A stretch of 57,717 bases of DNA, counting the filler, from Candidatus Desantisbacteria bacterium CG1_02_49_89 (GTDB lineage Bacteria; Desantisbacteria; UBA1551): NCBI GenBank assembly GCA_001871075.1. It is 3 parts of 3 records of this genome, joined end to end, with 100 filler letters (N's around TTAATTAATTAA, not from the genome) between each part and the next. Parts side by side here need not be neighbours in the genome. Positions count along the whole stretch, not along the records: positions 18,984 to 34,636 come from MNUP01000133.1; 2 more parts are not named here. One strand, 5' to 3'. A program made the position numbers and the translations under genes. The stretch's first letter is position 1; each line of letters starts with the position of its first letter. This document shows positions 1-57,717 of this stretch, piece after piece. Under the pieces are notes generated by a model. The model saw nothing but the letters and a program-made list of their open reading frames with translations. It did not search any database and was not told the DNA's origin.

Positions 1-20
1 TTCTTTTAGCGTTTTTTTTA

Positions 21-2567
21 TTGATAAGTTGCGCGTCAGCGCAGGTCTCGGATACGAATTCGTTTTTTTCAATCGCTGAGACTTCTGCGTTTGCTGATGG
101 GGTAGCCAGGTTTTCCGTTAATATTTATATAAGGGACGCGAATAATCAGCCCCTACAGGAAAAAGAAGTAACTATTATTACTTCAAGGGGTTCTGATTAT
201 GATTCAATTGTCCAGCCGGCAATTACAAATTTATCTGGTCAGTGCACCGGATACATAAGTTCGATAAACGGCGGATGGGATACGGTTGCGGTAGTCTGTG
301 ACCTGAAAACCATAGGAAGTCCTTTCCAGTGGATTCAGACAAATCAGGAGGATTTCAGTAAGGGAGAAACAGCAGTTGGTATTGACACAACGTCAATTCC
401 AGGTAGTTTAAAATTGATAGTGAGTCCAAAGGACGCATGCCAAGAAACTCTTTTTGGAGATGATAGTATAAGCCGTCAAGATGAATGGATGGCACAGAGC
501 TTTCAGGTTAATAAAAATTGCATATTGGATTATATCCAGTTAGATTTGAACAGAACAAATGCTGATGTTACTGGTACATTGGTTGCATCAGTCTGGGTTG
601 ACAGTGGCGGCAGTCTAGGTAATACAATTACTACATCAGACACAATCAATGTTTCAGATTTGGTGCCTTTTCAACTTAATCATGTAGACTGGTATTTTTT
701 GAATTTTCCTAATAAGGCTAATTTTTCAGTTAATACTATTTACTGGTTACAGTTAAAAGTTCTAGCTATTTCTGAAGGTATAGGAGGAATAGGTTTTGGT
801 TTCGTGAATAGTAATAATTATAATAATGGTAATATGAAGAGTTATACTATAGTATCTGGCGAACAAAATTTTCCAAATAATGATTATGTTTTCAGAATTT
901 TTATTAAAACATCATCAGCTGGAACCTTTGTATCCCAGTCTAGTTTATTCGAAACTGTTCCCATTGCGTGGGGAAAGCTGGAAACAACCCAGAGCTTAAA
1001 TAGCGAAACCGCAATTTATACAACATACGCATCAGACGACGGGATAAACTGGGACGCAGGCACGGATATTTCTCCAAGCAATGATATTCTTTCAGCAAGA
1101 AAAAGATACATAAAATGGCAGGCTGACCTGCAGACAGACAATACTGACGTAAGCCCAGTTATCGAAGAGGTTGTTGTTAATTATTTCGCCCCTGCAAATA
1201 TTTATTTCGTTCCGGCGTTCAAGCTTATAAACCTATCGGCAAACCCCAGAAATTTCAGTCCAAATGCTGATGGAGCAAAAGATACAATAGCGATTAGCTA
1301 CAAATTGATAGATAGCAATCCACAGGATACAATAAGTGTAAGGATATATAATCTTGCACATAACCTAAAAAGAACACTGATAAACCATATTCTGCAGGAT
1401 ACGGGCACTCATTCTGTTGAATGGAATGGTAGAGACGATATAAATGACATTGTCACGGACGGAACCTATTCTTACGAAATTACTGCTGAAGATTCGATTG
1501 GTAACTCTGTGACTGAATCAGGAACCGTGGTTGTGGATACAGTAAAACCAATGCCGGCGATCGCGGGCGTAGCCCTGGGAAAGCTGCAGGTAGGGTTGAA
1601 GTACGCGTTTGACGAGGCGATCGATACCTGGCAGGTGTTCCGCAGTATAGGGGATACAGCCGGTTTCACGCTTGCGGGAAGCGGAACAAACGAGCCCGAA
1701 TGGCTTGACACAGGGCCTCTCGGGAACGACCAGAAATATTTCTACTTTTTGATTGCCACTGACCTCGCGGGAAACACGAAAGTTACGAATACGGCGCGCG
1801 CTATACTCACCCTTGAGGGCGGTATTTTAAGCAACATGGGCATATACGCGCTTCCGAATTCAGCCGTCAAATGCAAAGATATCGCGAACGCGTATATTGT
1901 GGTCCTTGAAACCCAGACATTCGGCAACACGGCTGACCTTATTAAGATCGAAATGGCAAGAAAAGAGAAACTAACACTGGAAGCTGAAGGCAAGCTGATG
2001 CCGGTTGACAAAAAGCTTGTGGGCGCCTACGAGATAAATGCTTTTGAGGTGGATGGCGGGTACAATAAAATAAGCGCGATAAAGAACTGGCAGGCCGGCA
2101 AACCAATAAAACTGGTTTTATGTTACGACTCCTGCCCGGCAGGTAAAGAAGGCACGCTTTCCATTTATGAGTGGAGCGGGAAACAGTGGGTGGGCCTTGG
2201 CGGGGATGTGGCGCAGTCAACCCAGACGATCTCCCTTGACGTGAACCATTTCTCGACCTACGCGGTTATGTACCAGAGCTTAAGTGCTTTTGTGGGGGCA
2301 AAACCCAACCCGTTCTCGCCCAACGGGGACGGCATCAATGACCGGGTTGAGATAAGGTTTGATAATCCCGGCACCGAGGAAGTGGAATTTTTTGTTTTTG
2401 ACCTGACAGGGACGACCGTTAGAACGGATGTTTATCCCGCGGGAACCGCGTCTATTTTCTGGGACGGCAGGGATGAGGGCGGGAGGGTCGTGGAAGGCGG
2501 GGCGTATATCTGGCAGGTGGAGATGGGGACAAGGGCGGTGAACGGGGTTGTTGTTGTGGCGAAATAG
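21..2567 (+). CDS. Large secreted/surface protein with Ig-like (invasin-type) N-terminus, FlgD Ig-like domain and a C-terminal PNPFSPNGDG (CHU_C/T9SS-B-like) sorting-type domain; true start may lie upstream of the window
   Basis: 848-aa ORF; ADG...I.IRDANN.P Ig-like motif; NPRNFSPNADG..D and PNPFSPNGDGIND...WDGRD.GG..V.GG.Y motifs typical of FlgD-Ig/CHU_C domains. Confidence 0.75.
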   Translation: MISCASAQVSDTNSFFSIAETSAFADGVARFSVNIYIRDANNQPLQEKEVTIITSRGSDYDSIVQPAITNLSGQCTGYISSINGGWDTVAVVCDLKTIGSPFQWIQTNQEDFSKGETAVGIDTTSIPGSLKLIVSPKDACQETLFGDDSISRQDEWMAQSFQVNKNCILDYIQLDLNRTNADVTGTLVASVWVDSGGSLGNTITTSDTINVSDLVPFQLNHVDWYFLNFPNKANFSVNTIYWLQLKVLAISEGIGGIGFGFVNSNNYNNGNMKSYTIVSGEQNFPNNDYVFRIFIKTSSAGTFVSQSSLFETVPIAWGKLETTQSLNSETAIYTTYASDDGINWDAGTDISPSNDILSARKRYIKWQADLQTDNTDVSPVIEEVVVNYFAPANIYFVPAFKLINLSANPRNFSPNADGAKDTIAISYKLIDSNPQDTISVRIYNLAHNLKRTLINHILQDTGTHSVEWNGRDDINDIVTDGTYSYEITAEDSIGNSVTESGTVVVDTVKPMPAIAGVALGKLQVGLKYAFDEAIDTWQVFRSIGDTAGFTLAGSGTNEPEWLDTGPLGNDQKYFYFLIATDLAGNTKVTNTARAILTLEGGILSNMGIYALPNSAVKCKDIANAYIVVLETQTFGNTADLIKIEMARKEKLTLEAEGKLMPVDKKLVGAYEINAFEVDGGYNKISAIKNWQAGKPIKLVLCYDSCPAGKEGTLSIYEWSGKQWVGLGGDVAQSTQTISLDVNHFSTYAVMYQSLSAFVGAKPNPFSPNGDGINDRVEIRFDNPGTEEVEFFVFDLTGTTVRTDVYPAGTASIFWDGRDEGGRVVEGGAYIWQVEMGTRAVNGVVVVAK
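2497..2566 (+). repeat. 70-bp direct repeat, copy 1 (3' end of the secreted-protein gene)
   Basis: GCGGGGCGTATATCTGG...GTGGCGAAATA matches 5817-5886 with one mismatch. Confidence 0.95.
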
Positions 2568-2597
2568 CAGCACAGGGGCAAGTGACCAGATGCAAGA

Positions 2598-2623
2598 TGT
2601 CCCAAAGGGATCCCTTTGGGACA
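2598..2623. repeat. Perfect 26-bp palindrome TGTCCCAAAGGGATCCCTTTGGGACA
   Basis: Read directly; related palindrome TGCCCCGAAGGGACTCCTTCGGGGCA at ~30585-30610. Confidence 0.85.
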
Positions 2624-2671
2624 AGCGAAAGAATTGGAAGAGAGCTCTAATCTTATTTCAGGAGGGAGAGC

Positions 2672-2992
2672 ATGGAAAAGAATGATGATCTGAAAGTACA
2701 ATCGCTGGCTCAAAAAATTAAAGAGAAATTTAACCCGCAAAAAGTAATCCTTTTTGGCTCACATGCAAACGGTGCACCTGCAAAGGGAAGCGATATAGAC
2801 CTTCTAATTATTATGAACACAAATCTTAAGCCCTACAAGCAAGCTTCTTTGATCCGCATGTTTCTAGATGATATATTCGGAGTGAACTATCCTATTGACA
2901 TTATTGTAAGAACTCCTGAATCAATAGAAAAAAGGCTTAAAGAAGGAGACTTTTTCATCAAGAATATCCTGGAAGAGGGAGTGCCTCTGTGA
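2672..2992 (+). CDS. Minimal nucleotidyltransferase (MNT) antitoxin
   Basis: LFGSHA.G.....SDIDLLII motif; 106 aa; overlaps the downstream HEPN start. Confidence 0.9.
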   Translation: MEKNDDLKVQSLAQKIKEKFNPQKVILFGSHANGAPAKGSDIDLLIIMNTNLKPYKQASLIRMFLDDIFGVNYPIDIIVRTPESIEKRLKEGDFFIKNILEEGVPL

Positions 2993-3378
2993 AGGATTTA
3001 ACAAAGGAGTGGGTAAATAAAGCTGAAAAAGATTTTCAGGTGGCTAAGAGAGAGTTTGCTGCAAAGCCACCAGAATACGATGCAGTTTGCTTTCATTCTC
3101 AGCAATGTGTTGAAAAATATATGAAAGCAGTTCTTCAGGAAAACAATATCTTTTTTGAGAAAACCCATGACCTTGATGTTCTGTTGGAAAAATGCAAAGC
3201 ATTTATTCCTGGATTAGCAGGTTTAAAGCAAGAATTGGTAGAACTTTCTTCATTTGCTGTAGAAATCCGCTATCCGGGGGCAGAAGCAACAGGGGAGGAA
3301 GCAGAAAAATACTTATCAGTTGCTGAAGCCGTAAGAAAAATTATTCGCACCTATTTAAAACTTACAACTGATCGTTAA
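2989..3378 (+). CDS. HEPN domain protein (MNT-HEPN pair)
   Basis: W..KAE.D..A; CFHSQQCVEKY.KA; KTHDL; RYPG motifs; paired with MNT. Confidence 0.9.
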   Translation: MKDLTKEWVNKAEKDFQVAKREFAAKPPEYDAVCFHSQQCVEKYMKAVLQENNIFFEKTHDLDVLLEKCKAFIPGLAGLKQELVELSSFAVEIRYPGAEATGEEAEKYLSVAEAVRKIIRTYLKLTTDR

Positions 3379-3389
3379 AACCATTTTAG

Positions 3390-3993
3390 CAAAATTATGA
3401 TTTAACCCCCCGCGGCTTGCCGCGGGGATACAAATCATCATTACCTGAAGGGGAGAAGAGGGGAAACAGGGTGTTTCCCCTCATCCTTAAAGGGTTGCCG
3501 AGGTGTAAGTGGGAATGAGGCAAGGAGCCCACACGCAATGGGAATGCAGGTATCACGTGGTGTGGTGCCCAAAATACAGGAAAGATATCTTTATAAATGA
3601 AGGATTGCGAAGCTATACTTGGGAACTTTTCAAGAGGATAGCCAGAGAATATGACATCAACATCGAAGCCATGGATATTGCGGAGGATCACGTTCATATG
3701 CTGATAGAGATACCGCCAAAACTGTCTGTGGCAGACGTTGCGAGAACATTCAAGAGTATCAGCGCAAGGGAAATCTTTGAAAAGTTCCCAAGCCTGAAGA
3801 GCAGATTGTGGGCCGGGGAATTGTGGAAAGACGGCTATTTCTTGAAAAGTGTGGGTTCCGAGGTAACAAGAGAAATGGTGAAAAAATATATAGATAGCCA
3901 TTGGGAACGGGAAGGCAACCCTGCGCAGCTTCGGCTCGATTTCAAGCCGAAGCGAGCATAAGACTCCCCGCGGCTTGCCGCGGGGTAATTCAA
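3390..3993 (+). mobile_element. IS200/IS605-family element carrying tnpA only (604 bp)
   Basis: Identical subterminal hairpins CCCCGCGGC-TT-GCCGCGGGG at both ends; left flank TTTAG; right end TTCAA; no TIR or TSD; the copy at 56458-56503 gives the same boundaries. Confidence 0.9.
3509..3961 (+). CDS. tnpA: IS200/IS605 Y1 (HUH) transposase
   Basis: YHVVWCPKYRK, DHVH (HUH), LW..GYF, KYI catalytic Tyr; start could be ATG 3515. Confidence 0.95.
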   Translation: MGMRQGAHTQWECRYHVVWCPKYRKDIFINEGLRSYTWELFKRIAREYDINIEAMDIAEDHVHMLIEIPPKLSVADVARTFKSISAREIFEKFPSLKSRLWAGELWKDGYFLKSVGSEVTREMVKKYIDSHWEREGNPAQLRLDFKPKRA

Positions 3994-4135
3994 AATTGCT
4001 TCATCGCCAGTGCGAATTCGTAAAGATAGTGAATGGCGTGGTGGCGGTGGCAAAGCAAGAACCCGAGCCTTCGGCTTAAAACCTTGTTTTTCGTAGGTGA
4101 AATCGTAGGTCCAGCAAAATAGAATAACAACGAAT

Positions 4136-5668
4136 ATGAAGAATAGTAGTAAAACAGACCGAAAATTCATGAAGATTGCCATAGAAGAAATGCTCCTATC
4201 GCGATCAGAACATGCCCAAAAACCGGATCCGATGGTTGGGACTGTATTGGTCGACAAAAGCGGAAAGGAATTAGGTAGAGCTCATCGTAGTATATTCACA
4301 CCAGGAGATCATGGAGAATTTTCAATTCTTGAAAAAGTAAGACCTGATATAGATCCTTCTGGTTGTACATTATACGTAACTTTAGAGCCATGTACTGAAA
4401 GAGAGAATCCAAAGAAAATACCTTGTGCTCAAAGAATAGTTGAGAAAAAAATTGACCGCGTAGTAATTGGTATTTTAGATCCTAATCCTAAAATTTGTGG
4501 TTTTGGTAAATCATATTTGGAGAACTATGGTATAAAAGTTAATTTTTTTGACAAAGATCTTGTAGAAGAAATTAGGATCTGGAATAAAGACTTTATAGAT
4601 TTTATGCAAAATAATAAACAAAAGTTGGAGGGTAGTATGAGCAAATTAGAAGATATAGAACTACCTTCTCAAGAAGAACAGAAACCATATAGCGATGCTA
4701 CTATTAAAGATTTCTCAAACGAAACAATTAAAAAGTATATGAAATATCGGTCAGATATTTCATATACTGTTCCCTCTAAGGAATTATGGACTTTTTTCAG
4801 AAAAAATAGATATCTTGTTAAAGGGGATAAAGGAGACGTACCCACTTTGGCTGGAATTGTACTATTCGGAAAAGATCCGAGTATTTTTATTCCAGAACAT
4901 AGAATTTTAGCTGAGTGTTTTGGTGGAACCCCAGAAAATGGAGCATCAACCGACAAAACCATCGGGAATGGTAAGAAAAATATTACCGGTCCATTATTTG
5001 AGATGACAAAAACCGCTGAAGATTTTTATAAAACGCATATACGAAAGGTACCTTTAATCAAAGGCTTTCAGAGAGTAGATGAAGAGCTTGAATATCCTAA
5101 GGAAGTAATCCGAGAGGCTATCGTGAATGCCTTAGTTCATCGGGATTATAGACTGGGTGGTCATATTTCATTCCAAATATTCAGAGATAGAATTGTAATA
5201 AAGAATCCCGGAAGTATTCTTCGCCCTAATACCATAGAGCGCATGAACTCTTTTGATGTGACTCCTGCTAGACGAAATCCAATAATAGCCGAAGCCGCTG
5301 AGAAAATGATGTTAATGGAGAAAAAGGGAAGAGGTATTCCCGATATGTCTGATCAATTGCAAAAATACGGACTCCGTCCACCGAATTTTGCCTATGATGG
5401 ATATTTAATTGTAACTTTATATGGGAGGGAGAAAACACCCCCTGAATACAGGATTCAGAAAGAGTTCCGTTCTTCACTTACAGATAGACAGTTAAAAATT
5501 CTTAATTTCATCTGGGAACAGGGAAGAGTTAATAGTGAGGAAACAACAAAGAAATTTGATATTACCAGAGAGACTGCAAACCAAGACTTCAGGAAATTGT
5601 TGAAACTTGGTCTAATAGAGAAAAAAGGCACCGGAAGAGCCACTTACTATATCTTGGGTAATATTTAA
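4136..5668 (+). CDS. Fusion of a Zn-dependent (RibD/CMP-type) deaminase, an HATPase_c_4-like ATP-binding domain and a C-terminal winged HTH
   Basis: HGE...TLEPC........PC and DPNP deaminase motifs; REAIVNALVHRDY, NPG, RNP.IA, G.GI motifs; C-terminal LT.RQ..IL...wHTH...G.GR.T.Y. Confidence 0.85.
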   Translation: MKNSSKTDRKFMKIAIEEMLLSRSEHAQKPDPMVGTVLVDKSGKELGRAHRSIFTPGDHGEFSILEKVRPDIDPSGCTLYVTLEPCTERENPKKIPCAQRIVEKKIDRVVIGILDPNPKICGFGKSYLENYGIKVNFFDKDLVEEIRIWNKDFIDFMQNNKQKLEGSMSKLEDIELPSQEEQKPYSDATIKDFSNETIKKYMKYRSDISYTVPSKELWTFFRKNRYLVKGDKGDVPTLAGIVLFGKDPSIFIPEHRILAECFGGTPENGASTDKTIGNGKKNITGPLFEMTKTAEDFYKTHIRKVPLIKGFQRVDEELEYPKEVIREAIVNALVHRDYRLGGHISFQIFRDRIVIKNPGSILRPNTIERMNSFDVTPARRNPIIAEAAEKMMLMEKKGRGIPDMSDQLQKYGLRPPNFAYDGYLIVTLYGREKTPPEYRIQKEFRSSLTDRQLKILNFIWEQGRVNSEETTKKFDITRETANQDFRKLLKLGLIEKKGTGRATYYILGNI

Positions 5669-5816
5669 AGGAACTATCTGCATAGTCATTGCGTCAGGTT
5701 TTCGTCAGGTTTTCGTCAGGTTTCAATAATGGATTTTTACGTCAGATTTACGTCAGGTTAACAATGACTGGTATCCCCGTATTACTTTACTTAATAGGAT
5801 ATAAAAGCATATCTGA

Positions 5817-5886
5817 GCGGGGCGTATATCTGGCAGGTGGAGATGGGGACAAGGGCAGTGAACGGGGTTGTTGTTGTGGCGAAATA
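5817..5886 (+). repeat. 70-bp direct repeat, copy 2 (orphan copy of the secreted-protein 3' end, followed by TAA)
   Basis: Matches 2497-2566 except G>A at 5857. Confidence 0.95.
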
Positions 5887-5896
5887 AAACTCGTTC

Positions 5897-5925
5897 GTCC
5901 CGCCCAGCAAGATTGGCGGGCAAGC
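5897..5925. repeat. 29-bp REP-like hairpin GTCCCGCCCAGCAAGATTGGCGGGCAAGC
   Basis: Identical copies at 8688-8716 (inside a CDS) and 48525-48553. Confidence 0.9.
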
Positions 5926-6085
5926 TGTGCATCGCCTGCCCTCGCGTTTTGCTTTCGAAGAAAGCAGCAGAGGGTAACATCGTGACATCGTAAAAAATCA
6001 TTTTGACACTGATTTTCACTGATTTATCCGTGAAAATCCGTGCTAATCCGTGGTTAAAAGTAGTTCTTTTCGTGGTAAAAGATAA

Positions 6086-8296
6086 ATGTCTGACAAACCG
6101 TTATACGTCGCTTTTATTTGGCATATGCACCAGCCGCTTTACAAGAACGGCGTGGCAGGAAAATATCTTCTTCCCTGGGTAAGGATGCACGGGATAAAGG
6201 ATTATTTTGATATGGCAGCGATCCTTGAGGATTACCCGAACGTCCGCCAGACATTCAACCTTACGCCGGTGCTGATGATGCAGATCGAGGACTACGTTAA
6301 GAACAAGGCAACTGACGCGTTCCTTGACATAACGATGAAAAAAGCGGAAGGGCTGGCGAAAGAGGACAAGGAGTTCATACTCTACAACTTCTTCATGGCG
6401 AACTGGGACAACATGCTTGGCAAATGCCCCAGATACCTTGAGCTGCTTGACAAAAGGGGCAGGCAGACCACGCGGGAGCAGGTGGCAAAGATCACAGGCA
6501 ATTTTTCAACGCGGGATTATCTTGACCTGCAGGTTCTTTTCAACTTAGTGTGGTTTGACCCGATGTTCCTTGAAAAAGAGCCGTTGCAGCAGCTTATCCA
6601 AAAGGGCAGGGATTTTACGGAGGAAGACAAGGCCGCAGTCATAAAAAGGCAGGTAGAAGTGCTTGCGATGATAATGCCTGAATACAGGAAACTTCAGGAC
6701 GCCGGGCAGATAGAGGTTACGACAAGCCCTTTTTACCACCCCATACTGCCGCTTGTGTATAATACGGACATAGCCAGGATCCCGTCTTCCAATATCCTCC
6801 TGCCCAGGAAAAGGTATTCCGCCCCTGCGGATGCGCAGAAGCAGATCGAGAAAGCCGTAGAGTTCTACAAGGAGCGGTTCGGCAGGCAGCCGCAGGGAAT
6901 GTGGCCCTCTGAGGGAAGCGTGAGCGGGGACGTTCTGCCGCTGATGGAAGGCGCGGGAATAAAATGGACGGCGACAGACGAGGGAATACTTGAAAACTCT
7001 TTGAAAAAAACAATCTCGAAGGATACCCGCGGCAACGTGCTTAACCCGGACCTGCTCTATAAGCCATACAGGTTCCAGTGGAACGGCCGCCATATAGACA
7101 TGATCTTCAGGGACCACACGCTTTCTGACCTGATCGGTTTCAGCTATTCGAAGTGGAAGACGGAAGAGGCTGTCAGCGATTTCATCAGAAGGCTGGAGAC
7201 CATAAACGAAAAAACTTTAAAAATACCGGGCGATTTTCTCGTGCCGATAATACTTGACGGGGAAAATGCCTGGGAGCACTATCCCAATGACGGCAGGGAT
7301 TTCCTGAAAGGGATCTACGCGAAGCTCAATTCTCACCCGTCCATCAAGTGCGTTACGGTCTCGGAGTTCCTGGGCGCGAGGAAGTTCGTGGACACGCTTC
7401 CGGCGCTTTCCCCGGGTTCGTGGATAAACAGGAATTTTGACATTTGGATAGGGGACGAGGAAGAGAACACGGCCTGGGATCTTCTCGGCAGCGCCAGGGA
7501 ATTCCTCGTAAGTTACGAGGCGGAGGTTGACGGCGGATCATCCGGGCAGGAGAAAACCGCGCAGCTTGCGGGGGCATGGGAGGAGATATACGCGGCTGAG
7601 GGAAGCGACTGGAACTGGTGGTACGGGGACCAGCACACAAGCGGTTTTGACGAGGCGTTCGATTTCCTTTACAGGCAGCACCTTTCAAATGTTTACAAGG
7701 CAGCCGGGGCTGAGCCTCCGGCGTACCTCAACGAATCCATAATTCTCCCGGCAAAAGAGAGCATGCCCGAAACAGAACCGGTGGACCTGCTTCGGCCGAC
7801 CCTTGACGGAGTTGTTACGGATTATTACGAGTGGATCCCCAGCGGCTGCTACGAAATAAGAAAGACCGGCGGGACCATGCACCAGGCAGAGAGCATAGTA
7901 AGGGCGATCTACTACGGTTTTGACATGGAAAATATATACCTCAGGCTTGACATGCACCTTCGGGATGCGGATGCAGGTAAACGCGAAGACGTCCCGGCGC
8001 TTTCTTTCATCCTAAATTTTATTTCTCCTAAGATGGTCCAGCTGAAGTTTTCAACGGAAGACAAGGACCTTCTGATCGCGGACCAAGGCGAAAGAAGGCT
8101 TGGGGCGATAGCGGCAAAGAAGATCATAGAGATCAAAATGCCGTTCGCGGACCTGGGCTTCAAAATGAAGGACGAGGTCAAATTTTCCGTGTCGGTAATG
8201 AGGAACGGGGCTGAAATGGAGCACTGGCCCAGCCGCGCACCCATAACGTTCACGCTGCCGTCCCCGGACTATAAATTAGAGCACTGGTCCGTTTGA
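6086..8296 (+). CDS. Glycoside hydrolase family 57 (amylopullulanase-like)
   Basis: WHMHQP, HPILPL, GMWPSEG, LDGENAWE, AEGSDW.WW motifs. Confidence 0.93.
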   Translation: MSDKPLYVAFIWHMHQPLYKNGVAGKYLLPWVRMHGIKDYFDMAAILEDYPNVRQTFNLTPVLMMQIEDYVKNKATDAFLDITMKKAEGLAKEDKEFILYNFFMANWDNMLGKCPRYLELLDKRGRQTTREQVAKITGNFSTRDYLDLQVLFNLVWFDPMFLEKEPLQQLIQKGRDFTEEDKAAVIKRQVEVLAMIMPEYRKLQDAGQIEVTTSPFYHPILPLVYNTDIARIPSSNILLPRKRYSAPADAQKQIEKAVEFYKERFGRQPQGMWPSEGSVSGDVLPLMEGAGIKWTATDEGILENSLKKTISKDTRGNVLNPDLLYKPYRFQWNGRHIDMIFRDHTLSDLIGFSYSKWKTEEAVSDFIRRLETINEKTLKIPGDFLVPIILDGENAWEHYPNDGRDFLKGIYAKLNSHPSIKCVTVSEFLGARKFVDTLPALSPGSWINRNFDIWIGDEEENTAWDLLGSAREFLVSYEAEVDGGSSGQEKTAQLAGAWEEIYAAEGSDWNWWYGDQHTSGFDEAFDFLYRQHLSNVYKAAGAEPPAYLNESIILPAKESMPETEPVDLLRPTLDGVVTDYYEWIPSGCYEIRKTGGTMHQAESIVRAIYYGFDMENIYLRLDMHLRDADAGKREDVPALSFILNFISPKMVQLKFSTEDKDLLIADQGERRLGAIAAKKIIEIKMPFADLGFKMKDEVKFSVSVMRNGAEMEHWPSRAPITFTLPSPDYKLEHWSV

Positions 8297-8561
8297 ATAC
8301 AGTGTCATAGCATCAGAATTTCGTAGGGCAAGCCTTTTCGAAGACCCGCCAATTATTTAGGAGGGAGGCTTGCGATAAGTTGATAAGTGGATAAGTAGAT
8401 AAGGATAGCCGCAACCTTCAGGTTGCGTATCATTGCGACCCGCTAATATTCATGGCGGGGAAGCAATCCGGTTTTTAATGCATGACGATGCATCCGCCCA
8501 TTTAAAAATGGGCGAGACCTCGCCCCGATGGTTATCGGGGCGGGCGATGAACGAGGGAACA

Positions 8562-9164
8562 ATGATTATAAAGACCGTAACCGTGGGCGAGCTGGCTACG
8601 AACTGCTACATAGCAGGCGACGAAAAAGGCGTTGTGATCATCGACCCCGGCGCCGACTCCCCGCAAATCCTTAAAACAGTGTCCAGTGTCCCGCCCAGCA
8701 AGATTGGCGGGCAAGCCCAGTGGCCAGTGGCCAGCGTAATACTGACGCACGCGCACCCCGACCACATAGGCGCTGTGGATGAGGTCGCGGGAAAGCTGAA
8801 ATGCCCGATATACATGCACGGCTTGGACTCTGACTGGCTGAAAGGGATCTTCGGCAGCAAATTCCCCGGCCTGCACGTGGTTGAGGAGGGCGGGATCATA
8901 AAAGCGGGCGGGGTGCCGTTTACGATCCTGCATACCCCGGGGCACAGTGAGGGAAGCATATGCCTCTATAACGAAAAAGAAAAGGTACTTTTCAGCGGGG
9001 ACACGCTTTTCGCGGATGGCACAGGCAGGACAGACCTTCCCGGAGGGGATGAAGAGAAAATGACGGCGTCCCTTAAAAGGCTTCTCGCTCTGCCGGCGGC
9101 AGTAACGGTTTATCCGGGCCACGGGGAAGCGGCGCTGATAAGTGAGATACGGGGAATGCTTTAA
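8562..9164 (+). CDS. MBL-fold metallo-hydrolase (glyoxalase II-like) with an in-frame repeat insertion
   Basis: THAHPDH, HTPGH, FSGDTLF, PGHG motifs; ATG 8562 follows a GAGGG RBS. Confidence 0.9.
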   Translation: MIIKTVTVGELATNCYIAGDEKGVVIIDPGADSPQILKTVSSVPPSKIGGQAQWPVASVILTHAHPDHIGAVDEVAGKLKCPIYMHGLDSDWLKGIFGSKFPGLHVVEEGGIIKAGGVPFTILHTPGHSEGSICLYNEKEKVLFSGDTLFADGTGRTDLPGGDEEKMTASLKRLLALPAAVTVYPGHGEAALISEIRGML

Positions 9165-9308
9165 AGATCAAGTTAAATTGCAAATTTATGGATCATTTAT
9201 AAGATAAAAATCCTTCATTTTTAATTTTCCCAAAAGGGACCCCTGCATCCAGGTTTAATTAAAAACCTGCATGGGGTGCATTTTTAATTTTTAATTGTAA
9301 TTAAACCC

Positions 9309-10280
9309 ATGGAAGACACAGAGCTGATAAACGAGTTCATAAACTTCATAAGCGTGGAAAGGGGCCTGAGCAGGAACACGCAGGTTTCGTACCGCATTGA
9401 CCTGAAAGGTTACGAGGCCTTCCTTAAAAAAAGGGGCCTGGGTTTCAAAGGCGCGGGCCAGGAGGACGTGACGGAATTCCTGCGCGCTATGCAGTCAGGC
9501 GGTTCCCTGACCTCAACGCTTGCGAGGAAGCTGGTTGCGGTTAAGATGCTGCACAGGTTTTTGACAAACGAAGGATACGCGGATAAGGACCCCACAGCGT
9601 TCCTGGACCCGCCCAGGAAGGAAATGCGCCTTCCTTCTGTCTTGAGAAAAGACGAGGTGGAGGCGATACTGGGCAAGCCTGATCTGTCAAAGCCTGCGGG
9701 CCTGCGGGACAAAGCCCTGCTCGAATTGCTCTACGCGACCGGGATGCGCGTGTCTGAAGCCGCGGACCTGCGCGTGGAAGACCTGAACCTGGCCGGCGGT
9801 TTTATCAGGTGTTTCGGCAAGGGAGGCAAGGAAAGGATCATCCCGGTAGGCGGCAAGGCAGTTGAAGCGGTCGAGGCATACCTAAGTGTCCAGTGTCCAG
9901 TGTCCAGTGTCCAGCCAAAGAAAAACCCGAAACCCGAAACCCGAAACCCCCCTGCTTTTGCAGGAAAGCAAGAAGGGGGACTCGCTTTATGCGGCCCGAA
10001 ACAGAACTACTTATTTATTAATCCCAGAGGGAGCAGGTTCAGCAGGCAGGGGCTGTGGGGAATAGTAAAGAATTACGTAAAAAAGGCGGGCATAACAAAG
10101 AAGGTCACGCCGCACACGTTCAGGCACTCTTTCGCCACGCACCTGCTTCAGGGCGGGGCTGACCTGCGTTCCGTGCAGGAAATGCTGGGGCACGCGGACA
10201 TATCCACGACCCAGCTGTACCTGCACCTGGACAGGCAGACCGTCCAGGACGCGTATAAGAAATTTCATCCAAGAGCGTAA
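9309..10280 (+). CDS. xerD: Site-specific tyrosine recombinase XerD, with a repeat-derived insertion
   Basis: ERGLS.NT..SY..DL, LYATGMRVSE, GKG.KER, HTFRHSFATHLL..GADLRSVQEMLGH..ISTTQ.Y, HPRA C-terminus. Confidence 0.9.
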   Translation: MEDTELINEFINFISVERGLSRNTQVSYRIDLKGYEAFLKKRGLGFKGAGQEDVTEFLRAMQSGGSLTSTLARKLVAVKMLHRFLTNEGYADKDPTAFLDPPRKEMRLPSVLRKDEVEAILGKPDLSKPAGLRDKALLELLYATGMRVSEAADLRVEDLNLAGGFIRCFGKGGKERIIPVGGKAVEAVEAYLSVQCPVSSVQPKKNPKPETRNPPAFAGKQEGGLALCGPKQNYLFINPRGSRFSRQGLWGIVKNYVKKAGITKKVTPHTFRHSFATHLLQGGADLRSVQEMLGHADISTTQLYLHLDRQTVQDAYKKFHPRA

Positions 10281-10425
10281 ATACCGTCGGGCGTCGTAAG
10301 TCATACGTCGTATGTTTTGCGTCGTATGCGAATAAAAAATTATTGAACGTATAACGTAAGACGCTCGACATCCGACGGTCTTTAACACGTACGACGTACG
10401 ACGTTTGACGTATGACGGGGTCAGC

Positions 10426-13068
10426 ATGGAGTTGATCACTACCCATATCGGGTCGGATTTTGACAGCTTTGCTTCAATGGTTGCCGCGGAAAAACTCTAT
10501 CCCGGGGCGATGATATCTTTCCCCGGAAGCGTTGAGCAGAACGTGCGGGAGTTCCTTGCCCTGCACAAGCACGCGATCGAGATCGTGAAGCCCAAGGATG
10601 TGCCGCTGGACCAGGTGACAAGGCTGATAATAGTGGACACGAGGCTTGCTTCGAGGATAGGCGATTTCGCGAAACTGCTTGAAAAAAGCGGGCTGTCCAT
10701 CCACATCTACGACCACCACCCCCGCACCACTGAGGATCTGGCAGGAGAGGCGGGTGTCAGCGAGATAACAGGCGCCGCGTCCACTATCCTCACGAAGATC
10801 ATAAGGGACCGGAAGGTCCAGATCACGCCCCTTGAGGCGACGATACTGATCCTGGGCATCTACGAGGACACCGGTTCTTTCACGTTCGGCTCAACAACGC
10901 CGCAGGACCTGGAAGCCGGTTCCTACCTGCTGGGTTGCGGCGCGAACCTGAACATAGTGTCGGATTTCGTGAATCCCGGCCTGAACCCCGAGCAGGTGAA
11001 GCTCATGAACCTGCTGATGGCGAACCTTAAGATGGAGACCGTCAACGGCATAAAGGTGGCGCTTACCTGGGCTGACGCGGGGGAACAGAGCGGCAGCCTT
11101 TCGCTTGTGGTGCACAAGCTGCGGGACATGGAAAATTTCAACGTGCTGTTCGCGGTCGTTAAATTCTCAAACCGCATCCAGGTGATAGGCAGGTCACGCC
11201 TGGAAGAGGTTGACGTGGGGAAGATACTCGAACTGCTGGGCGGCGGAGGCCACTCAAGGGCGGCGTCCGCGAAAATAGAAAGCCAGGACATAAACGAAGT
11301 CAGGGAGAAGCTTTACAGGGCGCTGAGGATGAAGATCAAGCCGCTCATACAGGCCCAGAAGATAATGGCAACGCCTGTGCGGACCGTCCAGGAGGACCTT
11401 TCTGTGGGGGAGGCAAGAAGGCTCATGCTGAGGTTCAACTTTTCAGGTCTTCCCATACTTAACAAGGAAAAGCTTACGGGGATAATCTCGCGCACGGACC
11501 TTGACAGGGCAAGCCAGCACGGGTTCAGGGAAGCCCCGGTAAGGGATTATATGACAAGCCGGCCGATAACCATAGGCCCTGACGCCAGCCTTGAGGAGAT
11601 ACAGACGCTTATGATATGCCATAATATAGGCCACCTGCCGGTTGTTGACAAGAAAGGCAGCCTGCGGGGCATGGTCACCAGGGGGGAGCTCCTGCGCATC
11701 CTGCACAACGAGAAGAACCAGGTTTTTTCCCTTTACTCCTCGCCGCTTGTGAAGAAAAATCTGAAATCCCTGATGGAGAAAAAACTCCCCCAGTTCCTGC
11801 AGAAGATCCTCAGAAAGATAGGCAGGACCGGGGAACAGCTGGGTTACCCCACTTTTGTGGTCGGGGGTTTTGTGCGCGATCTGATGCTGGGGATCGAGAA
11901 CCTGGACATAGACATAGTTGTCGAAGGGGACGGCATAAGGTTCGGCAAAGAGCTCGCGAAGAAGGCGGGCGGCAGCTCTTTAACGCACGAGGCTTTCGGC
12001 ACCAGCATTGTTACTGTTGAAAACCTGCCAGCGGCCTGGAACCTGCGCCTTGAAAAGCCGCTGAAGATCGACATAGCCACCGCAAGGATGGAATTCTACG
12101 AGTATCCCGCGGCCCTGCCCAAGGTGGAGCTCAGCTCGATAAGGCAGGACCTTTACAGGCGCGATTTTACCATAAACGCCATGGCGATACGGCTTGACAG
12201 GAGGCGTTTCGGGGAGCTCTACGATTTCTTCGGCGGGGAGGACGACCTTGCCAAAAAGAGGATAAGGGTCCTGCACAACCTCAGTTTCGTGGACGACCCA
12301 ACGAGGATCTTCCGCGCGATAAGGCTTGCGGCGCGCTTCGGTTTCGAGATAGACAGGCAGACACTCTCGTTCATACGCAACGCCCTGGACCTTGCCATAT
12401 TCGACAAGCTGACCAACGAGCGGATAAGAGAGGAGCTGATACTGATATTTGAGGAATCTGAGCCGGTCAGGGCGGTAAAACAGATGGAGGCGCACGGCAT
12501 CCTGTCCTGCATACATCCGGGCATAAAATTCACTGAGGGCATGTCCGAGCAGCTGCGCGGCGTCGACGACGTGTTTTCCTGGGCGATACTCTACAGCCGG
12601 GAAAAGATCCAGAAGTGGCTCATATACCTTTTAGTCCTGATGAAGAACCTTAAGGATGAAGAAGTCCTGGAGGTCGCGGACAAATTCAAATTTCCGCTTG
12701 ACGTCCGGGGGATCATACTGCGCGTCCCGGAGGTCGCGGGGGTTGTCAGGAAGCTTTCCCGCAAAGGGCTCAAGCCCAGCGGCATACACAGTGCCCTTAA
12801 AGGATTCCCGCCTGAAATACTGCTTATGATCATGGCCGTTTTTAAAAACCCCGTGGTCAGGAAGCACATCGGCTTTTATTTTTCCAAAGCCTCCGCGGCG
12901 TGCCTGAAGCTGGACGGCGAGAAGCTGAAAAGCATGGGCCTGAAACCCGGGCCTGAATTCAGGAAGATAATGGGCTCGGTCCTTAAGGCCAAGCTGGACG
13001 GGAAAATAAGGGACACGCTTGAGGACGAAATAAGGTTCGTGCGCGCGAAATGGCTCCCTAAGAAATAA
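10426..13068 (+). CDS. tRNA nucleotidyltransferase with N-terminal DHH/DHHA1 and CBS domains (A-adding/CCA-adding type)
   Basis: DHH and GGGH motifs, CBS pair, VGGFVRD..LG..DID, DLYRRDFTINAMA, DDPTR. Confidence 0.9.
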   Translation: MELITTHIGSDFDSFASMVAAEKLYPGAMISFPGSVEQNVREFLALHKHAIEIVKPKDVPLDQVTRLIIVDTRLASRIGDFAKLLEKSGLSIHIYDHHPRTTEDLAGEAGVSEITGAASTILTKIIRDRKVQITPLEATILILGIYEDTGSFTFGSTTPQDLEAGSYLLGCGANLNIVSDFVNPGLNPEQVKLMNLLMANLKMETVNGIKVALTWADAGEQSGSLSLVVHKLRDMENFNVLFAVVKFSNRIQVIGRSRLEEVDVGKILELLGGGGHSRAASAKIESQDINEVREKLYRALRMKIKPLIQAQKIMATPVRTVQEDLSVGEARRLMLRFNFSGLPILNKEKLTGIISRTDLDRASQHGFREAPVRDYMTSRPITIGPDASLEEIQTLMICHNIGHLPVVDKKGSLRGMVTRGELLRILHNEKNQVFSLYSSPLVKKNLKSLMEKKLPQFLQKILRKIGRTGEQLGYPTFVVGGFVRDLMLGIENLDIDIVVEGDGIRFGKELAKKAGGSSLTHEAFGTSIVTVENLPAAWNLRLEKPLKIDIATARMEFYEYPAALPKVELSSIRQDLYRRDFTINAMAIRLDRRRFGELYDFFGGEDDLAKKRIRVLHNLSFVDDPTRIFRAIRLAARFGFEIDRQTLSFIRNALDLAIFDKLTNERIREELILIFEESEPVRAVKQMEAHGILSCIHPGIKFTEGMSEQLRGVDDVFSWAILYSREKIQKWLIYLLVLMKNLKDEEVLEVADKFKFPLDVRGIILRVPEVAGVVRKLSRKGLKPSGIHSALKGFPPEILLMIMAVFKNPVVRKHIGFYFSKASAACLKLDGEKLKSMGLKPGPEFRKIMGSVLKAKLDGKIRDTLEDEIRFVRAKWLPKK

Positions 13069-13126
13069 CTGCGTGTCAGCGTATCAGCGTATCAGCGTGT
13101 CAGAGCAAAGGCAAGGAATTTAATTG

Positions 13127-13173
13127 CCCGCCCCTTTGGGGCGAGGTCTCGCCCCGATGGACATCGGGGCGGA
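13127..13173 (+). repeat. Double-hairpin element with invariant core GGCGAGGTCTCGCCC
   Basis: Further copies at 8493-8545 (reverse), 37430-37474, 37506-37559 and 42551-42604; stems and loops vary but stay paired. Confidence 0.85.
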
Positions 13174-13379
13174 TAACTCAGGGCTTCAGCCCTGATATTA
13201 CTTAATGCACTCAATGGCAAGTATTTATCCGTCTGCATCCCGCCTCATCGGCGGGTCGCCGTAGTGGCGACCTTGGTCGCCCTGTTTAAAGCTCCTTATT
13301 CCCCTTAATAATCATCTTTAAATAATCACTGTAATCATTTTAAAAATCACCGTAATCGTATCAAATAAAGGAGATAAAA

Positions 13380-14609
13380 ATGAATAAAGAATTTCTGGAA
13401 GTGCTCAACCAGATTGAGAAGGAAAAAAGAATACCCAAGGAAAGGCTGCTTGCGAACCTTAAGGAAGCCATAACGTCGGCATACAAAAAAAGTTTCGGTT
13501 CGTCCCACAATGCCGAGGTGGACATAGACAGCGAAACCGGAAAGATAAAGATAACGTCCAACCAGGCCGTTGTGGAAGGCCCGTCAAAGCCCGGCTTGGA
13601 AATAACGCTTGCGGACGCGCGCAAAATAAAGCCCGGAGTGAAAGCCGGGGACAAGATAGACGTGGACGTTCCCCTGGAAGACTTCGGCCGCATCGCGACC
13701 CAGGTCGCCAAGCAGGTCATAATGCAGAGGATACGCGAGGAAGAAAGGGTCCTTGTGTACCAGGATTTCAAGCCCAAGGAAAAGAACCTTCTCACGGGCG
13801 AGGTCCGCCACAAGGACGCGCGCAATAACTACCTTCTTGACATCGGCGGGCACGAAGCCATCCTGCCGGTTAACGAGCAGGTGAAGACAGAGCGCCTGAA
13901 TTTACGCGACAGGGTCAAGGTTTTTCTTCTTGAGGTTAAGAGGACGTCAAAGGGACCGGTCATATACGTTTCGCGCACCCACCCGGAGCTGCTTAAAAGG
14001 CTTTTCGAGCTGGAGATCCCGGAAATACACGAAGGCGTTGTGGAGATAAAAGGCATAGTAAGAGAGCCTGGGACAAGGGCGAAAGTCGCGGTGTTCTCGA
14101 ATAATGAGAAGGTTGACCCCCTTGGCGCCTGCGTGGGCATGAAGGGACTGCGCATACAGGCAATTGCCAGGGAAATGGGAGTGGAAAAAATAGACCTTGT
14201 CCGCTGGAACGAAGATATCGGGACCTACATCCTGAATTCCTTAAGCCCGGCGAAGTCGCAGGAAATACACCTGGACAAGGACAACAAGCGCGCAACAATA
14301 CTGCTGGAAGACGAACAGCTGAAACTGGCGATCGGAAAGAAAGGGCAGAACGTAAGGCTTGCCAGCCGGCTGACAGGATGGCAGATAGACCTGAGGAAGC
14401 GGGAGGAGATCGTTTCCAACCTGACGTCCCTTCCCGGGGTGGGAGAGTCAACCGCAGGCGCCCTGATGGAGGCGGGTATAAGGAGGATAGAGGACCTCGC
14501 GAAGGCGACCCCGGAACAATTGACTGAGGTGAAGGGCATAGGCGAAAAGAAGGCGGAAAACCTTATAGACGCGGCAAAAAGGCACGTTCAGATAGCGAAA
14601 AGCAAGTAA
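13380..14609 (+). CDS. nusA: Transcription termination/antitermination factor NusA with C-terminal HhH domain
   Basis: FGRIA.Q.AKQVI.Q, VSRTHP, REPG.RAK, GACVGMKG.RI, LAIGKKGQNVRLA. Confidence 0.97.
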   Translation: MNKEFLEVLNQIEKEKRIPKERLLANLKEAITSAYKKSFGSSHNAEVDIDSETGKIKITSNQAVVEGPSKPGLEITLADARKIKPGVKAGDKIDVDVPLEDFGRIATQVAKQVIMQRIREEERVLVYQDFKPKEKNLLTGEVRHKDARNNYLLDIGGHEAILPVNEQVKTERLNLRDRVKVFLLEVKRTSKGPVIYVSRTHPELLKRLFELEIPEIHEGVVEIKGIVREPGTRAKVAVFSNNEKVDPLGACVGMKGLRIQAIAREMGVEKIDLVRWNEDIGTYILNSLSPAKSQEIHLDKDNKRATILLEDEQLKLAIGKKGQNVRLASRLTGWQIDLRKREEIVSNLTSLPGVGESTAGALMEAGIRRIEDLAKATPEQLTEVKGIGEKKAENLIDAAKRHVQIAKSK

Positions 14610-14641
14610 AATATTTTAACCACACGATTTTCACAGAGGGT

Positions 14642-14865
14642 GTCATTGCGATCGTAGAGCCATCTGCCTAGCTCTGGCTCGAAGACCCCCGTGTTAAGTT
14701 CCGGCTGTAGGGTCATAGACTTAGCTCTGACCCGAAAGTCCCTGCGTTGCCCGCCAATATTTGTGGCGGGGCAGGGATCGGAACTACAGGGGGAAGCATT
14801 TTGAGGTGACGAAGCAATCCCGCTTGGATTGCCACGCCCCGTATAAAATCGGGTCTCGCAATGAC
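14642..14865. repeat. Four-level nested palindromic repeat cluster
   Basis: Outer GTCATTGCGA...TCGCAATGAC encloses two GTAG-type elements and an inner CCCGCCA..TGGCGGG hairpin. Confidence 0.8.
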
Positions 14866-14908
14866 CGCAAAATATAAAATAAAAATTTATTTGTAAAGGG
14901 GAAATAGC

Positions 14909-16978
14909 ATGGCTGAAAAAAAGAAAAAGGTCTCCGATTTAGCGAAAGAAGCGGGTATTCCCAGCAAGGAATTCCTGCAGATCCTCAAGAAGATGAAGAT
15001 CATTGCGGGCAGCGCGTCCAGCACGATCTCCGAAGAAGAAGCCAGGAAAGCGATGGACCTTCTCAAGAAGGTTGAGGGGCGCCAGGCGAAAAAACCGACG
15101 GCAGAAAAACCTGCCGGGAAGGAAGAAAAGGCATTGCCGAAAAAGGCGGCGAAACCCCGCGCTAAAAAAGCCGCGGGGAAGGCCGCTGCCGTAAAGCCCG
15201 CAGTCGCGGAAAAACCGAAGAAGGCCCAGGAGCCGGTAACCGCTGTAAAGCCGAAAGAACCTACGACGGCGCCGGTCAAGACAAAGGCCAAAGCATCTGC
15301 GGCGGTAAAAACAAAGCCACCGGCAAAAGCGGAAGCACCCGTGCCTGTGAAGGAAGTGCCCCGCGCAAAGGAACCGGAAGCGCCTGTTGCAGCGCCTCCT
15401 CCGCCCAAAAGATCTTTTGTCAAGATCCGCCCGGAAAGGGTTTTAAACCCCATGCCGCGGCCGCCTATAGTCACTGTCATGGGCCATGTTGACCACGGAA
15501 AGACCACGCTTCTGGACGCGATCAGGCAGACGAACGTCGCCGGTAAGGAAGCGGGCCAGATAACCCAGCACATAGGCGCTTACGAGGTGGATATAAAAGC
15601 CGGCAGCAGTTCCGGCAGGGTCGTGTTCCTGGACACCCCGGGCCACGAGGCTTTCACCGCCATGAGGGCAAGGGGAGCGCAGCTTACCGATATAGTCATA
15701 CTGGTTGTTTCCGCGGACGACGGAGTTATGCCGCAGACCACGGAAGCCATAGACCACGCGAGGGCCGCGAACGTGCCGATAATCGTTGCCATAAACAAGA
15801 TCGACAAGGCAAACGCGAATCCCGAGCAGGTGAAGCAGCAGCTTTCAAATTACAACCTGATAGCAGAGGACTGGGGCGGGGATACCTTATGCGTTCCGGT
15901 ATCCGCTATAAAGCGCCAGGGGCTGGACAAGCTGCTGGAAACGATACTGCTCCAGGCTGAAATGCTCGAACTCAAGGCTGACCCCGCTGTGCCTGCCCTG
16001 GCGACCGTGATAGAGGCGAGGCTTGACAGGCACATGGGCCCTGTCGCGACGGTAGTGGTGCGGGAAGGAACTTTAAGGATCGGCGACTATTTCATAATCA
16101 CCCCGGACATCGAGAGCGTTTCCGCCGCCGTTATGCAGAAGGTAAGGGCGCTCGTGAACGACAGGGGCGAAAGGATACAAGAGGCGCCGCCGTCAACGCC
16201 GGTTGAAGTGCTGGGCCTGACCCTGGTCCCCCAGACCGGGGAGATCCTAAGCGTGATTGCGGACAAAAAACTCCTGAAGGAAATGCAGGAAAACGAGCCC
16301 GAGAAACCGGAGGCGCCGCAGGCGAGGAAGTTCACTCTTGAGGATCTGCAGCAGCAGATAAAAGACGGCGAAATGAAGGAGCTGAAGATCGTGCTGAAGA
16401 CGGACGTGCAGGGCTCGCAGGAAGCGATAATAAAAGCGTTCCAGAAGCTCAGTACCGAGGAAGTAAGGCTTAACGTGATGCACAGGGCCGTGGGCGAGAT
16501 AAACGAAGCGGACATAATGCTGGCTTCCGCCTCGGGAGGCATAATCTTCGGTTTTAACGTCGGCATGAGCCTGAACGCGAAAAAAATGGCGGAATACGAG
16601 GGAGTGGACGTCCGGTTGTACCGCATAATCTACGAGATAGTGGACGACATAAAGAAGGCGATGGACGGATTGCTTCCGCAGAAGTTCGAGGAAATCATAA
16701 TCGGCCGCGCGGAGATCCAGCAGGTATTCAAGATCTCGAATGCCGGGATCGCGGGTTCCAGGGTAACGGACGGCAAAATAACCAGGGACGCGAAAGTGAG
16801 GCTCATAAGGGAAGGCAAGGTCGTCTACGACGGGAAGATCACCAGCCTGAGGCGGTTCAAGGACGACGTCAAGGAGTGCGAAAAGGGCTTTGAGTGCGGC
16901 CTGATGCTTGACAAGTTCGACGATTTCAAGGAGCACGACGTTGTCCAGGCCTACGAGATGCAGCCCGTCGCTAAATAG
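14909..16978 (+). CDS. infB: Translation initiation factor IF-2
   Basis: [39 protein letters not shown]; Lys/Ala/Pro-rich linker. Confidence 0.98.
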
Positions 16979-17128
16979 CGTATCGCAAAATCTTTTTAAC
17001 CACGGATTCTCACGGATTCCCACGGATTTTATGTAACTCAAACCTTCAGGTTTGATTCCTTGAACTTCGGAACCACGAAGACACGAAAGTATCCCTAACT
17101 TTTAACCTTTAACTTTTTTGGAGGTTCA

Positions 17129-17473
17129 GTGAGCGCCAGGCGCATGGAAAGAATAAATGAATTCATAAAGAGGGAGATATGTTTTCTCCTCCAGAGGGAG
17201 ACAAAGGACCCCAGAATCGGCTTCGTGACCGTGCTGAGCTGCAGCGTCACGCCTGATCTGACCGAGGCGAGGATCTACATCAGCGTCCTGGGAACCAAAA
17301 AACAGAAGGCGGACACGATGGCCGGCCTTGACAGCGCGGCTCCTTTTATGCGGAGCCAGCTGGGAAAGCACATAGCGCTGCGCTACACCCCGAAGGTGAC
17401 ATTTTTCCTTGACGAAACGGAAGAGAAGGCGGCGCGCATAGAGGAATTGCTGGAGAAAATTAAGAATCCCTGA
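17129..17473 (+). CDS. rbfA: Ribosome-binding factor A
   Basis: R.ERINE.I.REI...KDPRIGFVTV...TPDL..A; LRYTP; directly after infB. Confidence 0.95.
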   Translation: MSARRMERINEFIKREICFLLQRETKDPRIGFVTVLSCSVTPDLTEARIYISVLGTKKQKADTMAGLDSAAPFMRSQLGKHIALRYTPKVTFFLDETEEKAARIEELLEKIKNP

Positions 17474-17489
17474 CAGGAGAGAAATTAAA

Positions 17490-18731
17490 ATGGAAGCTTT
17501 CAGATACATGAACGGAAAATTACGCTGTGAGAACGCCGATATCGGAAAGGCCGCGGCAGCGGTGGGCACGCCTTTCTATATTTACAGCCGCAGGGCGTTC
17601 GCGGACAACTTTCGCAGGCTTGATAAGGCACTTGCCGGGTCCAGGCACATCATATGCTACGCCTGCAAGGCAAATTCGAACCTTTCTGTTTTCCGCCTGT
17701 TCGCAAGGCTTGGTGCCGGCGCTGACATAGTCTCGGGAGGCGAGCTTTACAAGGCGCTTAAGGCGGGCGTGGACCCCGGGAAGATCGTATTTGCCGGAGT
17801 GGGCAAGACGGAAGACGAGATCAGGTTCGCTCTTTCAAGCAGGATCCTGATGTTCAATGTCGAGTCGGTCCCGGAACTGAACCTGATAAATGACATCGCC
17901 GGGAAAATGCGCAGGAAGGCAGCGGTTGCCGTAAGGGTGAATTTCGGTTTTGACCCCCACACGCACGGCTATATAAATACAAGCAGGGGCAGCAAGTTCG
18001 GCATAGACATGTCTATGGCAAGGGGTGTTTTCGCGTATGCGAAGGTCCTGAGGAACATTGACATCGCGGGCCTGCATTCCCATATCGGCTCGCAGATAAC
18101 CCAGACCGGTCCCTTTGTAAGGAACCTTAGAATGGCGCTTTCCCTGGCTGAAAGCCTTAAGGAACTTGGCATACACCTGCGCTTCATCAACCTTGGCGGC
18201 GGGCTCGGAATAGCATACAGGGAGAAGGAATCACCGGTTTCGGTTTCATCAGTCGGGAATATATTCAGGAAGCTTTTAAAGAACAGCCGCAGGTACACGC
18301 TCATACTTGAGCCGGGCAGGTTCCTTTCGGCGAATGCAGGCGCTCTTGTCACGAAGGTTCTTTACGCCAAGGAATCTTTCGGAAAGAAGTTTGTTATTGT
18401 TGACGCGGGAATGACAGATCTGATCCGTCCCTCCCTTTACGGTGCTTATCATCGTATTCTTCCGCTCACCACTGTCCGCTCACCACTGGCCACTGTAGTT
18501 AGTGTAGTCGGGCCTGTATGCGAGACAGGGGATTTCTTCGCTCTTGACAGGAAAATGCCGGTGCCCGGGCAGGGAGATCTGCTTGCGGTCATGGACGCCG
18601 GCGCATACGGCTTTGAGATGTCTTCCAACTACAACTCCCGTCCGCGCCCGGCGCAGGTGCTTGTCAGCGGCAGCAGGTTCTCGGTTATCAGGAAGCGGGA
18701 GACGCGCGCGGACCTGGTGCGCGGCGAGTAA
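17490..18731 (+). CDS. lysA: Diaminopimelate decarboxylase
   Basis: YACKAN, SGGEL, SKFG, HIGSQ, EPGR, GPVCE.GD, SNYNSR. Confidence 0.96.
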   Translation: MEAFRYMNGKLRCENADIGKAAAAVGTPFYIYSRRAFADNFRRLDKALAGSRHIICYACKANSNLSVFRLFARLGAGADIVSGGELYKALKAGVDPGKIVFAGVGKTEDEIRFALSSRILMFNVESVPELNLINDIAGKMRRKAAVAVRVNFGFDPHTHGYINTSRGSKFGIDMSMARGVFAYAKVLRNIDIAGLHSHIGSQITQTGPFVRNLRMALSLAESLKELGIHLRFINLGGGLGIAYREKESPVSVSSVGNIFRKLLKNSRRYTLILEPGRFLSANAGALVTKVLYAKESFGKKFVIVDAGMTDLIRPSLYGAYHRILPLTTVRSPLATVVSVVGPVCETGDFFALDRKMPVPGQGDLLAVMDAGAYGFEMSSNYNSRPRPAQVLVSGSRFSVIRKRETRADLVRGE

Positions 18732-18791
18732 AAAATAGATCCTAGATGTTAGATGCTGGGTTAAGGATTTATTTAAATAAAATTCCTACAT

Positions 18792-18883
18792 CTAGTGTGG
18801 TGTCTCTAACAGATCTTTACATTTGGGCTGTCATTGCGAGGAGTGTTAACGACGAAGCAATCTCGACCTAAAAATCGAGATTG
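18792..18883. mobile_element. End of a ~170-bp MITE-like element, truncated by the assembly gap
   Basis: Reverse complement of 34768-34859 with 2 mismatches; starts CTAGTGTGGTGTC. Confidence 0.8.
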
Positions 18884-18983
18884 NNNNNNNNNNNNNNNNN
18901 NNNNNNNNNNNNNNNNNNNNNNNNNNNTTAATTAATTAANNNNNNNNNNNNNNNNNNNNNNNNNNNNNNNNNNNNNNNNNNNN
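18884..18983. other. Artificial contig linker / gap
   Basis: N44-TTAATTAATTAA-N44 (stops in all six frames). Confidence 0.97.
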
Positions 18984-19045
18984 GTTCGAAATCACTGTAA
19001 TCAGTCAGTAAGTACAAAATCTAACAGAAAAAGGTGGTGAGAAAG

Positions 19046-19503
19046 ATGAACATTAAGAAATGGTTTTTAGCAGTAGGGCTTTTAGCGGCAACGATACGTT
19101 TGCGCTGTTGTCGTTCTATCAGTATGGTAATTCCGGCTGTCTTGTAGGCCCTGATGATGGAGCCAATTCATTCACCTATGTAACAAACTCTGAGAGTGAG
19201 TCTACGGACGGCACATACACCGCACCAACCTACATCGCGTATTATGATTATGTGCAAAAGCAATGGGAGGGTACCGGAGGAAATCCTGTTGTCCTGACAT
19301 CCGATCCTTCAATTCCCGCGAATAACTGGATACCCTACGGTCCCAACTGGGAAGACCAGGTCAATGGTATTCCGGGCAACGCTAATCAGATCGTGGGTAT
19401 TGCGTGGTACTGGACGTTTGTTTATTCACTTTATGCAGATGAGGGAGATAACTCACCATATGCTGTAAGAGTTCAGTTTCAGATCAAGAAGAACGACAAC
19501 TAA
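19046..19503 (+). pseudogene. Small secreted hypothetical protein with an apparent frameshift near 19093 (pseudogene or sequence error)
   Basis: RBS AGGTGG then MNIKKWFLAVGLLAAT signal peptide from 19046, out of frame with the ORF 19060-19503 that continues TFA/LLSFYQ... Confidence 0.5.
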
Positions 19504-20417
19504 GGTAACTGCAGTGTTCGGTTGTCAGTTATTAGTGGTCAGTTAATCATGCTGATCACTCATCACTGAACACTGACCACTGCTTTACGGTATAATCGGG
19601 GTTCTTGTGAATCTAATGGCTGAATCAGCTAGATTAGCCGGGTTCACAGGGATCCCAGTAGTTTTTCTTCGTCTCTGAGCCTGCCGGAAAGAAAGTATGC
19701 TACTTGACCCTTGCTACTCCGACCGTAGAGTCATTGACTTTGTTCTGACTCGTAGGTCCCTGTGTTAAGCCCCGATTTATCGGGGCTACAGGGATCAGAG
19801 TAAGCTGCTAGGGTATTCGTCTCTGGGTCTGACGGAAACCATGTGCGTTCCTTTACCCCTGCTAATTTCTGCGAAATTAAGCTGCTGGGGTCTGCGCCTC
19901 TGGGCTCAAGAGTAAGTGTTCTGCTTGACATAACACTTATTATACGAAGTTGGATATTTATACTATATATTCTTATTATAGTATTATCTCTAAATTCCGG
20001 GGCTTCCCTTCGGCTTGCTGCCAGCAGTTAATAAGGCTTTATTTTAGCTGAGCTAAGCATCAGACCCTGTTAGATAGTTTTGGAGATCCCGCAATAAAAC
20101 TGCTTAGTTTCTATTTTCAATCAAAACTACCTTTCTAGAAGTTTATAACCAGACACTGGAACCTGAGGCCTGTGGCCGGCAGTCAAAATCCAGATCTTAT
20201 GCTGCCTGCCCAAAAATTGGCTTTACCAGACGCCCTCAGACGAACGATCTCAACAAGGCCAAGGTGTTTATACCTGACTATCCCTGCAACCCCTTCGGGG
20301 TTCAATGCAGGGACTTCCGGGTCAGAACTCCCGCCAGCTCCAAGGAGCTTAACGGTGGGACCTTCGGGTCAGGACTAAGTTAGTGACCCTACGGTAAGTC
20401 GATGACCCTGCAGAAAA

Positions 20418-20461
20418 GAAAAGGGCAGGAGCCCGTTTTTTTGGGTCCCCTGCCCTTTTTA
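20418..20461. terminator. Probable bidirectional intrinsic terminator
   Basis: AAAAGGGCAGG...CCTGCCCTTTTT stem with A- and T-tracts, downstream of the LamG gene. Confidence 0.65.
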
Positions 20462-20504
20462 TAATCTATTTTCTATTCTCTATTATCTATTTTTTATTAA
20501 AAAA

Positions 20505-21200
20505 TTACTGCCAGCTGACATGCGCTTTTACTTTTTCTTCGTCAAGCGCAATGTTGTATATCCTGACCTCATCGATCATGCCCAGCATTGAACTGCCGGC
20601 GTCATCCGAGCCTATGATCAGATCGTACCCGGAAACATTGATCTGGTAAGATTCCAACCCGGTAATCACCGTTTTGCCCGGCAATCTGCTATCCGCATAC
20701 AGTTTTATTGCTTGTGTCATTGAACTGTAGGTTCCTGCCAGATAATGCCAGGCGTTCAGCTTCAGAATATCCTTACACACAACCTGCCTGTATTCTCCGT
20801 GTATATACACCGAAAACCTGAATTTACCGCCGGACAGATCCAGGCTGTATGATTCCGGCTTCAATATGATCATCTGCGTGGAACTGTCCTCGTATTTCAT
20901 CGGAAATACCCAAGCCTCAACAGTGATCTCGTCAACCGGGCTTATCACCGCATTATTCATAAAGATCACGCTTTCTTTTCCGGTGAATTTCAACCCGCTG
21001 CCGAACTTGCCGCTTGCCCAGCCGGCGCCGATGATCATGCCCGGCAGGTTTCCTACCGCGTCATTGGCAATGTCACTCTTGTTCTCATCGAATTTCCACC
21101 AGGCAATAAGTCCTTTTTCCTGCGCGTGGGAAATACCGCCATTGCAGACCATTAGCACAAAAAACAACACAAACATTTTTGGCACAATATCTTTTTTCAT
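20505..21200 (-). CDS. Secreted LamG/concanavalin-like jellyroll protein
   Basis: Signal peptide; LIAWWKFDE, TVEAWV, WHYLAGTY, G.IDEVRIYN.AL. Confidence 0.85.
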   Translation of the reverse strand: MKKDIVPKMFVLFFVLMVCNGGISHAQEKGLIAWWKFDENKSDIANDAVGNLPGMIIGAGWASGKFGSGLKFTGKESVIFMNNAVISPVDEITVEAWVFPMKYEDSSTQMIILKPESYSLDLSGGKFRFSVYIHGEYRQVVCKDILKLNAWHYLAGTYSSMTQAIKLYADSRLPGKTVITGLESYQINVSGYDLIIGSDDAGSSMLGMIDEVRIYNIALDEEKVKAHVSWQ

Positions 21201-21295
21201 CTTTTTAACTTCCCGCCTGAAAAGCAGTTTGCCATTCTTCATTTAATGAAGCTAAATTTAAATTTTGCAATTTGAAATTTGAAATTTACAATTTT

Positions 21296-22336
21296 TTACG
21301 GATTTTCAACTATAACCTTCATTCCTTCGCGGTTTTCAACCGCGGCAAAAGCATCAAGGGTCCTGTCAAGCGGGAACCTGCGAGATATCATATCCTTAAT
21401 TTTGATCTTGCCGCTGGCTATGATATCCAGCGCTGTTTTATGCTGCCTGGGTATACTGCCGTGCGACCCGTGAATGTACGCTTCCTTATAATGTATTATA
21501 TTGCTGTCTATGCTTATATTGCGCGTGCCTTTTGGAAGCCCGCCGAAATAATTCACCCTGCCCCTGTTGGCAACTATCCTTATGGCGTCTTCCTGGGCTT
21601 CCGGCGAAGCGCAGGCCACCATAACAACATCGGCTCCCCTGCCCTCTGTTTCCTCCATAACCCTTTTAACCAGGTCTTCCTCGGTAGTTGATATTACAAC
21701 ATCGGCAGGCGTTGAACGCGCCAGCTCAAGCCTTTTCTTGGACCTTTGCGCTATCATGACCTTTTTTGCACCCATGACCTTTGCCATGATCACGAGCATG
21801 CACCCTATAGGGCCGGCGCCTATTACAACCACTGAATCCCCCAGCTTTACCTGTGAAAGCTCAAGCCCGTTTATGCAGCAGGCAAGCGGTTCTGCCAGGG
21901 CAGCTTCCTCGTAACTGAGCCCGGAAGGGATCTTGTGGACCGGGCCGTATTTTACCGTAGTCGCGTTAAGCGGGATATATTCAGCGAACCCGCCCTGGAA
22001 CTGGTAACCTATCGCGTAGTTGATGCGGCAGTTGTTGCCCATTCCGTTGCGGCAAAAAACGCAGCTGCCGCACGGAACATCCGCTCCTATTGCGACCCTG
22101 TCCCCAACGCTGAACGCTTTTACTTCAGCCCCTGCTTCCACCACATCCCCGGCAACCTCATGGCCTATTACCTGCGGGGTTTTTACCCTGGGATTACCGT
22201 AATGAAAGATCCTTATGTCCGACCCGCAAACCGCGCATGCCTTAACCTTTACGAGCATTCCGCCTTTTTCTATAACGGGTTTCGGAATATCCTTTATAAC
22301 TATTTTATTAAGTTCCTCAAGAACCGCCGCCTTCAT
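21296..22336 (-). CDS. Zn-dependent sugar-alcohol dehydrogenase (MDR family)
   Basis: CGSD, GHE, structural Zn Cys cluster, GAGPIG. Confidence 0.9.
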   Translation of the reverse strand: MKAAVLEELNKIVIKDIPKPVIEKGGMLVKVKACAVCGSDIRIFHYGNPRVKTPQVIGHEVAGDVVEAGAEVKAFSVGDRVAIGADVPCGSCVFCRNGMGNNCRINYAIGYQFQGGFAEYIPLNATTVKYGPVHKIPSGLSYEEAALAEPLACCINGLELSQVKLGDSVVVIGAGPIGCMLVIMAKVMGAKKVMIAQRSKKRLELARSTPADVVISTTEEDLVKRVMEETEGRGADVVMVACASPEAQEDAIRIVANRGRVNYFGGLPKGTRNISIDSNIIHYKEAYIHGSHGSIPRQHKTALDIIASGKIKIKDMISRRFPLDRTLDAFAAVENREGMKVIVENP

Positions 22337-22471
22337 TTTTCCTCCGGAAAAAGATGATTACAGTGATTTTTCGAAGATGATTACAATGATTATTGAAATA
22401 TATGAAAATCCTTAAATCCTGATTATAATTATTTTAAATAATCACCGTAATCTCTTTTGGAATCACTGTAA

Positions 22472-23521
22472 TCAAAAGGTAAATAAAACTTTATTGAAGA
22501 ACTCCTTTTTACTACACATCATATCAAAAGCTTCCCTTGCCTTTTCGATACTGAACCTGTGAGTTATAAGCGGTTTGACGTCCAACAGGCCATTGCCCAT
22601 GAAACGAAGGGAAAGCTGCCAGTCATCCCTGGGACCGGGCTTGAAATTAGAGTTCCAGGTGCCGTAAATAGTAAGTTGTTTCCTGAGTATCGATGAAACC
22701 AGCGCCTGCGGAAAATTGACATCCCCGCTGACATTACCGAGGAAAAGCACCTTCCCGAACGTGCCGGCCGCATCCACGCACTGGGCAAAAGATTTCGGGG
22801 AACCGGCTGCTTCTATGCTGATGTCCGCCCCGCCGTCCGTCTGTTCCCTGATGATCTTAACGGGATCATTTTCAAGCGCGTTTATGCAGTCGCCAAATCC
22901 GTAACCTTTAGCGGCTTCCAGCTTCCCGGGAACTATATCAACAATAAATATTTTTTTAGCGCCAAGTATTTTTGCCCATTGGGCGATTATCACGCCGATC
23001 GGCCCCGCTCCGAACACCGCGACTGTGTTGCCCGCGTTCATCCCCGCGCGCCTGATACCGTGCAGGGCGACCGAAACGGGTTCGGCAAATGCCCCGGATT
23101 CAAAATCCAGGCCTTCCGGAAGAAGAACAAGGCTCTCTGAAGGAACGCTTACGTATTCGGCAAACCCGCCGTTCCTCCTTGAACCCAGGTAATCATAATT
23201 GACGCACTGCGCGTATTCTCCCATCAGGCAGAACCTGCACTCCCTGCACGGGATAAGCGGAATTACAGCCACCCTGTCCTGTTTGCCGAAGTTCCTGACA
23301 TTTTTCCCCGTCTCAACAACCTCGCCCGCGAATTCGTGGCCCGGGATAAGGGGGAACTTGTAGGTACCGTGCTGCATGATCCTGGCCGGGTCTGAACCGC
23401 ATATACCGCTCGCAACAACCCTGATAAGGGCTTCGCTGTCACCTATAACCGGCATATCGACTTCTTCCACCCGCAGATCGCCTATTTTGTGCAGGACCGC
23501 TGCTTTCATTTTTTCTTTCAT
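22472..23521 (-). CDS. Galactitol-1-phosphate 5-dehydrogenase-like Zn-dependent dehydrogenase
   Basis: CGSD..R, GHEF, C..C..C..GEYAQC.NYDYLGSRR.GGFAEY, G.WNS. Confidence 0.85.
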   Translation of the reverse strand: MKEKMKAAVLHKIGDLRVEEVDMPVIGDSEALIRVVASGICGSDPARIMQHGTYKFPLIPGHEFAGEVVETGKNVRNFGKQDRVAVIPLIPCRECRFCLMGEYAQCVNYDYLGSRRNGGFAEYVSVPSESLVLLPEGLDFESGAFAEPVSVALHGIRRAGMNAGNTVAVFGAGPIGVIIAQWAKILGAKKIFIVDIVPGKLEAAKGYGFGDCINALENDPVKIIREQTDGGADISIEAAGSPKSFAQCVDAAGTFGKVLFLGNVSGDVNFPQALVSSILRKQLTIYGTWNSNFKPGPRDDWQLSLRFMGNGLLDVKPLITHRFSIEKAREAFDMMCSKKEFFNKVLFTF

Positions 23522-23535
23522 AGCTCCGTCTCTGT

Positions 23536-24963
23536 TTAAAAGATCTTCCCCGGATTAAGTATATTGGAGGGGTCAAAAGCGTTCTTGATCATTTTCATCA
23601 GTTCGATCTGCTTCCGGTCAACGCTCAAATGCAGGTATTCCTTTTTAACCAGCCCTATTCCGTGCTCTCCCGAAATAACCCCTCCGCGCGCTTTAGCATC
23701 CTCGTGAAGCTCTTTCCGCACAGCGGGATATTTTTCCCTCCATCCGCCTGTCTCGGTATCATCCAGCCTGCCGTCCTTCATCCCGGCTTTCATAAGGAAC
23801 GTATGGATATTCCCGTCAGCCGCGTGGCCGCACGTCGGCAGCCACATCCCGTATTTCTCAGAGATCGCGTGGACCTTCTTGACATGGCCGGCTATTTCCG
23901 ACCTGGGAACGGTAATGTCCAGCGCTTCAATGGTTTTCGGCTTCAAAGCCTCATAGATCAGGCTGCGTATATCCATTACATCCTGCTGTTTCTGGCGGGT
24001 ATTCGCCACGAATACGTCAGCGGCATTATTTTCCAGGCATATACGGGAAACGGACTCAGACAGCTTTTCTATCTCTTCTTCGCTTGATCCGTCAAGGACG
24101 ATCATAAGATGCGCCTCTCCCCCCTTGCAGGGCCATTCCTTCCTTAAGAATTCCTCCGTGACAGTTATCAGGTCTCTCTCGATAAATTCAACTGCCATCG
24201 GGACTATCTTGCCGCGGATCATTGCCGGGACCGTCCTTATGGCGTCGTTTAAACTGCCGTAGGGGATTATCAGCATGATCATTGCCGGAGGCGGAGGCAT
24301 AAGGCTTATCACTGCCTTGGTCACAACCCCCAGAGTTCCTTCCGATCCGATCAAAAGATTCATAATATTGTATCCCGTGCTGTTCTTCATGATCTTCCCG
24401 CCGGTACTTATTATGCTCCCGTCGGATAAAACCGCCTCAATACCCCTGATGAAGTTCCTTATTACCCCGTATTTGACCGCCCTGGCCCCGCCCGCGTTAG
24501 TGGCGATCACACCCCCGATAGTAGCGCTTTCCTCGCCCGGATGCGGGGGAAAGAAAAAACCCGCCTTTTCAACTTCCGCGTAAAATTCCCTGAGCGTCAC
24601 TCCTGCCTCAACCACGGCCATAAGGTTCTCCGTGTCTATCTCAAGGATCCTGTTCATATTTTCGAAAGAAATGACTATCCCTCCGGATACCGGGACGCAG
24701 CCGCCGCACAGGCCTGTCCCTCCCCCTCTCGGGGTGACGGGGAATCCTTCCTTGGCCGCGATCCGCAGGATCTCCGATATTTCACCCGCGCTCCGGGGTT
24801 TTATCACCGCCTCGGGGATCCTTCCTGCTTCCGCAAGCGAAAATTCGTCATGGGAGTAATCCTGCATTTTTTCTTTGTCGGAAATGACGTTATTTTCACC
24901 TGCAATTTCTTTGAGCCTTTCCAGGTTCCGGCTATCTATTTTGTTATAACGTGACCGCGCCAT
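23536..24963 (-). CDS. FAD-linked 2-hydroxyacid oxidase/dehydrogenase (GlcD/D-lactate dehydrogenase family)
   Basis: PRGGGTGL.GG, TNAGG.RAVKYG, GSEGTLG, GHA.DGNIH, SGEHGIG, DP.NILNPGKIF. Confidence 0.9.
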   Translation of the reverse strand: MARSRYNKIDSRNLERLKEIAGENNVISDKEKMQDYSHDEFSLAEAGRIPEAVIKPRSAGEISEILRIAAKEGFPVTPRGGGTGLCGGCVPVSGGIVISFENMNRILEIDTENLMAVVEAGVTLREFYAEVEKAGFFFPPHPGEESATIGGVIATNAGGARAVKYGVIRNFIRGIEAVLSDGSIISTGGKIMKNSTGYNIMNLLIGSEGTLGVVTKAVISLMPPPPAMIMLIIPYGSLNDAIRTVPAMIRGKIVPMAVEFIERDLITVTEEFLRKEWPCKGGEAHLMIVLDGSSEEEIEKLSESVSRICLENNAADVFVANTRQKQQDVMDIRSLIYEALKPKTIEALDITVPRSEIAGHVKKVHAISEKYGMWLPTCGHAADGNIHTFLMKAGMKDGRLDDTETGGWREKYPAVRKELHEDAKARGGVISGEHGIGLVKKEYLHLSVDRKQIELMKMIKNAFDPSNILNPGKIF

Positions 24964-24977
24964 TCTACGGTTATCCT

Positions 24978-26354
24978 TTATATCTCCATTACTATTTTTA
25001 TCAGTTCGCTCTCCGAGATCCCGAGGGCTTCATAGTTTTTATAATATTCGTCTATAACCTTCCGGTAAAAGCCTGTCTTGATCTTCTCTTCTCTCATGAC
25101 CTTTACTCTCTCCAGGGCTTTCTGGATAAGCCCGGGAGTGATCTCGATCCCTTTTTTCCGCAGCTTTTTTTCATTTTTCCGCAGGACCGCCTCGACAGCC
25201 GCGGTTCCGCTGTGTTTTCCGAAGACAAACCTTCTTGTCGCGCCTACATCATCTTCCCGGATGAACTGGTAGATAGCGGGGTTGATAACGATCGCTGCCG
25301 TATGGATCCCAGACTCGTGCGCGAACACGCCCTCTCCGATGATCGGCTCATGCGGCTGGACAGGGATCCCGGAATACTTTTCAACAGCCTTTCTCAACTC
25401 CACGAGTTTTTCATACCTGAACCCGGGTATCTCCACGCCGTACAGGTCTTTCAAAACCATCACCGCCTGATGGATGGACGTATTCCCTGCCCGCTCCCCT
25501 ATCCCGTTCGCAGTAACCCCGAGATATGTTGCTCCGTGACTCAGGGCATAAACGGTATTTATAGCGCCCAGCCCGAAATCGTTGTGAAAATGCGCCGTCA
25601 TCGGCACCCCGTCAAGCGCCTTCACCATCTCCGGGATGTAATGGCTGACGGCTTCCGGTGTGAATACGCCGCAGGTATCGGAAAAACACATCCTTGTGCC
25701 GCCCGCCTTTACACAGGCCTTAGCCCACCTTACCCCGTATTCAAGGTTTCCCCTGGATGAATCCTCGGAAGCGAATTCAACCCGGGAAATGCCTTTAGCC
25801 CTGGCATACCTGATGGCGTCGCAGATCATTTTTGAGTTCGCTTCCCTGTAAAACTCAAGCGGCGTCTCAAGCCACTGGCCCGGCGGCTTCCCCTCTCTTT
25901 TAAGGAGGGTCTTCCCGAGTTTGTATTTTATATGCAGGTCCGAAAAGGTCGAAAGTATAAGCACGCTCGCGTCATCAGGCTTTGCCCCTATCTCTGCCAG
26001 CGTCTGGACCACGGCATCTATATCCGCCGGGTTGCTCCTGCACATCGCGAGGATCTCGACATCCTTCCTGATCTCCCCTTTTTTCTGCGCCTGGACTATA
26101 AGCTGCAACGCCCTGCGGTCAGATTCGCCGTTCATCGGGAATGCCACGTCCATTACGTGTATCCCCATATCGCTCAACAGCTTTGCCAGCTCTAATTTCT
26201 GCTCAGGGCTGAAAGCAACGCCCGGCATCTGCTCGCCGTCCCGCAGCGTGTCGTCGTATATCCTGATCTCCGAGGGGTCCGGGAAGCGCAGTTTCTTCGT
26301 GAAATTCTTAGGATGACTGATAAGGTCCTCAAGCGGCTCACGGAACTCTATCAT
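24978..26354 (-). CDS. DRE-TIM metallolyase (homocitrate / isopropylmalate / Re-citrate synthase-like) without a LeuA regulatory domain
   Basis: D.TLRDGEQ.PG, HFHNDFGL, GIGERAGN, FAHESGIH, GKHSG. Confidence 0.85.
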   Translation of the reverse strand: MIEFREPLEDLISHPKNFTKKLRFPDPSEIRIYDDTLRDGEQMPGVAFSPEQKLELAKLLSDMGIHVMDVAFPMNGESDRRALQLIVQAQKKGEIRKDVEILAMCRSNPADIDAVVQTLAEIGAKPDDASVLILSTFSDLHIKYKLGKTLLKREGKPPGQWLETPLEFYREANSKMICDAIRYARAKGISRVEFASEDSSRGNLEYGVRWAKACVKAGGTRMCFSDTCGVFTPEAVSHYIPEMVKALDGVPMTAHFHNDFGLGAINTVYALSHGATYLGVTANGIGERAGNTSIHQAVMVLKDLYGVEIPGFRYEKLVELRKAVEKYSGIPVQPHEPIIGEGVFAHESGIHTAAIVINPAIYQFIREDDVGATRRFVFGKHSGTAAVEAVLRKNEKKLRKKGIEITPGLIQKALERVKVMREEKIKTGFYRKVIDEYYKNYEALGISESELIKIVMEI

Positions 26355-26366
26355 CTCGCAATTACC

Positions 26367-27677
26367 TCATTTTGTCAGGTCAAAAATATGCCCTTCGTCA
26401 TCGGAAGTGCCCCATTTTTCTATCGCGGCCCTGAGTTCCTTATTCTTTTTGGCGGCTTCCTTTAACGGGATCTTGCTCTGGAACGCCTTGATCGCCTGGT
26501 GGAACGATTTTGCTCCCCCGGACACGCCCATAGGATGACCCTGGATCCCGCCGCCTGCGCTGAGAAGCACGTCGTTGCCGAAATTCTCCATAAGTTTATC
26601 AACCACCCCGGCGTGCAGCCCGGCTGAAGGAGCGCCGAAAACCCTCCGCAGGTGGTAGAACGGCGCGGTCAGCTCCTGCCATATCCTGATAACCCTTTCC
26701 TTCACCATCGGGACCTTTCCGAAATAACTGGGGTATATCACCATGTCCGCGCCGGAAAGCCTGGCTAATTTCCCCAGCACAAGGCTTGACGTCAGCCCGT
26801 AATTCGGCGAACCGAAGATCGCCCCCGCGAAATTCGGGTGGGCAAGCACGGGAACATTGATCCGCGGGTCCTCCGCAAGCGCGCTCATCGCGGAAAAACT
26901 TACCGTGTACGTGTTCACCATAAGGCAGTTCGCTCCCTGCTTTACGGCGGATTCCGCCCTTTTGAACATAACGTCCAGGTTGTCGGTGATATTCACAGCG
27001 TAAAGGACTCTGCGGCCTGTCTCGGAACGTATCTTTTTGCATGCCTTGAGACAGATGTCCAGCCTTTCCTTAACAGGGCAGAATTCAGGGTCTGCGAGCA
27101 GTTCGTCATCCTTAATTATGTCAACGCCTGCCGTGCCCAGCTCATAAAGCAGTTTGCCCAGGGTTTTAGGGTCCATGCCTACGCATGGCTTTAGCACGGC
27201 CACGATCACAGGCCTGCCTTTGACGCCAAGAAGCTTCCTCACGCCTTCAATGCCGAATTTAGGCCCTTTAAAATTCTTCACGAATGACCCGGGCAGGAAC
27301 GTGTCAAGCAGCTTTATTTTTCCGGACATTGAAATATTCCCGTAAAGGGTTGTCAGGAGCTGGGGTATCTGCCTGCTTATGTTTGCCGCGGGAAACCCTA
27401 TCAGGAAAATAAATTTCCTGGTTCCCGGAGGTTCCGGAAGCGCGTCTTCATAGCTGGGGAGCTCGTGGACCGCGAGGACCTTAGCGGCGCATTTTTCCCT
27501 GATCTCCCGCGTCTCGCTGGGAACCGCGATCCAGGTGCCTGTGGACTGTTCAAGCGCGATCGCTTCCACCTTTTTCAGGATATCAGCGGATTCCGCCTCC
27601 ATGTAATAAAGCCCGAGAACGTAGTCTTCCTTGTTTATTCCCTCAAAAATTCCAAACACATTGGGATCCAGCCCCAT
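26367..27677 (-). CDS. RuBisCO-like protein (form IV)
   Basis: EQSTGTW, GPKFGIEG.R, KPCVG, IKDDE, AHP, GK in loop 6, PSAG, AGGGI.GHP; lacks the K177 and R295 equivalents of true RuBisCO. Confidence 0.92.
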   Translation of the reverse strand: MGLDPNVFGIFEGINKEDYVLGLYYMEAESADILKKVEAIALEQSTGTWIAVPSETREIREKCAAKVLAVHELPSYEDALPEPPGTRKFIFLIGFPAANISRQIPQLLTTLYGNISMSGKIKLLDTFLPGSFVKNFKGPKFGIEGVRKLLGVKGRPVIVAVLKPCVGMDPKTLGKLLYELGTAGVDIIKDDELLADPEFCPVKERLDICLKACKKIRSETGRRVLYAVNITDNLDVMFKRAESAVKQGANCLMVNTYTVSFSAMSALAEDPRINVPVLAHPNFAGAIFGSPNYGLTSSLVLGKLARLSGADMVIYPSYFGKVPMVKERVIRIWQELTAPFYHLRRVFGAPSAGLHAGVVDKLMENFGNDVLLSAGGGIQGHPMGVSGGAKSFHQAIKAFQSKIPLKEAAKKNKELRAAIEKWGTSDDEGHIFDLTK

Positions 27678-27920
27678 ACAACACTCCTTTTAACAGGGAT
27701 CTTCGAGCGGGATTTCAGCTACCGTCGAGCGTCGGACGTCTTACCCCCTGCAGTTCCGAGTATACATCGGAACTAAACGCGGGGGTCTTCGACGTGTTAT
27801 TAATCATTTACGAACGACCCGCTAGGGCGACTTACGACGTAAGACGGGATAAGTTCTCTTAAGCCTGCCCGCCAATCTTAGTGGAGGGTTCCCTGTAAAA
27901 AACATATCTTTTTCATGAGT

Positions 27921-28847
27921 CTACATCTTCACGTATTTGCGCCAGTAAGCCACTGACTCTTTCAGGTCATGGATCACCCTGTATTCCTGGGGATACCTTT
28001 CCCTGAAAGAAAATTCAAAAAGCAGGACAACGTCCTTTGCCCCGGATTCCTTCAACGCCTTTATTACCTTCTGCGGGCGTATGATCCCCTTTTTATTGTT
28101 TTCCTTCGTAAAAGGCCAGTGCCCGCTTTTATCTTTTGAGCTTTGCTTGATGTGTATCACCGGAGAAACCGGCCCGAATTCCCTCAGCCAGGCGTAGGGA
28201 TCTGTGTCTTTCGGATCCCGTGAGTGCAGGTTCCCGTGGTCAACATCCATGCATAAGCGGATCGGAATAGCGGCATTCGAATTTACTCGTTCGAGCAATT
28301 CCCTGGTATCCCGTATTGTTGAGGCGCATTCCCGGGGAACGGACATTGGCTCAAATATAAGAAAATCAAAACCAAGTTTCTTGCCGTAATCAGAAAGCCT
28401 CTGCCAGTTTTTTATCCCCTCCTCGAATATGAACCTGCGCCTGGAAAGGTCATTAAAATCAGGAACGGAGAATATCCCGAAATGCCCCCCGCTCCCCCTT
28501 GCCCCCAGCTCCCTTGAATAATAAAAATATCTTTTGAACCACTCAAACCAGATCTTCCTCACTTCGGGGTCAGGATGCAGCAGGTGATTGACCCTTGTGA
28601 ACGCGCTCGTGAAGGTCGTATCAACCGTTACCCTGTATCTGGCGCAAAGGCGCCGGATCTTTTTTACCTCACTCTTAAGGATGTAATCCGGCAAAAATGG
28701 GTTTAAAAGATCGGCTACGTGCTGGACATACCTCAGATTAAGGACCTCCCCCACGATCTTTATCCATGATCCGGCTTCGGGATACCTGTTTATGGCAAAT
28801 CCCGTGTCAATCCCCAATTTTATTTTCAGTTCTTTTGAGTCCACCAT
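27921..28847 (-). CDS. Sugar-phosphate epimerase, TIM barrel, resembling D-erythrulose-1-phosphate 3-epimerase (EryC-like)
   Basis: NH..HPD..VR...WFK, EPMS..RE, D.DHG...DPYAW, SP.IHIKQS..DK.GH.PFT motifs recalled from EryC. Confidence 0.7.
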   Translation of the reverse strand: MVDSKELKIKLGIDTGFAINRYPEAGSWIKIVGEVLNLRYVQHVADLLNPFLPDYILKSEVKKIRRLCARYRVTVDTTFTSAFTRVNHLLHPDPEVRKIWFEWFKRYFYYSRELGARGSGGHFGIFSVPDFNDLSRRRFIFEEGIKNWQRLSDYGKKLGFDFLIFEPMSVPRECASTIRDTRELLERVNSNAAIPIRLCMDVDHGNLHSRDPKDTDPYAWLREFGPVSPVIHIKQSSKDKSGHWPFTKENNKKGIIRPQKVIKALKESGAKDVVLLFEFSFRERYPQEYRVIHDLKESVAYWRKYVKM

Positions 28848-29563
28848 TTCCTTGATCCTGCGCCTCCTTTTCTAAGGATATCCTTCAGTGAAGACCGGGC
28901 ATTAGCATACAGCCGGCTTAAAGACGCGGTAATATCTGTTCCCTCTTTTGTAAAGATCCCCGCGGTCCCTCCGACAAAAATATTTGCCCCTGCTTCCAGG
29001 AACATAGCAATGGTCCTGTCATTAACGCACCCGTCAACCTCTATTTCAACGCGCTCTGCTCCGTTCTCCTGCAGCATTTTCCTCAGGTCAGCCACCTTCC
29101 TGACCGTCCCGGGAATAAACGCCTGTCCGGCAAAACCCGGGTTGACAGCCATGACCAGCACCACCTCGGTTTTATCCAGAACGTGCCGAATGGAATTCAG
29201 CGGTGTTGACGGGTTCAATGCAACCGCAGGCCTGGCGCCCGCGTCTTTTATTGCCTGGAGCGCGCGGTCCAGATGGACAGTTGCCTCCGCGTGTATGCTT
29301 ATAATATCGCTGCCCGCGTCCGCGAACTGCCTTATATATTTCTCGGGATGGATTATCATAAGGTGGGTATCCAGAGGATGCCTGGTTGACGCCCGCACGG
29401 CTTTCACGATACCCGCGCCAAGCGCGATATTCGGAACGAACGTTCCGTCCATTATGTCAAAATGAAAAAGGCGCGCACCGCCTTTTTCCAGCCTGCGCAC
29501 GTCCCTTTCAAGATTCAGCAGATCCGCGCACATGATCGAAGGCGCGATCTTTATTTTCCTCAT
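28826..29563 (-). CDS. rpe: Ribulose-phosphate 3-epimerase family protein
   Basis: IAPSI, H.DIMDG.FVPN, HLM, M.VNPGFAGQ, EVDG. Confidence 0.88.
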   Translation of the reverse strand: MRKIKIAPSIMCADLLNLERDVRRLEKGGARLFHFDIMDGTFVPNIALGAGIVKAVRASTRHPLDTHLMIIHPEKYIRQFADAGSDIISIHAEATVHLDRALQAIKDAGARPAVALNPSTPLNSIRHVLDKTEVVLVMAVNPGFAGQAFIPGTVRKVADLRKMLQENGAERVEIEVDGCVNDRTIAMFLEAGANIFVGGTAGIFTKEGTDITASLSRLYANARSSLKDILRKGGAGSRKWWTQKN

Positions 29564-29577
29564 TTTCTTCCGCCGGC

Positions 29578-29880
29578 CTATTTTTTCTTCTTCAGCTCAT
29601 TTATGGATTTTTTGAGATTTTCAAACTCCTGCCTTGTGGGGACCCCTACCTTCTCGATCACATTTCTGATCGCTTCTTCTATCCTGGATTCCACAAGCTT
29701 TTTTCCCTTTCTTGCTTTGTCAAGTATTTCGCCTGTTACTTCTGCCACGTTCTCGCCGGAAGCTTCGCCTTTTTTCACAAGCTCGCGCGCGAGCTGCTGG
29801 GCTTTTTCCTTGGTCAGGACAGCCAGTCCCAGGCCTGCCAGAAGGCCTTTCCTCAATCCTTCTTCTAATTTATTACCCAT
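29578..29880 (-). CDS. Phasin-family small coiled-coil protein
   Basis: GLLAGLGLA.LTKEKA....ELVKKGE...VPTR.E...L. Confidence 0.75.
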   Translation of the reverse strand: MGNKLEEGLRKGLLAGLGLAVLTKEKAQQLARELVKKGEASGENVAEVTGEILDKARKGKKLVESRIEEAIRNVIEKVGVPTRQEFENLKKSINELKKKK

Positions 29881-29986
29881 TCCTACCCCCCTAATAACGC
29901 TCATGGCTCATGGCTTGTGGCTCATAGCTTAATGCTTTAAATATGTCCTATATACCATGAGCTATGAGCAATGAGCTATTTTTAAT

Positions 29987-30244
29987 TCATGCAATGACCT
30001 TAAAGACCTTATCGCCTACCCTTGCAGGGTCCTTGACCTTAAGGCCTATTATGTCACCTGGTTTCGCGACCTGAACCTGCGCGTGTTCAACCTGCAGGGA
30101 ATCAATTTGCTGTGTGAAATCGCTTGTATGCCCTTTTACATGGATAGTGTCCCCTATCTTAATGGAATCGGCCGTGATCTTGATCGCTGCTACCCCGATC
30201 TTGGTAAAATAATGTGCAACATCCCCAACCTCTATCTCCTCCAT
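29987..30244 (-). CDS. Small translation-factor-like beta-barrel protein (peptidase U32 C-terminal-like)
   Basis: VG.V.HYF.KIGVAAI...GDTIH.KGHT.DF.Q...S.Q...GD.V. Confidence 0.8.
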   Translation of the reverse strand: MEEIEVGDVAHYFTKIGVAAIKITADSIKIGDTIHVKGHTSDFTQQIDSLQVEHAQVQVAKPGDIIGLKVKDPARVGDKVFKVIA

Positions 30245-30376
30245 GGTATCACCCCCTCCTTAAAAATAATTATGAGTTATGAATGATGAATTATGAATTA
30301 AAAACAAAGATTCTAATTTAAATTTAATTCCATGCTGTTGATTCATAACTCATAACTCATAATTCATAATTCATAA

Positions 30377-30547
30377 TTAAAGATAACCGCCGTTGTATTC
30401 CCGCGGCTGGACTCTGTTCCTGCCCTTCCAGGACAGCCCGCCCTTCCAGGACATTCTGCCGTTTTCGTCTATGGTTATGAAATTCAGCAGTACCAATCCA
30501 GCTGCAATCAGTATGATAATTATTGAAATATTTAATTTTATTCTCAT
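30377..30547 (-). CDS. Small single-TM hypothetical protein (alternative start 30631)
   Basis: Hydrophobic N-terminal helix; in line with the operon. Confidence 0.45.
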   Translation of the reverse strand: MRIKLNISIIIILIAAGLVLLNFITIDENGRMSWKGGLSWKGRNRVQPREYNGGYL

Positions 30548-30627
30548 ATTTTTTCTTTTGAACGATCCGCGACCTTCGGCGATATGCCCCGAAGGGACTC
30601 CTTCGGGGCAATATACTGTTAACCGCT

Positions 30628-31230
30628 TCACCGCATTAACATCTGGGCAAAAAAACCTACGCCCAGCGGAGTGCTTATATTGTCGTCCATCGGTATGGGG
30701 ATAACGTCGAACAACGTAGTAAGAAGAGCTATTGCCAGGACAAGGTTGAAATCAAGGCCTTCCGCGGCAAGGGGTGTGCGCAGAAGCAGCCATCCAGCGA
30801 CCAGGCACGTCGCAAAACACGCAAGCGTCCCCTCAAGCGATTTGTTCCTGAAGATCCTGAAGCTACCCCCCCACTTGTTCGCGACAAGCGAGGATACCGC
30901 GTCCCCCAGTATAGCGCATATAAGCACCGGGACAGCTATGACCCTGCGGAAGAACACCACGGTAAAAAGCGCGCCGAGTGCCATGTAAGTGATCCCGGAA
31001 ATGCGGTAAACTTCTTCGGCTTTGCCGATCGCGGAAAAGACTTTTTCCGTCATTCCCTTAATTTTAGGCGAGTAGAACCTGGTGGATTCGATTATTACCG
31101 CTACCGCCGCTATCACGCCTGAAACAAATACTACCTCCTGCTGCGAATATTTCATGTACAGCACCGGGTATATGAATGTCAGCATCCTGAAAAGTTTCCT
31201 TCGTATCAGCTGTTTCGTGCGTCCCTCCAT
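30628..31230 (-). CDS. Polyprenol/phytol/diacylglycerol kinase family membrane protein
   Basis: RKLF, LGD..S..V, KSLEGT.A.F, DDN...P; multiple TM segments. Confidence 0.8.
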   Translation of the reverse strand: MEGRTKQLIRRKLFRMLTFIYPVLYMKYSQQEVVFVSGVIAAVAVIIESTRFYSPKIKGMTEKVFSAIGKAEEVYRISGITYMALGALFTVVFFRRVIAVPVLICAILGDAVSSLVANKWGGSFRIFRNKSLEGTLACFATCLVAGWLLLRTPLAAEGLDFNLVLAIALLTTLFDVIPIPMDDNISTPLGVGFFAQMLMR

Positions 31231-31793
31231 GCGCTCTTCGCGTTCTCAGCGGCGTGAACGAAGATCAGGGCTATTATGGCAGCGGTGCCCCATATCAGGC
31301 TTGGTGAGCGCTTCATCAGCCAGCATATGACCGGGAGGAGCGGGCCGATCAGCATCATGGAAAATACCCAGCGCTTAAGTATAAAGTAAAGTATAAAAAG
31401 AGGGGCAAGGAACAAAGCTGCTTCTATCGGGACGAGCGCCCCCAGGACACCCATCGTAGTGGACAATCCCTTTCCGCCCTTGAAACCCAGGAATACCGGC
31501 CAGTTGTGGCCCGCTATGGAACAAATGCCTGCTATAACACACAGCGTGTCCGGCAGCTTAAAAACCACGCTCGCGAAAAAAACCGGGAAAACACCCTTAA
31601 TGACGTCAAACAGGAAAGCCGCTGTGCCAACCGCCTTGCCCGCGGCCTTCGAGGCATTTGTCGCGCCTACGTTGCCGTCCCCGAATTTTCGAAGGTCAAT
31701 GCCCTTGGCCCACCTGACAAACAGGTAGCTGAACGGGATCGAGCCGGCCAGGTAGCTTATGACAGCGACCAGGACCGCGGTAACCGGGTTCAT
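31206..31793 (-). CDS. plsY: Glycerol-3-phosphate acyltransferase
   Basis: YL.GSIPF, G.GNVGATN, D..KG, GHNWPVFL.FKGGKG. Confidence 0.92.
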   Translation of the reverse strand: MNPVTAVLVAVISYLAGSIPFSYLFVRWAKGIDLRKFGDGNVGATNASKAAGKAVGTAAFLFDVIKGVFPVFFASVVFKLPDTLCVIAGICSIAGHNWPVFLGFKGGKGLSTTMGVLGALVPIEAALFLAPLFILYFILKRWVFSMMLIGPLLPVICWLMKRSPSLIWGTAAIIALIFVHAAENAKSAWRDARNS

Positions 31794-31795
31794 TT

Positions 31796-33730
31796 TTATT
31801 CCGTCTTTATGTATACTTCGATCTTTGCGCGCTTCTTGGCTTCATCATACCACTTGTCAAAAGCAGCCGTGTTCTTCTGGCTTTCAATATTTTTTTTCAG
31901 GCTGTCTTTTTCTTTGGCAAAAGCCTTTTCGTCCACCCCTGTCCTTTCAACGGGCTTAAATATGCAGATCCCCGCAGGCACCTCTACCGAATATACGGCG
32001 CCGCCCTTTATCAGCCCGGCCTCCTGCGGGGTTGAGTCGAAACTTGCCTTTGCAAGGTCCGGCACATACCCTATGCCCTCGATATAATACTGGTATCTCG
32101 TAATAGTGGTTTCCTTTGTTTCGCAGCCAGCATTTTCTGCTGTAGTAATAAAATTATCTGATGCCCTGAGGGCCGACATAACGCTGTCCGCGTTAATACG
32201 CGTCAGCTCTTTTTCCTTGTCCCTTTTGCAGTCCAGGATAAGGGAATTCCTTACTTCTTCCATGGTAGGAATAGACGATTCGATCCTGTCTGCCAAGGCA
32301 ATAACCGCATGACCCAGTATTTTTTTGGGCCTCCACTCAAGAGGCACCGCGGACCTGTCGATACCGCCCTTCTTGAGCGCGAAAGACCTTTTGTTAAATT
32401 CAGGTATGTACCCTATGGTATCGAGTGAATCCTTTTCCGAAAAAAGCGGGGTCTCCGTAAGGCCGCCGTAAGGCGCCGCGCTGCTTTCAAGGTCCGTGAT
32501 GTTTTTTACTTCCGCGGCGATCTGGCCTGCCACCAGTGCTGCCCTTTCCTCGCTTTTTTTCTTCAGGACTGCCTCACGGACAGCGTCAAAAACCTCGTCA
32601 AAAAGGCCTATCCCGGCATCGCGCCTGTCATCCAGCCTGAATACGTGGTACCCGAAAGCGGTCTTCACGGGTTCTTTTGTATACTGCCCTTTCTTCATGG
32701 CAAAGAGGATATCGTCAAGGTCCCTCATCCTGCCTTTAGGTATGTATCCCCCTATCGAACCGCCTTCCTTCGCAGTCCCGCGGTCCTCCGAATATTCTCC
32801 CGCCAGGTCCTCGAATTTCTTGCCCGATTTGAGAAGCCCGAGTACCTTCTCGATCACGGCCTTCTTTTCATCCTGGGTTTTCGTGTCCGCATCAGGAGGC
32901 ACCGCCGCCATTATATGGCTTATCTTGATCCTCTCGGGCAGGAAAAATTCATCTTTGTTGGAATTGTAATATGCCGCTATCTCCTCGTTTGACACAGTGG
33001 TGCCGCTCCTTACCTTTTCCGGAGTTATGACCACATACTTCACTTTGGCCCGAGCCGGCATGCGGTATTTTTCGGTATTGGCTTTGAAATATGAGGAGAT
33101 CTCAGCTTCGGTGAGGCTTGTGTCCGCCACTACCGCGGACTTCAGCAGGGCGCACTGGACTTTTACCTTTTCAGTGCGTTTCTTGAATTCCTCCAGGGCT
33201 TCGCCGTCAGAAGCTTTTTCACGGTTCATCATTTCCTTCTGGAATTCGGTATAGATCAGTTCGTCATCACCGCGCACCTGTTCCCTTACCTGTTTCAGGT
33301 TGAAATTTGGATCATTTATCGCCCAGAGGTATTTTGTGTTGTCAAACTTGCCGTCTTTACCTTTGAAATACGGATGGTCTTTTATGATCTTGTCCACTTC
33401 CGCGTCGCTTACCTTGAAATTCTTTTTCTTGGCTTCCTGTATCACGATCTCGCGCTTGATGAACTCATCTATAACGTATTTCCTTGCCCAGTTCTTTGTT
33501 TCTTCATCCACAGGCGAACCGGGGTTGAAATTGCGGAAATCCTGCATGAACCTGTCGTACACGGAATTGAAAAAATCCTCCGCGATCTCGCTGCTGTTCA
33601 CCTTAGCCACTATCGACTTGCCCTGCGCGTTCTTTTTCTGCCCCAGGCATTCGCCGGCATGGAAACAAAATAGGTAAAGTGAAATAACGACAGGAACTGC
33701 AGCGTAGATAATTTTTTTGTTAAGATTCAT
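31796..33730 (-). CDS. SurA/PpiD-like periplasmic chaperone with parvulin PPIase domain
   Basis: N-terminal anchor, VAKVN..EI, SHI, F..LA.EYSED.GTA..GG, T.FGYH. Confidence 0.85.
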   Translation of the reverse strand: MNLNKKIIYAAVPVVISLYLFCFHAGECLGQKKNAQGKSIVAKVNSSEIAEDFFNSVYDRFMQDFRNFNPGSPVDEETKNWARKYVIDEFIKREIVIQEAKKKNFKVSDAEVDKIIKDHPYFKGKDGKFDNTKYLWAINDPNFNLKQVREQVRGDDELIYTEFQKEMMNREKASDGEALEEFKKRTEKVKVQCALLKSAVVADTSLTEAEISSYFKANTEKYRMPARAKVKYVVITPEKVRSGTTVSNEEIAAYYNSNKDEFFLPERIKISHIMAAVPPDADTKTQDEKKAVIEKVLGLLKSGKKFEDLAGEYSEDRGTAKEGGSIGGYIPKGRMRDLDDILFAMKKGQYTKEPVKTAFGYHVFRLDDRRDAGIGLFDEVFDAVREAVLKKKSEERAALVAGQIAAEVKNITDLESSAAPYGGLTETPLFSEKDSLDTIGYIPEFNKRSFALKKGGIDRSAVPLEWRPKKILGHAVIALADRIESSIPTMEEVRNSLILDCKRDKEKELTRINADSVMSALRASDNFITTAENAGCETKETTITRYQYYIEGIGYVPDLAKASFDSTPQEAGLIKGGAVYSVEVPAGICIFKPVERTGVDEKAFAKEKDSLKKNIESQKNTAAFDKWYDEAKKRAKIEVYIKTE

Positions 33731-33743
33731 TTGAACCTCCGGA

Positions 33744-34433
33744 TTACTTTCCTGTGTATATAGTGAGCGGCCCGCGGCCGTCTGCGGCCGCACCGCAATA
33801 AATATTTTCAACGCAAATTTCCGGGAATCCCCCGAAACCGCGCGCAAGAAAGGAAACTATCGCCGCCCCAAGCGGCGTAGTGAGCTCCCCGCCTATGGAA
33901 GTATTTACAACAGGTATTCCGCGGGTCAGCTCGCGCGTGGCAGGAGTGGGCACGGAGAGCAAGCCGTGGCTGCACCGTACCTTTCCGGAACCAAGCGCCA
34001 GGGGAGAAACGTATATCGTGCCTATCTTGAGCTCTTCTAATCCGGCGATAATGCCTGTCGCGGCAAGTATTGCGGCCGGATGGCCGACCTCAAAAAGATG
34101 GACATCTTCGACCGGCTCCCCGTGAACCCTTGATTCCGCGGCTGCCACGCCGTAAAATATTTTACAGAGTTTGTTTTTAACGCTCTGCCTGATCCTGCTG
34201 GATCTTATAAAAGCGGTTATTTCCCCAATATTTGTCGGCTTCAGGGGAGCATTGCATTCCAGGTCTGCCACCGTGCGCGGAACCCCGCCTGTCCTCCTGG
34301 ATTTTTTTATCCTGAATTTAACGCCAAGCTTTTTCATTTGCGCTTCAGGCTCAGAAGCGCCGGAATCCAGTACCGCGGCGAGCAGTTTCCTGGGTGTTAC
34401 CCCATTATAGCAGTCAATGTATGCGATACGCAT
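33744..34433 (-). CDS. LarC-family nickel insertion protein, N-terminal domain only
   Basis: IAYIDC..G, AES.VHG....VHL.EVG, G.V.CSHG.L.VP.PAT, GELTTP.GAA. Confidence 0.8.
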   Translation of the reverse strand: MRIAYIDCYNGVTPRKLLAAVLDSGASEPEAQMKKLGVKFRIKKSRRTGGVPRTVADLECNAPLKPTNIGEITAFIRSSRIRQSVKNKLCKIFYGVAAAESRVHGEPVEDVHLFEVGHPAAILAATGIIAGLEELKIGTIYVSPLALGSGKVRCSHGLLSVPTPATRELTRGIPVVNTSIGGELTTPLGAAIVSFLARGFGGFPEICVENIYCGAAADGRGPLTIYTGK

Positions 34434-34493
34434 AGTTTGTTAGTTTGATAGTTGGTTAGTTGGTTAGAAAATCCCTGAACTTGTTACTTGTCA

Positions 34494-34859
34494 CTAGTGT
34501 GGTGTCACATAAATCCCTTGACATTTGATTCTGCTTTGAGTTGTCATTGCGAGCGACCAAAGGGAGCGTGGCAATCTCGATTTTTAGGTCAAGATTGCTT
34601 CGTCGTTAACACTCCTCGCAACGACAGCCCAAATGTNNNNNNNNNNNNNNNNNNNNNNNNNNNNNNNNNNNNNNNNNNNNTTAATTAATTAANNNNNNNN
34701 NNNNNNNNNNNNNNNNNNNNNNNNNNNNNNNNNNNNTTGTCATTGCGAGCGACCAAAGGGAGCGTGGCAATCTCGATTTTTAGGTCAAGATTGCTTCGTC
34801 GTTAACACTCCTCGCAATGACAGCCCAAATGTAAAGATCTGTTAGAGACACTACACTAG
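34494..34859. mobile_element. MITE-like element (~170 bp once the overlap across the gap is merged) with terminal inverted repeats and flanking CTAG
   Basis: Ends CTAGTGTGGTGTC / GACACTACACTAG; internal GTCATTGCGAG..CTCGCAATGAC hairpin; both contig ends carry the same ~95 bp. Confidence 0.8.
34637..34736. other. Artificial contig linker / gap
   Basis: N44-TTAATTAATTAA-N44. Confidence 0.97.
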
Positions 34860-35017
34860 TCATGTTGTGATTTATACGTATATATTATGAACTTATAGGG
34901 AAATTCAGCCTGAAAATCACTTCGCAATTCTGCTTTAAAACAGTCCGCCCGCCTTTTTCACCAGACTCGTTTAAAATCCTCTGAAAAAAAGAAAAACGGT
35001 ATACCTTTTATTTTCTC

Positions 35018-35069
35018 TTGACAAAATATTGAAAATAGTGTATAATATATGTATTACAGATGTATTACG
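35018..35069 (+). promoter_or_regulatory. Consensus sigma70 promoter of the TA operon with a putative RHH operator
   Basis: TTGACA-17 bp-TATAAT (35018-35046), then tandem ATGTATTAC repeats (35049-35068). Confidence 0.75.
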
Positions 35070-35080
35070 AAGGAGGGATT

Positions 35081-35302
35081 ATGAGGAACATTGTGTCAAT
35101 AAGCCTGCCGGAAAATTTACTTAAAAAGGTCAAAAGAGAGAGCAAAAAAGAAAATATTACTTCAAGCGAATTGATCAGGAAAACGCTGAACGGGTATTTT
35201 TTTATTACCGAATTCAGGCAAATTCAGCAGAAGGCATTAAGTGAGATAAAGAAAAAAGGCCTGAAGTTAACTGACGAAGAAATATTCAAGAGAGTATCTT
35301 GA
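35081..35302 (+). CDS. Ribbon-helix-helix (CopG-like) antitoxin
   Basis: IVSISLP..L...V.......SELIR; GGAGG RBS; overlaps the PIN gene. Confidence 0.85.
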   Translation: MRNIVSISLPENLLKKVKRESKKENITSSELIRKTLNGYFFITEFRQIQQKALSEIKKKGLKLTDEEIFKRVS

Positions 35303-35700
35303 AGATCCTGTTTGACACAAATGTTCTGATCGCGGGATTTATAAACAAAGGCACGTGCCGGGATGTTATTTTAATCGCTCCGACCATACATCAGGTCTAC
35401 TATACGGATTTTATAATAAGCGAGCTGCAAAATGTATTAAAGGATAAATTCGAGGTTTCAGAACCCACGATAAAAAGATTCCTGCTGCTTATTAAAAAAT
35501 ATTTTAACAGGGGAGAAGCCGCCCCGGTCATTCCGCGGGTCTGCCGCGATGTTTCCGATAACCAGATACTTGCCGATGCTTCATTTAATAATGTCGATAT
35601 GGTAATAACCGGCGATACGGATATTCTGGAGATAGAGATTTATCAGGGAATTAAGATGATCTCCCCAAGGGAATTTATGGAAAATTACAGAGGGTCTTAA
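35299..35700 (+). CDS. PIN-domain toxin (VapC-like)
   Basis: FDTNVLI, CRD..DN.IL, ITGD.DIL. Confidence 0.9.
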   Translation: MKILFDTNVLIAGFINKGTCRDVILIAPTIHQVYYTDFIISELQNVLKDKFEVSEPTIKRFLLLIKKYFNRGEAAPVIPRVCRDVSDNQILADASFNNVDMVITGDTDILEIEIYQGIKMISPREFMENYRGS

Positions 35701-35823
35701 AAATCCTACCTCAAACCACCGTTTGACATCGCAATTCGCTTCCTTTAATATTAACTGCCGGGATTCTCAATAAACAGGAAAAAAGGCATACCTTTATTTT
35801 CCTTATAAATCAATACATTTTTC

Positions 35824-35851
35824 TTGACTTTTCACAATATTATAGTATAAT
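35824..35851 (+). promoter_or_regulatory. Putative sigma70 promoter upstream of prfB
   Basis: TTGACT-16 bp-TATAAT. Confidence 0.55.
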
Positions 35852-36009
35852 AAATGAGTTACTTCATACGGATGCATGCGGATTGAAAGCACGGATGCAA
35901 ACGGATAATTAAATGATTATTGCAAAAGTCAAATTGTAAATTGCAAAATGTAAATTTAAAAACCTTGCTTTTGACTCATAATTCATAACTCATAATTTGC
36001 GGAGCAGAT

Positions 36010-37108
36010 ATGAACGAAGACATAAAATCCGAAATAAAGAATATATTAGATATATTAAATGACCTGGGGAGGTATCTTTGAGATAGAGAAGAAGCAGGCG
36101 GGCGTATCCCTCCTTGAAAAAGAATCCGCGCAGCCTTCCTTCTGGCAGGACAAAGACCGCGCTCAGAAAGCCATCTCTGAACTAAATAACCTGAAAAGCA
36201 CAGTTGATTCCTGGACCAGCCTGAAACGCAGGGCTGAAGAAATAGCGGGGCTTCTTGGAATGATGGAGGAGGAAGACCCGCATTTGCTTGATGACATCAC
36301 GCGCGACCTGCGGGACCTGCAAAAGGGCGTTGAAAGCTTCAAGCTGCTGATGGTTCTCAGCGGCCCGTATGACAAGCATAACGCGATCTTTTCGGTCCAC
36401 CCCGGAGCAGGGGGAGTTGAAGCGTGCGACTGGGCGGACATGCTGCTCCGGATGTATCTGAGGTGGATGGAAAAGAAAGGATTGAAAGCCCAGGTAGTCG
36501 ATATAATTCCGGGCGGCGAAGCGGGCATAAAGAACGCGACCCTGATAGTTAACGGGGATTACGCGTACGGATACCTGAAAGCGGAATCAGGCGTGCACAG
36601 GCTTGTGCGTATTTCACCGTTCGACGCGAACAAGCGAAGGCACACATCATTCGCGTCAGTTGACGTGATCCCGGAAATAGAAGGCACGGAAGTACCTGTA
36701 GAAGACAAGGACCTGATAATAGAGACGTTCCGCTCCTCAGGCCCGGGCGGGCAGCACATGCAGAAGACTTCCTCAGCCGTGCGCATCACGCACGTTCCCA
36801 CAGGCATCGTGGTTTCCTGCGAAAATGACCGCTCCCAGTTCAAGAACAAGGAAAGCGCGATGAAGGTCCTCCACTCAAGGCTTTTTATAGTTGAACGGCA
36901 GAAGCAGGAAGATGAGATTGAGAAGATACGCGGGGTAAAAGAGGATATCGCCTGGGGCAGCCAGATACGCTCATACGTGCTTGAACCATACCAGATGGTG
37001 AAGGACCTGCGCACCGATATCGAGACCAGCAATGTGAACGCGGTGCTGGACGGCGACCTGGACATGTTCATCGAAGGCTACCTTAGAAAACGTGTCAGCG
37101 TGTCATAG
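36010..37108 (+). CDS. prfB: Peptide chain release factor 2 with programmed +1 frameshift at CTT-TGA (36076-36081)
   Basis: MNEDIK...LGRYL then GGGAGG-TAT-CTT-TGA; SPF and GGQ motifs in the +1 frame. Confidence 0.96.
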
Positions 37109-37584
37109 TGTCAACGTGTCAGAGTAAAAGATTACCACGAAATCACGAAAGTGTCACGAAAGCACGAAAATCTGCTTTCTTTTTACAGGGATTTAAAGAG
37201 ATTTAGATTCCGTCTTACGTCGTAAGTCGTACGTCGTTCGCAAATGATTTTAATAATACGTAAGACGTTCGACGCATGACGGCATTATGAATCCCGTTGA
37301 ATCCCTGTTAAATGTATTTCTCAGTGAACTCAGTGGCAAAATTCGTGGAAATTCGTGGAAATCCGTGGTTGCAAAGGCAGTTGTCAGTTGTGAGTTGCCA
37401 GTAAAAGCCAAATATCTATAAGGTAGTCTCCCGCCTCAAAGAGGCGAGGTCTCGCCCGCTGAAAGACGGGCGGACAGTGAACTCAGTGGCAAAATAGTAT
37501 TTCTCCCCGCCCTGCGCAAAGGCAGGGCGAGGTCTCGCCCCGATATTAATCGGGGCGGATGTGCCCTCTGTGGTGGGCTTTTGA

Positions 37585-38166
37585 ATGAAAAACCTGCGGT
37601 TTTTGTGGATCTCTCTGGCTGTCGGCGGCATAATCATCCTGATAGTCCTGGGCAGGCAGTTCGGGGTCCACACGCTTGCTGATATAGCTTTAAAGAAAGA
37701 GATAGTGCTTCCTTCGGAATCAGGCAAGACCCCGACTTTCGAGATCAAGGATTTCAGGCTTGTGCAGACCGTGGGCAAGAACAAGCAGTGGGAACTGAAA
37801 GCCCTTGAAGCATACGAGTATGAGGAAGGGGACGAGATAGAGATACACGGGACTGAAATAAAATTTTTCAAAAAAGACAATGTCCTCGCGCTCACCCTGA
37901 AGGCGGACCAGGGAGTTGTGGATTCAAAAAACAGGGATATAGGCATGACCGGTTCGATCGAGGCGGAAACTCCCGACGGTTTGAAGCTTAAAACCCAAAC
38001 GCTGCGCTGGCTGGCGAAAGATGAGAAGCTTGTGACGGACGACCGCGTGACGGTCACAAAGGGAGAGGTAAGGATAGACGGCCAGGGTTTTGAAGCTGAC
38101 GCGGGCATGGGGAAACTGCAGGTAAAGAAGAAAGTAAGGGTTAAGATAGCAAGGGATGTGAGGTGA
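37585..38166 (+). CDS. lptC: LPS export periplasmic protein LptC
   Basis: N-terminal TM; WEL.A..A, L.AD.G, L.T..L.W, V.......I.G.G. Confidence 0.8.
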   Translation: MKNLRFLWISLAVGGIIILIVLGRQFGVHTLADIALKKEIVLPSESGKTPTFEIKDFRLVQTVGKNKQWELKALEAYEYEEGDEIEIHGTEIKFFKKDNVLALTLKADQGVVDSKNRDIGMTGSIEAETPDGLKLKTQTLRWLAKDEKLVTDDRVTVTKGEVRIDGQGFEADAGMGKLQVKKKVRVKIARDVR

Positions 38167-38169
38167 GGG

Positions 38170-39054
38170 ATGCAGCCAATAGAAGGCTCATACGTTGCCC
38201 TGATAACGCCTTTCAGGAACGGCAGGATCGACGAGGGAAGGCTCAGGCGGCTTGTTGATTTCCACATAAAGAACAGGACAGACGGGATCGTTCCGTGCGG
38301 CACGACGGGTGAATCTCCCACGCTTTCCCACGAAGAGCACAAAAGAGTGATCAGGATAGTCATAAACCAGGCGCGCGGGAGAATACCCGTGATGGCAGGC
38401 ACCGGCTCAAACAGCACGGATGAAGCGCTTGAGCTGACAGCTGACGCAAAGAAGAGCGGGGCTGATTCAGCCCTGCTCGTGTGCCCTTATTACAACCGCC
38501 CCATGCAAAGGGGGATGTACCTGCACTTCGGAAGGATAGCGTCCAGGGTAAAGATCCTGATCTTCATTTATAACATTCCTTCGCGCACAGGCGTGAACCT
38601 GGAGCCGGAAACGCTTGCGATGCTGAGCAGAGATTTTTCCAATATCGCGGGAGTCAAGGAAGCGAGCGGGAGCGTTGACCAGGCACGCAGGATAATTAAA
38701 TTATGCGGAAGGAACTTCTGCCTGCTTTCAGGGGACGATGCGCTGACGCTTCCCATGATGGCTGTTGGTGGCAGGGGCGTTATTTCAGTGCTTGCTAACA
38801 TAATGCCGGGGGAAGTGTCGCGGATGGTGAGGATGTTCCTCACGGGCGATGCAGGGGCGGCAATGAAGATACATCGCAGGCTCCTGCCGCTTATGAAGGC
38901 GCTTTTCATAGAGACAAATCCCATTCCGTTGAAGACGGCGATGATGCTTATGAAGATGGATTCCGGTGAGATGAGGCTTCCGCTTTCGCCTATGTCGGCG
39001 CAGAACCTGGTAAAACTGAAGAAGACGCTGCGGCAGTTCGATCTCCTTAAATAG
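38170..39054 (+). CDS. dapA: 4-hydroxy-tetrahydrodipicolinate synthase
   Basis: ALITPF, CGTTGESPTL, YNIPSRTG, KEASG, ETNPIP.K. Confidence 0.97.
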   Translation: MQPIEGSYVALITPFRNGRIDEGRLRRLVDFHIKNRTDGIVPCGTTGESPTLSHEEHKRVIRIVINQARGRIPVMAGTGSNSTDEALELTADAKKSGADSALLVCPYYNRPMQRGMYLHFGRIASRVKILIFIYNIPSRTGVNLEPETLAMLSRDFSNIAGVKEASGSVDQARRIIKLCGRNFCLLSGDDALTLPMMAVGGRGVISVLANIMPGEVSRMVRMFLTGDAGAAMKIHRRLLPLMKALFIETNPIPLKTAMMLMKMDSGEMRLPLSPMSAQNLVKLKKTLRQFDLLK

Positions 39055-39159
39055 TACATCGTTCATCGTTCGTCGTTCATCGCTAAGATTTTTACTTTCT
39101 AATTTTTCTAAAGTAGTACTGCGATGCACGATGCACGAAGAACGAGTAACGAGGTGTTT

Positions 39160-39936
39160 ATGATTAACATAATCGTGAGCGGGGCATGCGGGAAGATGGG
39201 TTCGCGGATAATCGCCAATCTTGACGCGCAGCGCGATATGAGACTTGTCGGGGCAATAGAGAGAAAGGGATGTCCAGGCCTGGGGAAAGAAGCAGGCAGG
39301 GGAGTGGTGATCACAAGTGACCTGCGCGCGGCAGCGGGCGGGGCAGACGTACTTATTGAATTCTCCAGCCCGGAAGCGTCCCTGGAGCACCTGCGCGCCG
39401 CGGCATCAATGAAGCTGCCGGTGGTCCTTGGAACGACCGGTTTCAAACCATCCGGGATCGCCGAGATCAGAAGGATTGCGAAGAGGATCCCCTGCGTTTT
39501 TTCCCCGAATATGTCCGCAGGCATGAATTTTCTTTTCAGGGTTTTGAGGCAGGCAGCCGGGTCGCTTAAGGACTACGACGTTGAGATCATAGAGATGCAC
39601 CACAATATGAAGAAGGACGCTCCCAGCGGGACAGCGCTCAGGCTTGCGGGTATTGTTGCCGAAGCTATCGGAACTGACCTGGGCAGAAGCGGGATTTACG
39701 GAAGGAAAGGAGCAGTGGGGGCAAGGGGAAGGAAAGAAATAGGCATTCACGCTGTGCGCGGAGGGGATGTTGCGGGGGACCACACCGTGATCTTCGCGGG
39801 TCAGGGCGAAAGAGTGGAGCTTGTCCACCGCGCTTCCGGAAGGGACGCGTTCGCCCTGGGCGCGCTCAATGCCGCAAGGTTTGCCGCAAAAGCGAAGCCG
39901 GGGCTTTACGGCATGGAAGACGTCTTTAATAAATAA
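39160..39936 (+). CDS. dapB: 4-hydroxy-tetrahydrodipicolinate reductase
   Basis: GA.GKMG, GTTG, EMHH..KKDAPSGTA. Confidence 0.97.
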   Translation: MINIIVSGACGKMGSRIIANLDAQRDMRLVGAIERKGCPGLGKEAGRGVVITSDLRAAAGGADVLIEFSSPEASLEHLRAAASMKLPVVLGTTGFKPSGIAEIRRIAKRIPCVFSPNMSAGMNFLFRVLRQAAGSLKDYDVEIIEMHHNMKKDAPSGTALRLAGIVAEAIGTDLGRSGIYGRKGAVGARGRKEIGIHAVRGGDVAGDHTVIFAGQGERVELVHRASGRDAFALGALNAARFAAKAKPGLYGMEDVFNK

Positions 39937-40048
39937 TATACGTCGTAAGTCGTACGTCGCCCTGCGGGTCGTACGTGAATTGCATTGTATTTACGTTCGA
40001 CGCATGACGTCCGACGTTTGACGGTTTCTTTTTTTTGGGGGGGGGTTA

Positions 40049-41371
40049 ATGAAGACTGCGCAGCAGGTTCTGAAAACGGTAAAGGAAAAGGGGATCAAGT
40101 TTGTCCGGCTTTGGTTCACGGATATACTCGGGCAGCTCAAGTCTTTTGCCATTACTCCGAGGGAGCTTGAAATGGCTTTCAGGGAAGGGATGGGTTTTGA
40201 CGGCTCTTCCATAGAAGGGTTCGCCCGCATTGACGAAAGCGACATGATAGCAAAGCCCGATCCCTCGACTTTCCAGATGATCCCGTGGATCCCGTCTGAC
40301 AGGCCTGAGGCGAGGATGTTCTGCGACATACTCACGCCTGACGGAAAACCTTATGAAGGCGACCCGCGCTATATACTGAAAAGGAACCTTGCCGAGATAG
40401 CAAAAAAAGGCTATACGTACATGGTGGGCCCAGAGCTGGAATATTTTTATTTCAAGGACAGCGCTTCTCCGGCGGTGCTTGACCAGGGCAATTACTTCGA
40501 CCTGACCACGCTTGACGCGGGAAGCGACCTGCGCAGGGACACGATAAACGCGCTTGAGGCAATGGGCATAAGCGTGGAATTCAGCCACCACGAGGTTGCG
40601 CCCAGCCAGCACGAGATCGACCTGCGCTACACGGACGCGCTCTCCATGGCTGACAACGTGATGACATACAGGATGGTAGTGAAAGAAGTCGCGATGAGTT
40701 ACGGTTTCTTCGCTTCCTTCATGCCCAAGCCGATAAGCACGGTCAACGGAAGCGGCATGCACGTGCACCAGTCACTTTTCAAGAAAGGATCCAACGCGTT
40801 CTTCGACTCCGGGGCAAAATACCACATTTCAAAAGCGGCCAGAGGATTTATCGCCGGGCTGCTCAGGCACTCCGAAGAGATCACCTCCGTCACAAACCAG
40901 TGGGTGAATTCATATAAGAGGCTTGTGCCTGGGTACGAAGCCCCTGTTTACATATCATGGGCGCAGCGCAACCGTTCCACGCTCATAAGGATCCCGATGT
41001 ACAAGCCGAAGAAGGAGAAGGCGACAAGGATCGAGTTCAGGAGCCCGGACCCGGCGTGTAACCCGTACCTGGCGTTCTCGGTGATGCTGACAGCCGGGAT
41101 GCAGGGCATAGAACAGGGTTACGAGCTTCCCGTTCCTGTTGAAAGGGACCTTTATAAGATGGATGACGCGGAGAGGAAAAGGCTGGGCATAAAATCGCTT
41201 CCGGGAAGCCTTATCGAGGCGGTTGCCATGACCGAAAAGAGCCAGCTTGTGAAAAAGGCGCTGGGCGACCACATATTCAGCCATTTTATTGCGAACAGGA
41301 AGATCGAATGGGACAACTACAGAAGGCAGGTCACCTCATACGAGATAGAGAAGTATCTTCCCATTCTGTAA
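40049..41371 (+). CDS. glnA: Glutamine synthetase type I
   Basis: FDGSSIEGF, HHEVAPSQHEID, FMPKP...NGSGMH, SYKRLVPGYEAP, RIEFRSPD. Confidence 0.96.
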   Translation: MKTAQQVLKTVKEKGIKFVRLWFTDILGQLKSFAITPRELEMAFREGMGFDGSSIEGFARIDESDMIAKPDPSTFQMIPWIPSDRPEARMFCDILTPDGKPYEGDPRYILKRNLAEIAKKGYTYMVGPELEYFYFKDSASPAVLDQGNYFDLTTLDAGSDLRRDTINALEAMGISVEFSHHEVAPSQHEIDLRYTDALSMADNVMTYRMVVKEVAMSYGFFASFMPKPISTVNGSGMHVHQSLFKKGSNAFFDSGAKYHISKAARGFIAGLLRHSEEITSVTNQWVNSYKRLVPGYEAPVYISWAQRNRSTLIRIPMYKPKKEKATRIEFRSPDPACNPYLAFSVMLTAGMQGIEQGYELPVPVERDLYKMDDAERKRLGIKSLPGSLIEAVAMTEKSQLVKKALGDHIFSHFIANRKIEWDNYRRQVTSYEIEKYLPIL

Positions 41372-41463
41372 GATGATGTCAGCGATGTAAAATATGATTT
41401 CAGCGATAAAGTATTAGATCGCTGTAATCGTAAGTTAAAAATCGCTGTAATCAAGGAGCAGAA

Positions 41464-41736
41464 ATGAATAAATTGCAGATGATCGAGAAGATAGCGGCTG
41501 ACGTCAAGATAAACAAGGCAAAGGCGGGAAGAGCGCTGGAAGTTCTTATTAACGGCATGGTGTCTTCTTTGAACGAAACGGGCAGGTTCATACTCGCCGG
41601 GGTGGGTGTTTTCAAGGTTAAAATGCGCAAGGCAAGGGTTGCAAGGAATCCCAAGACAGGCGCTCCCGTGCAGCTCCCCCAGAGGAAAGCGGTCGCGTTC
41701 CACGCGTCCCGCGAGCTTAAGTCAGCTATCAAATAA
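41464..41736 (+). CDS. HU family DNA-binding protein
   Basis: MNK..I..IA; G.G.F.V..RKAR.ARNPKTG. Confidence 0.9.
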   Translation: MNKLQMIEKIAADVKINKAKAGRALEVLINGMVSSLNETGRFILAGVGVFKVKMRKARVARNPKTGAPVQLPQRKAVAFHASRELKSAIK

Positions 41737-41828
41737 CGTGTAACGTGTAAGGTGTAACGTGTAAAGCAAGATTAGATTTTTCGTTACACGTAACACGTGA
41801 CACATTACACGATTTTCTGGAGGTTGAG

Positions 41829-43277
41829 TTGGCGGAATACGATGCGATAGTGATAGGCGGGGGTCTGGGAGGCTATATATGCGCGATCAGGACCGCGCAG
41901 CTGGGCGGAAAAGCCTGCGTCATAGAAGAGGATAAGATCGGCGGGACCTGCCTTAACCGCGGGTGCATCCCGACAAAGGCACTTCTTACGACTGCGGGAC
42001 TATTTTCCAGGATCAAGAAAGCAAAGGACTTCGGCATTAAAGCGGAAGGCTGTTCCGTGGATTTTACGGCAATGATGGACAGAAAAGAGAAAATAGTTGC
42101 GCGCCTGCGCGCCGGCGTTGAATTCCTGCTGAAGAACAATGGGATCGATATCGTAAAAGGAAAGGGAAAGGTCACGGGAAAAGGAACGGTGGAGGTTACG
42201 GGAGGGACCGAGCCGCAGAAAACCCTGAGCGGCAGGAATATAGTTGTGGCGACCGGTTCGGTTGTTGCCAGGGTCCCGGGCATAGAATGCAACGGGACAA
42301 ACATTATTACAAGCAATGAGATGCTTTCTCTCGCGAGCGTTCCTTCAAGCCTGCTCATAATAGGCGGCGGGGTAATAGGATGCGAATTTGCCAGTTTATT
42401 CTCGGAAATAGGGACCAAGATCACGATCGTTGAAATGCTGCCCCAGATACTCCCGCTCGAAGATGAAGAGATCTCGAAGACGTTCAGGCGGATGCTTGAA
42501 AAACAGGGAATAAAAATATACACCGATACTAAAGTAAATGCAGTGGTCAGCCCGCCCAGCGCAGAGGCTGGGCGAGGTCTCGCCCCGATATCAATCGGGG
42601 CGGACGGCCAGTCGTCAGTGGTCAGCGAATTGTCAAACGGGGAAAAGATAGAGACCGAAAAGGTGCTGGTCTGTACCGGGAGAGCGCCGAACGGAAGCGG
42701 GCTGGGCCTGGAAGAACTCGGCGTCAAGATGGACAGGGCCAGGGTTATAGCAGACGAAAAAATGCACACGAATATAGAGGGGATTTACGCGGTCGGTGAC
42801 GTGAACGGCGGGATCATGCTCGCACACGTCGCAACAGCGGAAGGGGTCGTAGCCGCGGAGAATATTATGGGAAAAGACAGCAGGATGGATTACACGGCGG
42901 TCCCCGGCTGCATTTTCACGTTCCCTGAGATCGGCTCGGTCGGCCTTACCGAAAAAAAGGCGAGAGAAACAGGAGCGGAAGTTACTGTCGGCAGGTTCCC
43001 GTTTTCTGCATGCGGGAAAGCCATCGCGATGGGTGAGCCGGATGGTTTTGTCAAAGTCATAGCGGATAAATCCGGCAAGGTCCTCGGTGTCCACATAATA
43101 GGCCCTGAAGCGACAAACCTCATAGCCGAGGCAGCGGTCTGCATCCGGAATAATATCGGCATTGAAGGGATAGCGAAGACCATACACGCCCATCCAACCC
43201 TGCCCGAGGCTGTTGTTGAAGCCGCGCTTGACACAAGAAGCGAAGCTCTTCAGATCCTGCGCAAAAAGATCGGCTGA
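41829..43277 (+). CDS. lpdA: Dihydrolipoyl dehydrogenase with an in-frame palindromic insertion
   Basis: GGTCLNRGCIPTK, GGGVIG.E, HAHPTL.E. Confidence 0.95.
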   Translation: MAEYDAIVIGGGLGGYICAIRTAQLGGKACVIEEDKIGGTCLNRGCIPTKALLTTAGLFSRIKKAKDFGIKAEGCSVDFTAMMDRKEKIVARLRAGVEFLLKNNGIDIVKGKGKVTGKGTVEVTGGTEPQKTLSGRNIVVATGSVVARVPGIECNGTNIITSNEMLSLASVPSSLLIIGGGVIGCEFASLFSEIGTKITIVEMLPQILPLEDEEISKTFRRMLEKQGIKIYTDTKVNAVVSPPSAEAGRGLAPISIGADGQSSVVSELSNGEKIETEKVLVCTGRAPNGSGLGLEELGVKMDRARVIADEKMHTNIEGIYAVGDVNGGIMLAHVATAEGVVAAENIMGKDSRMDYTAVPGCIFTFPEIGSVGLTEKKARETGAEVTVGRFPFSACGKAIAMGEPDGFVKVIADKSGKVLGVHIIGPEATNLIAEAAVCIRNNIGIEGIAKTIHAHPTLPEAVVEAALDTRSEALQILRKKIG

Positions 43278-43366
43278 AAGCTGAAAGGTGAAAGCTGAAA
43301 GTTCAAGAATTCTAATTTACAAATAGCATTTAGGTTTTATTTTAATCTGCTTTTTAAGGAGAAAAG

Positions 43367-44293
43367 ATGGAACAGTTCATGAAGGGCTTACGTATTTATT
43401 TTGATACACTTTTAAAAAAGATCCCGCTCCCGCTGGGAATCGTGTGGATATTAATAATCCTTGCTATCTACCTGATCTACAAAATTTTTACCAAATTGAT
43501 AGAAAAAGCTCTGCTGAAAGCGTCCCGCGGCGACATAAACAGGGTAAAAAGCGGCATCAGGATATGGCGCATATTATACTGGGTGATAGCGATCATACTC
43601 CTCCTGGCAGGCACAGGCGGCAATCTTGCTACACTCGGGCTTTCAGCTGCATTCCTGGGTATGGTACTCGGCTGGTCTTTGCAGCGCCCCGTAACAGGAG
43701 TCGCGGCATGGTTCCTGGTTACGCTTACGAAGCCTTTCAAGATAGGGGACCGCGTCATTATCGCGGGCGTGATCGGAGACGTGCAAAATATCGGAATAAT
43801 GTATGTTACGATGGAGCAGGTGGGCGGCACAACAGGCGGCGAGGAGAAGTCAGGCCGAGCCGTGTTGATACCCACCGCGGTCCTTTTTGACCAGGTGATC
43901 TTTAATTATACTATGAGAGAGGAAGAAGTTCAGGAATCCAAGTATATCCTTGACGAGATCATCATCAGGGTTGCGTATGGTTCCAACTGGAATGCCGCGG
44001 AAAAAATACTTATAAGCGCGGCAAAGGAAATAACTAAAGACATTATCGGGGAGATACGCAAGGAGCCTTACATACGCGCCGAATTCATTGACTGGGGAGT
44101 ATATATGCGCCTGCGTTATTACACGCGTCCGGTCGAAAGGCAGGAAATTTCAACGAATATCACAAAAGTTATTTTTCACAAATTTGCGGAATCCAAAGAA
44201 GTAAAATTCGCATACCCGCACTCAGAAGCGGAAATTACGTATATCGCGAAAGCCGGGGAGAAGGTTCCTTTTCACCCCGAAACTGGTAAATAG
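43367..44293 (+). CDS. MscS-family mechanosensitive channel
   Basis: 3 TM helices; LG.SLQ, PFKIGDRV, IP. Confidence 0.85.
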   Translation: MEQFMKGLRIYFDTLLKKIPLPLGIVWILIILAIYLIYKIFTKLIEKALLKASRGDINRVKSGIRIWRILYWVIAIILLLAGTGGNLATLGLSAAFLGMVLGWSLQRPVTGVAAWFLVTLTKPFKIGDRVIIAGVIGDVQNIGIMYVTMEQVGGTTGGEEKSGRAVLIPTAVLFDQVIFNYTMREEEVQESKYILDEIIIRVAYGSNWNAAEKILISAAKEITKDIIGEIRKEPYIRAEFIDWGVYMRLRYYTRPVERQEISTNITKVIFHKFAESKEVKFAYPHSEAEITYIAKAGEKVPFHPETGK

Positions 44294-44315
44294 ACGCTGA
44301 TCTACACGGATCATA

Positions 44316-44975
44316 ATGGCTGAAATAAATGTAATAGACTTAGGATTAGCAGATTACGAAAAAGCAAAGCGCGTGCAGGACGAACTGATAGAGGAAAGGC
44401 TATCCGGGAAAATACCGGACACGCTGGTTTTGTGTGAACACAATCCTGTCATAACAATAGGGCGGAAGGGCGGGAAAGAAGACCTGCTCGTTTCTGAAGA
44501 ATTCCTTAGACGGAAAAAAATCAGGGTTTATCACGTGGAGCGCGGCGGGGAAGCCACGTACCACTGCCCGGGGCAGCTGGTCGGATACCCGATCTTCAAC
44601 CTAAGATTTTTAGACACAGATTTACACAGATTTTTGAGAAAGTTAGAAGAAATAATAATAAATACACTAAAAGAAACGGGGATAGACGCGCAAAGGCGCG
44701 AAGGATACACGGGGGTTTGGGTCCCGGCCCCGGACGGACCGGCGAAAATCGCTTTCATAGGGATCAGCGCAAGGAGATGGGTGACATACCACGGTTTTTC
44801 GCTCAACGTTGACTGCGACCTCACGCCGTTTGAATGGATAGTGCCATGCGGCATTAAAGATGCAAAAGTAACTTCCATAAAAGCGTGTCAGCGTGTCAAC
44901 GTGTCAACGTGTCAAATAAAAACCATAAAAGAAACAATCATAGATAATTTCAATAGAGTTTTTAAATCGCTGTAA
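44316..44975 (+). CDS. lipB: Octanoyltransferase
   Basis: EH.PV.T.G, RGG..TYH.PGQLVGYP, HGF.LN, IVPCG. Confidence 0.95.
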   Translation: MAEINVIDLGLADYEKAKRVQDELIEERLSGKIPDTLVLCEHNPVITIGRKGGKEDLLVSEEFLRRKKIRVYHVERGGEATYHCPGQLVGYPIFNLRFLDTDLHRFLRKLEEIIINTLKETGIDAQRREGYTGVWVPAPDGPAKIAFIGISARRWVTYHGFSLNVDCDLTPFEWIVPCGIKDAKVTSIKACQRVNVSTCQIKTIKETIIDNFNRVFKSL

Positions 44976-44999
44976 TCGATCATTATATCGCTGACATCA

Positions 45000-45926
45000 A
45001 TGAGAAAAAAACTACCGGAATGGCTTAAGAAAAAAATTCCCTGCGGTTCTGTGACAACGGAAAAGATCCTTGAAAGGAACCGGCTGAACACGGTCTGTGA
45101 AAGCGCCCATTGCCCCAACCGGGGAGAATGTTTTTCCGGAGGCGAAGCGACTTTCATGATACTGGGCAGCGTGTGCACGCGTAACTGCGGTTTCTGCGCT
45201 GTCCGCAAAGGAGTGCCTGCCCCGGTTGACGAAGGTGAACCGGCGCGCCTGTCAAAGGCGGTGGCCGAGATGGGGCTTAGATACGTTGTTATAACCTCGG
45301 TCACAAGGGACGACCTTCCGGACGGCGGCGCCTCGCAATTCGCTGGAACCGTAAGGGAGCTGAGGAAGGATTTTAACGGCAGCCTGGGCATAGAGCTGCT
45401 TATACCTGACCTTAAAGGCAGCACGGAAGCGCTTAAGATCATACTGGAACAGAACATAACGGTCCTGAACCATAATCTTGAAACAGTGAAACGGCTTTAT
45501 CCGGTTGTAAGGCAGAAGGCGGATTATCACCGGTCGCTTGAGCTCCTGCGCTCGGTAAAAAAACAAAGGCCGGATATGTTTACGAAGTCCGGGCTTATGC
45601 TGGGCCTGGGAGAGACGAAAGACGAAGCGCTGATGGCGATGAAAGACCTGCGGGACGTTTCCTGCGACCTGCTGACGCTGGGCCAGTACCTGCGGCCCGG
45701 GCCCGGGCAGGTGGAGGTCGCGGAATTCATAGAACCGGAAAGGTTCGCGGAGTATAAGCGCATTGCGGAAAGCATGGGTTTCTCAGGGGTTGCAAGCGGG
45801 CCGTTCGTGCGCAGCAGCTACCAGGCAGGCCAATTACTAAATACGTGTCAACGTGTCAAAGTATCCCGCCCAACAAGCGTTGGCGGGCAGGCATCGTGTC
45901 AACGTAACTACAAGGATTTTTATTAG
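45000..45926 (+). CDS. lipA: Lipoyl synthase
   Basis: CESAHCPN..EC, CTRNCGFC, RSSY; repeat-derived C-terminal tail. Confidence 0.96.
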   Translation: MRKKLPEWLKKKIPCGSVTTEKILERNRLNTVCESAHCPNRGECFSGGEATFMILGSVCTRNCGFCAVRKGVPAPVDEGEPARLSKAVAEMGLRYVVITSVTRDDLPDGGASQFAGTVRELRKDFNGSLGIELLIPDLKGSTEALKIILEQNITVLNHNLETVKRLYPVVRQKADYHRSLELLRSVKKQRPDMFTKSGLMLGLGETKDEALMAMKDLRDVSCDLLTLGQYLRPGPGQVEVAEFIEPERFAEYKRIAESMGFSGVASGPFVRSSYQAGQLLNTCQRVKVSRPTSVGGQASCQRNYKDFY

Positions 45927-45994
45927 AATCTGGGCTCGGTATTTACGCTGACACGCTGACACGCTGATACGTTGATACGCTTTTGGAGTGAAAG

Positions 45995-47173
45995 ATGTAC
46001 GAGGCAAGCGACAGGCTTAAAAGTCTTCCGCCTTATCTGTTCGCGAAGATAAAGAAACTGAAAGACGAGATAAGGAGCAAGGGTGTTGACGTGATCGACC
46101 TGGACATGGGTAATCCGGACAGGCCGACGCCCCAGCATATCGTGGACAGGCTCTGCGACACGATAAAGAACCACCCCAGCACGCACAGGTACCCCCAGGC
46201 GAAGGGGATGCCGAAGCTGCGTTCGGTCATCTCGAAGTGGTACAGTGAAAGGTTCGGGGTCGAGATCGACCCGGAAAAAGAAGCACTAGTGCTGGTCGGC
46301 TCGAAGGAAGGGATCTGCCATTTTTCAATGACCTACATGAATCCCGGGGATATCGCTCTGGTGCCTGACCCGACTTATCCGGTCCACTTCAACGGAGTTT
46401 ACCTTGCGGGTGGCAGCGTCTACGGCATGCCGCTGCTTGAGCAGAACGGTTACATACCGGACCTGAAAGCGATACCGCAGGACATCGCGCGCAAAGCAAA
46501 GATAATGTTCATCTGCTACCCGCACAACCCGACAACCGCGGTCGTGGAGAACCTGGATTTTTACAGGGAAGTCGTTGAATTCGCAAAAAAGAACAATATA
46601 ATCGTTGTAAGCGACATCGCGTATTCCGAACTGACATTCGACGGGTACGTCGCGCCCAGTTTCCTGCAGGTGCCCGGAGCAATGGACGTGGGAGTGGAAT
46701 TCCATTCCTTTTCGAAGAGCTATAATATGGCCGGATGGAGGATGGGTTTCGCGGTAGGGAACGCGGAGATCCTGGCGAACCTTGAAAAATTCAAGTCCTT
46801 CGCGGATTACGGCGTGTGCACGGCGATCCAGCTAGCGGGGGTTGTCGCGCTGTCAGGCCCACAGGACTGCATTGAAGAAACAAGGCAGGTTTACCAGAGG
46901 CGCAGGGACGTAATGCTCGAAGGCCTGGAAAAACTCGGGTGGCACGTCAACAAGCCGAAGGCCACTATGTACCTGTGGGCCCCGGTCCCGGAGAAATACA
47001 AAGGAATGGGCTCGATGGAATTCAGCGAATACCTGCTGAGGGAAACGGGCGTGGCTGTGTCGCCGGGCAGCGGTTTCGGAAAACACGGCGAGGGATACCT
47101 GCGCATAGCGCTGGTCACCCACGAGACACGCTTTCACGACGTGCTCCTCCGCTTTAAAAAAATACTAAAATAA
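45995..47173 (+). CDS. Class I/II PLP aminotransferase (LL-diaminopimelate / alanine aminotransferase-like)
   Basis: LPPYLF, GSKEGI.H, YP.NPT, D.AY, SFSKSYNMAGWR; among Lys/Thr biosynthesis genes. Confidence 0.85.
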   Translation: MYEASDRLKSLPPYLFAKIKKLKDEIRSKGVDVIDLDMGNPDRPTPQHIVDRLCDTIKNHPSTHRYPQAKGMPKLRSVISKWYSERFGVEIDPEKEALVLVGSKEGICHFSMTYMNPGDIALVPDPTYPVHFNGVYLAGGSVYGMPLLEQNGYIPDLKAIPQDIARKAKIMFICYPHNPTTAVVENLDFYREVVEFAKKNNIIVVSDIAYSELTFDGYVAPSFLQVPGAMDVGVEFHSFSKSYNMAGWRMGFAVGNAEILANLEKFKSFADYGVCTAIQLAGVVALSGPQDCIEETRQVYQRRRDVMLEGLEKLGWHVNKPKATMYLWAPVPEKYKGMGSMEFSEYLLRETGVAVSPGSGFGKHGEGYLRIALVTHETRFHDVLLRFKKILK

Positions 47174-47195
47174 TTACCACGTAAAAATTGGCGGT

Positions 47196-48506
47196 GTGAT
47201 GAATAGGAAAGTAATTAATATCGGGCTGATAGGGTTCGGAAAAGTTGGCGCCGGCGTCGTCAAAATACTGCAGGATTCAAAAAAATTCATCGGGGAGAAG
47301 ATCGGCAGCCCCGTAGTCCTGAAAAGGATCGCGGACCTTGACATCAGGACCAGCAGGGGCGTGAAGGTCGCAAGCGGCGTTCTTACCGCTGATTCAAACC
47401 TGGTCATTAACGATCCCGGAATAGACATAGTCGTTGAGCTTACCGGTTCCGAGTCGGCCGGGAAAAAGCTGATATTGAAAGCCCTTTCAAAGGGAAAGCA
47501 CGTGGTCACAGCCAACAAGGCCGCGGTCGCCGGCAGCTGGGACGAGATATTTTCCGCGGCGGGCAGGAACAAGGCCGGTTTTTATTTTGAGGCTTCGGTA
47601 GGCGCGGGGATCCCGGTGATACAGGCGATACGCGAAGGGCTTGCCGCTAACCGCATTTCTCAGATCTTTGGCATCGTGAACGGCACCACGAACTACATCC
47701 TGACGCAGATGGCAAGATCAGGCAGGACTTTTGACGGCGCGCTTTCCGAAGCGAAGAAAAAAGGTTTTGCGGAGCCGGACCCAACCCTTGACATCAACGG
47801 TTCGGACAGCATGCACAAGATAGCCATCCTTTCCTCGCTCGCTTTCGGGAGCGTTGTGAGGCCCGGGGACATTTCAGTCGAGGGGATAGAAAAGATCGAC
47901 CCGGACGATATCAGGTACGGGAAGGAATTCGGTTACACGCTGAAGCTGCTGGCGGTCGCCAAAAGGACGGACGGCAGCGTGGAAGTGCGTGTCCACCCAA
48001 CCTTCCTGCCTGACAGCCACCTGCTTTCTTCGGTGGAAAATGAGTTTAACGCGATCTATGTGGTAGGCGACCTTACAGGGCCTATTGTCCTTTACGGTCG
48101 GGGCGCGGGCCAGATGTCGGCGGCAAGCGCTATAGTGAGCGATATAATTCACCTGGGGCAGCGTATCGTACGCGGCGCCGCAAACGGCATTTGCGCGCCA
48201 TGGCCCGGGCGGAAAAAAGGCGCGGGCCTGAAGATAAACTGCGCGAAAGAGATGAAAAGCAGGTGCTACATGCGTTTTTCAGTCGTGGATTCTCCCGGCG
48301 TGCTGGCAAAGATCTCCGATATCCTTGGAAGGAACGGCATCAGCATAGCGCAGGTCATACAGAAGGAAGAAAAAAAGAACAATATTGTCCCGGTGATCAT
48401 GATGACCCACGAGGCTGTTTGGGAAAACATCGGAAAGGCCCTGGGCCGGATCGACAGGCTGGGCATCGTCAAGAGAAAAACCGTTCTGATCAGGGTGGAA
48501 GAATAA
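47196..48506 (+). CDS. hom: Homoserine dehydrogenase with ACT domain
   Basis: G.G.VG, VTANK, EASV.AGIP, NGTTNYIL, GFAE.DPT.D. Confidence 0.95.
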   Translation: MMNRKVINIGLIGFGKVGAGVVKILQDSKKFIGEKIGSPVVLKRIADLDIRTSRGVKVASGVLTADSNLVINDPGIDIVVELTGSESAGKKLILKALSKGKHVVTANKAAVAGSWDEIFSAAGRNKAGFYFEASVGAGIPVIQAIREGLAANRISQIFGIVNGTTNYILTQMARSGRTFDGALSEAKKKGFAEPDPTLDINGSDSMHKIAILSSLAFGSVVRPGDISVEGIEKIDPDDIRYGKEFGYTLKLLAVAKRTDGSVEVRVHPTFLPDSHLLSSVENEFNAIYVVGDLTGPIVLYGRGAGQMSAASAIVSDIIHLGQRIVRGAANGICAPWPGRKKGAGLKINCAKEMKSRCYMRFSVVDSPGVLAKISDILGRNGISIAQVIQKEEKKNNIVPVIMMTHEAVWENIGKALGRIDRLGIVKRKTVLIRVEE

Positions 48507-48647
48507 AACCGTCATACGTCATACGTCCCGCCCAGCAAGATTGGCGGGCAAGCTTTACGTCGAACATGAACTGATAAAAATAAGCCTTTTATGTTTTTAA
48601 CGTACGACGTACGACGCTCGACGAACGACAATAAGGAGCAAAAGAGC

Positions 48648-49736
48648 ATGTGGAAAGGCGTGATAGAAACTTATCGAAGATACCTGCCGGTGTCAGATAA
48701 AACCCCGGTAATTACCATGCTTGAAGGGAATACCCCGCTCATCGAGGCAAAAAATCTTTCCAAATATTTGTGTAGTGGCAGAGCTTGCTCTGCTCTCAGG
48801 ATTTTTCTGAAATACGAAGGCCTTAACCCGACAGGTTCTTTCAAGGACCGCGGCATGACCCTCGCGATCTCCAAGGTAAAAGAGGAAGGTTTCAAGGCTG
48901 TTATCTGCGCTTCCACCGGCAACACTTCGGCTTCGGCCGCGGCATACTCGGCGCGCGCGGGATTGAAATGCATAGTCCTGATACCGAAGGGTTCCATAGC
49001 TCTGGGGAAATTATCGCAGGCATTGATACACGGTGCTCAGGTCATCGCGGTCAACGGCAATTTTGACCAGGCTCTTGAAGTTGTGCGGGAGATAACTCAA
49101 AAATACCCGGTTGCTGTGGTGAATTCCATAAATCCTTACAGGATAGAGGGCCAGAAAACCGCGTCTTTTGAAATATGCGATGTGCTGGGAAAGGCCCCGG
49201 ATTTCCAGGTGATGCCTGTGGGGAACGCGGGCAATATTACCGCGTACTGGAAGGGATACAAGGAATACAGGAAAATAGGCAAGATCAGCAGGCTCCCGAA
49301 GATGTGCGGGTTCCAGGCAAGCGGGTCAGCGCCGATAGTGAAAGGCCATCCCATAAAGAATCCGCATACCATAGCCACCGCGATCAAAATAGGGAATCCC
49401 GCAAGCTGGAAATACGCGGAAGCGGCAAGGGATGAATCCGGCGGGTTGATCGATTCAGTGACTGACAAAGAGATAATCAGCGCGTACAAGCTCCTTGCGT
49501 CTCTTGAGGGTGTGTTCGCAGAACCTGCCTCGGCCGCATCTATAGCCGGTCTTATCAAGTTAGTCAAACGTGGCTATTTCGTGCGTCGTGCGTCGTGCGT
49601 CGTGCGTCGTCCGACAATCGTATGCATTTTAACGGGACACGGGCTAAAGGATCCTGACAGGGCGATCGCTTCCGTGAGATCGCCGGCAGTAGTTGAGCCT
49701 AAACTTGACAAAGTCATGAAAGTCATTAAAATATAG
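48648..49736 (+). CDS. thrC: Threonine synthase
   Basis: [39 protein letters not shown]. Confidence 0.96.
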
Positions 49737-49852
49737 GTATTCTGAAAAAATAGAATACCTTGATTACACAGATTTTTAAACCAGATTACACCGATTAGAA
49801 TATTATTTGACTTTTTACTAATCACTTCTCACTTTTCACTGTTGTATTGTGC

Positions 49853-49926
49853 GGGCGGTTAGCTCAGTTGGTTAGAGCGCTACACTCACATTGTAGAGGT
49901 CACAGGTTCGAATCCTGTACCGCCTA
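49853..49926 (+). tRNA. tRNA-Val (CAC), CCA not encoded
   Basis: GGGCGGT/ACCGCCT acceptor stem, CTACA-CTCACAT-TGTAG anticodon arm, GGTTCGAATCC T arm. Confidence 0.95.
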
Positions 49927-50176
49927 GTCCCGATTGATGTAATCGGGACAGAGCAATCGAAAATAGAGAATAGAACAATGGATAAAAACTTAAGGAGATT
50001 GCGGTCTATTCTCCATTTTCCATTCTCAATCTTTTGTCTCGCTTCGCGAAAAATCAGAGCAATGGAGCAATTGAGCAATAGAGAATAGAGAAAGGAAATT
50101 GCGACATAGCGGTTTATTGCTCTATTCTCAATTTTCAGTTTTTTACTAATGACAAATGACCAATGACTGTAGTTCC

Positions 50177-50255
50177 GGGGACGTGGTGTAGCCTGGCCTA
50201 ACACGCTGCCCTGTCAAGGCAGAGACCGCGAGTTCGAATCTCGTCGTCCCCGCCA
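50177..50255 (+). tRNA. tRNA-Asp (GTC), CCA encoded
   Basis: GGGGACG/CGTCCCC acceptor stem, CTGCC-CTGTCAA-GGCAG anticodon arm, GTTCGAATC, GCCA end. Confidence 0.96.
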
Positions 50256-50446
50256 GGATTTTCTGCTCTGCAGAAAATCAGAGCAATCGAGCAATAGAGA
50301 ATGGAGCAATAGATCAAGGAATGTCGAGATTGCGGTCCATTGTTCCATTTTCTATTCTCAAGTTTTGATATCTATTGCTCTATTTTCTATTTTCGGATCC
50401 GTCAATCTTCTATATATAGAATATATCATTTATTATAGGGAGAAGC

Positions 50447-51214
50447 ATGTCTGGCAAAGGACCCGGTATAGCGGTTCAGCTCTATTCGGTAAGGGATGAC
50501 TGCGCGAAGGATTTCGCGGGAACCCTGAAAGCAGTCGCAAAAATGGGATATGAAGGTGTGGAGTTCGCGGGCTACTACGGAAAAAGCGCTCAGGAGCTGA
50601 GGAAGATGCTCGATGACCTGGGACTGAAGGCAGCCGGGACCCATATCGGGCTGGACACCCTGATGGGCGGGGAACTTGAAAAGACCGCGGAGTTCAACCG
50701 GATCATCGGAAACAGCTTTCTGATAGTACCGGGGCTTGCGCCTGAAAGGATAAGTTCGATATCCGCCTGGAAGGAAACCGCCAAGATTTTTAACGGCATT
50801 GCCGCAAAGCTGAAACCACTGAGAATGTATACCGGCTACCACAACCACATTATAGAATTCAAGGCATCGGAAGGCCAGCTCCCGTGGGACGCGTTTTTTT
50901 CAAACACGGACGCAAGCGTGGTGATGCAGCTTGACACCGGTAACGCCATGCACGGCGGCGTGAAAGCCGGCGAGATCCTCGATTTTGTTAAAAGGTACCC
51001 GGCAAGGGCCTTAACGGTCCACCTGAAGGAATTTTCGCAGTCAAACGATAAGGCGCTCCTTGGCGAAGGTGATGTTATGTGGAAGGACCTATTCAAGATG
51101 TGTGAGACGATCGGGGGGACCATGTGGTACATCGTGGAACAGGAAAGCTACGCGTATCCGCCGCTTGAGTGCGTGGAGAAATGCCTGCAGAATTATAAGC
51201 GCATCCACGGCTGA
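50447..51214 (+). CDS. Sugar phosphate isomerase/epimerase (AP endonuclease 2 TIM barrel)
   Basis: QLYSVR, GYEGVEFAG, YHNH..EF, QLDTG, HLK, VEQE. Confidence 0.9.
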   Translation: MSGKGPGIAVQLYSVRDDCAKDFAGTLKAVAKMGYEGVEFAGYYGKSAQELRKMLDDLGLKAAGTHIGLDTLMGGELEKTAEFNRIIGNSFLIVPGLAPERISSISAWKETAKIFNGIAAKLKPLRMYTGYHNHIIEFKASEGQLPWDAFFSNTDASVVMQLDTGNAMHGGVKAGEILDFVKRYPARALTVHLKEFSQSNDKALLGEGDVMWKDLFKMCETIGGTMWYIVEQESYAYPPLECVEKCLQNYKRIHG

Positions 51215-51257
51215 TACCCCCGTCCCGAAGGTCCCGAAGTGAGAAAGGAGAAAAGGA

Positions 51258-52319
51258 ATGGCAAAGGTGAAGGTTGGAATTATCGGCGCCGGCGGTATAG
51301 CGCAGGTGGCCCACATCCCCAATTTCCAGAAGATCACGGGTGTGGAGGTCGCGGCAATATCGGACCCAAACGAGGAGAAGTTGAAGTTTGTGGCCGGTAA
51401 GTTCAAGATCGGCAGTTCATTTACCGATTACAGGAAAATACTGGAAATGGACGATATTTCCATAGTAAGCATATGCTCCCCGAATTTTGTTCACAAGGAG
51501 CACGCAGTGGAGAGCCTAAAAAGCGGGAAACACGTGCTTTGTGAAAAACCGGTCGCAATGAGCGGGGCGGAAGCGCGCGAAATACTTGAAACGGCGAAAA
51601 CCACAAAGAAAAAATTCATGGTCGCTTTCCCAAGCAGGTTCGCGCCCGGCGCCGTGTTTCTCAAGAAGCTGGTGGACAGGGGAGAGTTCGGGGAGATTTA
51701 TTACGCGAAAGCAAGCTGCCTGAGGAGAAGGGGCATCCCGGGCCTGGGCGGATGGTTCACAACCAAAAAGATGTCCGGCGGCGGGCCCCTTATAGACATC
51801 GGCGTGCACATACTCGATAAGACGTACTGGCTGATGGGGGCTCCTGAACTCGTAAGCGTTACCGGGGTGACCTACCAGAAATTCAAAGACAAGGCTTTTG
51901 ACGGCGGATGGCCTCCGGTGGAAACAAGGGTCGGGGATAAATATACCCAGCCGCTTGACGTGGAGGACCTTTCATCCGCATTTATAAAGTTCAGCAACGG
52001 CGCCAGCCTTTTCCTTGAGGCGTCCTGGGCGGGAAATTCGGAGGGCGGCACATCCCTTTCCCTTTTCGGCACGAAGAAGGGCGCCAAGGATGACGGCGCA
52101 TCCCTTAAGATCTATGACGAAGTGAACGGCGTCCTGCTTGACAATACCCCGGTCCTTCCCGGAGCAGATACTTATTTCGAGGAAATAAAGCATTTTGTTT
52201 CCTGCGTTCTGGAAGATAAAGAGCCGGTAACCAAGCCGAACGAGATCCTGAATGTCATCCGTATAATAGAGTCAATTTACCTGTCGGCTGACACCGGGAA
52301 AGAGATACGATTAGAATAA
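51258..52319 (+). CDS. Gfo/Idh/MocA oxidoreductase
   Basis: GAGGIA, CEKP, GGGPLIDIGVH. Confidence 0.92.
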   Translation: MAKVKVGIIGAGGIAQVAHIPNFQKITGVEVAAISDPNEEKLKFVAGKFKIGSSFTDYRKILEMDDISIVSICSPNFVHKEHAVESLKSGKHVLCEKPVAMSGAEAREILETAKTTKKKFMVAFPSRFAPGAVFLKKLVDRGEFGEIYYAKASCLRRRGIPGLGGWFTTKKMSGGGPLIDIGVHILDKTYWLMGAPELVSVTGVTYQKFKDKAFDGGWPPVETRVGDKYTQPLDVEDLSSAFIKFSNGASLFLEASWAGNSEGGTSLSLFGTKKGAKDDGASLKIYDEVNGVLLDNTPVLPGADTYFEEIKHFVSCVLEDKEPVTKPNEILNVIRIIESIYLSADTGKEIRLE

Positions 52320-52328
52320 GGGGGATCT

Positions 52329-52517
52329 ATGTCAAAAAATAGGGAAATACAAGTAAAAGTATCTTCTTTTGAAAAGATTTTTAAGGAAACAGTTGGTAAT
52401 AAAGCGTATGTAAAAATGACAAAAGAAGAGAGAAAAGTTATCCACGAAATGAGTGAATGTCAGATGAAGGGTGGCCCTATCGGTTCTGCAGTTATAAAAG
52501 AACCGTCAACAAGATAA
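52329..52517 (+). CDS. Small hypothetical protein, possible partner of the PIN protein
   Basis: 62-aa ORF with GGGG RBS, ending 1 nt before the PIN-like gene; AT-rich. Confidence 0.55.
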   Translation: MSKNREIQVKVSSFEKIFKETVGNKAYVKMTKEERKVIHEMSECQMKGGPIGSAVIKEPSTR

Positions 52518-52518
52518 T

Positions 52519-53169
52519 ATGATAAACTATCTTTTTGATTCTTCCGTAGCTATTGAATGGTATGCACCAAAGTCAACATTTAGAACCCAATCAGAATTCT
52601 ATAAAAGCTGTGCTTTAAGAGCAAAAATAGCTTTTCAGAAAGAAGAAGGAAAAGCTATTCTTTTTATACCTTCATTTTGCATAGCAGAAGTCCGTAATAT
52701 TTTTGGTAAATGGTATTTACGCCACAAAAATATTTTTAATTCTAAAAATCCGAAAGCTCATTACGAAACTTGTTTTAATAAATTCATTGCTCATGTTCAT
52801 GATAGAAAATTTTTCTATTCTTATGATCTTAACAGGTACCATAATCTTAACACTACCGAGGTAATTGAAGTAGAGCATACTACAGATACGGAATTTGATG
52901 CTTCAGGATTGACTCCAGGAACAAACAATACAATTATTGAAGCAGAGTTTAAAAAGAAAGATTCTCATGATAGTATCTCGAAGCATCATTTAACTTCATT
53001 CGATATTTTGATTATTGCAATGGGAATGGAGCTCAAAAGAATGAAGGGAGAGGAAATATATTTAGTAACTAATGATAAGAGGATGGCTCTTATTTCGAGT
53101 AAAAAATCCGAATTCCCAAAACCACTTTATTGGTCTGATCTTAATGTTCCGGATCTTCCAACAGCTTAG
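52519..53169 (+). CDS. PIN-domain-like protein
   Basis: YLFDSSV, CIAEV, FDILIIA, LVTNDKR acidic-motif pattern. Confidence 0.7.
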   Translation: MINYLFDSSVAIEWYAPKSTFRTQSEFYKSCALRAKIAFQKEEGKAILFIPSFCIAEVRNIFGKWYLRHKNIFNSKNPKAHYETCFNKFIAHVHDRKFFYSYDLNRYHNLNTTEVIEVEHTTDTEFDASGLTPGTNNTIIEAEFKKKDSHDSISKHHLTSFDILIIAMGMELKRMKGEEIYLVTNDKRMALISSKKSEFPKPLYWSDLNVPDLPTA

Positions 53170-53179
53170 GAGGTATAAA

Positions 53180-54157
53180 ATGAAAAAAAAATTACTTAAA
53201 AAAATGATTAAAAAAAGAAAAAAGAAAAATAGAAAAAAAATCATAACTAAGAAATTAATTCTAACAAGACAAAAAAAACAGAGAATTGATAAATTAGAAG
53301 AACAAAATATTACCTATAATACTGCAATGCAAACTTCAGTTTTAACTACTCAAAAAGAGTTAGAAATTAAGGGAAAACCTTTCTTTAGAGAAAATGGAAT
53401 TGCCATCTTGCATGATGACATACTCACAACACAGTTGATACCAAATAATAGCATTGATTTGATTGTGACTTCGCCACCTTATAATGTAGATATTCACTAT
53501 GGACAGCACAAAGATAATATGACTTATGAGGAATATCTTGAATTTACCAGAAAATGGTTAAAAAAGTGTTTTGATTTAGCAAAGGATGATGGAAGATTCT
53601 GCTTGAACATACCTCTTGACAAAAATAAAGGAGGTCAGCAGAGCGTTTGTGCAGACATAACGACTATTACAAAACAGATTGGATGGAAATACCATTCCAC
53701 TATAATATGGAATGAACAGAACATCTCAAAAAGAACAGCATGGGGTTCCTGGCTTTCAGCTTCTGCTCCTTATGTTATAGCCCCGGTTGAAGTTATTTTA
53801 ATACTTTATAAGAAGGACTGGAAAAAAACAGGTGGAAGCAAGAAATCGGATATTGACAGAAAAGAATTTATGGATTGGACAAATGGCGTTTGGACTTTTA
53901 TGGGAGAAAGTAAAAAAAGAATAGGTCATCCCGCGCCATTCCCGGTAGAGCTTCCACGTAGATGTATTAAATTATTTACTTTTGTTGGCGACACAGTATT
54001 GGACCCATTTCTTGGTAGCGGTTCTACCTTAGTTGCAAGTTTTTTGACAGGCAGGAATGGCATAGGTGTAGAAATTGACAAAAACTACTGTGAGCTTGCA
54101 AAAGATAGATTGACAAAAGAAGCTAAGATAGATCAGTTTAAATTAGATTTAAAATAA
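53180..54157 (+). CDS. Beta-class N4-cytosine/N6-adenine DNA methyltransferase with Lys-rich N-terminal extension
   Basis: TSPPY before HPAPFP and DPFLGSG; GGAGGT RBS before ATG 53180. Confidence 0.92.
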   Translation: MKKKLLKKMIKKRKKKNRKKIITKKLILTRQKKQRIDKLEEQNITYNTAMQTSVLTTQKELEIKGKPFFRENGIAILHDDILTTQLIPNNSIDLIVTSPPYNVDIHYGQHKDNMTYEEYLEFTRKWLKKCFDLAKDDGRFCLNIPLDKNKGGQQSVCADITTITKQIGWKYHSTIIWNEQNISKRTAWGSWLSASAPYVIAPVEVILILYKKDWKKTGGSKKSDIDRKEFMDWTNGVWTFMGESKKRIGHPAPFPVELPRRCIKLFTFVGDTVLDPFLGSGSTLVASFLTGRNGIGVEIDKNYCELAKDRLTKEAKIDQFKLDLK

Positions 54158-54180
54158 TTCATCCAAGGAGAGATGAAAGA

Positions 54181-54768
54181 ATGGAGAATAATGATTTAGT
54201 ACAATCTGATTTGATAATGGAATATTTCAAAAAACATTCTAAAAAAGAAATCGCTCATCCTGAAATTGTAGATTGGGTTGTGAATGAATACAAAAAAAGA
54301 ACAGGAAAAGTTTTTCGAGATCCTGACAGGGCAATAAGGAAATTATCGCAGGAGGGACAACTAATTAAAATTAAAAAGGGAGTTTATAAATATGACCCTG
54401 ATTTTGTAATTAATAAGGCATTAGAAGATTTTACCATAGAACAGAAAGAAGCTATTTTTAAAAGAGATAGGTATAAATGTGTAGTATGTGGTCGTGGAAC
54501 TAAAGATGGAGTAGAAATACATGCTGACCATATACGCCCAAAAGATTTGGGAGGTAAGGCAGAAATAGAAAATGGTCAGACTTTATGTGCACAGCACAAT
54601 TTTCAAAAGAAAAATTACAAACAAACAGAAACAGGCAAAAAAATGTTTATTAGACTTTATGAATTAGCTAAAAAATATAAAGATCAAAAATTGAAAAAAT
54701 TCTGCAAAGATGTATTGATGACATATGAAAATCATAAAATTAATTGTCATATAAAGTGGGAAAAATAA
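54181..54768 (+). CDS. HNH endonuclease, probable cognate type II restriction enzyme
   Basis: C..CG...HADHI.P...GG....NGQTLC..HN; directly after the MTase. Confidence 0.85.
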   Translation: MENNDLVQSDLIMEYFKKHSKKEIAHPEIVDWVVNEYKKRTGKVFRDPDRAIRKLSQEGQLIKIKKGVYKYDPDFVINKALEDFTIEQKEAIFKRDRYKCVVCGRGTKDGVEIHADHIRPKDLGGKAEIENGQTLCAQHNFQKKNYKQTETGKKMFIRLYELAKKYKDQKLKKFCKDVLMTYENHKINCHIKWEK

Positions 54769-54831
54769 AAAATTGGTAGCTTACATTTGAATTTATTTAA
54801 TCTATTTTTATGAATAAAAATGGAGATAAAA

Positions 54832-55965
54832 ATGAAAATAGAAGACGAAAAATTGAGTGAAGAAGAATTTATTGAAGAGGATAACAAAGATGAAGAAGAA
54901 AGCCCAATAAAAAAGGGTGGAAGTAGAAGAGTCGCTACTTATCCTATTGACTTTACAATAGATTCTATAAATAATCAGATAGAAGCAGATAATATTCTAC
55001 TAGATGAAGATTTTCAAAGATATTTGGTATGGGATGAGAATAAACAAAGTAAATTGATCGAATCTCTTTATTTAAATATTCCTATACCAGTTTGTTATTT
55101 TGCTGAACTTGAAGATGGGAAATATTCAGTTATTGACGGAAAACAGAGACTAAGTTCAATAAGTATCTTTTTATCGAATGATTTAATTTTAAAAAATTTA
55201 AAAATTGCTTCAGAATTAAACGGAAAAAAACAAAGAACCCTTGAACCTGAACAATTAAGAAAAATTGAATCTCGAACAATTCGCTGTATAGTTATTTTAA
55301 AAGAATCTGATTCCGATGTTTGTAGAGAAATTTTTGATCGTCTAAATTCAAATTCTGTTCCTCTTAATAAACAGGAATTACGAAATAGCACTTTTCGTGG
55401 AAAATTTAATGATTTTTTAAAAGAATTAGCAAAAAATAAGGCATTTCAAAATATAAGAGGAGTTGATAAAGAAGATAAACGCATGAATGATTGTGAATTA
55501 GCATTAAGATACTTTGCGTTTAAAGAAAAATTATCAAGTTATAGACCTCCACTTGCAGAATTTCTAGATAACTATCTTAAAGAAGGAAATAAATTTAGTG
55601 ATGAAAAGATTGAATTAGAAAAAAAGGCATTTATCGAAATTGTTAAAAAAATTCATTTCGTTTTTGATAAAAATGCATTTAGAAGATATGATTTAATACA
55701 AAAAGTCTGGGAAACTCGTATCAATAAAGCTATTTTTGATGTTATAATGTTAAGCTTCACAAATATCGATATACAAACAATTAAAAAAGATAAAGAAAAA
55801 ATCATTGATGCTTTTAAAGATATATGTGGCCTTACTGAATTTAATGAATCTATTACTACTTGGACAAAAACAATAAAAGCTATAAATGCAAGGTTGAATT
55901 TGTGGCGAGACAGATTAGAGGGAGCAGGAATAATCTTACCAAAATTTATAGTGAGCTCTAAATAA
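54832..55965 (+). CDS. DUF262 (GmrS/ParB-Srx-like) domain protein
   Basis: FQR..VW, IES.Y.NIPIP, IDGKQRL, IF.RLN...PL..QELRN. Confidence 0.9.
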   Translation: MKIEDEKLSEEEFIEEDNKDEEESPIKKGGSRRVATYPIDFTIDSINNQIEADNILLDEDFQRYLVWDENKQSKLIESLYLNIPIPVCYFAELEDGKYSVIDGKQRLSSISIFLSNDLILKNLKIASELNGKKQRTLEPEQLRKIESRTIRCIVILKESDSDVCREIFDRLNSNSVPLNKQELRNSTFRGKFNDFLKELAKNKAFQNIRGVDKEDKRMNDCELALRYFAFKEKLSSYRPPLAEFLDNYLKEGNKFSDEKIELEKKAFIEIVKKIHFVFDKNAFRRYDLIQKVWETRINKAIFDVIMLSFTNIDIQTIKKDKEKIIDAFKDICGLTEFNESITTWTKTIKAINARLNLWRDRLEGAGIILPKFIVSSK

Positions 55966-55967
55966 AG

Positions 55968-56658
55968 ATGAACTCTTTCGAAGCTTTTCTTGAAAGGCAA
56001 AATGAAATCAAAAGACTTATAGAAATAATAAAAAGTTTGGGCGAACCTATAAATGAAGAACTACGTAAAAAAATAGGTACATTAAATCGTGCTGTTGTTG
56101 TTTTATTATGTAGTCACATCGAAGGTTACATAGAAGATTCAATAATAGAATTTATAGATGAAATATGTAAAAACAACTTGCAGTGCCAAAAAATCCCAGA
56201 GAAATTAAAGGTTAATTATTTCAAAAAGGATTATGATACTTATGGAAGTAAACCAGAAAAAGCAAAAGATTTATTTTGTCTTCATAGTAAATTATGGCAA
56301 GATAGTCAAAATTTGATTGTAGGAGATTTAGATGGAACACAAATAACAGAGGAATTTAATAATCCCGAACCTCCAAAAATTAAAAAATTATTTGAATATA
56401 TCGGTTTTAATGAGTTATGGAATAAAATTATAGATAAAAAACATATAAAAGATTTAGCAAAAATATGATTTAACCCCCCGCGGCTTGCCGCGGGGTAATT
56501 CAAAAATTATTGTTGAAAACCGTCATAAAATTGCTCATGGTGATTCCACATTTACAATTACGACCGATGATGCAATTCGTTATCGTGATTCTACGGCCAT
56601 GATTGCATATGAAATAAATAGAATTTTAGAAATTCATTTACAAAATATACTATTATAA
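55968..56658 (+). pseudogene. HEPN nuclease (DUF262-associated), interrupted by a 46-bp IS200-derived element
   Basis: Removing 56458-56503 gives ...KDLEIIVENRHKIAHGD...QNILL* (RxxxxH motif); TAA 56656-56658 overlaps the next ATG. Confidence 0.9.
56458..56503 (+). mobile_element. 46-bp non-autonomous IS200 derivative: left end and right end fused at one shared hairpin
   Basis: TTTAG | CAAAAATATGATTTAACC-CCCCGCGGCTTGCCGCGGGG-TAATTCAA; left part matches 3390-3427 (1 mismatch), right part matches 3966-3993. Confidence 0.93.
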
Positions 56659-57245
56659 TGAAAAATATAAATAATATATTTATATTGGGGGTGATTCTGG
56701 CAATGAGCATCCATGGAACAGTCGCGGGCGGAAAGAAGATCCTGATGGTGATCGCTGAAAAAGGGTTCAGGGACGAGGAACTGCTTGTGCCGCAGAAGGA
56801 ATTTGTGAAGAACGGGCTAAACGTGATCGTTGCCAGCACTTCTGCGGGCGAGGCGGTCGGAAAGATATCGGCAAGGGTCAAACCCGACGCGGAACTGTCC
56901 AGGGTCAATTTTTCTGACTATGATGCGATTGTAGTCGTGGGAGGCCCGGGTTCTTCCGAGTATTTATGGGATAATAAGGTCCTGCGCAAGGGCCTGGTTG
57001 AAATGCAGGCAAAAGGGAAGGTTGTTACGGCTATCTGTATTTCTACCGTTGTGCTTGCCAGAGCGGGAGTCCTGAAGGGGAAAAAGGCAACCGTATTCCC
57101 GGACCCGGAAGGCATAAGCGAGCTGAAAAAAGCAGGTGCGATCTACGTAAACCAGCATGTGATCACGGATGGAAAAATAGTAACTGGCGACGGTCCCGAT
57201 GCCGCTCTTGAGTTCGCCCGTGCGGTCATAAAGCTTTTGAAATAA
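56658..57245 (+). CDS. DJ-1/PfpI family protein with N-terminal signal-like segment
   Basis: FRDEE, YDAI.VVGGPG, AIC, G.KAT, IVTG.GP. Confidence 0.9.
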   Translation: MKNINNIFILGVILAMSIHGTVAGGKKILMVIAEKGFRDEELLVPQKEFVKNGLNVIVASTSAGEAVGKISARVKPDAELSRVNFSDYDAIVVVGGPGSSEYLWDNKVLRKGLVEMQAKGKVVTAICISTVVLARAGVLKGKKATVFPDPEGISELKKAGAIYVNQHVITDGKIVTGDGPDAALEFARAVIKLLK

Positions 57246-57340
57246 CGTTCTTCGTACATCGTTCATCGCTTAAAAAGAAATTAATGATATTTTTTTTTGC
57301 GAAGCACGATGAACGAAGCACGATGCACGAAGGAGGCCCT

Positions 57341-57717
57341 GTGGATTTTAAATACTCGATGGCGGAGTTCCTGCCGTTCAGGGACAAAAAAGAGTGTCAG
57401 CGTGTCAGGAAGATCAAAAAAGAAGATCTCTGCAAACACCCAAATAAGCAGTTCAAGATCAGGATAATAGAGGACGCGAACGAGTTCTACACGGAATTCG
57501 CGCTTGACATTGTAAAGCGCATCCGGGAATCCCGTGACAGGGGCAGGAGATTCGTAGGGATTTTTCCCGTAGGCCCAATGCCGCAGTACCCGATCGCGGC
57601 AAGGATAATCAACGAGATGAAGCTTCCGATGAAACACGTCCATACCTTCAACATGGACGAATACGCTGACGAGAACGGAAATACCGCTCCTTTGAATTGG
57701 CCAGGTTCGTTCCAGAA
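57341..57717 (+). CDS. Glucosamine-6-phosphate isomerase/deaminase-like protein (runs off the window)
   Basis: AGGAGG RBS and GTG start; translated by hand: ...IFPVGPMPQY...HTFNMDEYAD...; open to the window end. Confidence 0.8.
   Translation, partial: MDFKYSMAEFLPFRDKKECQRVRKIKKEDLCKHPNKQFKIRIIEDANEFYTEFALDIVKRIRESRDRGRRFVGIFPVGPMPQYPIAARIINEMKLPMKHVHTFNMDEYADENGNTAPLNWPGSFQ

Follow-up and report, generated by a model that had tools for sequence, protein, structure and literature searches.

What is a RibD-like deaminase doing at the front of an ATPase that ends in a DNA-binding domain? The question is raised by a single gene in a stretch of 57,717 nucleotides (the window) from Candidatus Desantisbacteria bacterium CG1_02_49_89, whose product of 510 residues, P0001, joins a zinc deaminase, a GHKL ATPase module and a winged helix-turn-helix (wHTH) in one chain (Table 1). 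Two questions follow: (i) whether the head is a housekeeping riboflavin enzyme; and (ii) if it is not, what it may deaminate, and to whose advantage.

A deaminase on a Schlafen-type body

The first-pass annotation described an N-terminal zinc deaminase with intact ligands and no RibD reductase half, fused to a REAIVNALVHRDY ATP-binding module and a wHTH. Profile searches and structure prediction recover all of these parts. In the head, dCMP_cyt_deam_1 matches residues 6-112 (2e-13), and the zinc ligands are present as H59-G-E61 and P85-C86...P96-C97; the spacing of the latter had been given as PC-x8-PC, which needs correcting, as the spacer is 9 residues long. The reductase half is indeed missing, with TIGR00326 covering model positions 9-139 of 343 and RibD_C not matched. 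Further along the chain, HATPase_c_4 (PF13749) scores 74.5 bits on residues 341-422 against a 26-bit cut-off (6.8e-21), and HTH_DeoR covers residues 451-496. In the AlphaFold2 model (pTM 0.72, mean pLDDT 94.0), residues 450-507 form three helices and then a beta-hairpin, with a recognition helix of about ITRETANQDFRKL.

Table 1. Features of the fusion gene and the surrounding islet, in window coordinates
Feature	Position	Strand	Basis or remark
Left 70-bp direct repeat	2497..2566	+	3' end of surface-protein gene; left islet edge
MNT-HEPN toxin-antitoxin pair	2672..3378 (MNT 2672-2992, HEPN 2989-3378)	+	NTP_transf_2 7.6e-13, HEPN 3.9e-28
IS200-type insertion	3393..3990 (transposase gene 3509-3961)	+	Y1_Tnp 4e-40, transpos_IS200 3e-44
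IS200 terminal hairpins	3405-3427, 3963-3985		Ends multi-copy in genome
Deaminase-GHKL ATPase-wHTH gene (P0001)	4136..5668	+	ORF/translation, 510 aa; Pfam domains; AlphaFold2 model
RibD-like zinc deaminase domain, residues 1-166	4136..4633	+	PDB relatives, fold match, conservation, tree
Deaminase ligand codons	H59/E61 4310-4318; C86 4391-4393; C97 4424-4426	+	
Linker helix plus alpha/beta middle domain, residues ~170-320	4644..5095	+	PADLOC models, Foldseek
GHKL (Bergerat-fold) ATPase module PF13749	5096..5455	+	Pfam 6.8e-21, conservation
REAIVNALVHRDY motif of GHKL module	5111-5149	+	Residues 326-338
C-terminal wHTH	5468..5665	+	HTH_DeoR, HTH_24, MarR matches; model
3' DNA-box array	5684..5769	+	Just past stop codon; candidate wHTH binding site
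Right 70-bp direct repeat	5817..5886	+	Right edge of 3,320-bp low-GC islet

The remainder of the protein belongs to a recognizable type. PADLOC models of the pAgo-associated and SLFN-pAgo type match residues 176-459 (6e-17 to 1.5e-15), Foldseek aligns the C-terminal part of about 350 columns (353) with DIP2311 (3lmm_A; E 1.7e-14), and the middle domain is common to Schlafen-, TIR- and DUF4062-headed relatives. The small Schlatpase-HTH proteins, as the available text of a recent preprint defines them, consist of SLFN_AlbA_2, GHKL PF13749 and an HTH (bioRxiv 10.64898/2026.05.29.728809); they equal the class that Perez Taboada et al. call pSlfn HisKinase-HTH (PMC13056530, in its available text), of which DIP2311 (PDB 3lmm) is a solved example. 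P0001 resembles them in its middle domain, GHKL ATPase, winged helix and invariant E...N ATP-site residues, and also in being a single gene that lies in restriction or toxin-antitoxin islets without a fixed partner. The difference is in the head: where a Schlatpase-HTH protein has a Schlafen/AlbA_2 nuclease with the motif Ex4(E/D)xK, P0001 has a zinc deaminase, and PF04326 (SLFN_AlbA_2) finds no match in it at E<=0.01. Because the deaminase replaces the Schlafen head, the predicted chemistry is deamination rather than RNA cleavage.

The earlier claim that AlbA_2 is the usual occupant of this slot is borne out within the genome itself, where seven of the nine further PF13749 proteins begin with SLFN_AlbA_2, one (on contig C52) has a DUF4062 head and one is a second deaminase fusion. 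Among the representatives scanned from elsewhere, related bodies carry DUF4062 (P0144, P0219, P0221, P0225, P0235), TIR (P0251) or AlbA_2 (P0237, P0244), and bodies with other heads are up to 41% identical to that of P0001. The nearest relatives of its C-terminal two-thirds are DUF4062- or TIR-headed GHKL-wHTH proteins (P0219, P0235, P0251 and the C52 copy; 31-41% identity), similar in length and layout, with a TIR-like or DUF4062 head and not a deaminase. One conserved scaffold thus takes Schlafen, DUF4062, TIR or a deaminase in its N-terminal slot. Our literature searches found descriptions of neither the deaminase fusion nor the DUF4062- and TIR-headed forms, and the word deaminase does not occur in the available text of PMC13056530 or of preprint 10.64898/2026.05.29.728809. 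The deaminase paralogue was absent from the first-pass annotation, as were the 3' box array, the RibD-type contact residues and the 70-bp repeats described below.

The deaminase fusion is conserved. PF13749 and PF00383 occur together in at least 110 of the 119 other clusters listed, at 30-67% identity. In an alignment of 112 sequences, the invariant positions include H59, E61, E84-P85-C86 and C97 of the head, and R326, E327, N331, H335, R336, Y338, G359, N381 and G400 of the GHKL module. E327 and N331 would correspond to E314 and N318 of RzAgo, an equivalence taken from the shared Pfam motif and not from a direct alignment; those RzAgo residues hold Mg and the ATP gamma-phosphate, according to the available text of preprint 10.64898/2026.05.29.728809. 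The catalytic residues of the deaminase-GHKL-wHTH family thus appear to be under selection, and the proteins are predicted to be active. In a broad sample, the fusion was found in 4 of 400 other genomes (about 1%), in a collection that represents the phylum by 2 genomes. A scan of viral contigs gave 24 loci, each of which matched the deaminase head only, with no full-length fusion among them.

Relationship of the head to RibD

The best solved relatives of the head are the deaminase halves of RibD (E 2e-15 to 3e-13, 29-34% identity), and its fold matches 2hxv, 4g3m and 2b3z with an rmsd of 2.3-2.8 A over 152-155 columns. In common with RibD/RibG (TIGR00326; 2b3z, 4g3m, 2hxv, 9no2), it has the HxE motif, the PC...PC zinc site and the DPNP loop. 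RibD/RibG, however, possesses a reductase domain and a place in a rib operon, whereas P0001 lacks the reductase, and rib-family neighbours, for which the loci of homologues were checked, were found at 0 of 13.

Profile scores and phylogeny draw the same distinction. On the RibD equivalog model TIGR00326, P0001 reaches 68.1 bits against a cut-off of 156.35; side by side, the complete RibD of the same genome, on contig C81, scores 386 bits and P0001 69.5. When 81 domains are placed in a tree, the 18 true RibDs fall into a clade of their own (SH-aLRT 99), with the fusions outside it, together with 31 of 32 reductase-less relatives. A profile built on the fusion heads gives 180-251 bits for these heads, 138-196 for other reductase-less relatives and 76-94 for RibD. 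Moreover, the RibD clade is marked by a conserved His inside the CxxC insert, according to the available text of Iyer et al. 2011 (PMC3239186), and this His is not kept: the site is E88 in P0001 and variable in the family, and the adjacent R89 is at least 90% conserved. Judged on sequence, the P0001 deaminase is not the housekeeping RibD.

Part of the RibD pocket is nevertheless retained. Aligned with BsRibG, K93, D115 and N117 match its K79, D101 and N103 (numbered from the 2b3z_A alignment, in which a chain offset of 12 gives K/D/N at 79/101/103), residues that bind the substrate phosphate and the ribose 2'/3'-OH, as the available text of PMC8256712 reports. K93 and D115 are at least 90% conserved in the 112-sequence alignment; N117 reaches at least 90% only in an alignment of 30 sequences, the site being D in a distant subgroup. 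The ribose and phosphate contacts kept in the head would be compatible with the ordinary RibD substrate as well.

The islet, its counterparts and the 3' boxes

The gene had been described as AT-rich and close to an MNT-HEPN pair and an insertion sequence, and so it is. Its GC content is 35.7%, compared with 49.7% for the contig; MNT (37.1%), which also gives an MntA-type match, and HEPN (37.4%) share the islet with it, and the IS200-type insertion with its transposase sits between HEPN and the fusion gene. The direct repeats at the islet edges are 99% identical to each other and have no further copies in the genome. A read joint 2629->6026, present in all four DNA runs and with the look of an empty site, was considered as an islet-free variant and rejected, because it amounts to one contig per run, has 33 letters on one side and has repeats on both sides; the sequences at the joint are short palindromic or repeated elements with 30-67 copies in the genome.

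At homologous loci, the company changes and its character is partly kept. Restriction, toxin-antitoxin or Abi genes adjoin the gene at 7 of 13 loci, some of which are related to one another, and at L023 and L030 it is embedded in a restriction operon. The other six have no recognizable defence neighbour; they are C73, L134, L024 and, on short contigs, L025, L026 and L028. When the 427 neighbour ORFs at the 13 loci were compared all-against-all by BLAST, no conserved partner gene emerged: the only neighbours that recur are DNA methylases and, in the related pair L023/L024, RadC, and the MNT-HEPN pair is not kept beside the homologues. Reductase-less relatives of the head occur in a prophage (L104) and a conjugative element (L034), and also beside integrases (L033, L106) and TIR or AlbA_2 genes. 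No PADLOC model claims P0001 or these reductase-less relatives.

Just past the stop codon lie five direct CGTCAG(G/A)TT boxes, with starts at 5692, 5703, 5714, 5740 and 5751 in an 11-bp phase, bracketed by the inverted repeat AGTCATTG (5684-5691) and CAATGACT (5762-5769). Nowhere else in the 2.48-Mb genome does the box form a cluster; in total there are 47 copies, where 38 are expected. Ten of 12 homologous loci have at least four copies of an 8-mer downstream of the stop codon, a count reached in 0 of 100 shuffles but in 21 of 90 downstream regions of control ORFs. Because so many controls reach four, only the layout and the threshold of at least five copies carry weight, the latter separating 8 of 12 homologous loci from 3 of 90 control ORFs. 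In three pairs of relatives, similar boxes accompany similar wHTH recognition helices. In the same genome, the AlbA_2 paralogues likewise have short boxes after their stop codons, and boxes are present with every head type. The array is probably the binding site of the wHTH.

Possible functions

We suggest that P0001 is a stand-alone, mobile, ATP-gated immune effector whose predicted deaminase acts probably on a ribonucleotide-like small molecule, a reading to which we give a probability of roughly 0.55. It would be a Schlatpase-HTH scaffold in which the Schlafen tRNase head has been replaced by a RibD-like deaminase that looks catalytically intact, and its role in conflict is most likely anti-phage. 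The first-pass annotation had already proposed an effector-swapped defence protein. The scaffold swap, the non-RibD head and the restriction, toxin-antitoxin and mobile settings support that proposal, and its further elements, deaminase activity, its activation on sensing, substrate and protection, stay at the level of prediction.

There are other possible scenarios. On the same scaffold, the deaminase might instead edit a polynucleotide, either tRNA or another RNA, or DNA near the wHTH site, which we regard as unlikely, if foremost among the alternatives. TIR and DUF4062, its fellow heads, are types annotated or reported to act on small molecules, and the head keeps RibG-type contacts to a free ribose 2'/3'-OH and 5'-phosphate, both of which argue against a polymer. 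Matches to TadA and cytosine deaminases are also far weaker than those to RibD (1e-6 vs 2e-14), and since the boxes occur with every head type, they are not the target of the deaminase. What speaks for editing is the presence of a DNA-binding domain in P0001, the Pfam matches of the head to Inv-AAD (33.5 bits) and MafB19-deam (27.6 bits against a cut-off of 27, outscored by dCMP_cyt_deam_1 and RibD), its place in the helix-4 division that is home to TadA and AID/APOBEC (available text of PMC3239186), and the cutting of tRNA by Schlafen heads on the same scaffold (PMC13056530 and preprint 10.64898/2026.05.29.728809, in the text available of each).

It is also conceivable, although in our judgement distinctly improbable, that the protein serves mobile elements and not host immunity, as a selfish maintenance or addiction module or as a factor of counter-defence or competition. 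Boxes and wHTH would then provide tight autoregulation, and the deaminase would act as a toxin upon loss of the element. The gene is always single with its own boxes, in islets, near IS200 or integrases and on elements; toxin-antitoxin pairs are frequent neighbours, and the L030 copy is frameshifted, as is seen in toxic genes. Yet nothing like a conserved antitoxin partner was found at the 13 loci, embedding in restriction operons (L023, L030) is typical of defence add-ons, and the Schlafen-headed scaffold has a demonstrated anti-phage role in SLFN-pAgo, according to the available text of preprint 10.64898/2026.05.29.728809. Finally, the database name 'DeoR family transcriptional regulator', the operator-like boxes near a wHTH and the RibD-like pocket would suit a metabolic one-component transcription factor, with an intermediate of riboflavin or pyrimidine metabolism sensed or converted by the RibD-like domain and local genes controlled by the wHTH. 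We consider this very unlikely: the neighbours scanned include riboflavin or pyrimidine pathway families at 0 of 13 loci and differ at every locus, the boxes lie past the gene and not ahead of an operon under its control, the gene is found patchily, in about 1% of genomes, and is low-GC and island-borne, the genome has a complete RibD elsewhere, and the same body bears TIR, DUF4062 and Schlafen heads.

For the immune effector that we favour, a working mechanism can be outlined, of which we infer box binding, ATP-gated assembly, enzymatic activity, substrate, trigger and protection. Through its winged helix, P0001 would dock on the private box array just 3' of the gene. Once ATP is bound, the GHKL module would drive oligomerisation, as the same module does in SLFN-pAgo, where ATP-binding PF13749 brings about the tetramerisation by which the Schlafen heads are assembled (available text of preprint 10.64898/2026.05.29.728809). 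Oligomerisation would gather the deaminase heads into an active multimer, whose substrate may be a ribose-5'-phosphate-linked small molecule of the aminopyrimidine or purine type, a nucleotide or nucleotide-like metabolite, for which a guanine-type 2-amino group is one candidate target. Once that pool is depleted or poisoned, the infected cell or the phage would cease to grow. A bolder version, which we think doubtful and put forward as speculation, is that of a DNA-tethered immune enzyme parked inactive on its own iteron array, with ATP-driven GHKL assembly or loss of the tether, upon infection, activating a RibD-derived deaminase that strips a guanine-type 2-amino group (GMP/GTP to XMP/XTP, or a GTP-derived metabolite), and with the body serving as a general chassis for Schlafen, TIR, DUF4062 and deaminase heads. 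Removal of a guanine-type 2-amino group was not among the deaminase defence systems that our literature searches found.

Other defence deaminases differ from P0001 in lineage and in regulation. RdrB and Cad1 are adenosine deaminases with a different fold, and dCTP deaminase and AvcD consist of a dCMP/dCTP-type domain with an N-terminal kinase-like or P-loop domain. The head of P0001, by comparison, is RibD-like: its closest solved relatives are RibD and not dCMP deaminase, Pfam finds no kinase domain in the protein, and the PADLOC dCTPase model gives E 0.0063 and 13.4 bits with no stretch passing. As far as the available texts describe them, the nucleotide-pool enzymes dCTP deaminase (Tal et al., bioRxiv 10.1101/2021.04.26.441389) and AvcD (PMC10511110), and likewise RADAR RdrB (PMC9994260) and Cad1 (PMC11645235), share with the proposed P0001 a nucleotide-deaminating effector that is off until infection, a compact or single-gene form and a place in defence islands; they are regulated by a kinase-like domain, an RNA antitoxin, an AAA+ partner or CARF, in contrast to a GHKL ATPase and a wHTH with private boxes. 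Polymorphic-toxin deaminases (MafB19, DddA-like) are C-terminal toxins on secreted or delivered proteins with an adjacent immunity gene, unlike P0001, in which the deaminase is N-terminal, the protein is of a cytoplasmic type and no conserved neighbour was found. The closest tested analogue of P0001 is the small Schlafen-GHKL class. In the PMC13056530 panel in E. coli (seven constructs, spanning four architectures: HisKinase, Ig-like, DUF262 and one without annotation), protection came only from DUF262 and Ig-like fusions and none from this class, according to the text available.

Schlatpases have only recently been tied to phage defence, and the present comparison indicates that the ATPase-wHTH part of these proteins serves as a general chassis, on which TIR, DUF4062 and a RibD-derived deaminase are found as well, the last in at least 110 protein clusters from bacteria and archaea. 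Box arrays that vary with the winged helix offer a testable handle on the DNA-binding domain of the superfamily; a role of that domain through 3' boxes is not covered in the available text of PMC13056530 or of preprint 10.64898/2026.05.29.728809. A RibD-like deaminase with a new substrate could, in addition, serve as an enzyme tool. If the deaminase form does protect, it would provide a compact, easily tested system of a single gene, a natural series of different heads on the same body for studying how GHKL modules control their effectors, and a new enzyme clade in nucleotide-targeting immunity.

A deaminase head on a GHKL ATPase body

P0001, the product of the fusion gene, carries a CDA-type deaminase domain (residues 6-112, 2e-13), a HATPase_c_4/PF13749 domain (residues 341-422, 7e-21) and a DeoR/MarR-type winged helix (wHTH; residues 451-496), all assigned by Pfam. 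An AlphaFold2 model built from a 112-sequence alignment is confident (pTM 0.72, mean pLDDT 94.0). In Foldseek its C-terminal ~350 residues match DIP2311 (3lmm; E 1.7e-14), an AlbA_2-PF13749-wHTH protein, and its N-terminal head matches the deaminase halves of RibD (2hxv, 4g3m and 2b3z; rmsd 2.3-2.8 A; 29-34% identity over 152-155 columns). The domains, the model and the structural matches bear out the fused architecture proposed in the first-pass annotation. The H-x-E and paired PC motifs reported there are also present, as H59-G-E61 and P85-C86-x9-P96-C97, but the spacer is nine residues long, not eight. Invariant in the 112 sequences are H59, E61, C86 and C97 of the deaminase and E327, N331, G359, N381 and G400 of the ATPase module.

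The PF13749 domain is a GHKL (Bergerat) ATPase, with its ATP motif REAIVNALVHRDY at residues 326-338, and E327 and N331 would, judged by the shared motif, correspond to E314 and N318 of the Schlafen-Argonaute RzAgo. According to the RzAgo preprint (bioRxiv 10.64898/2026.05.29.728809), ATP sits in the PF13749 domain of that protein, where E314 and N318 hold Mg and the gamma-phosphate; its binding leads to tetramerisation, by which the Schlafen heads form an active nuclease. The same source names Schlafen plus PF13749 the 'Schlatpase' supradomain; most proteins that have it are small, and a C-terminal HTH may be present or absent. PADLOC models for pAgo-associated and extra-long pAgo proteins match residues 176-459 of P0001, which ties its body to the Schlafen-Argonaute/Schlatpase group. 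PF13749 and the HTH are common to P0001 and the HTH-bearing Schlatpases, whereas the Schlafen head belongs to the latter only.

The head is RibD-like, but judged by its sequence it is not RibD. P0001 has no reductase domain, as had been claimed: the NCBIfam RibD equivalog covers the deaminase half only and scores 68 bits, where the cut-off is 156. The genome's own full RibD (contig C81) scores 386.5 bits, above the cut-off, versus 69.5 for the fusion gene. A head tree was made from 81 proteins, the matching domain being cut with a profile built from fusion heads: 30 fusions (22 hand-picked from 110 clusters and eight from loci), 32 reductase-less relatives, 18 proteins with a RibD-reductase-like C-terminus and one own-genome TadA-like outgroup. 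Against the profile, fusions scored 180-251 bits, other reductase-less relatives 138-196, RibD 76-94 and the outgroup 31.5. All 18 RibDs fall into a single clade on a long branch (SH-aLRT 99) in this quick maximum-likelihood tree, and the fusions group outside it with 31 of the 32 reductase-less relatives (support 88). L027 and P0110, both of them fusions, nest among those relatives (support 95), and the head has therefore moved between bodies at least twice. The RibD clade is described as marked by a conserved His in a CxxC insert (Iyer et al., PMC3239186). The P0001 head does not retain this His, and R89, one position on, is at least 90% conserved.

Heads exchanged on one body

P0001 has 12 matches in its own 2.48-Mb genome, which is 93.5% complete. 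Of nine further own-genome PF13749 proteins that were scanned, seven start with SLFN_AlbA_2, in keeping with the earlier statement that AlbA_2 usually occupies this slot. The others are a DUF4062-headed protein on contig C52, whose C-terminus and any 3′ boxes lie beyond the contig end, and a second deaminase fusion on contig C73, 30% identical to P0001 over residues 8-507. Among 119 other listed clusters (90% identity) outside this genome, PF13749 and PF00383 occur together in 110; seven are shorter and PF13749-only, and two carry DUF4062. Judging by their source names, they come from Bathyarchaeota, Methanophagales, Thermoplasmata, Ignavibacteria, Rokubacteria and Udaeobacter. When 50%-identity representatives were searched exhaustively, 213 proteins matched at E<=1e-30, and a Pfam scan of 40 of these, hand-picked, found heads of DUF4062 (P0144, P0219, P0221, P0225 and P0235), TIR (P0251) and AlbA_2 (P0237 and P0244) on bodies that share 31-41% identity with the C-terminal two thirds of P0001. 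Four kinds of head are therefore seen on one body, three of them established or suspected immune effectors. In Perez Taboada et al. (PMC13056530), 'HisKinase-HTH' makes up 19.2% of prokaryotic Schlafen proteins, and Schlafen defence is given as demonstrated for DUF262 and Ig-like fusions only.

Relatives of the head without a reductase were examined at nine loci. One lies on a prophage (L104; terminase, portal, integrase) and one on a conjugative element (L034; TrwC relaxase, coupling protein, integrase), two adjoin integrases (L033, L106), and two are near TIR or AlbA_2 genes (L105, L106). In these five loci and L032 they are fused to unannotated domains and are 38-46% identical to the head (BLASTP); a thymidylate-kinase-like gene adjoins one of the six. 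PADLOC has no model for these proteins, a dCTPase model alone grazing one of them. They seem to be a deaminase family of their own, borne by mobile elements and so far undescribed.

Genomic setting and 3′ boxes

Positions of features in the window and at other loci
Location	Feature	Position	Strand	Remark
Window	Left 70-bp direct repeat	2497-2566		99% identical pair
Window	REP-like short palindromic/repeated intergenic elements	2598-2623, 5897-5930, 6026-6060		~30-67 genome copies
Window	Deaminase-GHKL ATPase-wHTH gene (P0001, 510 aa)	4136-5668	+	ORF
Window	CGTCAG(G/A)TT boxes	5692, 5703, 5714, 5740, 5751		five direct copies, 11-bp phase
Window	Right 70-bp direct repeat	5817-5886		99% identical pair
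Window	10-bp repeats	6007-6052		ahead of GH57 gene
Window	XerC/D-type integrase gene	9309-10280		outside islet
C73 (L016)	Five same-strand ORFs after fusion	656-7258	-	175, 136, 107, 412, 1056 aa
C73 (L016)	Paralogous fusion	7513-9033
C73 (L016)	GyrA gene	11795-15976	-	intein with LAGLIDADG homing-endonuclease domain
C52	DUF4062-GHKL protein	8969-10111	+
C103	Fic-wHTH protein (SoFic-like)	6795-7844	-
L030	Fusion copy	9977-11460		ahead of type III R-M operon
L132	ORF of 447 aa	5559-6902	+	23% GC

The window consists of three contigs separated by N spacers, and the fusion gene is on the first of them (1-18883). The fusion gene has 35.7% GC, against 49.7% for its contig, and lies with MNT (37.1%), HEPN (37.4%) and IS200 genes, as the first-pass annotation had indicated. 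Two 70-bp repeats, the only copies in the genome, bracket this 3,320-bp low-GC islet, which includes the boxes. The left one forms the 3′ end of an upstream 854-aa Ig/CHU_C surface-protein gene, and from this and the uniqueness of the pair we infer that the islet was inserted there. The IS200 copy landed later, between the HEPN and fusion genes. The islet contains no recombinase gene. Housekeeping genes (GH57, NusA, IF-2) fill the remainder of the contig. The 10-bp repeats ahead of GH57 belong to one REP-like element, and an apparent islet-free joint in contigs of four runs was false, being produced by such elements.

A full-length fusion occurs in 4 of 400 other genomes of a broad sample. Thirteen loci were compared (the window, the C73 paralogue, four from the genome sample and seven metagenome contigs). 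Several of these loci are short or related to one another. Defence-type neighbours stand at 7 of the 13: MNT-HEPN in the window; type III R-M, a PDC-S73/Mrr-nSTAND3 protein and an Old/AriA-like ATPase (L030); HsdS immediately upstream and overlapping the fusion start (L023); TaqI_C and an HNH protein (L027); SfiI endonuclease and methylase (L132); AbiEi/AbiEii upstream and a type IIG fragment downstream (L133); and a RelE-like protein and HTH pair (L135). No recognisable defence neighbour was found at C73, L134 or L024, or on the short contigs L025, L026 and L028. The L030 fusion is split by a frameshift near residue 215, either because it is a pseudogene or because the assembly is wrong there. 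The ORF between fusion and R-M pair in L132 has no family match, and the five ORFs after the C73 fusion have no Pfam or PADLOC match.

The five boxes begin 24 nt past the P0001 stop codon and are flanked by the two arms of an inverted repeat, AGTCATTG/CAATGACT. Genome-wide there are 47 copies of the box where 38 would be expected, and nowhere else do they cluster. Arrays were sought in the 130 nt past the stop as copies of some 8-mer with at most one mismatch on either strand. Of the 12 loci that have sequence past the stop, 10 show at least four copies, a count reached by 0 of 100 shuffles in each; C73 and L134 have only three, reached by 25 and 35 of 100 shuffles. A control with real sequence (92 other ORFs of the same loci, 90 after dropping two that read fusion arrays from the opposite strand) is less favourable: at least four copies follow 21 of 90 (one-sided Fisher 9e-5) and at least five follow 3 of 90, versus 8 of 12 fusions (3e-7), both values being inflated by kinship among some of the loci. 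Typically a (+,+,-) triad in 11-12-bp steps occurs twice, at a distance of ~60 bp; in the window and L027 arrays all copies are direct.

The box sequence varies by locus and goes with the wHTH recognition helix. CGT(C/A)AG is common to P0001 (helix ITRETANQDFRKL) and L027 (helix ITRVTANADFKKL), ATCGC(G/A)CCA to L023 and L132 (helix xRTAxNHL), and ATC(N)GGCCA to L024 and L135. Perfect short repeats also lie directly past the stop in own-genome AlbA_2-GHKL-wHTH paralogues (C100, C147, C7, C44) and the Fic-wHTH gene, the latter with three perfect 12-bp direct repeats GGTTGGCGATTA within 130 nt. Because arrays accompany other head types, they belong to the wHTH rather than the deaminase, and the 3′ array looks like a general trait of this wHTH type. 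As putative docking sites, the boxes could possibly serve autoregulation, block transcription or keep the protein parked in an inactive form.

Substrate and possible roles

In B. subtilis RibG, K79 is reported to bind the substrate phosphate, and D101 and N103 the ribose 2′/3′-OH (PMC8256712). K93, D115 and N117 of P0001 align with these. K93 and D115 are each at least 90% conserved across the 112-sequence alignment; N117 reaches 90% in a 30-sequence alignment only, because a distant subgroup has D there. The head thus has the zinc-deaminase fold and phosphate/ribose contacts in common with RibD/RibG, whose reductase domain and CxxC-insert His it lacks. Because these three residues align, a ribose-5′-phosphate-linked small molecule is the favoured candidate substrate. 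A version of the proposed ATP-gated deaminase effector that edits polynucleotides instead seems unlikely. Slightly less probable still is a selfish addiction or competition module; no partner ORF common to the 13 loci was found. We consider a metabolic regulator quite improbable. A riboflavin-synthesis neighbour family, a setting named at the outset as speaking against the defence reading, occurs at 0 of 13 loci.

Full-text literature searches returned no description of a deaminase on the PF13749/Schlatpase scaffold, and the word 'deaminase' appears 0 times in the main texts of PMC13056530 and the RzAgo preprint. We suggest, with a probability of roughly 0.55, that the fusion is a mobile single-gene conflict protein, in which a RibD-derived deaminase would act as an ATP-gated, DNA-docked effector.

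Follow-up and report, generated by a model that had tools for sequence, protein, structure and literature searches.

A RuBisCO-like protein (RLP), a homocitrate/isopropylmalate-synthase-like enzyme (HCS-like) and a GlcD/LctD-like 2-hydroxyacid dehydrogenase, encoded side by side in a groundwater bacterium, appear to form a conserved functional module of an undescribed pathway in which the RLP is not a DK-MTP-1-P enolase, a reading to which we give a probability of about 0.8. The combination was unfamiliar to the sequence-only reading that preceded this analysis, and literature searches found no description of an RLP combined with a synthase of the HCS-like type and a 2-hydroxyacid dehydrogenase.

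Organisation of the locus

Genes were identified by ORF calling followed by Pfam and NCBIfam profile searches in the window, the whole stretch of 57,717 nucleotides that was analysed. The seven co-oriented genes listed previously are all present, on the minus strand.

28826..29563, minus strand: rpe, ribulose-phosphate 3-epimerase (TIGR01163 254 bits, above the cut-off of 212.6; PF00834)
27921..28847, minus strand: EryC-like xylose-isomerase-fold TIM barrel (PF01261 48.7 bits; PDB 4k3z)
27678..27920, no strand: intergenic gap of 243 bp upstream of the RLP gene (gap calculation)
26367..27677, minus strand: RLP, form IV, core gene 1 (PF00016, RuBisCO_large; PF02788, RuBisCO_large_N)
24978..26354, minus strand: HCS-like, homocitrate/isopropylmalate-synthase-like DRE-TIM enzyme, core gene 2 (PF00682, HMGL-like; PF22617, HCS_D2)
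23536..24963, minus strand: GlcD/LctD-like FAD-dependent 2-hydroxyacid dehydrogenase, core gene 3 (PF01565, FAD_binding_4; PF02913, FAD-oxidase_C)
22472..23521, minus strand: ZnDH1, Zn-MDR dehydrogenase (NF007642 256 bits, below the cut-off of 550; PDB 4a2c)
21296..22336, minus strand: ZnDH2, Zn-MDR dehydrogenase, threonine/sorbitol-dehydrogenase-like (TIGR00692 226 bits, below the cut-off of 458)

The rpe and EryC-like genes overlap by 22 bp and 243 bp separate the latter from the RLP gene, after which the spacings are 12 bp (RLP to HCS-like), 14 bp (HCS-like to GlcD-like) and 14 bp (GlcD-like to ZnDH1), matching the 12-14 bp given earlier, with ZnDH2 only loosely attached a further 135 bp away. 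It is possible that the 243-bp gap is the start of an RLP-HCS-GlcD-ZnDH1 transcription unit; it has no Rfam match at E <= 1. No kinase or transporter gene lies within the window, and Pfam scans of 49 of its 55 called ORFs found no methionine-salvage genes, in line with the earlier statement that none is adjacent.

Conservation of the core

The HCS-like gene lies immediately downstream of the RLP gene in 8 of 80 related genome loci, with the pair divided between contig ends in a ninth genome, and in 10 of the 58 metagenome loci with at least 1300 nt upstream, which are those informative for this adjacency. Where an RLP of the clade has no adjoining HCS-like gene, an orthologue of the latter is carried elsewhere in the genome (five of five, 65-74% identity). 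Across the 99 genomes of one phylum 18 have both genes, one only the HCS-like gene, three only the RLP gene and 77 neither (Fisher p = 1e-15), and two of the four single-gene exceptions lie at contig ends; in a second phylum the HCS-like gene occurs in 1 of 201 genomes, the same one with an adjoining RLP. A GlcD-type gene follows the HCS-like gene in 34 of 50 informative metagenome loci and also in L010 and G009. It comes in three architectures, a short LctD-like form (the window, L091, L092, L136 and G009), a GlcD-GlcE fusion with GlcF (L010, where TIGR00387 gives 612 bits, above 567.9) and a fusion of GlcD with an Fe-S/CCG part. The whole trio of L136 is orthologous to that of the window (80.5, 82.5 and 78% identity). 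In 22 of 34 doubly flanked metagenome loci the HCS-like and GlcD-type genes stand without an adjoining RLP, a count of adjacency only.

The association of RLP, HCS-like and GlcD-type genes exceeds chance, a claim limited to this core and excluding the other four genes. The proposed pairing of an RLP with an acetyl-CoA-condensing-type enzyme and a 2-hydroxyacid dehydrogenase recurs in other genomes, and conservation of the neighbourhood held for the RLP and HCS-like genes, often with the GlcD-type gene, but does not extend to all seven genes as a unit; rpe, the EryC-like gene, ZnDH1 and ZnDH2, which had been counted as members, are lineage-specific, having been found only on the contig of the host organism (the window and L081).

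The RuBisCO-like protein

Aligned with the form I RuBisCO of C. necator, the RLP keeps the equivalents of K175 (K163), KDDE (residues 189-192), H294 (H280) and the loop-6 lysine K334 (K321), with Cys for K177 (C165) and Pro for R295 (P281), exactly as had been read from the window. E60, T65, W66, N123, K175, K201, D203, E204, H294, K334, G381 and G403 are retained in 73 of 73 family members, whilst the Cys at the K177 position is invariant, the H327 position is Ile, and R295, H298 and H327 are absent with the second phosphate site lost, which fits a monophosphate substrate. E60, N123 and K334 are gone in MtnW, the DK-MTP-1-P enolase, yet present throughout the RLP family, and all 73 members have Asn at the position of enolase Lys98, the catalytic base.

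MtnW is nevertheless the nearest characterised relative, the top PDB match being 2oek (1.4e-91), and the curated models come close without being reached, PRK09549 (the best NCBIfam model) giving 400.4 bits under a cut-off of 409 and TIGR03332 343 bits under 513.6. A quick tree places MtnW as sister to the HCS-linked clade (SH-aLRT 93), with a p-AU of 0.498 for its placement. The earlier view that the RLP is not the methionine-salvage enolase is upheld by the Lys98 position and the missed cut-offs, whilst the phylogeny speaks less clearly. By its sequence the RLP is a form IV protein, and its family, which is uncharacterised, borders on MtnW. The RLP sits outside the OiaX clade in the tree, and the branched-chain sugar substrate once suggested for it gained no support. 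Sister clades of the family adjoin FGGY kinases and HAD or ComB-type phosphatases.

The partner enzymes

The HCS-like protein falls below the cut-off for all 25 listed NCBIfam models, shares at most 36% identity with paralogues of the same genomes and at most 34% with annotated plasmid genes, and is an extra paralogue alongside LeuA- and CimA-like genes; its sequence marks it as a distinct subfamily of homocitrate/isopropylmalate-synthase-like DRE-TIM Claisen-condensing enzymes. R38, D39, Q42, E197, T227, H255, H257, H351 and Y362 are kept (alignment, with PMC11532901), so that judged by alignment the protein has the full catalytic set of the Claisen-condensing enzymes. The pocket (L132, E193, A195, C223 and S225) is similar to that of IPMS/MAMS, and an insertion of about 20 residues carries conserved basic residues that might bind a charged substrate. 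Compared with an aligned Sulfolobus HCS, the protein is without the residues at the distal-carboxylate position of 2-oxoglutarate, residues which in the Sulfolobus enzyme presumably bind that carboxylate. The GlcD-like protein of the window scores 369.8 bits against TIGR00387 (cut-off 567.9), and its PDB matches are LctD (7qh2_C, 396.8 bits) and glycolate oxidase (9qgz, 256.4 bits).

Amongst the accessory genes, the EryC-like gene has no NCBIfam match, but its label stands, as the Brucella EryC entry 4k3z is its best solved relative and aligns at full length (E 8.4e-65, residues 8-306 against 23-322). EryC itself is given as an erythrulose-1-P 3-epimerase in PMC10733421, and the gene, a putative erythrulose-1-phosphate (3-tetrulose-4-phosphate) 3-epimerase, offers a concrete tetrulose-phosphate lead; a xylose-isomerase-like TIM gene in Firestonebacteria is unrelated to it. 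ZnDH1 is nearest to galactitol-1-phosphate 5-dehydrogenase (4a2c 228 bits, runner-up 168 bits) and its substrate is probably a phosphorylated polyol or ketose, whilst the top PDB match of ZnDH2 is Tdh-like (184 bits). No ZnDH1 orthologue adjoins an RLP in other loci, and neither does rpe, which is either an accessory gene of this lineage or a neighbour with a housekeeping role. In the nearest sister operon, L136/L091, the place of these genes is taken by an LsrF equivalog (499.9 bits in L136, above 297) and a different Zn dehydrogenase, and the accessory neighbours (EryC-like here, LsrF in L136) may act on ketose-1-phosphate head groups.

Possible functions

The mechanism that we favour, though at well under even odds, is a RuBisCO-style cleavage. 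The RLP would bind a ketose 1-phosphate whose head group is P-O-CH2-C(=O)-CHOH-, the best candidate in the host being erythrulose 1-phosphate supplied by the EryC-like epimerase, and form a 2,3-enediolate at its Mg-carbamate site. Addition of CO2 (pure inference), hydration and C2-C3 cleavage would then give 3-phosphoglycerate and a 2-hydroxyacid; erythrulose-1-P would yield glycolate, a 5-deoxypentulose-1-P would yield D-lactate and a pentulose-1-P glycerate. The flavoenzyme would oxidise this acid to the 2-oxoacid (glyoxylate), and the HCS-like enzyme, serving as a non-orthologous malate synthase, would make a malate-type product from the oxoacid and acetyl-CoA, with rpe, ZnDH1 and ZnDH2 feeding the particular sugar or polyol phosphate of the host into the module.

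Retention of E60, N123 and K334 counts for RuBisCO-type chemistry, the accessory neighbours count for a ketose-1-phosphate head group, and the kept Claisen residues, together with the absent distal-carboxylate residues, count for the condensation. The products of the 3-oxo-isoapionate-4-P transcarboxylase/hydrolase, reportedly described by Carter in 2018 as 3-phosphoglycerate and glycolate, form a precedent for those proposed here. That reaction is on record for an RLP in PMC6302742. None of five related genomes yielded a canonical malate synthase (PF01274), which is weak evidence as the MAGs are incomplete. Against cleavage, K177 and H327, which both matter in RuBisCO catalysis, are Cys and Ile; the dehydrogenase is nearer LctD than glycolate oxidase (397 against 256 bits); and the IPMS/MAMS-like pocket is not obviously shrunken for glyoxylate. 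The basic residues of the insertion, the restriction of the EryC-like gene to the host organism, the lack of a kinase or transporter in the window and the loci without an adjoining RLP also count against it.

The RLP may instead be an isomerase or enolase of a ketose 1-phosphate or diketone phosphate, without C-C cleavage, a possibility to which we give the same low odds. Examples would be conversion of erythrulose-1-P to erythrulose-4-P, a P-DPD/P-HPD isomerase or a Rhodospirillum-type 1,3-isomerase, with the HCS-like and GlcD enzymes serving another branch or a downstream product. The loss of K177 and H327 is in keeping with this, and an isomerase fits better than a lyase between the FGGY kinase and the phosphatase of the sister clades. 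The EryC-like and rpe genes would fit a route from tetrulose-phosphate to erythrose-4-P and the pentose phosphate pathway. The sequence-nearest RLPs of known function, MtnW and the R. rubrum enzyme (the latter as described in PMC6302742), are all proton-transfer enzymes. However, isomerisation explains neither the tight coupling of RLP and HCS-like genes nor why E60, N123 and K334 are so strictly kept.

It is unlikely that the module serves an oxygen-independent methionine salvage, in which MtnA would give 5-methylthioribulose-1-P, the RLP 3-phosphoglycerate and 2-hydroxy-3-methylthiopropanoate, the flavoenzyme 3-methylthiopyruvate, and the HCS-like enzyme with acetyl-CoA and a Leu-type isomerase and dehydrogenase 4-methylthio-2-oxobutanoate; 5-deoxyribulose-1-P would run through D-lactate and pyruvate to citramalate. 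The kinship with MtnW, the LctD-like dehydrogenase and the Cys and Ser of the HCS-like pocket suit such a route, MtnA is above cut-off in four of five related genomes and MtnB in none, and a purine nucleoside phosphorylase gene directly adjoins mtnA in G001 and G004. The closest solved relative of the HCS-like protein is 6e1j, a methylthioalkylmalate synthase, although this may reflect a general IPMS likeness only. MtnA is nonetheless in 92 of the 99 genomes of the phylum, against about 20 for the RLP and HCS-like genes, so there is no specific co-distribution, the upstream region shows neither an S-adenosylmethionine riboswitch nor any other Rfam element, and the genes around the module in the window encode sugar-phosphate rather than sulfur enzymes.

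Decidedly unlikely is a self-contained housekeeping pair of HCS-like and GlcD-type enzymes beside which the RLP is mechanistically meaningless, turning for instance D-lactate to pyruvate and citramalate, D-malate to oxaloacetate and Re-citrate, or glycolate to malate. Short HCS/IPMS-like enzymes include the Re-citrate synthases, and the 22 loci without an adjoining RLP have unrelated contexts, but the counts in the 99 genomes, the keeping of both genes in all five unlinked cases and the rarity of this extra HCS-like paralogue (19 of 99 and 1 of 201 genomes) stand against it. Least of all is the RLP an ordinary DK-MTP-1-P enolase, a very improbable reading for which the enolases as best solved relatives, the near miss of PRK09549, the sister position in the quick tree and the DK-MTP-1-P enolase (MtnW) names of several database homologues can be cited, but which the Asn at Lys98 contradicts, and which finds neither MtnB above cut-off in the five related genomes nor, in contrast to the Priestia operon, mtnK, mtnX, mtnB or mtnD nearby.

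The reading of the three core genes as one module is preferred. That an RLP recurs with an acetyl-CoA-condensing partner and a 2-hydroxyacid dehydrogenase suggests a metabolic pathway not yet described.

The gene cluster and its surroundings

The seven genes under study lie together on the minus strand, at 21296..29563, and are listed here in gene order.

Genes of the cluster, from rpe to the second Zn dehydrogenase
28826-29563, minus strand: rpe, equivalog model TIGR01163 of NCBIfam at 254 bits, above the cut-off of 212.6
27921-28847, minus strand: xylose-isomerase-fold TIM barrel (EryC-like), best solved relative 4k3z
26367-27677, minus strand: RuBisCO-like protein (RLP), PF00016 at 183.1 bits and PF02788 at 32.2 bits, both above their cut-offs
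24978-26354, minus strand: homocitrate/isopropylmalate-synthase-like DRE-TIM enzyme (HCS-like), HMGL-like and HCS_D2 domains, below every curated cut-off
23536-24963, minus strand: GlcD-like FAD dehydrogenase, TIGR00387 at 369.8 bits, below the cut-off of 567.9
22472-23521, minus strand: Zn-MDR dehydrogenase 1 (ZnDH1), NF007642 at 256 bits, below the cut-off of 550
21296-22336, minus strand: Zn-MDR dehydrogenase 2 (ZnDH2)

The computed gaps between these genes, from rpe to ZnDH2, are -22, 243, 12, 14, 14 and 135 bp, and the spacing of 12-14 bp that the sequence-only reading gave for the RLP through the first dehydrogenase is exact. Identical DNA is found as metagenome contig L081. No kinase, transporter or methionine-salvage gene was found in the window (49 of the 55 called ORFs scanned). 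Searched against Rfam at E <= 1, the window region showed neither a riboswitch nor a leader ahead of the RLP, with two sub-threshold, chance-level matches elsewhere, and a search of seven related loci gave a tRNA and nothing more. A promoter consensus scan gave 23 promoter-like sites where 11.7 are expected, with terminators at the expected number, and does not define the operon. The 24 sequencing runs listed for this DNA are all of DNA and are labelled groundwater or aquifer metagenome, with no RNA run listed.

Outside the cluster the window has housekeeping genes and, at 52000-57717, what looks like an acquired defence island, where GC drops to 0.28-0.35 from about 0.5 in other parts and the products include an N6/N4 DNA methylase, HNH endonuclease, GmrSD-like enzyme and RiboL-PSP HEPN protein. 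Two further places look like toxin-antitoxin pairs, one a nucleotidyltransferase and HEPN gene pair at 2672-3378, the other a PIN-domain gene with a small ORF before it at 35060-35700. A LarC-type ORF at 33744-34433, a LarC1-like piece, matches only positions 1-219 of the 375-position profile, and it overlaps the start called for a PpiD-like gene; larC may be split here, or a start may have been called wrongly. The ORF at 4136-5668, in a lower-GC stretch, unusually joins a cytidine/dCMP deaminase domain to a RecG-C-terminal-like HATPase_c_4 domain.

The RuBisCO-like protein

The RLP carries both the catalytic and the N-terminal domain of the RuBisCO large subunit (RuBisCO_large), which places it in the RuBisCO superfamily. 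Within that superfamily it falls in form IV, the RLPs, keeping K189, D191 and E192 (its own numbering) with Cys at the K177 position, Pro at R295, Ala at H298 and Ile at H327 (RuBisCO numbering). A bona fide RuBisCO of forms I-III is ruled out by the curated models TIGR03326 (260.5 bits against 497), PRK04208 (248 against 438) and PRK13475 (129 against 489), and also by the loss of the second phosphate site.

The nearest characterised sequence family is MtnW/YkrW, the DK-MTP-1-P enolase of methionine salvage. MtnW is the best curated model for the window RLP, which scores below the cut-off of both versions (PRK09549, 400.4 bits against 409; TIGR03332, 343 against 513.6), the closest solved relatives are enolases, with 2oek at the top (E 1.4e-91, 311 bits), and the mtnW of Priestia, taken as the reference from a complete salvage operon, shares 38.6% identity (tblastn). 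In an alignment of 73 family members with the form I RuBisCO of C. necator, Priestia MtnW, Rhizobium OiaX and other RLPs, the residues E60, T65, W66, N123, K175, K201, D203, E204, H294, K334, G381 and G403 are kept in 73/73 family RLPs, the K177 position is Cys in all of them and Val in MtnW, and the second phosphate site (R295, H298, H327) is replaced in the family. In its own numbering the window protein has E43, N114, K163, C165, K189, D191, E192, H280, P281 and K321. Common to the family and MtnW are the carbamate Lys-Asp-Glu site, K175, H294 and the first phosphate site, together with the loss of R295 and H298. The two differ in that the family keeps E60 and K334, which are Gly and Ser in MtnW, and has Asn at the N123 position (Asn114 of the window RLP, Asn in all 73 members), where 2oek and Priestia MtnW have a Lys. 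This Lys, Lys98 of the Geobacillus enzyme, we take to be the catalytic base of MtnW. Because the residues at these three positions differ, the window RLP appears not to be an MtnW-type enolase, and an identity as DK-MTP-1-P enolase is rejected on residues, on both curated cut-offs and on gene context; among the window ORFs scanned there is no mtnB, mtnX, mtnD or mtnK, in contrast to the Priestia operon. The RLP retains the residue set around CO2 addition and cleavage in RuBisCO and is predicted to bind a single phosphate.

The apionate-pathway RLP (OiaX/OiaT), OiaX being the 3-oxo-isoapionate-4-phosphate decarboxylase, was likewise rejected. NF042437 gives 212.8 bits against a cut-off of 700, OiaX keeps R295, has Gly at the N123 position and forms its own well supported clade, whereas the window RLP shows neither feature and sits in another clade, and the four-carbon acid sugar kinase that partners OiaX is absent among the window ORFs scanned.

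In a quick maximum-likelihood tree the family and MtnW form a supported clade, apart from the OiaX-type and Photo-type RLPs. Twelve RLPs linked to an HCS-like gene group together in it (SH-aLRT 92) and the long-branched MtnW branches as their sister (93), but forcing MtnW out of the family costs no more than 0.32 log-likelihood units (p-AU 0.498), so that both placements fit about equally well. The family is large, a search at E <= 0.001 giving 1211 proteins, with hosts in the Firestonebacteria, Elusimicrobiota, Nitrospirota, Chloroflexota and Bacillota (including Moorella and Thermacetogenium) and in archaea. The function of the Moorella-type RLPs is stated to be unknown in PMC7325909. A second, distant RuBisCO-family protein occurs at locus L163 of the Nitrospirota-labelled genome G003, having Cys at K177 with R295 kept, and it groups with the Photo-type and OiaX-type references outside the family under study.

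The condensing enzyme

The HCS-like protein aligns with the methylthioalkylmalate synthase 6e1j and with the homocitrate synthase of Sulfolobus, and its HMGL-like barrel, HCS_D2 domain and full catalytic set mark it as a Claisen-condensing member of the DRE-TIM enzymes. In the alignment R38, D39, Q42, E197, T227, H255, H257, H351 and Y362 correspond to R89, D90, Q93, E227, T257, H288, H290, H388 and Y399 of BjMAMS, which PMC11532901 names as catalytic or metal-binding. This set is invariant in eight HCS-like orthologues (mean column identity 84%), and the enzyme is, as far as these residues can tell, catalytically intact.

It is in the pocket that the enzyme goes its own way. At the four MAMS pocket positions named in PMC8468904 it has L132, E193, C223 and S225, and the position that is Ser in IPMS and Gly in MAMS is taken by A195. 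The fold, the domains and the BjMAMS catalytic and metal residues are thus common to it and to IPMS, HCS, CMS and MAMS, and it differs from them in this pocket, in a conserved insertion of ~20 residues, among them invariant basic and aromatic ones, and in the absence of the LeuA_dimer regulatory domain, for which there is no Pfam match. Met104 and Glu193 occupy the positions of a His and an Arg in the aligned Sulfolobus enzyme, presumably the residues for the distal carboxylate of 2-oxoglutarate. Homocitrate synthase proper (NifV/LysS) is rejected on these missing residues and on score (TIGR02660, 248.6 bits against 462.9; TIGR02146, 231.8 against 413.6), as on score are isopropylmalate and citramalate synthase proper (TIGR00973, 210 against 599; TIGR00977, 150 against 450; NF042433, 126 against 950).

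Genomes that carry the HCS-like gene have separate LeuA-type genes of 513-546 aa, and since related genomes hold 4-6 HMGL-like paralogues each, LeuA-type included, the HCS-like protein is an extra enzyme, with 30-36% identity to the paralogues of the same genome. A plasmid search gave nothing above 34% identity among annotated plasmid genes. Its relatives are named 'hypothetical protein' at NCBI and have generic LeuA-family names alone in Protein Atlas.

The dehydrogenase next to the condensing enzyme

The closest match of the window GlcD-like protein is the lactate dehydrogenase subunit LctD (7qh2_C, 397 bits), with glycolate oxidase at 256 bits. The GlcD equivalog cut-off of TIGR00387 is missed by the window protein, by the partner in genome G009 (447.2 bits) and by a fusion of soil type (277.8), and is passed by the partner at the Nitrospirota locus L010 (612), where, after the HCS-like gene, a GlcD-GlcE fusion is followed by a GlcF-like gene. 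The dehydrogenases adjoining the HCS-like gene thus have three different architectures, and the recruitment of all three beside it suggests that its 2-oxoacid arises by oxidation of a 2-hydroxyacid.

The soil-type fusion, seen in L107 (1857-4652) and about 30 metagenome loci, is a protein of ~930 aa with GlcD-like FAD, Fe-S and CCG domains. Though similar to YdiJ in architecture, it reaches only 286 bits where the cut-off is 1350. In every case it directly follows the HCS-like gene, in surroundings that are otherwise unrelated (pilus/T2SS genes, ScpAB, DEAD helicase).

Conservation of the gene neighbourhood

The HCS-like gene lies directly downstream of the RLP in 8 of 80 genome loci (63-74% identity), belonging to Firestonebacteria, one Nitrospirota and one Elusimicrobia, and a ninth genome has the two genes separated by contig ends. 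Where a clade RLP (52-66% identity) has no HCS-like gene beside it, an orthologue is found elsewhere in five of five genomes (65-74% identity). In the GTDB phylum to which most of these genomes belong, with 99 genomes, 19 have the HCS-like gene and 21 an RLP orthologue (at least 48% identity), with 18 having both, one the HCS-like gene only, three the RLP only and 77 neither (Fisher p 1e-15, uncorrected for relatedness); adjacent and unlinked lineages both feed this co-occurrence, and two of the four exceptions are at contig ends. The HCS-like gene occurs in one of 201 genomes of the phylum to which the Nitrospirota-labelled genome belongs, namely the one with the adjacent RLP.

A metagenome scan with the HCS-like protein as seed gave 79 loci. 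The RLP is directly upstream in 10 of the 58 with at least 1300 nt upstream, and a GlcD-type gene is directly downstream in 34 of the 50 with at least 1400 nt downstream, of which 30 are the ~930-aa Fe-S/CCG fusion and four the short form. Where both flanks are available (34 loci), GlcD alone is present in 22, the RLP alone in seven, both in two and neither in three. An Elusimicrobiota genome has the HCS-like gene followed by a short GlcD-like gene, apart from its RLP. As the RLP, the HCS-like enzyme and a 2-hydroxyacid dehydrogenase are what recurs in adjacency and co-occurrence, these three are the conserved unit, and the sugar-phosphate genes around them are lineage-specific add-ons.

In the nearest sister operon (L136/L091) the trio is 80.5, 82.5 and 78% identical to that of the window and is followed by TauE-like pieces, an LsrF equivalog, an unrelated Zn dehydrogenase and hisF. 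The LsrF gene (L136 13413-14306, also in L091; 499.9 bits, above 297) comes three genes after the RLP; LsrF is the 3-hydroxy-5-phosphonooxypentane-2,4-dione thiolase, and lsrK/lsrG-type genes are absent from L136.

Other clades of the family have other neighbours. In Chloroflexota the order is FGGY kinase, RLP and saccharopine-dehydrogenase-like gene, and a third clade has an FGGY kinase with a HAD phosphatase, SDR or glyoxalase. An FGGY (xylulokinase-like) kinase directly upstream is the commonest neighbour in the wider family, its cluster being present in 33 of 80 loci (L039, L055, L058, L065-L068, L070, L074, L079 and other Chloroflexota), scoring 355 bits against a cut-off of 380 and often with the saccharopine-dehydrogenase-like gene downstream, in a unit that is likewise uncharacterised. 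Loci of Syntrophomonadaceae/Moorella type (L015, L023, L025, L028, L029, L032, L034, L041, L051, L052) have a conserved orphan operon around the RLP, in the order GlpP-like antiterminator, RLP, PEP-hydrolase-like TIM barrel, ComB-like phosphatase, UPF0261 and a second PEP-hydrolase-like gene.

The sugar-phosphate genes of the window

The gene at 27921-28847 resembles Brucella EryC over its full length (4k3z, E 8.4e-65, 222 bits, residues 8-306 against 23-322) and is a putative erythrulose-1-phosphate (3-tetrulose-4-phosphate) 3-epimerase, the activity that PMC10733421 gives for EryC. The EryC-type gene is common to the window and the Brucella erythritol pathway; in the window an RLP comes next, and no eryA, eryB, eryH or eryI-type gene was found among the ORFs scanned. 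ZnDH1 is not GatD proper, judged by its NF007642 score, its best solved relative being the galactitol-1-phosphate 5-dehydrogenase 4a2c (228 bits against 168 for the next, a 60-bit lead). None of the 80 genome RLP loci has an EryC-like gene, and two Chloroflexota loci have distant matches to rpe and the Zn dehydrogenase some kb away from the RLP. The xylose-isomerase-like TIM gene that follows the HCS-like gene in Firestonebacteria is no relative of EryC, and the 319-aa gene beyond it, with a weak match to a FapF-like outer-membrane protein, is probably unrelated.

At 50447-52319 the window has a second xylose-isomerase-like TIM barrel with a GFO/IDH/MocA oxidoreductase. A similar pair is found divergently upstream of the RLP at the related loci L003, L088 and L090; the identities between the window pair and that of L003 are 28% (partial alignment) and 41%, values at which orthology is not established.

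Possible function of the module

Adjacency and co-occurrence tie the three genes together, and it is possible that the RLP supplies the 2-hydroxyacid that the dehydrogenase oxidises. From its residues we infer one phosphate site and an intact set for enolisation, carboxylation and cleavage, and the accessory genes of the two closest operons point to a ketose-1-phosphate head group like carbons 1-3 of RuBP (erythrulose-1-phosphate for EryC, P-HPD for LsrF). A RuBisCO-type addition of CO2 and hydrolysis would convert erythrulose-1-phosphate to 3-phosphoglycerate and glycolate, with C5 ketose-1-phosphates giving lactate, glycerate or methylthiolactate as the second product. Glycolate could then be oxidised to glyoxylate by the GlcD-like enzyme and condensed to malate by the HCS-like enzyme. 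The family would in that case be a true carboxylase for ketose monophosphates, adding free CO2 to a 2,3-enediolate and splitting the adduct to 3-phosphoglycerate and a 2-hydroxyacid, which the flavoenzyme and a malate-synthase-like DRE-TIM enzyme assimilate, with erythrulose-1-phosphate or a 5-deoxy- or 5-thio-pentulose-1-phosphate as substrate. This reading of the family as a carboxylase is a tentative proposal, to which a probability of roughly 0.2 is given.

A route from glycolate to malate would mirror the glycolate oxidase and malate synthase modules, such as glcDEF-glcB of E. coli and the 'malate cycle' of Cupriavidus necator, in which the glycolate comes from RuBisCO. The logic is the same, a 2-hydroxyacid dehydrogenase beside an acetyl-CoA-condensing enzyme after a RuBisCO-family reaction, the difference being that those modules use malate synthase and the trio has a condensing enzyme of another family. 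Canonical malate synthase (PF01274) was found in none of five related genomes, all of them incomplete MAGs. The apionate-pathway RLPs likewise carry out C-C chemistry on a monophosphate, and the transcarboxylase/hydrolase among them, whose products are 3-phosphoglycerate and glycolate by way of an erythrulose-1-phosphate-type enediolate, may serve as mechanistic precedent. Its reaction is named in PMC6302742 as that of a 3-oxo-isoapionate-4-phosphate transcarboxylase/hydrolase; unlike those enzymes, the window RLP would need to take up free CO2.

Several observations count against the carboxylase. K177 and H327 are lost in the family, the window dehydrogenase is more lactate-like than glycolate-like, the pocket of the HCS-like enzyme is not obviously small, and many HCS-like/GlcD pairs have no RLP beside them. 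The kinase and phosphatase contexts of the sister clades suggest isomerase chemistry, and an isomerase and the carboxylase-lyase in the specific form proposed here have about equal likelihood. The RLP of Rhodospirillum rubrum ('DeepYkr') is described in PMC6302742 as a 5-methylthioribulose-1-phosphate 1,3-isomerase that uses the ketose 1-phosphate made by MtnA directly. That RLP, compared here by description, is close to MtnW, and MtnA without MtnB is also what the related genomes have. We know of no HCS-like or GlcD partner in the DeepYkr system.

A variant of methionine salvage is attractive on paper, in which the MtnA product would lead to methylthiolactate, then methylthiopyruvate, then chain elongation. 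MtnA is present in the related genomes and MtnB is above its cut-off in none of the five tested, so that (methylthio/deoxy)ribulose-1-phosphate would be made with none of the classical steps after it. In genomes G001 and G004 (L166 4965-6823; L167 4162-6026) mtnA has a purine nucleoside phosphorylase gene directly next to it. However, MtnA is above cut-off in 92 of the 99 genomes of the phylum and, being nearly universal, is no discriminating partner; as a specific partner of the RLP it is rejected. Nor did Rfam give a SAM-responsive element upstream in the window or the seven related loci.

Implications

Literature searches (supplements outside their scope) found no paper linking an RLP to an HCS/IPMS-like enzyme, FGGY kinase, erythritol/EryC or LsrF. 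What is new here, as read from sequence, is an uncharacterised RLP family that keeps carboxylase-type residues and has one clade with two conserved partners. RLPs offer, to our knowledge, the sole view of the roles of the RuBisCO scaffold before or beside CO2 fixation, with a handful of known reactions. The partner enzymes of the HCS-linked clade narrow the chemistry to a 2-hydroxyacid that would be made, oxidised and condensed with acetyl-CoA, and turn an orphan family into three proteins that can be assayed with a small set of substrates. If the RLP is an isomerase, there would be a new sugar-phosphate route and a widespread mis-annotation as 'DK-MTP-1-P enolase' would be corrected. If it is a carboxylase, it would be the first RLP with net CO2 fixation on a substrate other than RuBP, bringing with it a CO2-using reaction and a type of malate-forming (or alkylmalate-forming) synthase that are both new; such an enzyme, in anaerobic groundwater bacteria, would be a living example of a possible pre-RuBisCO carboxylase and would bear directly on the origin of RuBisCO carboxylation.

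Follow-up and report, generated by a model that had tools for sequence, protein, structure and literature searches.

Insertions of the IS200/IS605 family are unusual in being scarlessly reversible. The question raised by the locus described here is whether a 46-bp insert, built from the ends of an IS200-type element and lying in a HEPN gene of Candidatus Desantisbacteria bacterium CG1_02_49_89, marks a state from which the gene can still return or a lesion that has become fixed. An earlier, sequence-only reading of the same DNA leaned towards the former, proposing that the gene had been knocked out recently and that, if the transposase encoded elsewhere in the window could still excise so small an element, the insert would be a reversible on/off switch. 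By the window we mean the whole stretch of DNA analysed, 57,717 nucleotides in length; coordinates count along it, and all features given below are on its + strand.

A HEPN gene interrupted ahead of its RNase motif

Read from 55968, the frame of the HEPN gene ends at a TGA codon (56466–56468) that lies within the insert, exactly where the sequence-only reading had placed the stop. The N-terminal fragment encoded in this way (55968..56468) is 166 aa long, with its last three residues and the stop codon contributed by the insert. The distal part of the gene (56504..56658) is in the frame of the N-terminal part only after removal of positions 56458–56503. The length of the insert, 46 bp (3n+1), shifts the frame; when exactly this segment was deleted in a script, a frame of 214 aa was obtained, running to a TAA at 56656–56658. 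The rejoining of the two parts by exact deletion, claimed previously, is therefore reproduced, and a public allele, P0001 (see below), reads through the same point.

Both parts of the gene belong to the RiboL-PSP-HEPN family of Pfam (PF18735). The N-terminal fragment matches the profile with an E-value of 2.2e-17 over positions 5–150 of 191, and the 50 residues encoded by 56506–56655 match it with an E-value of 3.1e-6 over positions 149–190 of 191, the latter match taken alone being slightly short of the curated cut-off. Because the two ranges of profile coordinates (5–150 and 149–190) abut, the pieces can be regarded as contiguous halves of one domain. An exhaustive search with P0001 retrieved 166 proteins (E ≤0.001) among 1.84 billion representatives, and the family is small on this count. 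In a family alignment of 32 rows, made of 30 near full-length relatives picked by eye from the 151 listed plus the two window fragments, the fragments abut precisely at the junction.

The insert splits the gene at codon 164, six codons ahead of an R-x4-H motif (R-H-K-I-A-H, 56521–56538), which in the window is no longer read in frame. The motif agrees with the pattern by which HEPN RNases are recognized, i.e. R-x4-6-H near the C terminus, and at least 90% of the 32 rows of the alignment share its residues R170, A174 and H175 as well as the G176 that follows. The position of the insert shortly before this motif, noted in the sequence-only reading, is thus borne out. With translation ending before the catalytic-type motif, the insert would be expected to turn the RNase off. 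The knockout is recent, as had been suggested, since the distal piece of the gene is unchanged.

A predicted defence pair in a low-GC island

The HEPN gene follows, at a distance of 2 nt, an intact gene for a DUF262 protein (ParB-like, GmrSD_N; 54820..55965; PF03235, E = 2e-28). With the two PF18735 halves and the PF03235 partner identified, the view that the insert disables the HEPN member of a DUF262-HEPN pair holds, and the pair is best described as a predicted defence pair. It is situated in a low-GC island (52320..56660, ~24–38% GC versus ~50% in the flanks) that comprises, in this order, a small ORF, a weak PIN-like ORF, an N6/N4 DNA methylase (53072–54157), an HNH protein (54181–54768), and the DUF262 and HEPN genes. 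The gene after HEPN encodes a DJ-1/PfpI protein. The DUF262-HEPN stretch had no match in the plasmid collection searched.

Several described systems resemble this arrangement. According to a 2013 survey, HEPN families of this kind share operons with DNA methylases and ParB nucleases (PMC3710099), and the methylase and HNH genes upstream of the pair in the island fit this description. The phage defence system PD-T4-2 is listed with both a DUF262 and a PF18735 component (PMC10952713), and the order found here, a DUF262 gene and then a PF18735 HEPN gene, is alike. However, among PADLOC models the DUF262 protein scores better on NsnA (9.2e-84) than on PD-T4-2_A (8.4e-44), and the HEPN protein, represented by P0001, matched no PADLOC model at E-values up to 0.01; adjacent DUF262 and PF18735 genes are hence present, whereas PADLOC matches one of the two proteins rather than both. 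Menshen (NsnA-NsnB-NsnC) was rejected: it is described as NsnA followed by the gene of an ABC ATPase, NsnB, and by the effector NsnC (PMC12065111), and genes for NsnB and NsnC are absent after the DUF262 gene, where HEPN and then DJ-1/PfpI stand instead.

The parent element and the anatomy of the insert

The likely parent of the insert is a full IS200-type element of 604 bp (3390..3993) that carries tnpA alone and is preceded by TTTAG (3385–3389). Its tnpA gene (3509–3961) codes for a Y1 transposase of 150 aa (PF01797, E = 4.3e-40). Eight different Y1 transposase sequences of known structure, among them the deposited IS608 transposase, match it with E-values from 1.4e-29 to 5e-20, and the alignments place its HUH histidines and C-terminal tyrosine opposite theirs. 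A hairpin is found near each end of the element (3408–3427 and 3966–3985), terminal inverted repeats are lacking, and the flanking sequences, TTTAG on the left and AATTGC on the right, show no target duplication. The four bases 5' of the left hairpin, AACC (3404–3407), constitute the left guide, those 5' of the right hairpin, GACT (3962–3965), the right guide, and TCAA (3990–3993), the right terminus of the element, is the right cleavage site. A Y1 gene, subterminal hairpins, guides and one fixed short target are the features by which we judged membership of the IS200/IS605 family, and all of them are found here. Neither the plasmid nor the phage collection contained a match to the full element.

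In IS608, the guides, i.e. the four bases 5' of each hairpin, read the cleavage sites in such a way that site base 1 pairs with guide base 2 and site base 2 with guide base 1, site base 3 being unpaired (PMC3201880). We scored the element of the window by the IS608 scheme with three pairs per end, and pairing is complete at both ends (TTAG with AACC, 3/3; TCAA with GACT, 3/3). This count includes a fourth-position pair, site base 4 with guide base 4, which was reportedly described with the IS608 structure in 2008. The pairing fixes the borders of the element, and the IS608 rules are a fair guide to it despite the differences in spacing.

Like IS608/ISDra2-type members of the IS200/IS605 family ('peel and paste' elements), the element has a Y1 HUH transposase and a subterminal hairpin at either end, and it enters 3' of one short, constant target, which is not duplicated. 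With IS608 in particular it has in common that guides 5' of the hairpins match the cleavage sites by base pairing, that the four bases following the left hairpin are the same (PMC3201880) and that the right cleavage site is TCAA. It differs from this type in its make-up of 604 bp with tnpA alone, in its target, TTTAG, and in its hairpins, which are perfect and identical. Compared with IS608, the spacing on the left is one nucleotide shorter (18 versus 19 nt), and on the right the hairpin and the start of the cleavage site are closer together (4 versus 10 nt).

The insert (56458..56503) is an incomplete element, unlike those of the IS608/ISDra2 type, and consists of a left arm, a hairpin and a right tail. 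The left arm (56458–56475) equals the left end of the full element (3390–3407) at 17 of 18 positions, the sole mismatch being at element position 6, which is A in the insert and T in the element at 3390. The single hairpin (56476..56495) is, over its 20 nt, identical to both hairpins of the full element, and the right tail (56496–56503) equals the right tail of the latter (3986–3993) at 8 of 8 positions. Directly 5' of the insert lies TTTAG (56453..56457), which is both the target and, through its core TTAG, the left cleavage site. This confirms the central observation of the sequence-only reading, namely that the insert joins the left and right ends of the IS200 element through one common hairpin, and also its statement that both insertions follow TTTAG (3385–3389 and 56453–56457) and end in TTCAA.

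Chance similarity hardly enters into these comparisons: the hairpin 20-mer has three exact + strand copies in the window versus 0.02 expected (100 shuffles), and the 18-nt left arm occurs twice with up to three mismatches versus 0.11 expected. The 46-bp insert as such is present in one copy in the 57.7 kb. As single-stranded DNA its hairpin would form an 8-bp GC stem with a 4-nt loop (z = −2.85 in a 66-nt context). A role of this hairpin as a terminator was considered and rejected, a T run being absent after it on either strand. When the whole window was compared with Rfam, two tRNAs were the only matches, with none at the ends of the element. GC skew along the window, which we viewed as a guide to replication direction in connection with the lagging-strand rule, changes sign at 20–35 kb.

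Probable loss of the interior between identical hairpins

How could an element of 604 bp have given rise to an insert of 46 bp? Its hairpins comprise 20 identical bases in direct repeat, 558 bp apart, and loss of this interval yields exactly the 46 bp observed. Such a collapse is possible because both hairpins are perfect and identical. The explanation that we consider the best, with a probability of roughly 0.6, is that a full element inserted into the HEPN gene and that its interior was subsequently deleted between the identical hairpins, so that a fixed scar of 46 bp remains. A full-length copy of 604 bp, bearing A at element position 6, would have entered the gene 3' of TTTAG at 56457. The interior 558 bp would later have dropped out between the identical 20-bp subterminal direct-repeat hairpins, probably owing to replication slippage or recombination. 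The residual scar, comprising the left arm, the hairpin and the right tail, would keep the frame shifted and the RNase off, and the collapse would in this way have made permanent what had been a reversible insertion. We infer that the events followed one another in this order.

A different agent for the same loss is conceivable, namely the transposase itself, excising the interior aberrantly and symmetrically from a point in one hairpin to the corresponding point in the other. The TnpA dimer of IS608 is described as bringing both hairpins together, which would favour such an event (PMC3201880), and in one reported case population sequencing revealed a REP doublet that had been excised incompletely, with one long palindrome remaining (PMC3337134). 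However, nothing resembling a cleavage site occurs at equivalent positions beside both hairpins, and direct-repeat hairpins of 20 bases would already suffice for slippage. A collapse driven by the transposase is, in our estimation, highly improbable; it would give the same product as slippage, and the sequence alone cannot separate the two. Origin of the insert from the junction of a transposition circle was also considered and rejected, for such a junction has the order right end–left end, and the order in the insert is the opposite.

An empty-site allele and a probable second hit in the same gene

A word-indexed protein search with the N-terminal fragment matched two proteins among 41 candidates. 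One of them, P0001, is a protein of 208 aa from a metagenome source with 99% identity to the fragment. It is uninterrupted across the insertion point, as predicted from the deletion, and represents the empty-site allele that the sequence-only reading had suggested looking for. Over all 208 positions it aligns without gaps with the read-through frame, from which it differs by one substitution (position 16) and in its last three residues; ahead of this altered tail, 204 of 205 residues are identical.

The altered tail is itself informative. At the point where P0001 reads AKI-stop, the frame of the window continues with nine residues, which align with the C termini of the family. The sense strand of the HEPN gene contains three TTTAG motifs, at 56327, 56453 and 56625, the third of which (56625..56629) is empty in the window. 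If the A-variant of the left arm is placed after this third motif, the translation reads AKI-stop, versus AKL-stop for the T-variant present in the element at 3390. From this we infer that P0001 carries a left end of the element after the third TTTAG while its second site is empty. The AKI-stop tail also means that the A-variant exists beyond this contig. Counting the site at 56629, deduced from the tail of P0001, together with those at 3389 and 56457, three of three insertion sites follow TTTAG.

The HEPN gene would accordingly have been hit at least twice, which need not mean that selection was involved. On the + strand, TTTAG occurs 10 times in the 4,341 nt of the island (52320–56660; 2.30 per kb) and 25 times in the remaining 53,377 nt of the window (0.47 per kb), and the approximately fivefold higher density in the AT-rich island could alone explain an insertion here.

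One-hairpin relatives in other genomes

A search of public genomes with the exact hairpin 20-mer returned at least 120 loci with at least 124 exact hits. Among the 120 matches listed, the left arm of the window was found at none and a right end of the window type at one (L071, at a contig end); a Y1 transposase was detected by tblastn at four. More than one exact hairpin is present at three or more of the 120 listed loci, and a second, similar hairpin occurs within 150 nt at no fewer than 43 of them; the latter represent ORF-less two-hairpin elements, mostly in Desulfobacterota-type assemblies. At least 74 of the listed loci are without a second hairpin, and at least 59 of these have a minimum of 150 nt of sequence on both sides.

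By eye we picked from the listed loci without a second hairpin at least eight that are chimeras of the kind seen in the window (L034, L049, L054, L073, L080, L117, L038 and L115), distributed over six assemblies. Each runs from the left arm of an element with two hairpins through a single hairpin into the right tail of that element, and a second hairpin within 150 nt is found in none of the eight. For instance, L054 compares with the two arms of L025 at 18/18 and 9/9 positions, as counted by eye. Two pairs of chimeras belong to one assembly each, the members of a pair differing in the left arm in a manner that looks like decay. Hairpin-to-hairpin collapse thus seems to recur across genomes.

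The closest description of such a collapse in the literature that we searched concerns REP singlets, which are considered likely non-functional remnants of two-hairpin REPINs that in some cases arose by loss of the central part (PMC3337134). The insert is similar to REP sequences in being a single GC-rich hairpin tied to a Y1 transposase family. It departs from them in several respects: REP hairpins have a conserved GTAG (or CGTC) tag beside them, and here the sequence 5' of the hairpin, TTTAACC, contains no GTAG; it is intragenic and single-copy in the window, whereas REPs and REPINs are extragenic and high-copy; its parental hairpins are direct, whereas those of REPINs are inverted; and the transposase of the window resides inside its own element, unlike the solitary RAYT. 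The other natural point of comparison is PATEs, with which the insert shares the absence of an ORF, a composition of end sequences only and a location at the target site of the family. Described PATEs, however, keep both ends, each bearing a hairpin, one of them measuring ~271 nt (PMC7290912), and the insert, with one hairpin, 46 bp and no right guide, does not have two ends. In the full-text literature that we searched, the IS200/IS605 derivatives found were PATEs with both ends, and a one-hairpin form was not encountered among the best 12 of 329 matches, which is no proof of its absence.

The chimeras bear also on the possibility that the insert is an assembly artefact, with a full element, or full and empty alleles side by side, in reality present at 56458 and its ends joined through the 20-bp hairpin. 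The window resembles an assembled contig of an uncultured organism, assemblies are often interrupted or misled by IS elements present in several copies, and the locus nearest to the full element among those listed, L071, comes from a metagenome-assembled genome in a contig ending inside the element. On the other hand, joining through a repeat of 20 bp would need words spanning the arm, the hairpin and the tail, which should be available only if present in the reads, and similar one-hairpin chimeras exist in six other assemblies. The single mismatch of the left arm to the element at 3390, already adduced against an assembly collapse in the sequence-only reading, has gained weight, as the A-variant recurs independently in the AKI-stop of P0001. 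We regard an artefact as unlikely.

Can the transposase remove the insert?

What the insert retains are both cleavage sites, one hairpin and the left guide; the right guide is gone, as are the second hairpin and the four bases that follow the left hairpin in the full element. Its sole guide pairs with the right cleavage site TCAA at one of three positions. In IS608, the two-end dimer of the transposase is the only active form and a complex with one end is inactive; upon deletion of the right guide no robust, stable complex is formed; and among the bases 3' of the left hairpin, deletion of all four weakens the complex and a joint change of the first two abolishes it (PMC3201880). Because the right guide, the 3' bases and the second hairpin are gone and the remaining guide pairs at 1/3 positions, TnpA most likely cannot remove the 46-bp scar by canonical excision, insofar as rules taken from IS608, a different transposase with spacings other than those of the window element, apply. 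The proposal of a reversible switch operated by TnpA finds no support in this comparison, with the right guide lost, the remaining guide pairing at a single position and the one-end complex inactive in IS608 (PMC3201880). Scarless excision by TnpA with restoration of the gene has indeed been described for an IS200/IS605 mini-transposon in lacZ, but these substrates carry both ends, and the insert is without one hairpin and the right guide (PMC10055086).

Could the 46-bp unit nevertheless be a mobile, non-autonomous one-hairpin element, moved in trans by TnpA and acting as an off switch that can be excised without a scar? Both cleavage sites are correctly placed, at the target of the family, and an intact tnpA is found 52 kb away in window coordinates on the same strand. 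RAYT enzymes cleave a single REP hairpin in vitro on both its 5' and 3' sides (PMC8266576), so not all Y1 enzymes are stopped by there being only one hairpin. The one-hairpin chimeras at eight of the listed loci (at least 120 matches), with two in the same assembly on two occasions, might be read in the same sense, and L034 and L049, which come from one assembly, have a variant of the right tail peculiar to them, which could mean that they were copied as one-hairpin units. Yet, besides the missing right guide, the 1/3 pairing of the remaining guide with TCAA, the loss of the bases that follow the left hairpin and the two-end dimer demanded by IS608 (PMC3201880), the unit occurs once in the window and its left arm at none of the 120 loci among the matches listed, and L073 and L117, a pair of one-hairpin copies, have diverged from each other. 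A mobile unit is consequently an improbable reading of the insert. The more specific premise that a single hairpin, with the left site 18 nt upstream and the right site 4 nt downstream, suffices for TnpA in the way a REP does for RAYT, making the 46-bp unit mobile, appears very unlikely.

A return of the frame independent of the transposase can also be envisaged. A 7-bp direct repeat is present at 56458..56464 and again at 56501–56507, its copies lying 43 bp apart, and slippage between them could delete 43 bp and restore the frame with two residues in place of one.

Implications for the IS200/IS605 family

Were a single hairpin to suffice after all, the 46-bp unit would be the smallest mobile DNA of this IS family, it would provide heritable yet reversible silencing of a costly immune effector with scarless entry and exit, and the one-hairpin chimeras of six other assemblies would belong to the same unrecognized class.

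With collapse as the preferred reading, the main interest of the locus seems to be the opposite of a switch: hairpin-to-hairpin collapse would fix an insertion that is otherwise reversible. The defence side of the story is ordinary. Disruption of defence genes by mobile elements is common, and here the gene is part of an acquired AT-rich island rich in TTTAG targets. For annotation the case has a practical consequence, as stubs of this size fall below the length at which IS elements are called, and a recently killed defence gene would look like two unexplained small ORFs.

The case suggests a simple route by which reversibility may be lost, with the same hairpin present at both ends of an element and the interior dropping out between them. 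The remaining stub of ~46 bp still breaks the gene and, by the rules of IS608, could no longer be removed by the transposase. Similar stubs in other phyla (at least eight loci among the 120 listed) suggest that this may be a general route of decay, and stubs produced by collapse may be one source of REP-like single hairpins.

Relatives of the elements in other genomes

Among the matches listed from the scan of public genomes for the 20-nt hairpin, 43 of 120 loci (including L003, L006, L024, L025, L031 and L044) are two-hairpin elements without an ORF, roughly 110–150 bp in length, in which the right end carries the same 20-nt hairpin and the left end a near copy of it. These elements are preceded by TGAA and end in TCAA. 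They occur in several copies per assembly, and the assemblies are, among the matches listed, mostly metagenome-assembled genomes of the Desulfobacterota type. The group has the appearance of an abundant family of PATE-like elements.

Eight further loci among the matches listed, from six assemblies, are one-hairpin chimeras (L034, L049, L054, L073, L080, L117, L038 and L115), each consisting of the left arm of a two-hairpin element, one hairpin and the right tail. Their single guide, i.e. the bases 5′ of the hairpin that pair with the cleavage site, differs by one base from the guide at the right end of two-hairpin elements and would thus pair at two of three positions with the right cleavage site. 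The predicted pairing of guide and right cleavage site is better in these chimeras than in the 46-bp insert of the window. A different arrangement is seen at the start of a contig from a Gammaproteobacteria assembly (L087), where three exact copies of the hairpin, each with an identical 20-nt spacer, follow one another with a 40-bp period at positions about 95–190 of the listed strand, forming a short tandem array.

The only locus among the matches listed with a right end of the window's type is L071, located at a contig end in a Candidatus Desantisbacteria assembly and 98.7% identical to the window over 79 nt. The contig ends within the IS, and such an ending is typical of repeated elements. 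Since L071, upstream of the stretch that it shares with the window, differs from the window's tnpA end, and the GC content of the window is higher than the value suggested by the "38" in the name of the L071 assembly, the IS may be common to different organisms.

Genomic setting of the two insertions

The low-GC island that contains the interrupted HEPN gene begins with two ORFs (52329–53169) of 62 and 216 amino acids, separated by 1 nt and possibly representing a small toxin-antitoxin-like pair. The 216-aa ORF has a weak PIN_12 match below the cut-off (E = 0.0079), and PADLOC returned no match for either ORF. The methylase ORF (53072–54157) opens with a low-complexity, lysine-rich stretch of about 100 residues ahead of its N6_N4_Mtase domain (residues 128–344), and its true start is probably located further downstream. 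On its right side the island ends very abruptly, and over 300 bp the GC content climbs from roughly 30% to roughly 50%; at 56656–56660 the HEPN stop codon and the DJ-1/PfpI start codon overlap by one base. Some 2 kb upstream of the left border there are two tRNA genes (49853–49926 and 50177–50252).

P0002, the second public match to the HEPN protein (191 aa, from a 620-bp contig), is identical to it over residues 1–61, after which the sequence passes into that of an unrelated protein, coiled-coil-like and ending in a hydrophobic tail. It represents either a chimeric contig or another rearrangement within the HEPN gene.

Beside the full IS, translation reveals a nucleotidyltransferase-like ORF (2672–2992) and a second ORF (2989–3378) overlapping it by 4 nt; judging from the translations, they look like an MNT/HEPN toxin-antitoxin pair. 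Because the full IS begins 11 nt past the stop of the second ORF, both IS-derived insertions in the window would be situated at or in HEPN-type genes.
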